A stretch of DNA of 20,000 nt, taken from IMG/VR virus record IMGVR_UViG_3300013772_000004; one strand, 5' to 3'. Position 1 is the stretch's first letter. The number at the start of each line of letters is the position of its first letter. The position numbers and the translations under genes were made by a program. This document shows positions 1 through 20,000 of the stretch, in pieces. The stretch comes from an uncultured virus (IMG/VR IMGVR_UViG_3300013772_000004) (Duplodnaviria > Heunggongvirae > Uroviricota > Caudoviricetes). The notes under the pieces are model-generated. The model worked only from the letters and a program-made list of their open reading frames with translations. It did no database searches and was not told the DNA's origin.

Positions 1-131
1 CGCGCGCGCAGCTTCGCGACGCCACGCGCGGCGCACGCCAGCCCCACGCCGAGCAGCACAGCCGCATGGTACACCACACCACACAACGCCAACGCCAACG
101 CCAACGCGCTACTACGCGCTAGGGCGCCCAC
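1..131 (-). CDS. Small hydrophobic hypothetical protein, runs off the left edge (partial)
   Basis: GTG at 131 overlaps the TAG of the upstream gene (TAGTG); an in-frame ATG at 143 is an alternative start. Hand translation MGALARSSALALALALCGVVYHAAVLLGVGLACAARGVAKLRA... is open to the edge. Not in the ORF track. Confidence 0.4.
   Translation of the reverse strand, partial: MGALARSSALALALALCGVVYHAAVLLGVGLACAARGVAKLRA
84..107. repeat. Tandem repeat (CAACGC)x4
   Basis: Four perfect copies; encodes (Ala-Leu)x4 in the minus-strand ORF. Confidence 0.9.
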
Positions 132-307
132 TAGCGCCACCATCGGCCCATGCAGTCGCACCCTGCATACCCCATATAACAGGGCTCGTGCGTACGCACG
201 TGTGGCAAGGCATAGTCTAGCCAACCGTCGAGCCTACGTGCCGGTACTGCACACGCCAGCCTATCGGCCGCCATGCGTGCCAGTGCTGCTACCGTAGCAG
301 CCGACAC
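131..307 (-). CDS. Small Cys-containing hypothetical protein (58 aa)
   Basis: 3' part of ORF 131..418. GTG at 307 overlaps the TAG of the 307..528 gene (TAGTG), suggesting translational coupling. Confidence 0.5.
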   Translation of the reverse strand: MSAATVAALARMAADRLACAVPARRLDGWLDYALPHVRTHEPCYMGYAGCDCMGRWWR

Positions 308-528
308 TAGCGCACCCCATCGTGCGATGCGACCATGGCCCACGTGGTACCAGTGCCGATGCTGTAGACAGCGCGCGCAATGTGGCATGCGGTAATGTCG
401 CGGTTCACCAGCGCGCACATTTCGGCGACACTGGTACCGCAGTACTGCGCTGGCAGTGTGGCAGTAGCGGCCTTGACAGGCTTACCACCGATACGACGAC
501 CGACCATGGTGCGAAGCGATTGAAGCAT
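307..528 (-). CDS. Hypothetical protein (73 aa), first gene of the leftward unit
   Basis: The ATG sits the same distance from the left sigma54-like motif as ATG 808 does from the right one. Confidence 0.6.
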   Translation of the reverse strand: MLQSLRTMVGRRIGGKPVKAATATLPAQYCGTSVAEMCALVNRDITACHIARAVYSIGTGTTWAMVASHDGVR

Positions 529-540
529 GCATGACCATAG

Positions 541-556
541 TGCTAGTGGCGTGCCA
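541..556 (-). promoter_or_regulatory. Sigma54 (RpoN) -24/-12 promoter, leftward
   Basis: Minus strand reads TGGCACGCCACTAGCA against the consensus TGGCACG-N4-TTGCW. GG-N10-GC spacing is exact, with one mismatch. Confidence 0.75.
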
Positions 557-571
557 CGGTATGGTACACGG

Positions 572-606
572 TAGAACGGCCTGCCAGGCCGTTACAGGCC
601 GTTCTA
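572..606. repeat. Inverted repeat with duplicated right arm
   Basis: TAGAACGGCCTG (572-583) is complementary to CAGGCCGTTCTA (595-606) and partly to CAGGCCGTT (585-593). Confidence 0.8.
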
Positions 607-618
607 GGCTGTTATGCC

Positions 619-733
619 ATGGGGGTCCAGGCCCCACCCTGGGGTGCAGACCCCCACCCTATAAAGCAGTGTGGTATTAGGGGGTTATACCAGGGTATGC
701 GGGGTTAGCTATGGGGGGCCAGACCCCACCCTA
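619..733. repeat. Three ~22-bp imperfect direct repeats, candidate upstream activator sites
   Basis: ATGGGGGTCCAGGCCCCACCCT (619-640), TGGGGTGCAGACCCCCACCCTA (640-661), ATGGGGGGCCAGACCCCACCCTA (711-733). Each has a GGGG..CCCC dyad. Confidence 0.75.
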
Positions 734-779
734 CCACGCTATGCCTATCAGGTTACGCTAGGTTACCTGCTTAATACCG

Positions 780-795
780 TGGCACGGCACTAGCA
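780..795 (+). promoter_or_regulatory. Sigma54 (RpoN) -24/-12 promoter, rightward
   Basis: TGGCACGGCACTAGCA with exact GG-N10-GC spacing. It lies within a 26-bp element (774-799) matching 537-562 on the other strand at 24/26 positions. Confidence 0.75.
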
Positions 796-807
796 TTATA
801 CCCAAAC

Positions 808-1200
808 ATGCCTACTAACAACCTGTCCACCCTGCCCACGTCTACCTCTAACACATCGAAGGCCCTTGCCAAGGGCGGTACCGCTGCTAAGGCCCTTGCG
901 GCGCCTACCACGGCAGTCAAGGCCGATAGCAGCACCACAGCTGTGCACGCCGAGTTCAGCTACCCAGCTAAGGCTACCACGTCTAAGACCACGTGGGTGC
1001 CAAAGGCTGGTACGGTGCCAGGTAACCTCGTTATTGCGCTTAATGCAGGCCCGATTACCATGGTGCAGGCTATGGCGCTTATTGCGCCAGGTGCTGCTAA
1101 GGTTGGCCATCAACACAAGGTCGCTGCACTATGCAAATGGTTGGCCGCTAACCGTAGTTATGGTACACAATACCAAGGTGGTATGCTTAGCAAGGTCTAA
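808..1200 (+). CDS. Basic Ala/Thr/Lys-rich hypothetical protein (130 aa), possibly DNA-binding
   Basis: ATG-TAA ORF directly after the promoter and followed by a hairpin; 11 Lys, 1 Arg, 1 Asp, 1 Glu. Confidence 0.75.
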   Translation: MPTNNLSTLPTSTSNTSKALAKGGTAAKALAAPTTAVKADSSTTAVHAEFSYPAKATTSKTTWVPKAGTVPGNLVIALNAGPITMVQAMALIAPGAAKVGHQHKVAALCKWLAANRSYGTQYQGGMLSKV

Positions 1201-1214
1201 GCCATAGTAGTAAG

Positions 1215-1258
1215 GGGTTAGCAGCCCCCATACCAGGCTGCTAACCGGCTGCTAACCC
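1215..1258 (+). terminator. Stem-loop after the 808-1200 gene, possible terminator or processing site
   Basis: GGTTAGCAGCC (1216-1226) pairs with either tandem copy of GGCTGCTAACC (1236-1246, 1247-1257). No adjacent U-tract. Confidence 0.45.
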
Positions 1259-1451
1259 ATCGCTACCCCACGGGTACCCCACAGTTACCCCAGCGGGTTT
1301 TTGTGTGGTCTCGGCGCAGCCTCACCCAGGACCCGCAAAAATTTTTCCCATAAAACAGAGCTCCTCCCCAAGCACTGATTACTTGCCCACCCCTGAGCCC
1401 TCCACCTTGCATCCCCGCCCATCAACCATGAAATCCTAGAACCTAACCACC

Positions 1452-1781
1452 ATGTCAAGAATCAGCCTCCAGGTCACCAGCATCCTCAACGAGTTCGACC
1501 CCAAGGATCCGACCAAGATCGTGCGGCGAACCCTCGTCACCGCCCTCCACTCCCCCGTCAACGAGCTGAACCTCGGCGAGATCACCGAGGAGCGGGCTAA
1601 GGCGATCACGCCCGGGATGGAAATCTCCTGCGAGCTCACCCCCGACTTCACCAACATCGACGCGGGTCAGACGGATCAGCAGAAGGCGACCGAGGCGGCG
1701 AACAAGGTGCTCGACGAGGAGAAGGAGACGCTCGCGAAGGCGACGGTCGCCCCTCGCGCCAAGTCCCCCACCAGGCACTAG
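1452..1781 (+). CDS. Hypothetical protein (109 aa)
   Basis: ATG start, GC3-rich codon usage like the structural genes; first gene of the long + strand run. Confidence 0.75.
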   Translation: MSRISLQVTSILNEFDPKDPTKIVRRTLVTALHSPVNELNLGEITEERAKAITPGMEISCELTPDFTNIDAGQTDQQKATEAANKVLDEEKETLAKATVAPRAKSPTRH

Positions 1782-1785
1782 GACC

Positions 1786-1983
1786 ATGGAGGACAGAGAG
1801 CACATTCTCCAGTTCTTCGCGTTCGAGCACCTACCTCCTGGGCTACAGGAGGTCTCGAGACCGTTTCACGACCTCGCGAACGGTACGATCATGAAACAGC
1901 CGCGCAACCCGGAGCGCACGGTCGCACTCCGCAAGCTGCTCGAGTCGAAGGACGCGGCGGTTCGCGCCGCACTGGCCAAGTGA
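1786..1983 (+). CDS. Conserved small helical phage protein (65 aa), possibly Acb2/Tad1-like hairpin
   Basis: Pattern FF.F.HLP..LQ.VS.PF..LA......P..PERT.ALRKLLE.KD.AVRA, recognised as a widespread phage family. Fold link is inference. Confidence 0.85.
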   Translation: MEDREHILQFFAFEHLPPGLQEVSRPFHDLANGTIMKQPRNPERTVALRKLLESKDAAVRAALAK

Positions 1984-1987
1984 CACC

Positions 1988-2233
1988 ATGAAGCGAGTCA
2001 GGATCTCCAGCGACGGCGTCAGTACCCAGGTGCGAGTCGGATCGCAGCTGATGCACGACGTTCAGGAGGTCCTGATTCGCCTTCGCCCCTCCGGGCCAGC
2101 GGTCGTCACCCTCACGATCCTGGCCGAGCACGTCGAGGTCGACGGACAGGCCGTCCTGAACTTCGGCGGTGGCGGCACTGAGGAGACAGTCAACCTGCGT
2201 GCCGGCAAGTCCAAGAGGCCCGGAACCATATGA
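1988..2233 (+). CDS. Hypothetical protein (81 aa)
   Basis: Tightly packed ORF; stop overlaps the next start (ATGA). Confidence 0.75.
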   Translation: MKRVRISSDGVSTQVRVGSQLMHDVQEVLIRLRPSGPAVVTLTILAEHVEVDGQAVLNFGGGGTEETVNLRAGKSKRPGTI

Positions 2234-2733
2234 GCCAACTCGACAGGACGGTCACCTGCTCTCACGTGTGTCCTCGTCGAGACATGGTGTCCGGCATGCC
2301 CCTCTGCGACACCTGGAACGTCGACGAGACCACCGGTCTTCGACACTGTTCCTGGTGCGGCTCGATCCATCCCGACCAGTTCATGCATCTGGTGCGAACG
2401 CACTGCGTACTCACGCCGACGGACAAGGAGTACAAGGTCTACGTCGACGAGACCGTCGCGCGGATCGTCACCGGCGACACGAACGAGATCGTCACTCCTC
2501 CTCACCAGCGCAAGTTCTACTTCCAGCATCTCGGCGTAGCCGACCGCGTGGCGTTCAAGGAACTCCACAACGCCGGTCAGCTCTCCATCGGCTATCCGGG
2601 CAACTTCTACGTCGTGCCGTACTTCATGGTGCCTCCGAGATCTGCACGACCATCGGAAGTGCAGAGCTCGTCGGTCCAGAACGAGGTCGCCGATCCACTC
2701 ACGGGGCTCCTGAGAGGCGAGACCGAGTCGTGA
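2230..2733 (+). CDS. Hypothetical protein with Cys/His motifs (167 aa), possibly zinc-binding
   Basis: CPRR...HCSWCGSIHP...PTDKEYK...KFYFQHL...GYPGNFY; ATGA and GTGA overlaps at its ends. Confidence 0.8.
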   Translation: MSQLDRTVTCSHVCPRRDMVSGMPLCDTWNVDETTGLRHCSWCGSIHPDQFMHLVRTHCVLTPTDKEYKVYVDETVARIVTGDTNEIVTPPHQRKFYFQHLGVADRVAFKELHNAGQLSIGYPGNFYVVPYFMVPPRSARPSEVQSSSVQNEVADPLTGLLRGETES

Positions 2734-3638
2734 GCGACCAAGTCAAGCCGCCCGAGCCTGCGCTCGCCTCGATCATGCGTAAGCGGCCGGGGGACGAGCC
2801 GCCGGAGCGCGACGAGCGTCTCATGAGACGGATACGAAGTGACCGTATCATGAGTACCCCGGCGCAGGCGTACCGAGAGGAGACCGCTCAGAGCGATCTC
2901 CTCAGGCTCCGAGACGCACCGACCCCTCCTCCGGGCTATCGCTACACCATGGACGGTCGGCTCATCCCGATCGAGGGTAGCGAGCTGCCGATCACGGACG
3001 TCGAGGCACAAGAGCTCTTCTGCGGTGTCATCGAGATCACGGGGAGTATGCGGGCTGCCTGCGACGCCCTGGGTATCCGCAGCGTGGCGCGCGTGAAGGG
3101 CTACCTCATGCGGGACGTCGAGTTCTCCGAGGCGGTCGAGGCGGCGAGCCAGCGGCACAAGGAGTCTCTATACGCTCACGCCCACAAGCGGGCCACGGTC
3201 GGAGTCGAGACGCCCATCTTCGACAAGACGGGGCAGCTCGTGGGGTACGAGACGAAGTACAGCGACTCTCTTCTCACGCTTCTGCTGAAGCGCCACATTC
3301 CGGAGTTCCGCGAGGCGAGTAAGTCTGGAACGACGGTCACGGTCAACAACACCGACAACAGCCAGAACGTGCAGATCGACGTCAAGAGTATGACGCGCGC
3401 ACAGAGAGACGCCATGAGACTCATCCTGACGGATAAGAGCGAGCTTCCGGAGGAGGAGACGGTACCGGGTACCGTCTCACCCGCAGCTCAGGAACTCTCA
3501 CGAGTTCTGGAGGTCATCGACGTGGACTCGACGGTCATGGTTCCGCTGCCTCCGGGCGTGAACACGCCGGAGGGCACGGTCAGCAACGAGGTGCCTCTGT
3601 CGATCGACACGATCGTCGACGATCCGGTGGACTCCTGA
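2730..3638 (+). CDS. terS: Terminase small subunit (302 aa)
   Basis: Start reassigned to GTG 2730 (GTGA overlap) within ORF 2169..3638. Core GSMRAACDALG...D.EF...KRA..G...PIF..G.LVG....YSD.LL.LLLK...PEFR resembles TerS; upstream of TerL. Confidence 0.8.
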   Translation: MSDQVKPPEPALASIMRKRPGDEPPERDERLMRRIRSDRIMSTPAQAYREETAQSDLLRLRDAPTPPPGYRYTMDGRLIPIEGSELPITDVEAQELFCGVIEITGSMRAACDALGIRSVARVKGYLMRDVEFSEAVEAASQRHKESLYAHAHKRATVGVETPIFDKTGQLVGYETKYSDSLLTLLLKRHIPEFREASKSGTTVTVNNTDNSQNVQIDVKSMTRAQRDAMRLILTDKSELPEEETVPGTVSPAAQELSRVLEVIDVDSTVMVPLPPGVNTPEGTVSNEVPLSIDTIVDDPVDS

Positions 3639-3997
3639 TGTCGGGCGGCGGCTGTCCGCACTCTACGAACGCCTCGGCCAGTCCGCTGACGTGCTCCCGA
3701 TGCATCCTGCTGGCGCGCAACGCGGTCGGCGACGACCCGGACGCGGTCACGCCTCAGCTGGTGTACGTCCGGCAGGTCGTGGTGATCGACGGCTGGATCC
3801 ACGTGGACGGGGTAAACGTCGGGCGGCACGCGGACGGGCTGGCTCGCATGGAGGAGGCGGAGAGGCAGTACGCAGGCGGCACGTCGCATCTACAGTTCTC
3901 CGGCAAGAAGCGGTGTATACGGTGTCTGAGACTTGGGCACGACGTGCCCGACTGCAAGGAGGAGCGCCGTGTCGATATCGAACCGAAACCTGAGTGA
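3638..3997 (+). CDS. Hypothetical protein with CCHC zinc knuckle (119 aa)
   Basis: TGATG overlap with terS; CIRCLRLGHDVPDC fits C-x2-C-x4-H-x4-C; a second Cys cluster is N-terminal. Confidence 0.7.
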   Translation: MSGGGCPHSTNASASPLTCSRCILLARNAVGDDPDAVTPQLVYVRQVVVIDGWIHVDGVNVGRHADGLARMEEAERQYAGGTSHLQFSGKKRCIRCLRLGHDVPDCKEERRVDIEPKPE

Positions 3998-4154
3998 GCA
4001 GCGAGTGCGACGGATCTGGCCGAGCGCCGAGCCTCCGGGCGTCGACGAGTCACGGGTGAGAGCCTGCGACGAGTACGGGAACTGCGACGCGCTGAACCCG
4101 CCGCCCGCGGAGACCGAGTCGCGGAGCGGTCCGGGATCCGGCATCAAGCCGTGA
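3990..4154 (+). CDS. Possible small hypothetical protein (~50 aa), start uncertain
   Basis: 3' part of ORF 3933..4154 fills the gap and its stop overlaps the terL start (GTGA). Start could be CTG 3990 or GTG 4005. Confidence 0.35.
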   Translation: MSEQRVRRIWPSAEPPGVDESRVRACDEYGNCDALNPPPAETESRSGPGSGIKP

Positions 4155-5824
4155 CCGTCTCCGAGCCTCCTCTCGACGAGTGGTCCGGCCGCTACGAGCC
4201 GAACCAGGTTCGCGGCTACACGATGGAGGACATCGAGCTGATGCGGCGACGGCCGGATCAGACGTTGTTCGAGCTGGACGTGGCCGACGCCGAGGAGAAG
4301 TTGGTCGACTTCGTGAAGTTCCAGTGGTCTACGGTTGAGCCCGCGCGAAAGTACGTAGACGGGTGGGCCATGCAGGCCATCATGGAGCACCTGGAAGGCG
4401 TCGCCGACGGGCAGATCACGCGCCTTCTCATGAACGTGCCTCCGGGCTTCATCAAGAGCCTGGCCAGCGACGTCTTCTTCCCCGCCTGGATCTGGGGTCC
4501 TCGCAACCGCCCGGAGGCTCGCTTTGTCTGTGCGTCGTACTCGCATGACCTCACTATCCGCGACAACGTTCGCTGTCGCAACGTCATCGGCGACGAGCGG
4601 TATCAGCGGGCGTGGGGCGATCGCTTCGCCATCGACCAGCGGCAGGACGCCAAGCAGAAGTTCGCTAACGACAAGCGCGGGTGGAAGCTCGCCACGTCGG
4701 TTCACGGGCTCGGTACTGGCGAGCGCGGCGACTTCGTCATCGTCGACGACCCACACAACGTTCTCGAGGCGGAGTCGGACGCCAAGCGGAACAGCGCGCT
4801 CCAGTGGTTCACGGAGGTCATGCCGACTCGCGTGAACGACGCGGCGACTGCCGTCTTCATCGTGATCATGCAGCGCGTCCACGAGGACGACGTGGCTGGG
4901 CTCATCTACGAGAAGGAGCTCGGCTACACGCAGCTGATCATCCCGCAGCACTACGACAAGGACCATCCCCTCTACGACAAGAAGATGATGTGGAGCGGGT
5001 GGCGCGGCGACCCACGCGGCCTCGTCGAGGATCCCAAGTCCGACCCGAACTACCACGTCGGCGCGGTCGCGGAGGGCATCATCGCGTTCCCGGAGCGCTA
5101 CCCCAAGAAGGAGGTAGAGGCGCTCGAGAAGGTGATGATGTCGTGGGGCGGCACCTACTCGATCGCCGGTCAGCAGGAGCAGCGCCCGGAGCCGCGCGGC
5201 GGTGGCATGGTCTCGATCGACTGGTTCGAGGTCGTGGAGGCTGGTCCACCGCGAGACAAGTACGCGCTGCGATGCCGAGGATGGGACTTCGCGTCGACCA
5301 AGGACGGCAACGGAGCAGGGTCGGCGAGCGTGCGCATGGCCCAGACGTTCAACGCCGAGGAGGAGAATAGCGACATCTGGATTGAGGACGTCTGGTGGGA
5401 TCGCGTGTCTCCGGGCGGTCTGTACGATCACATCCGGGCTACCGTGGAGCACGACGGCTACGACGTCTTCCAGTCTCTGCCCCAGGACCCCGGCCAGGCC
5501 GGCGTCTATCAGGTGGACGACATGCTGGAGCTGTTTGCGGGGCACGACTTCGAGTTCTCAAGCGAGTCGGGCGACAAGGTCGTCCGTTTCCGTCCCTTTG
5601 CCGCGCAGGCGGAGGTTCGGAACAAGGTGGCGCGAAGAATTCGCGTAGTCAAGGGCGACTGGAACGACATGTTCTTCGCGCAGGTCTCCAAGTTTCCTGT
5701 CGGACGACTGAAAGATATCCCGGACGGCTGTTCCAGGGCCTATGGTGGACTGGTTAGGCGCGCGGGAGCCTCCTTCAGCGTCGGTGGATCTGTACTTCTT
5801 CAGCGTCAGGGCGCTACGTCCTAG
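4151..5824 (+). CDS. terL: Terminase large subunit (557 aa)
   Basis: Walker A-like LLMNVPPGFIKS, Walker B FVIVDDPHN, IVIMQRVHEDD, and nuclease motifs RGWDFAST, QDPGQAG, KDIPDG. Confidence 0.95.
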   Translation: MTVSEPPLDEWSGRYEPNQVRGYTMEDIELMRRRPDQTLFELDVADAEEKLVDFVKFQWSTVEPARKYVDGWAMQAIMEHLEGVADGQITRLLMNVPPGFIKSLASDVFFPAWIWGPRNRPEARFVCASYSHDLTIRDNVRCRNVIGDERYQRAWGDRFAIDQRQDAKQKFANDKRGWKLATSVHGLGTGERGDFVIVDDPHNVLEAESDAKRNSALQWFTEVMPTRVNDAATAVFIVIMQRVHEDDVAGLIYEKELGYTQLIIPQHYDKDHPLYDKKMMWSGWRGDPRGLVEDPKSDPNYHVGAVAEGIIAFPERYPKKEVEALEKVMMSWGGTYSIAGQQEQRPEPRGGGMVSIDWFEVVEAGPPRDKYALRCRGWDFASTKDGNGAGSASVRMAQTFNAEEENSDIWIEDVWWDRVSPGGLYDHIRATVEHDGYDVFQSLPQDPGQAGVYQVDDMLELFAGHDFEFSSESGDKVVRFRPFAAQAEVRNKVARRIRVVKGDWNDMFFAQVSKFPVGRLKDIPDGCSRAYGGLVRRAGASFSVGGSVLLQRQGATS

Positions 5825-5827
5825 GAT

Positions 5828-7618
5828 ATGGGTCTTTTCTCGCGTATGGGTGCGTCACTCGGCCGAGTATTCGGCGGGTCGACGAGAGACGTGAGAAACG
5901 CCCTGAAGAACGACGCCGTGATCGACGGCAAGTGGGTCGAGACTCGTCAGGGCATCGGTGGAGCTCAGGTCGTCGGCAGCTTTCTCGCCTCGGCGGAACG
6001 AAATCCCCGGTTGGCGTCCGTCAGGCAGCGAGTCGAGGCGTATCAGGACGTCTCGTACAACGTGTCGATCGTCGCGACCTCGCTGCGCTACGTCAGCGCG
6101 CTGATCACGGCGACCAACTGGAACGTCCACGCTCCCAAGGGTAAGAATATCCTGACCGACAAGGGCGTTCCAACCGGCGACAAGTCGGAGAAGCCGGTGC
6201 TTCCTGGCACGGGCGCGACACCCGCTCCATCGGCGAAGCAGTTCGCGGGACGGGACCCCTCCGGCCCCGCGGATCCCGAGGAGGACACGGATCGCTCCGA
6301 CAACGAGGACTACGTCAACCTAACTCCGGCCGAGGTGAAGCTCGCCGCCGAGTACGCTGAGGCAATCCGCCAGAACCTCCGCCGCATGGCGGTACCGTGG
6401 TTCAAGGTCGTCCGACAGGCCGCGACCTTCAAGTGGTTCGGACACAGCGTGCAGGAGATGATCGCCCAGCGGATGGACGACATCATGCCCGGTTTCATCG
6501 GCATCGGCACCATCGAGAATCGTCCGATCGAGACGCTTCAGCAGTGGTTTCTCGATCAGGACTCCGGCGCGGTTCAGGGATGGATCCAGCGCGGCATTCT
6601 CGACGGCACCGAGCACAACCTCGATCGCGAGCGCTGCGTCTACATCGTCGACGATACGCTCACGTCGCAGCCTGACGGCGTCGGCCTTCTTCGCCACGTC
6701 ATCCAGCTCTGTGATCAGCTGAAGCGGCTCGAGCAGATCGAGCTCTGGGCCTACGAGACTGACCTGCGTGGCGTACCGATCGGCTACGCTCCGGTCGCGC
6801 TGCTGATGGAGCAGGTTCGCCAGGGTCGCATGACCAAGGCGCAGATGGAGCTCGCTCTCCAGGGCATTCAGGACTTCATCGTTCACCACGTGGTGAACCC
6901 GGAGCTGGGCCTGCTGCTCGACTCCAGTCCCTACACGAGCAGCGACAACGCTCGCACTCCAGTCGGTAACACGCGCCAGTGGGGCATGGAGCTCGTCAAG
7001 GGTTCCGGCACCGGCCTCGCCGAGATCCACGCCGCGATCGAGCGTAAGAATCACGAGATCGCTCGCGCGCTTCACACCGAGCAGTTCATGCTCGGTGCCG
7101 GCGGAAAGGGCTCGCTGGCCCTCTCGGAGGACAAGAGCCGCTCGATGATCGAGCTCATCAACTCGATCATCATGGAGGTCGCCTGGTCTCTCGAGCACGA
7201 CATGATTCGGCGTATCTTCATTCTCAACAACTGGGACATGAAGCTGATGCCGCGTCTTCTGCCCGACGCGGTGGCTCTCCGGTCGGTGAGTATCATCACG
7301 GACGCGCTCAGCAAGCTCGCCCTCGCGGGTGCCACTATCGATCGCAACGATCCGATCATCAACCAGATTCGCTCGATGCTCAAGCTAGTCGAGCAGCCGT
7401 TCGTGACTCCCGAGATGATTGCCGCCTCGAAGCCACCGAACGCCGGAGGCACTCCGGGCCAGAAGGGTCCTACTGCACCGAATCTTACGAAGGACAACTC
7501 ACTCGGCGCCGAACTCGAACGAGTGTTCTCTGCTCGACTTTCTACTCCTGGTGATGTTACTCCACTAGAGATGATGAAGCTGTTCACTGACACCGTCAAC
7601 GCCCGGAGGGTCTCGTGA
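5828..7618 (+). CDS. Portal protein, probably DUF935/Mu gp29-like (596 aa)
   Basis: Directly after terL, suitable size, motifs FGHSVQE, PDGVGLLRHV, DLRGVPIG, GSLALS. Confidence 0.88.
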   Translation: MGLFSRMGASLGRVFGGSTRDVRNALKNDAVIDGKWVETRQGIGGAQVVGSFLASAERNPRLASVRQRVEAYQDVSYNVSIVATSLRYVSALITATNWNVHAPKGKNILTDKGVPTGDKSEKPVLPGTGATPAPSAKQFAGRDPSGPADPEEDTDRSDNEDYVNLTPAEVKLAAEYAEAIRQNLRRMAVPWFKVVRQAATFKWFGHSVQEMIAQRMDDIMPGFIGIGTIENRPIETLQQWFLDQDSGAVQGWIQRGILDGTEHNLDRERCVYIVDDTLTSQPDGVGLLRHVIQLCDQLKRLEQIELWAYETDLRGVPIGYAPVALLMEQVRQGRMTKAQMELALQGIQDFIVHHVVNPELGLLLDSSPYTSSDNARTPVGNTRQWGMELVKGSGTGLAEIHAAIERKNHEIARALHTEQFMLGAGGKGSLALSEDKSRSMIELINSIIMEVAWSLEHDMIRRIFILNNWDMKLMPRLLPDAVALRSVSIITDALSKLALAGATIDRNDPIINQIRSMLKLVEQPFVTPEMIAASKPPNAGGTPGQKGPTAPNLTKDNSLGAELERVFSARLSTPGDVTPLEMMKLFTDTVNARRVS

Positions 7619-8145
7619 GTACCAGTCAGGTCTACATCGGACAGTACGCCTACGACGTCTACGGGAATACGGCCGACGCGGACCAGTATTGGTTCCCGCT
7701 GAACAACATTCTCGAGTCCGGTACGTCATGGTCGCTCGCGTCAGCCGACGCTCGGGCGAGCTCGCTGGTGGCGGCGACGCGCATCATCGACAGTCTCGGG
7801 TATCCCACGCTCTACGGAACGTTCAGCCTGCGAAACGCCATCGCCGACTTCGATACGATCTGCTACGAGATCGCCGGTCAGGTTCTACTCCAGCCCGCCG
7901 TCTTCACGCAACTGTCGTCCGGCTCGAACATCAGGCGAGTCGACGCGGGCGGCGGTGTCGTCGTCGAGTTCTTCAACGAGACTCTCACGACGACCAGTCG
8001 CTTCTCGCCGCTGGTCGATGCACTGCTGGCCAAGTACCTCGGCAACGACGTGGTCTCCACCAGCCAGTCCTGGGCGTCCGGTACGGGCGACAGCCCGGAC
8101 GCGGGCGGTAACAGCTACAACTACAGCCTGACCAGGCCGACCTGA
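7615..8145 (+). CDS. Head-tail adaptor, DnaT-like family (176 aa)
   Basis: Y....DADQY...W......RA.SL..ATR.ID and C-terminal IRRV.AG...VEF...VDALL..YL pattern. Confidence 0.75.
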   Translation: MSTSQVYIGQYAYDVYGNTADADQYWFPLNNILESGTSWSLASADARASSLVAATRIIDSLGYPTLYGTFSLRNAIADFDTICYEIAGQVLLQPAVFTQLSSGSNIRRVDAGGGVVVEFFNETLTTTSRFSPLVDALLAKYLGNDVVSTSQSWASGTGDSPDAGGNSYNYSLTRPT

Positions 8146-8540
8146 TGGGCAAGAAGCTCTTCGGCATCGACGTTCAGAAGCTGGTGGCCGACGCATTCAA
8201 GCCAAAGGACACGCAGAAGTTCATTCTTCGCAAGAAGTCCTACGCCGGCTACGACCCGGCCAATCCAACCTCTGGGCGAGTCGAGACGCAGGTGGACTAC
8301 CCCTGCAACGGTATGGTCACGTCCTATAGTCGTTTCATCTTCGCTCAGGACGATCTGATCGAGGACGGCGACATGCGTGCGGTGGTCGTCGGTCGACCTC
8401 TTGCTCTCCAGGGTGTGGAGCCTACGAAGGACGATCTGTTCGTCGACGACGAGGGAACTGTGTATACGATCGTCAAGTCTGATACCACCGGACTGCGAGC
8501 CACCTACATTCTTCAGATCAGAGGAATCACGCAGCGGTGA
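8145..8540 (+). CDS. Head closure / head-tail joining protein (131 aa)
   Basis: YDPANP..G......Y.C.G....Y........I..GD...P...D......Y.IV...ATY.LQ.R pattern; TGATG overlap with the adaptor. Confidence 0.7.
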   Translation: MGKKLFGIDVQKLVADAFKPKDTQKFILRKKSYAGYDPANPTSGRVETQVDYPCNGMVTSYSRFIFAQDDLIEDGDMRAVVVGRPLALQGVEPTKDDLFVDDEGTVYTIVKSDTTGLRATYILQIRGITQR

Positions 8541-8604
8541 GTGGTGAGTTGATGCACTCCGAGGAACTGGTACTCGTGACTCTTCAAGGCTATCTCGGGT
8601 TCTC

Positions 8605-10107
8605 ATGAAGCCTGCTCCCATCACGGTGGACGCGAAGCTGCGCAGCGAGGCAATCTCGTCGGCATCGCTCTCCATCGGTCGCGGACTCGGTCTCGACACG
8701 ATGAAGATGTTCTCCGGAGGAAAGCCCGTCGACGAGGTTCTCCGTGACGAGCTCCTGGCCAAGTGTGCGACCGGTCAGTACGTGGAGCTCGAGGTTCCGA
8801 TGCTCGCCTACGAGCAGCAGCCCGACTCCGTCAACAAGAACTACGTTCGGGTTCGCGACGGCGGCATGATGGCGTTCGGCCAGTCGGCCAAGGGTAACCC
8901 TTTCCTCCGCGACCACGCCCAGAACGACTCGACTGCCGTCGGCGGTCGCATTACGAAGTCGCAGACCGTCAAGAACGGCGAGGGCGACTACAGCATCAAC
9001 CAGACTGCGATGCTGACGGATCCCGCCATGGTCGCTCGCGCTCTTCGCGGCCTCATGTCGACGGTGTCCATCAGCTGGCGTTCTACGGACGGTCAGGTCG
9101 ACTGCTCCGCGTGTGGCACGCCGGTTCTCACCGACTGCTACCACTTCCCCGGCGACAAGCTTCGCCAGGTCGAGAACGACGGCAAGAAGTCGTTCGTTCG
9201 CGATCGTAAGAATTCCACGCACACCGCGCAGTGGATCTATAACAACGTCGAGCACGTCGAGACGAGCGAGGTTCCGGTTCCGGCCGTGAAGAACGCCAAG
9301 ATCGATGCGATCCGTAACTCTGTTCTGATGTCCGCTGGTTTGGCGGACGACAACGAACCCGATCCTGTCCCCGCACTCGCTCCGATCGAGCCTCCCATCA
9401 CGGAGAAAAAGAACATGCTGACCGAAGAACAGATCAAGTCCCTCCAGCTCTCGCTCGATCGTGCCAACAAGGTCATCGAGCTCAACGACACCGAGAAGGC
9501 GTACTTCCAGCGTCTCGGCGAGTCGGAGGGCGATCGCTTCCTCGCGAAGTCCTCGGCCGATCGCGGCAAGATGTTCGAGGTCGTCTACACGGCCAAGAAC
9601 GGAACCGTCTTCACCGCCGCGGACGACAAGCGTCTCGTCGAGATGGCGAAGCAGGGCGACGCCGACAAGGAGGGCTTCGCCGTGGCGCTCGCCGCCGAGA
9701 AGGCAAAGGGCCTGCTGAGCCGCACCGAGGCGACTCTCAGCCACCTCAGCGGTCCGATCGAGGCGCGCGTCGCGCTTCTCACCGCCGTGGAGAGCATCGA
9801 GAACGCCGAGTACCGCACGGCGGCGCTCGCGGCGCTGTCGGAGCAGGACGCGAAGGCCTCCAAGGCGTTCGTTCGTCAGGGCTCTGGCGCCACTGTCAAG
9901 GGTACCGAGAAGGCTCCCGTCGTCCTCAAGTCGGTCACCGGCGCGAACTCGGAGACCAAGCTGGAGTTCGAGGCCGAGCTCCAGGCGATGGCCGACGAGC
10001 TGGTCGCCAATGGCTCGCAGAAGGATCCGGAGATGGCCTACGTGGTCGCTCTCCAGTCCGACAAGGGCCGCGAGATCTACTCCAAGCTCCAGCACGTCTC
10101 GAAGTAG
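8605..10107 (+). CDS. Prohead protease-scaffold fusion (500 aa)
   Basis: Candidate catalytic His (FLRDH) and Ser (STVSISW), ETSEVPVPA motif, Pro-rich linker, then a helical charged domain; upstream of the capsid genes. Confidence 0.8.
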   Translation: MKPAPITVDAKLRSEAISSASLSIGRGLGLDTMKMFSGGKPVDEVLRDELLAKCATGQYVELEVPMLAYEQQPDSVNKNYVRVRDGGMMAFGQSAKGNPFLRDHAQNDSTAVGGRITKSQTVKNGEGDYSINQTAMLTDPAMVARALRGLMSTVSISWRSTDGQVDCSACGTPVLTDCYHFPGDKLRQVENDGKKSFVRDRKNSTHTAQWIYNNVEHVETSEVPVPAVKNAKIDAIRNSVLMSAGLADDNEPDPVPALAPIEPPITEKKNMLTEEQIKSLQLSLDRANKVIELNDTEKAYFQRLGESEGDRFLAKSSADRGKMFEVVYTAKNGTVFTAADDKRLVEMAKQGDADKEGFAVALAAEKAKGLLSRTEATLSHLSGPIEARVALLTAVESIENAEYRTAALAALSEQDAKASKAFVRQGSGATVKGTEKAPVVLKSVTGANSETKLEFEAELQAMADELVANGSQKDPEMAYVVALQSDKGREIYSKLQHVSK

Positions 10108-10164
10108 TCGCCAGTCGGCCACTAGAACACCCCAAATCACACTCTCTCGACAGGAGACTCTACG

Positions 10165-10554
10165 ATGCCGATCACTGGCGCCTACTCTAGCCCCGCATTC
10201 ACCAACACCCTCAACGTCAAGGCGGCCGTGACGGCCGTTCGCTACACGGCGATCGACGTCGAAGTCACCACTGGCAGCGCGATCCTCACGACCCTCGCCG
10301 GCGCGATGATCGGGGTCGCCCAGGACAACACCGACGGACCGCACGGCGTTCCGTACCAGCACACCGGCATCACGCCGATGGTGACTGGAGCGGGTGGTGT
10401 CGCGGCCGGTGACTTCTTCCAGGTCGACGCGGCGGGCGGTGCGGTCCGTGCGATCGCCAGCGGCAAGCCGCACGGTCGCGTCCTCACCGGCGCGATCGCA
10501 GGCAAGCTCTGCACCGTCCAGCTTCACATCCAGAACGTCGCTCCGGCGACCTGA
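10165..10554 (+). CDS. Capsid cement/decoration protein, DUF2190-like (129 aa)
   Basis: IGVAQ, G.T....G.GGVAAGD..QVDAAG.AV, G.VL.GA.AG motifs; AGGAG RBS; between scaffold and capsid. Confidence 0.8.
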   Translation: MPITGAYSSPAFTNTLNVKAAVTAVRYTAIDVEVTTGSAILTTLAGAMIGVAQDNTDGPHGVPYQHTGITPMVTGAGGVAAGDFFQVDAAGGAVRAIASGKPHGRVLTGAIAGKLCTVQLHIQNVAPAT

Positions 10555-10616
10555 TCCTTCGGGCTTCTCACCACTCAACCTTTTCTCACTAGTCACACAA
10601 CAGGAGCCTCCAGGCC

Positions 10617-11615
10617 ATGGCGACGACCCCTACCCTCTCAGACGTTCACGTAAACCGGCCGCTCACCAAGATGGCGGCCCTCTTCATGACGGACCTGCAG
10701 GACTTCCAGGCTGACTACCTGGCGCCCATCATGCCGTCTGACAAGCGTTCCAACACGTACTACAAGCTGGACAAGAACTACTGGTTCTCGGACATCATGC
10801 AGAAGCGTGGCCCGGGAGTCGCTGCGGTCCGGAAGGGCTGGGGTACTCTGATGGACTCCTTCCTCATCGACGTCTGGGCCGTCGGCAAGGACATCGACGA
10901 TCAGACCCGCGCCAATGCGGACGACGAGCTCCAGCTCGAGGCGACTTCGATGAAGTTCGTCGCTCGCGCCGAGCGCCTGAACCGCGAGAAGCGGTTCTAC
11001 GACGCGGTCTGGAACGCGGCGGCGTGGAGCAACTCGCTGACGGGCAACACTGCTCTGTCCGCGATCTCTGCGGGTACGGCCGGCACCATCAACCAGTGGA
11101 ACGACGCCAACTCGACGCCGATCAACGACGTTCAGTCGATCCAGACCGTCTCCCGACTCACGACGGGTATGGCGTTCACCGATCTCGCGATCGGTCAGGA
11201 AGTCTTCAACGCTCTCAAGAGCAACACCCAGATCCTCGATCGCATCACCGGTGGTTCCACCTCGGTGAATCCCGCGAACGTGACCAAGGAGCTCATCTCG
11301 AATCTCCTCGGCATCAACTTGGTCGTCCTGTCTGCAGTCGAGAACACTGCTGGTCTCGGCAATGCCATGACTGGTCAGTACATCTTCGGCAAGCAGGGCC
11401 TCTTCATGCACCGCGACAACTCGCCGGGCATGGAGACGCCGACGGCCATTCGTACGATCACCTGGCAGCAGTACGCCGGCAACAAGAACGGCACGCGGAT
11501 CATGAAGTGGCGTGACGAGTCGATTCACTCCGACATCATCGAGATGGAGTCGGCGTACGTCCACAAGATCGTGGCTCCGGATCTCGGCCTCTTCGTCAAC
11601 GGTCTGGTCGCCTAG
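10617..11615 (+). CDS. Major capsid protein (332 aa)
   Basis: N-terminal PT.SDVHVNRPLT...F.AD..AP and C-terminal KIVAPDLGLF; AGGAG RBS; position. Confidence 0.9.
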   Translation: MATTPTLSDVHVNRPLTKMAALFMTDLQDFQADYLAPIMPSDKRSNTYYKLDKNYWFSDIMQKRGPGVAAVRKGWGTLMDSFLIDVWAVGKDIDDQTRANADDELQLEATSMKFVARAERLNREKRFYDAVWNAAAWSNSLTGNTALSAISAGTAGTINQWNDANSTPINDVQSIQTVSRLTTGMAFTDLAIGQEVFNALKSNTQILDRITGGSTSVNPANVTKELISNLLGINLVVLSAVENTAGLGNAMTGQYIFGKQGLFMHRDNSPGMETPTAIRTITWQQYAGNKNGTRIMKWRDESIHSDIIEMESAYVHKIVAPDLGLFVNGLVA

Positions 11616-11621
11616 GTCTAG

Positions 11622-11945
11622 ATGGCTCGCGAGGGTTCATACCTTCCTCCTCATCGTCGAGGTCGAATCTTCGACGAGTCGAAGACTCTCTACGCTCGTC
11701 AGCGACTGCAGAGTCGAGACATCGTCTGGGAGATTGGGGAGGAAGTCGACTGGCGAGCAGAGGGCATCAGCGTCGCTACCGTTCAGCAGTGGTTTCGCAT
11801 CCGATACGTCAGCCACTTCAAGAATGGTGACACCTCGCCGGAGGCCAGGGAATTCTACGCCAGCATTCCTCACTACGTTCAGGCGGCTCCGCCAGTCAAG
11901 TCGACTCTGAAGCCGACGAAGCCAGCTGCGAAGTCTCGCTGGTAG
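11622..11945 (+). CDS. Hypothetical virion-associated protein (107 aa)
   Basis: ORF packed between the capsid and neck genes; basic, Pro-rich C-terminus. Confidence 0.7.
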   Translation: MAREGSYLPPHRRGRIFDESKTLYARQRLQSRDIVWEIGEEVDWRAEGISVATVQQWFRIRYVSHFKNGDTSPEAREFYASIPHYVQAAPPVKSTLKPTKPAAKSRW

Positions 11946-11960
11946 GCCCGGGAGGGTCTC

Positions 11961-12377
11961 GTGCCCTACGAAATCACCACAAACGATCCGGGAGTAGTAG
12001 GCGCGGCGGTCGAGAAGGCCGTCAGCGCCTTGTTCATTACCACGATGACTCGTGCGTGGGAGAACCTGATCACGGCTCCCTCTCACGGTGGAACTCCAGT
12101 CGACACTGGATTCGCGAGTGCCAGCTGGATTCTGTCTATCAGCGAGCCGAGCGACGAGGTGGGCGGCTCTAAGGAGAACGTGGATCTCGGTCCCTCGGAT
12201 CGCGGCGTGACAGCACTGATGAACTACAAGATCACCTACGGCGCGGTCTTTCTCGTGAATAACACCGACTACATCGTCGAGCTCAACTACGGTTCTAGTC
12301 CGCAGGCGCGGACCGGCTTCGTGGAGCGAGCCTATGAAGAGGCCATCGAGTTCGGCCAGAGGCAGAACTATCTGTGA
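11961..12377 (+). CDS. Neck/tail completion protein, HK97 gp10-like (138 aa)
   Basis: TPVDTG.A.ASW and NN..YI.ELN.GSS.QA..GFV motifs; GGAGG RBS before GTG. Confidence 0.85.
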   Translation: MPYEITTNDPGVVGAAVEKAVSALFITTMTRAWENLITAPSHGGTPVDTGFASASWILSISEPSDEVGGSKENVDLGPSDRGVTALMNYKITYGAVFLVNNTDYIVELNYGSSPQARTGFVERAYEEAIEFGQRQNYL

Positions 12378-12802
12378 GCGTCACTCTCACAGAGGCTCAG
12401 GCAAAGTCTGCGCTCGACACGTACTTCATGTCGAACTGGATGACGGCGTATCCTGCCGTACTGTTCGATCTCGAGAACGTACAGACGACGTCACCAGCTC
12501 CGGGCAAGCCGTGGGTACGGTGCCGCCTACAGCTCGAGAACAGCGTCCAGGAGACACTAGGTGCTCCAGGGGCGCGACAGTACCGCCGCGACGCGGCGGT
12601 GTGGTGCTGGTGCTTCGTCGCCGCCAACAGCGGCACGACACTCCTGAATGGAATGATCGACACTCTCAGGACTATGTTCGAGGGAGTCACCTTCAGCGGT
12701 ATCTCGCCACGCGGAGCAGTTCGTACTGTCACGACCGGAGCTAATGGTCAGTGGTACGAAGTGGCCGTGATCGCTCCCGTAATGTACACTCAGACACGCT
12801 AA
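12374..12802 (+). CDS. Tail terminator protein (142 aa)
   Basis: EN......P..PWVR.......S.Q.TLG..G.R.Y.R pattern; directly before the tail tube gene. Confidence 0.8.
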   Translation: MSVTLTEAQAKSALDTYFMSNWMTAYPAVLFDLENVQTTSPAPGKPWVRCRLQLENSVQETLGAPGARQYRRDAAVWCWCFVAANSGTTLLNGMIDTLRTMFEGVTFSGISPRGAVRTVTTGANGQWYEVAVIAPVMYTQTR

Positions 12803-12817
12803 ACAGGAGAACTCGCC

Positions 12818-14320
12818 ATGGGCCGCTCACTTACCAACAATCTCTCACTCTCGGTCGCTGTCGAGAGCGCGCTCGGCATCCAGCCTACCAGTGGTTGGAA
12901 AATCGTCGAGCCTACCACCATCGGCAAGTTCGGCCCGTCGCTGACGAAGCTGACACGTACCCCGATCTCTAAGAATCGTCAGCGCCGCAAGGGCGCGCTG
13001 ACCGATCTCAACTCGAGCGTCGAGTTCGAGGCTGACATCACCTACAATCACCTCATGATGTTCGCCGAGGGCCTGCTCTTCGCCACGGCGCGCGGCGGCA
13101 CGGTCTACGACGTCAGCGGTGTGACGGCGACCGGCTTCACGGTCGCGGCTGGCGGCGCCATCGCGGCGGACACGCTGGTCGTCGTTCGTGGCTGCAAGAA
13201 TGCCGTGAACAACGGCCTCAAGACGGTGACGGCGGGATCGACTGGTACCGAGATTCACGCGGCGGGCCTGGTGGCAGAAGTCTTCGCCGCGAACCAGGGT
13301 GTGACTCTCGAGATCGCCGGCTTCGTCGGCGCAGCTGGTGATCTCAAGATCGACGCGACTGGTCATCTCACCTCGACGGCCACGAACTTCACGACCGGCG
13401 TTCCTGGTATGATCCAGCGGGGCCAGTTCATCCACGTCGGCGACGTCGCTGGCGGAGCGAACAGCTTCTTCACGGCGGCGGACCGTGGTCTCGCCCGGGT
13501 GCAGGCGATCGCCGCGAATCTTCTCACGCTCGACAAGACGAGCGCGACGTTCGTGGTCGACGACGGTACGAGCACCGGTTCTCTTGGTACCGCGAAGTCC
13601 ATCTACATCCTCTTCGGCAGCTACGTGCGGAACGTGTCGGTCGACGATCCAGACTACCTGGAGCGCACCTATCAGTTCGAGCTCGCGTACGAGAATCTCG
13701 GTCTGACTCCCGGCACCGACGAATACGAGTACGCGGAGGGCAACTTCGCGAACCAGATGGACTTCAGCTTCCAGACCGCGTCGAAGGGAACGATGAAGTG
13801 TACCTTCATCGGTACTGACACCTCTCCTCCCGCACTCACTCGTGCGACCGGTGGGTCTATTGCGAAGCAACCGACGGCGACCGAGATGTACAACACGAGC
13901 TCGGACTTCGTCCGCCTTCGTGTCGAGAACGCCGACCTCACCGGCCTGACGACGGACTTCAAGAACGTCACGCTGATGCTCAAGAACAATGTCACCCCCG
14001 AGAAGGTCGTCGGCACTCTCGGCGGCAAGTACATGAACGCTGGTCTGTTCGAGGTGGAGCTCGACGGGAGCTGTCTCTTCACCAGCGACCTGGTTCTGGC
14101 GGCGATGCGCAACAACGCGACGCTCTCGATGGAGTTCTGCGTGCGCAACGGCGACGGCGGGTTCTGCTTCGACATTCCCTCGATGACCGTCGAGGGCGGC
14201 GACAAGAACTTCCCGGTCAACCAGACCATCGACATCACGCTCAAGGCGATGGCGTTCCAGGACGCCAACCTCGGCACCTCGCTCTCGCTGTCGACGTTCC
14301 CGTACCTGCCTGCCGCTTAG
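12818..14320 (+). CDS. Major tail tube protein (500 aa)
   Basis: N-terminal E..LG..P...W...EP.....FG......R.PI...RQR.KG..TDL pattern of Phage_tube_2-type siphovirus tubes; AGGAG RBS. Confidence 0.88.
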   Translation: MGRSLTNNLSLSVAVESALGIQPTSGWKIVEPTTIGKFGPSLTKLTRTPISKNRQRRKGALTDLNSSVEFEADITYNHLMMFAEGLLFATARGGTVYDVSGVTATGFTVAAGGAIAADTLVVVRGCKNAVNNGLKTVTAGSTGTEIHAAGLVAEVFAANQGVTLEIAGFVGAAGDLKIDATGHLTSTATNFTTGVPGMIQRGQFIHVGDVAGGANSFFTAADRGLARVQAIAANLLTLDKTSATFVVDDGTSTGSLGTAKSIYILFGSYVRNVSVDDPDYLERTYQFELAYENLGLTPGTDEYEYAEGNFANQMDFSFQTASKGTMKCTFIGTDTSPPALTRATGGSIAKQPTATEMYNTSSDFVRLRVENADLTGLTTDFKNVTLMLKNNVTPEKVVGTLGGKYMNAGLFEVELDGSCLFTSDLVLAAMRNNATLSMEFCVRNGDGGFCFDIPSMTVEGGDKNFPVNQTIDITLKAMAFQDANLGTSLSLSTFPYLPAA

Positions 14321-14347
14321 TCCCCACCTCCTGAGCGACGGCCTTCA

Positions 14348-14378
14348 CACCCTCCGGGCACGCCATACCCGGAGGGTG
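14348..14378 (+). terminator. 11-bp stem-loop after the tail tube gene (partial terminator or mRNA stabiliser)
   Basis: CACCCTCCGGG - 9 nt loop - CCCGGAGGGTG; no U-tract. Confidence 0.55.
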
Positions 14379-14427
14379 AGTCGTATCTACTCATCGTCTA
14401 TTGCAGTCCCTACCCTGGACATGCCAC

Positions 14428-14865
14428 ATGACTACTATGGCAAGTTCTTTCAGTCATCTGAAGCAGGGTAAGCTCTCGAGCGTTACCTACACTCTGTGGG
14501 ACGTTCAGGGCGAACCGAAGCTCGAAGTCAAGTTCGCCGGCGAGACCAACAAGCCCTACTTCAACGAGGTGTTGAAGCGAGCCGAGCACATTCAGCGCGC
14601 CAAGCGCAAGATCGACGCAGGACTCATCGCCGAGAACCGTACTCGCGATCGTCAGTCGTTCCCCAAGTACGTCATCGTCGGATGGAAAGACGTCAAGGAC
14701 GCCGACGGCAAGGAGGTCTCATTCACCACCGAGGACTGCGAGTCTTTCCTCAACGCACTCGACGACGATCAATTCGACGGCATTCGCGAGTTCGCCAAGG
14801 ACGCCTCGAACTTTCGCGAGTTCGTCGACAAGGGCAACACCCCGGGAAACTCGCAGAGCGTCTGA
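14428..14865 (+). CDS. Tail assembly chaperone (gpG-like)
   Basis: Between tube and tape measure genes; AG..NK.Y...IVGWKDV.D.DG.EV.FT.E pattern; start ATG 14428 or 14437. Confidence 0.85.
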   Translation: MTTMASSFSHLKQGKLSSVTYTLWDVQGEPKLEVKFAGETNKPYFNEVLKRAEHIQRAKRKIDAGLIAENRTRDRQSFPKYVIVGWKDVKDADGKEVSFTTEDCESFLNALDDDQFDGIREFAKDASNFREFVDKGNTPGNSQSV

Positions 14866-15239
14866 GCTGGGAGCTTAGGCTCGGACGCGACGGCTACACG
14901 ATCGAGGCGGGAGAGATCAAGGGTAGAGCTCCACCGGACTGGTACACGGACGTAGTAGAGGAATTAGAGACAGATCACTTCTACATGCGTGCCTTCTGGG
15001 ATCTTCATACGGAGAGAACTTTTGGTATGTCACTGGGACCGATACCGTACGGAAAGATCAAGCAGTACGGTATCGACGAGGAGCTAGAGGACGGCGTTCT
15101 ACTCATGTTCATCGATACGATCAGAGCGATGGACATCGCGTACCTCAAGGACAGTGACGAGGAACAGAAGAAAAAGTCTCCTCCTCGTGCCCCAATGAGT
15201 AAGGACGACAAGACCGACGTTCTCACACGAAGGAGCTGA
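14844..15239 (+). CDS. Tail chaperone -1 frameshift extension (gpGT-like)
   Basis: Slippery G GGA AAC at 14844-14850 is in phase. The -1 frame reads GKLAERLSWEL...AFWDLHTER.FGM..GPIPY..I..Y to TGA 15239. Confidence 0.85.
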   Translation, partial: GKLAERLSWELRLGRDGYTIEAGEIKGRAPPDWYTDVVEELETDHFYMRAFWDLHTERTFGMSLGPIPYGKIKQYGIDEELEDGVLLMFIDTIRAMDIAYLKDSDEEQKKKSPPRAPMSKDDKTDVLTRRS

Positions 15240-15242
15240 CTA

Positions 15243-18200
15243 ATGCCCGCCACGTTCAACATCCAGATCAAGGCCGATCCGTCGGGCGCAGTGGGCGCCT
15301 CTAGCGAGACGGTGAGGGCTCTGGAGGCTGTCAAGGCAAAGGGACTGGAAGTCAACGCCACCCTTCGGTCTATCTTCGGATTCTACGCAATCAAGGAGGC
15401 GGTGTCGTCCATCTACCATATGGCAGACGGCTACACGATCCTTCAAAACAAGCTACGAGTCGTGACCTCGGATACCGAGAATCTCGCGACGATGACGAAG
15501 CGAACCTACGACATCGCCCAGGAGGTTCGTGTGCCGTGGGAGACGGTCGCCAACACGTTCGCCCGCGCGACTCGCAGCGCCCAGGCTCTCGGTAAGAGCC
15601 AGGAGGACATTCTATCATTCACGCGCAGCATCTCCGAGGCGTCCGTGGTGTCTGGCGTCACCAGCAAGGAAGCCAACGCTGGCCTGATCCAGCTGTCGCA
15701 GGGTCTGGCGGCCGGCGTGCTTCGCGGCCAGGACCTCCGGGCAGTCATCGAGGACGTTCCGTACGTCGCCCAGCAGATTGCCAAGGGACTCGGCGTGACC
15801 GTCGGCAAGCTGCGCGAGCTAGGTACGCAGGGCAAGCTGACGGCCGAGCAGGTCTTCGCCGCGATTAAGAAGCAGGCACCGGAGATTGCGGCGGCATTCG
15901 AGAAGACCATCCCCACCGTCGGTCAGGCGTTTGATCAGCTTCGTAACGCAGCCATGAAGTTCTTCGGTGAGGCTGGTACTGGATCGGGCGTTCTCACCAC
16001 CATTGCCAGCACCATCAAGTTCATCTCGAAGAATTTCGAGACCTTCGGCAAGCTACTGATGACCGTGCTCGAGGTCTTCGCTGGATTCTACATCATCACC
16101 GGTATCATCAAGCTCTTCGAGGCGCTGAAGGTCGTGCTGATGGAGAATCCTTTCACGGCACTGATCGTCGTTCTCGCTCTCGTCATCTCATTCATTCGCC
16201 AGTTTAGCGACGAGTGGAAGACCAACGACAGTGTGATGATCAAGGGTAAGCGAACCTTCGTCACGGTCGGTGACGATCTTCGCGCGCTCTGGCGCATCGT
16301 GAAGGAGCTCGGTACCGCCATCACGGACTTCTTCATCGAGCCGTGGAAGGCGCTGGTGAACTCCTTCTCGACCGGCATCGACGACGGCGGCATCGAGCTG
16401 AGCCTCGACAACGTTATCCGAATGCTGGTAGCGTTCATCGAGGCTGCGAAGACGATTATGAGTCATCTTGGTCAGTTCATCACCACGATGTTCGGTGCCG
16501 TGCCCGTGATTCTCGCGGCCGCGTTTGACAGAGAATTCTCTACCGTGACCGACGCACTCGTAGTCGTGATTAACAAGCTGATCACTCTCTACAACAAGGT
16601 TCGTGATCTCGGTCAGGGCATCAAGCACAAGGCCCTGGAGTTTGTGCCTGGCACTGACGAGAATGCTGGACGTAGGGCTGGCAGTGAGATTGAGGAGTAT
16701 AAGGCAGAGATCGAGAGTCTGAAGTATACCGCCTCTATGATTGGAGGAAGTAACTGGAAGAGTAACGTCTATAAGAATCCCACACTTCAGGGAATGATCG
16801 ATCAGATTGACGAGTTGCAGAAGAAGTCGTCGCGTGCTCAGGAGACCGTGGATGCGATGACTCGGAAGTACGCCCCCATCACACCGGTCACTCCGGTTGA
16901 CGGGAGGACCGTTCACAGAGATCTTGCCGGTGCCGGAGCGGCGGCTCAGGCCGACACCAGCAGGCTGATCAACGAGATGAACGACGATGTACAGAAGGGT
17001 CTCGGCGACTACGATCAGATGCGCAAGGAGGAGGCTAAGAAGCGAGCTCTCTCCGAGAAAAACACGAAGGTCGACGGAGGCGGTGACGCGCTTCCTCCGG
17101 GTGCCGGCAAGGAGAAGAAGGATCACCTACTTCAGCAGCTCGAGGCGCTCGTCAAGCGCTCCAACGAGGTGTCCGCCGCACTCGAGAAAATTCGAGAGGC
17201 TCGCGAGCTACTCAAGGATCCTCGCGCGGAGGGTATCCTCGAGAGTGTTCTCGGGACAACCAGCGCCAAGGTCATGGCTGACCTGATCGCTCGCGAGAAG
17301 GATCACATCTTCGTACTGGACGCGTGGATTCGCAAGTCGAAAGAACGTACGGCTGCGATGCACGGCAGCAACGAGGAGGAGAGAATCGCCAAGGAACTAG
17401 AGACCGCTCTCGAGAGCATCAGGCAGAAGGGCTACGAGATGAGCGAGGACGGTATCAATCAGCTGAAGAAGCAGATCGAACTCGAGCAGCACAGGGCCGA
17501 CATCTGGGCCATCGAGAAGACTCTCATCGAGAACGCCGACGGCGCAGTCAAGAAGTACCATGACTCACTCGAGGCACTGAATAATCTCAAGATTCAGTCT
17601 CAGGCTCAGAAAGCAGCGGGTTTGGTTCCTACGATGTCGGACCAAAACATCTCTGCAGAGTTCGACAAGATCACTGCCTCCTACTCGCAGACTAACGACG
17701 CCGCATACACCCGTTGGCAGGAGAAAATGGCCAAGATCGATCCGTTCGGCAGTGGTTGGACCAACGCGACCACTAAGATCAAGAACGACCTCCTCGACAT
17801 CTCGAAGACGGTAGAGTCCGTGGTCACCCAGGCGTTCCAGAACCTCGAGAACTTCGTGGTGGACAGCGCCATGACTGGCAGCCTGAGCTGGAAGTCGCTG
17901 ATCGCAGGCATGGAGAAGTCGCTCGACGAGCTCGCGTTCAAGATCCTCGCCAACTACATTCTCAAGAAAATATTCAGCGACGATGGCTCGATCTCTCTCA
18001 CCGGTGCTAAGCTACCTGGCGGTGACGGTGGTGGCGGCGTCGACGCGATCAGCGGTGCCGGCAGCTCCGCTCTCGGCGGCGGAGGTGGAGGTGGCGGTGG
18101 TGGCGATCTCGGTGGTGGATTCAGCCCCACCACCGGAGACGGAGGAATCAATCCCGTCGGCGGCGGCGATTACTCTGGATATCGCTACCAGGGCAGCAGT

Positions 18201-18422
18201 GGATATGGTAGTGGATTCCATACGGTTCCGATGCAGAACGTCAACTACGTCACCCAGGCTCCTCCGCCACCACAGGCTCCGACTCCGGCCACCGTCGTCA
18301 AGCCCCAAGTCACGATCAACAACAGCTACGACAAGCGCGCCCTCCTTCAACACCTCGACAGCCCGGACGGTAGAACCATGATCGCCAACATCATCCGCAC
18401 GAGCCCAGGAAGGAAGACCTAG
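15243..18422 (+). CDS. Tail tape measure protein (1059 aa)
   Basis: N-terminal tape-measure domain (AD.YT.LQNKL...A.LIQLSQGLA.GVLRGQDLRAV.E), hydrophobic segments, long helical region; AAGGAG RBS. Confidence 0.95.
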   Translation: MPATFNIQIKADPSGAVGASSETVRALEAVKAKGLEVNATLRSIFGFYAIKEAVSSIYHMADGYTILQNKLRVVTSDTENLATMTKRTYDIAQEVRVPWETVANTFARATRSAQALGKSQEDILSFTRSISEASVVSGVTSKEANAGLIQLSQGLAAGVLRGQDLRAVIEDVPYVAQQIAKGLGVTVGKLRELGTQGKLTAEQVFAAIKKQAPEIAAAFEKTIPTVGQAFDQLRNAAMKFFGEAGTGSGVLTTIASTIKFISKNFETFGKLLMTVLEVFAGFYIITGIIKLFEALKVVLMENPFTALIVVLALVISFIRQFSDEWKTNDSVMIKGKRTFVTVGDDLRALWRIVKELGTAITDFFIEPWKALVNSFSTGIDDGGIELSLDNVIRMLVAFIEAAKTIMSHLGQFITTMFGAVPVILAAAFDREFSTVTDALVVVINKLITLYNKVRDLGQGIKHKALEFVPGTDENAGRRAGSEIEEYKAEIESLKYTASMIGGSNWKSNVYKNPTLQGMIDQIDELQKKSSRAQETVDAMTRKYAPITPVTPVDGRTVHRDLAGAGAAAQADTSRLINEMNDDVQKGLGDYDQMRKEEAKKRALSEKNTKVDGGGDALPPGAGKEKKDHLLQQLEALVKRSNEVSAALEKIREARELLKDPRAEGILESVLGTTSAKVMADLIAREKDHIFVLDAWIRKSKERTAAMHGSNEEERIAKELETALESIRQKGYEMSEDGINQLKKQIELEQHRADIWAIEKTLIENADGAVKKYHDSLEALNNLKIQSQAQKAAGLVPTMSDQNISAEFDKITASYSQTNDAAYTRWQEKMAKIDPFGSGWTNATTKIKNDLLDISKTVESVVTQAFQNLENFVVDSAMTGSLSWKSLIAGMEKSLDELAFKILANYILKKIFSDDGSISLTGAKLPGGDGGGGVDAISGAGSSALGGGGGGGGGGDLGGGFSPTTGDGGINPVGGGDYSGYRYQGSSGYGSGFHTVPMQNVNYVTQAPPPPQAPTPATVVKPQVTINNSYDKRALLQHLDSPDGRTMIANIIRTSPGRKT

Positions 18423-18424
18423 TC

Positions 18425-20000
18425 ATGCGCACGCGCGTCTCCTTCGCAGTTATCGTCTCCGCGATCGTTCTGGCTCTAGTCGCCAGCATCGCCGTATCGC
18501 AGCCGATACCGTCCCCGGGCATTCGTGCCGTCGCCCACGACACCTCTCTGAAGGGCGTAGGGACGACGGGCAGCAGGCTGGGGCTAGCGGCGTGCGGGTC
18601 GGGCATGGTTCTCCAGACCGACGGCTCGGGCGTCTGGCAGTGTTCGCCAGTCGGCAGTGGATCGGGCAGCGGCATCACGAACAGCGCGGGCCTCAATGTC
18701 GTCATGAAGTCGAACGGCACAAACGCCGTTGCGAGCAGCATGACCGACGACGGATCGATCGTCACCGTCGGCGATGGCGTGACCGACCGCAGCCTGTACT
18801 GGCGCGGCGGCAAGCTGCTCGGGTATTCGATCAGCGGCGGCACGCTCGATTTTCAGATCGACCCGCAGGGCTATTCCTTTCTCGACTCCGCGATCGGCCC
18901 GAGCGGTCACTCGTCAGGAACCGACGAGACGCTGTGCATCGGCTGGATCTGCGACACGTTTCCGCTCAAGGGCACGCTCGACATTCGCACGAACAGCAAC
19001 ACGATCAACGCGGCGACCAACAACAGCGGCGGGTTGCACGTCCAGAACACCGACACGGTTAACACGGGGACCCTCGCCGTCGAGTCGTGGGGCGTGTTTA
19101 TCGAGGGCGGCCAGGCGCGAGGAACGGGCACCGGCGCGCTCACGTCGTACGGGCTCCTCGTCGACAAGCCGGACACGGGACAAGTCAACTACGGTATCGC
19201 AACGAAGCGCGGCGATATCCACGTCGGCACCGGCTACAACTTCACCGGCGACGCGAACCTGACCGCGCTCGCGTACGCGACGCAGAACTGCACCGCGAGC
19301 GCAGCACCCGCCACGCTCACAGGTGGCTCGACCACGAACGATTGGGCGATCGCGACGCTGCTGACGAGCAACTGCCGGATCCGGATGTCGTCGTCCTCGA
19401 CGGCCGAGACGATCGTCACCGGCATCGCGAATCCTACGCTATCCGGCGCGCGTGTGTGGATTCTCGACAACACCGGCAACGGTCCGATCACGTTCAAGTA
19501 CAACAACGCCGGCTCGCTGGCCGGCAACAAGTTCTATTTGGAGAACGACACCGACGTGGTGCTCGACGAGTGGGAGCAAGCGTACCTGATTCGCGATCCG
19601 GACCTTGCCGCATGGCGCATCGTCGGCGGGCACACGCGCATCGCTGTCAGCTCCGTCTACAAGTCTTCGCCATCGCTGGATGCTGTGGCGAGCAGCATTC
19701 TCGACGACGGCACGACGGTGTCGACCACCGAGCCGCTCTCCGCGTTGACCCTGCGCACGGGAGGTGCGACTGGATCGCTGTGGACAAACGGCATAGGCAC
19801 ACCAGCGGGAGCCTGCAGCGTTGGTGATTTCTACTCCAACACGACTGGCTCTCCTGGCACGACGATCTACTCCTGCACCGCAGCGAACACGTGGACAGCG
19901 GTTGGGGGCTCGGGCGTCACGAATACCGCAGGCGCGAACGTGCTGATGAAGTCGGACGGCACGAACGCCGTGGCCTCGCGCATCACCGACACCGGCTCCC
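18425..20000 (+). CDS. Fibre/adhesin-like protein with apparent signal peptide (partial, >525 aa)
   Basis: Hand translation from ATG 18425 is open to the edge: MRTRVSFAVIVSAIVLALVASIAVSQPIP...; Gly/Ser/Thr-rich with repeated K.S.G..AVAS.I.D.G motifs. Missing from the ORF track because no stop is in the window. Confidence 0.8.
   Translation, partial: MRTRVSFAVIVSAIVLALVASIAVSQPIPSPGIRAVAHDTSLKGVGTTGSRLGLAACGSGMVLQTDGSGVWQCSPVGSGSGSGITNSAGLNVVMKSNGTNAVASSMTDDGSIVTVGDGVTDRSLYWRGGKLLGYSISGGTLDFQIDPQGYSFLDSAIGPSGHSSGTDETLCIGWICDTFPLKGTLDIRTNSNTINAATNNSGGLHVQNTDTVNTGTLAVESWGVFIEGGQARGTGTGALTSYGLLVDKPDTGQVNYGIATKRGDIHVGTGYNFTGDANLTALAYATQNCTASAAPATLTGGSTTNDWAIATLLTSNCRIRMSSSSTAETIVTGIANPTLSGARVWILDNTGNGPITFKYNNAGSLAGNKFYLENDTDVVLDEWEQAYLIRDPDLAAWRIVGGHTRIAVSSVYKSSPSLDAVASSILDDGTTVSTTEPLSALTLRTGGATGSLWTNGIGTPAGACSVGDFYSNTTGSPGTTIYSCTAANTWTAVGGSGVTNTAGANVLMKSDGTNAVASRITDTGS

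Follow-up and report, generated by a model that had tools for sequence, protein, structure and literature searches.

Why is one end of a tailed-phage contig depleted in the dinucleotides GA and TC, when the structural genes beside it are rich in them? The question is raised by positions 1-1320 (the island) of a 20,000-nucleotide stretch of a soil phage contig, the whole of which is called the window here. In the island, 54 GA and TC were observed versus 157 expected (observed/expected 0.34), which exactly reproduces the count of an earlier note on this DNA, and GA (26 versus 78.8, 0.33) and TC (28 versus 78.2, 0.36) were depleted about equally. The purge is partial, with these 54 copies left. 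GA and TC occurred 1568 and 1664 times in the rest of the window versus 1181.6 and 1025.8 expected, respectively. When scanned in 300-nt windows, the observed/expected ratio of GA+TC was 0.27-0.56 inside 1-1350, and in windows starting after 1400 its minimum, mean and maximum were 1.09, 1.47 and 1.89, respectively. Nowhere in the remaining 18.7 kb was it below 1.09. The right edge of the depletion was sharp (~1310-1330); on the left side it reached position 1 of the window, and public contigs extended the island by only 112 nt more.

The depletion is selective and acts at the dinucleotide level. GA/TC was the most extreme of the ten strand-symmetric dinucleotide classes (robust z −10.3, 600-nt windows). 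Since G+C was alike in both parts (0.60 in the island, 0.62 in the rest of the window), the depletion is not due to base composition, and it survived the sliding-window correction for composition across the window. The earlier statement that GATC is lacking before ~1506 and that GATC and TCGA are dense later was also borne out, with 0 copies of GATC in 1-1500, 0 GATC and 2 TCGA in the island, and 9.4 and 11.8 copies per kb, respectively, in the rest. TG/CA was enriched in the island (1.27 and 1.34). AA/TT was not enriched, which argues against deamination of TC to TT, and a simple conversion of GA to TA was rejected, the context of the extra TA being different from that of GA in the rest.

The island is native phage DNA selectively stripped of GA/TC. 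When native segments were purged of GA/TC by random substitution, the simulated dinucleotide profile correlated with the observed one at r=0.91, and the same simulation yielded the gains of TA, GC, CA and CC and the loss of CG. The foreign origin that the earlier note had offered as an alternative is unnecessary, because removal of GA/TC from native-like sequence alone gives the whole odd composition; a moron with a composition beyond the reach of the resident genome was rejected on the same simulation. Contigs of four separately assembled runs, all from one study, perhaps the one from which the window stems, span position 1320; none has a loose end there, and the number of differences is 0. 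Because they bridge it, the join between the island and the structural operon is real, and the chimeric join at ~1320-1450 that had been named as a way to overturn the observation is excluded.

The purge touches non-coding DNA, synonymous codons and amino acids (features are listed in the table below), and inside genes it works at the DNA level. ORF 808-1200 has 16 GA+TC, while the same protein written with the phage's own codon usage would have 40.9±4.2 (0/2000 simulations as low) and 2 would be possible; ORF 307-528 has 17 versus 25.2±3.0 expected in the same way. The bias of the ORF 808-1200 protein described earlier was confirmed: Asp and Glu make up 2 of 130 residues versus 12.5% in the other proteins of the phage, Ile is coded by ATT in 3/3 cases, and the stop is TAA. 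Only two relatives of this ORF were found among 1.84 billion representatives (55% and 42% identity). Because these relatives have 4/142 and 0/117 Asp/Glu, respectively, the shortage of acidic residues is old and maintained. Neither Pfam nor PHROG gave a match for any ORF of the island, the search of ESM Atlas with ORF 808-1200 gave only leads under 0.9, and no locus of its family was found in viral contigs.

Table. Positions of the features of the island and of the adjoining structural arm in the window
Feature	Position	Strand	Remark
Tandem repeat (CAACGC)x4	84..107	+	repeat scan
ORF, 73 aa	307..528	-	partly GA/TC-purged; no family match
Inverted repeat, left arm, 38 nt	525..562		covers leftward promoter-like motif and start codon of ORF 307-528
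Sigma-54-like -24/-12 motif TGGCACGCCACTAGC	542..556	-	last C 14 nt before ATG at 528
Two adjacent TGGGG-N7-CCCCA palindromic sites	620-636, 640-656		candidate enhancer/regulator sites
Third TGGGG-N7-CCCCA site	712..728		candidate
Inverted repeat, right arm	774..811		covers rightward promoter-like motif and ATG at 808
Sigma-54-like -24/-12 motif TGGCACGGCACTAGC	780..794	+	last C 14 nt before ATG at 808
ORF, 130 aa, Ala/Thr/Lys-rich, 1 Asp and 1 Glu	808..1200	+	small conserved family poor in acidic residues
Hairpin, perfect 11-bp stem	1216..1246	+	after ORF 808-1200; MFE z -2.28
GA/TC-rich arm start	1452..5824	+	four small genes, then terminases
Small terminase	2733-3638	+	within arm 1452..5824
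Large terminase	4151-5824	+	within arm 1452..5824

Judged from its sequence, the island resembles a control or early unit: it carries promoter-like motifs and two small genes and ends in a hairpin. The pattern TGGCAC-N5-TWGC had 2 exact matches in the window versus 0.07 expected (two or more in 0/200 shuffles), although these are the arms of one inverted repeat (82% complementary, 211 nt apart) and hence not independent. Enhancer-dependent sigma-54 promoters follow the consensus TGGCACG-N4-TTGCW. The island agrees with it in having GG and GC at the exact spacing twice, and three palindromic sites are placed 53-157 bp upstream of either motif; the sites of this form numbered 3 in the window versus 0.01 expected. 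It differs in that the −12 element is TAGC and not TTGC and in that the predicted start is just 2 nt before each ATG. Beyond the hairpin, a small stem with a T-run was found at about 1285-1303. The scan for sigma-70-type promoters gave no matches, both terminator-like matches were outside the island, the tRNA scan found none, and the Rfam scan gave only asX1 at 27.9 bits versus a gathering score of 70.

The phage to which the island belongs was placed by its large terminase, whose best cultured matches were Shewanella phage S0112 (40%) and Rhizobium phage RHph_X3_2 (39.5%). Both carry DpdA, FolE, QueD, QueC and QueE, and the next five large-terminase relatives (31-34%) are without DpdA. A profile search for DpdA gave 4697 matches; as the Pfam TGT model (PF01702) detected 0/4 known phage DpdA carriers, a DpdA alignment took its place. 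Portal, tail tube, chaperone and tape measure are common to the window and S0112 at 35-40% identity, with broad synteny. No dpdA, folE or que gene was found within the 20-kb window. At the nucleotide level, megablast against phages gave no match and distant blastn only matches of about 80 nt in gene 1786-1983; an exact 44-nt pattern search of viral contigs was negative, large-terminase relatives among viral and metagenome contigs were short and did not reach the island, and no RNA runs were listed among the sequencing runs.

Two cultured phages have a comparable island. In S0112 (MK675901.1), whose structural module is common with the window at 25-40% identity, a single GA/TC-poor island of 1.6 kb (20.8-22.5 kb) with a small gene, a hairpin and direct repeats was found. 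S0112 has a DpdA/FolE/QueD/QueC/QueE cluster; it differs in that the deposited record shows its island at an internal position. The other is Pseudomonas phage iggy (Iggyvirus, Queuovirinae), for which passages of PMC10484667 describe a strictly GA-specific DpdA, dPreQ0 and direct terminal repeats of 1091 bp. Its GA/TC-poor zone lies at the genome ends (59930-60628 strong, the strongest island of iggy; 1-1000 mild), between oppositely read gene arms and adjoining small genes, and shows side shifts like those of the window (CC/GG and TA up, CG down). The large terminase of iggy is not detectably related to that of the window, its zone is richer in A+T, and the modification was measured in iggy and is presumed for the phage of the window. 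The zone and the repeat coordinates do not appear in the passages of PMC10484667 or in one searched supplement, and neither full-text searches nor these passages gave a published description of such islands.

The island may well have been purged of GA/TC to escape a GA-specific modification such as that made by the nearest known relatives, a reading to which we give somewhat less than an even chance. Positions 1-1320 together with at least 112 nt leftward would form the terminal control or early module of a tailed phage of ~73 kb, whose head and tail genes appear related to those of DpdA-carrying siphoviruses; the longest recorded contig with ORF 808-1200 measures roughly 72.9 kb. Selection would have removed GA/TC on both strands from non-coding DNA, synonymous codons and even proteins, where Asp and Glu were lost. 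In the module, two sigma-54-type promoters would stand back to back, each followed after 14 nt by a small gene; three palindromic putative binding sites would separate the promoters, and a hairpin would close the right end. Like its relatives, the phage would swap G for 7-deazaguanine at GA genome-wide, and the island, having lost the target step, would stay ordinary DNA, which could be read without hindrance by the host RNA polymerase holoenzyme, an enhancer-binding protein and/or the terminal-repeat machinery.

The earlier note had proposed such a modification-exempt early region. Its proposal gained from the selective dinucleotide depletion, from the control-unit look of the island, from DpdA/preQ0 in the two nearest cultured relatives, and from the zone in iggy, whose DpdA is strictly GA-specific according to the passages cited above; it lost from the lack of a dpdA or que gene in the 20 kb. 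The terminal position also speaks for it, GA/TC islands lying at the ends of contigs or records in four cases (the window, G003, G018 and iggy). By analogy an exempt region is plausible, and it may be transcribed first and serve reading by the host RNA polymerase. Against the modification stands the distance of the relatives from which it is taken, whose large terminases are just 40% identical, and the next five relatives (31-34%) are without DpdA. According to PMC10484667, a transposase kit was used to sequence iggy DNA, and no difficulty was reported, which counts against the purpose proposed for the island.

The missing words could instead be those read by a host or phage nuclease. Modification at GA would shield the remaining genome, and the island would be unprotected DNA that has to evade the nuclease; it would enter the cell first, or be the copy of a terminal repeat that fill-in synthesis makes during packaging and that escapes post-replicative modification. 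We regard this as rather unlikely. The island is terminal, as it requires: public contigs end at the 112 nt leftward in three of four runs, and short island contigs had a k-mer depth 2.8-3.7x (about 3x) that of the neighbouring arm (79-81 versus 29.3 in X3, 39-49 versus 11.7 in X4), which fits a terminal repeat, although depth taken from contigs is coarse and the ratio exceeds the 2x of a terminal repeat. The depth step was computed at about 1270-1305, within unbranched contigs. At the purge boundary of these transposase libraries, the ~3x step is a hint of a modified base; a terminal repeat could also cause it. The GA/TC-poor zone of iggy lies at the genome ends, as its terminal repeats do. 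The near loss of GATC and TCGA from the island also agrees with a nuclease.

The loss was not centred on restriction sites, however. GGA/TCC (0.04 relative to the rest) and GAG/CTC (0.10) were lower than CGA/TCG (0.33) and GAT/ATC (0.27), and TCGA was about as frequent as predicted from the island's own trinucleotide content (2 versus 2.5). Palindromes without GA were as frequent as expected (33 six-base palindromes versus 31.8±5.4), and four-base ones without GA had a higher density in the island than in the rest, so a general avoidance of restriction sites is not seen; the alternatives of the earlier note fare worse than its main proposal. CTAG reached 6.1 per kb in the island versus 1.0 in the rest and GTAC 8.3 versus 4.3, with no palindrome enrichment in the island beyond dinucleotide expectation. 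Genome-wide avoidance of non-GA palindromes, an indirect sign of protection at GA, gave no clear signal in the rest of the window or in iggy. A precedent for the nuclease exists in phage T5, whose first-step-transfer DNA has no known EcoRI sites; in T5-like phages this pre-early DNA of the terminal repeat is likewise a terminal early module that misses words found elsewhere in the genome. In the window one dinucleotide is lost in every context, restriction-type palindromes without GA are plentiful, and the island is about 1.4 kb versus 8-10 kb. A T5-like first-step-transfer region was rejected, as a general shortage of restriction sites was not found and the Pfam and PHROG searches of the island ORFs found no homologues of T5 pre-early genes.

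Another phage modification might be what reads the island, for example a thymidine hypermodification derived from 5-hydroxymethyl-dU at TC. Such modifications, in phages M6, ViI and PhiW-14, are context-dependent and use the two-letter contexts TG or TC according to PMC6449724, and mainly TG according to PMC13458397. A two-letter context including TC would suit the island, but TG/CA is enriched there and not depleted, the nearest relatives carry deazaguanine genes, and no thymine-pathway gene was noted in the annotation tables of S0112 and RHph_X3_2 or found within the window, which makes this improbable.

We likewise see only a slight chance that no DNA-level reader exists and that the bias is a by-product of local mutation, of an RNA-level constraint, or of the needs of two small proteins and binding sites. 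In its favour, the island is short, and in both ORFs the coding strand has lost GA more fully than TC. Overall, GA and TC are about equally depleted with non-coding DNA included, and islands of unrelated phages have the same shift, their profiles correlating at 0.63-0.85 even without the GA term. That the island is a foreign insert, mobile element or assembly chimera is very improbable, for although its ORF GC at codon positions 1/2/3 is 0.54/0.56/0.57 versus a GC3 of 0.75-0.92 in the rest, family matches are lacking and k-mer depth is raised, the contigs of the four runs, albeit of one study, cross 1320 unbroken, purging of native sequence gives the signature, no transposase-sized ORF is present, and the depth step falls within unbranched contigs.

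Escape from a GA-specific modification may have a wider meaning, which we put forward tentatively and with some doubt. Some DNA-modifying phages would rid a terminal-repeat early module of the dinucleotide that their own enzyme targets, which turns the module into a plain-DNA landing pad, here read by sigma-54 RNA polymerase with an enhancer protein. The erased dinucleotide would then report the specificity of the modifying enzyme from sequence alone: GA in this phage, iggy, S0112, G003, G018 and G023, and AC/GT in G006 and G014, which share one DpdA clade. If true, a genome sequence alone would suffice to predict which motif a modifying enzyme targets, hypermodified DNA would carry a functional cost, with some protein-DNA transactions needing plain DNA, and the purge would mark the first module to act during infection. 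Two cultured phages with such an island, iggy and S0112, offer a direct test.

GA/TC islands were flagged in 5/29 DpdA-positive genomes versus 0/5 DpdA-negative large-terminase relatives, a difference that is not statistically significant. RHph_X3_2, Skure (Seuratvirus), JenP2 (Nonagvirus), NP1 and Vibrio 033B are DpdA-positive without a GA/TC island. The carriers were scattered on the DpdA tree (5 changes for 5 carriers), and DpdA clade failed as a predictor of the islands. ORF 808-1200 had no match to the island genes of S0112 or G003 by BLASTP and hhalign; the island genes of S0112 and G003 belong to one family (hhalign E 4.5e-5), which is not that of the window ORF.

The GA+TC counts reported in the earlier note for positions 1-1320 (the island) were exactly reproduced (GA 26, TC 28), against 78.8 and 78.2 expected from base composition. 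In 1321-20000, GA occurred 1568 times (1181.6 expected) and TC 1664 times (1025.8 expected). The depletion stood after correction for base composition, with G+C at 0.60 in the island and 0.62 in the rest. Using 300-nt sliding windows, GA+TC observed/expected was 0.27–0.56 within the island, always at least 1.09 (mean 1.47) in those starting after 1400, and the right-hand compositional boundary was located at ~1310-1330. GA/TC was by far the strongest outlier of the ten strand-symmetric dinucleotide classes (robust z −10.3), accompanied by deviations of TA (+7.3), CC/GG (+7.1) and CG (−5.6). All 8 GA/TC-containing trinucleotide classes were down, from 0.04 (GGA/TCC) to 0.37 (GAC/GTC) of their frequency in the rest.

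The island ORFs had no match in Pfam or PHROG. Searched exhaustively and without a profile, a set of 1.84 billion representatives yielded two relatives of ORF 808-1200, with 55% (E 9e-25) and 42% (E 2e-5) identity, and by sequence similarity this ORF is judged a member of a genuine protein family. Its GC by codon position was flat (0.54/0.56/0.57), compared with a GC3 of 0.75–0.92 in the structural genes. Asp+Glu made up 2/130, 4/142 and 0/117 residues of its product and the two relatives, and 12.5% of the phage's other proteins. The gene contained 16 GA+TC, against 40.9 ± 4.2 for the same protein in the phage's codon usage (0/2000 simulations as low) and a possible minimum of 2. The leftward ORF 307-528 contained 17, against 25.2 ± 3.0 simulated (13/2000 as low), and two control genes showed no deficit in the same simulation. 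Since Asp and Glu are scarce in all three family proteins and GA+TC falls below the codon simulation, the purge is old, maintained, DNA-level and incomplete.

Comparable islands were found in other phages. In Shewanella phage S0112 a single GA/TC-poor island spans 20.8-22.5 kb, where the 300-nt windows fall to 0.14 (genome mean 0.93). It includes a hairpin and direct repeats as well as a small gene. In Pseudomonas phage iggy, the available text of PMC10484667 describes a DpdA that replaces G strictly at GA (97% of sites) and genome ends formed by 1091-bp direct repeats. The strongest GA/TC-poor zone of iggy straddles the record ends (59930-60628 strong, 1-1000 mild); that text makes no mention of the zone, and repeat coordinates are absent from the supplement text. 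When the shift of each island relative to its own rest was compared among the window, iggy and S0112, the profiles correlated at 0.79–0.91, or 0.63–0.85 without the GA term. A literature search found no description of such islands.

For the census, 29 DpdA-positive genomes were scanned, 7 cultured and 22 viral contigs complete or nearly so (97–100%, CheckV), the latter picked by length and completeness among 80 DpdA-positive contigs listed. A genome was flagged where a 600-nt window fell under 0.4× its median at z < −4; this happened for GA/TC in 5 genomes, AC/GT in 2, AT in 4 and CG in 2, and for none of the six other classes. The same criterion flagged none of 5 DpdA-negative relatives for any class. 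These 29-versus-5 counts agree with a link between DpdA and islands, without proving one. A position at the end of the contig or record is seen for the GA/TC islands of the window, viral contigs G003 (300-1300 of 74241) and G018, and iggy, and for the AC/GT island of contig G006; those of S0112, G023 and G014 are internal. The carriers are scattered across the DpdA tree, with both AC/GT cases, G006 and G014, in one well-supported clade that also includes G002, which has no island. The AC/GT-purged islands are ~2 kb (G006, 60200-61820 and 1-300; G014, 48300-50000) and may reflect a different target motif. The G003 island gene (919-1380) has 82 homologues in a family almost without Asp and Glu, and the S0112 island gene (21003-21344) is related to it (hhalign probability 69%, E 4.5e-5); no relation to ORF 808-1200 was found. 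The 82-member family carries a conserved C-terminal GINPATAATQY-like motif.

Downstream of the island lies an ordinary siphovirus arm, encoding small and large terminase, portal, head, tail tube, chaperones and tape measure. The best cultured large-terminase matches were S0112 (40%) and Rhizobium phage RHph_X3_2 (39.5%), both with the block DNA polymerase–clamp–DpdA–FolE–QueD–QueC–QueE, and the window phage's portal, tail tube, chaperone and tape measure have counterparts in S0112 at 35–40% identity. The next five large-terminase relatives (31–34%) lacked DpdA by a model search that detected 24/24 known carriers. The window covers 20 kb of this genome, and by analogy with the two nearest relatives the other ~53 kb may carry dpdA.

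The purge is a dinucleotide-level, two-strand, long-maintained feature confined to a terminal control module, and we infer an agent in the infected cell that recognises or marks the GA/TC step itself. Of the candidates we tentatively favour, by analogy with iggy, a GA-specific exchange of guanine by the phage itself: guanine would be exchanged at GA elsewhere in the genome, and the module, purged of GA/TC, would stay plain DNA. The main rival, which we consider rather unlikely, is that the island is unprotected DNA (entering first, or a newly synthesised repeat copy) that must lack words read by a nuclease. A modification of thymine at TC is a poorer fit, given the island's enrichment in TG. 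Avoidance of restriction sites, suggested in the earlier note, is opposed by the context pattern of the depletion and by plentiful palindromes without GA: six-base palindromes were neither enriched nor depleted (33 against 31.8 ± 5.4 from dinucleotide expectation), four-base palindromes without GA were denser than in the rest, and GATC (0) and TCGA (2) occurred about as predicted from the island's own trinucleotides. A simple GA-to-TA mutational origin was rejected, as the sequence contexts do not fit. When native stretches taken from outside the island were purged by random single-base changes to the island's GA/TC count, the simulated and observed shifts were TA +1.03 and +1.22, GC +0.44 and 0.41, CA +0.28 and 0.38, CC +0.19 and 0.23, and CG −0.28 and −0.41 (overall r = 0.91). 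One constraint, GA/TC removal, explains the island's signature, and the foreign origin proposed earlier is therefore unnecessary.

Features of the island
Feature	Position	Strand or location	Remark
38-nt inverted repeat	525-562 and 774-811	both arms	82% complementary, 211-nt spacer between
TGGCAC-N5-TWGC exact match	542-556	-	in left arm of inverted repeat
TGGCAC-N5-TWGC exact match	780-794	+	in right arm of inverted repeat
Palindromic sites TGGGG-N7-CCCCA	620-636, 640-656, 712-728	between inverted-repeat arms	3 matches vs 0.01 expected
Perfect 11-bp hairpin	1216-1246	3' of ORF 808-1200	then small stem with T-run

TGGCAC-N5-TWGC, which we take to be the −24/−12 pattern of sigma-54 promoters (−12 element here TAGC), matched twice against 0.07 expected, and 0/200 shuffles had two. 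In both arms its last C is 14 nt ahead of the ATG that opens an ORF reading outwards, so messages from the two putative promoters would be almost leaderless; no Shine-Dalgarno sequence precedes either ATG. The three palindromic sites are 53–157 bp from either motif, distances that would suit candidate enhancer sites. A one-mismatch third copy of the motif lies antisense within ORF 808-1200 (1006-1020, −).

The stretch was found in four public soil runs (X1–X4), all of one study and possibly the window's own source, with contigs built separately. The chimeric join considered in the earlier note was contradicted: contigs of all four bridged 1320 with 0 differences and no loose end there, as single contigs of 8332 nt (X1) and 17444 nt (X2) and as pieces 1157-1565 (X3) and 1100-2894 (X4). 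The island-arm join is no artefact. Contigs crossing the left end stop exactly 112 nt past position 1 in three runs (X1, X2, X4) and after 45 nt in X3. Where the region is broken into short contigs (X3 and X4), k-mer depth was 79.3, 81.1 and 78.3 for the island pieces and 29.3 for the next arm piece (X3), and 38.8–49.4 and 11.7 (X4); short island contigs (1-1186) had 2.8–3.7× the depth of the adjoining arm (1536-5000), contig depth being a coarse measure and not copy number. From the intermediate depth of two bridging pieces, the step was computed at ~1270-1305, inside unbranched contigs, and coincides with the compositional boundary. These depths hint at an island that is repeated, that is recovered more efficiently than the rest, or both. 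With a terminal repeat, 2× depth would be expected; besides such a repeat, the step could arise if transposase libraries recover unmodified DNA better or if extra subgenomic copies exist.

Two chaperone-like ORFs (14401-14865 and 14496-15239) overlap upstream of the tape measure gene, and this is the usual layout of a programmed-frameshift tail assembly chaperone pair. Within the first 4 kb, only 1786-1983, which encodes a 65-aa protein (phrog_1761), had matches at the nucleotide level; it matched distant phages of Myxococcus, Mesorhizobium, Gordonia and Microcystis (72–83% identity over 66–170 nt) and is, judged by these matches, a widely travelled small gene.
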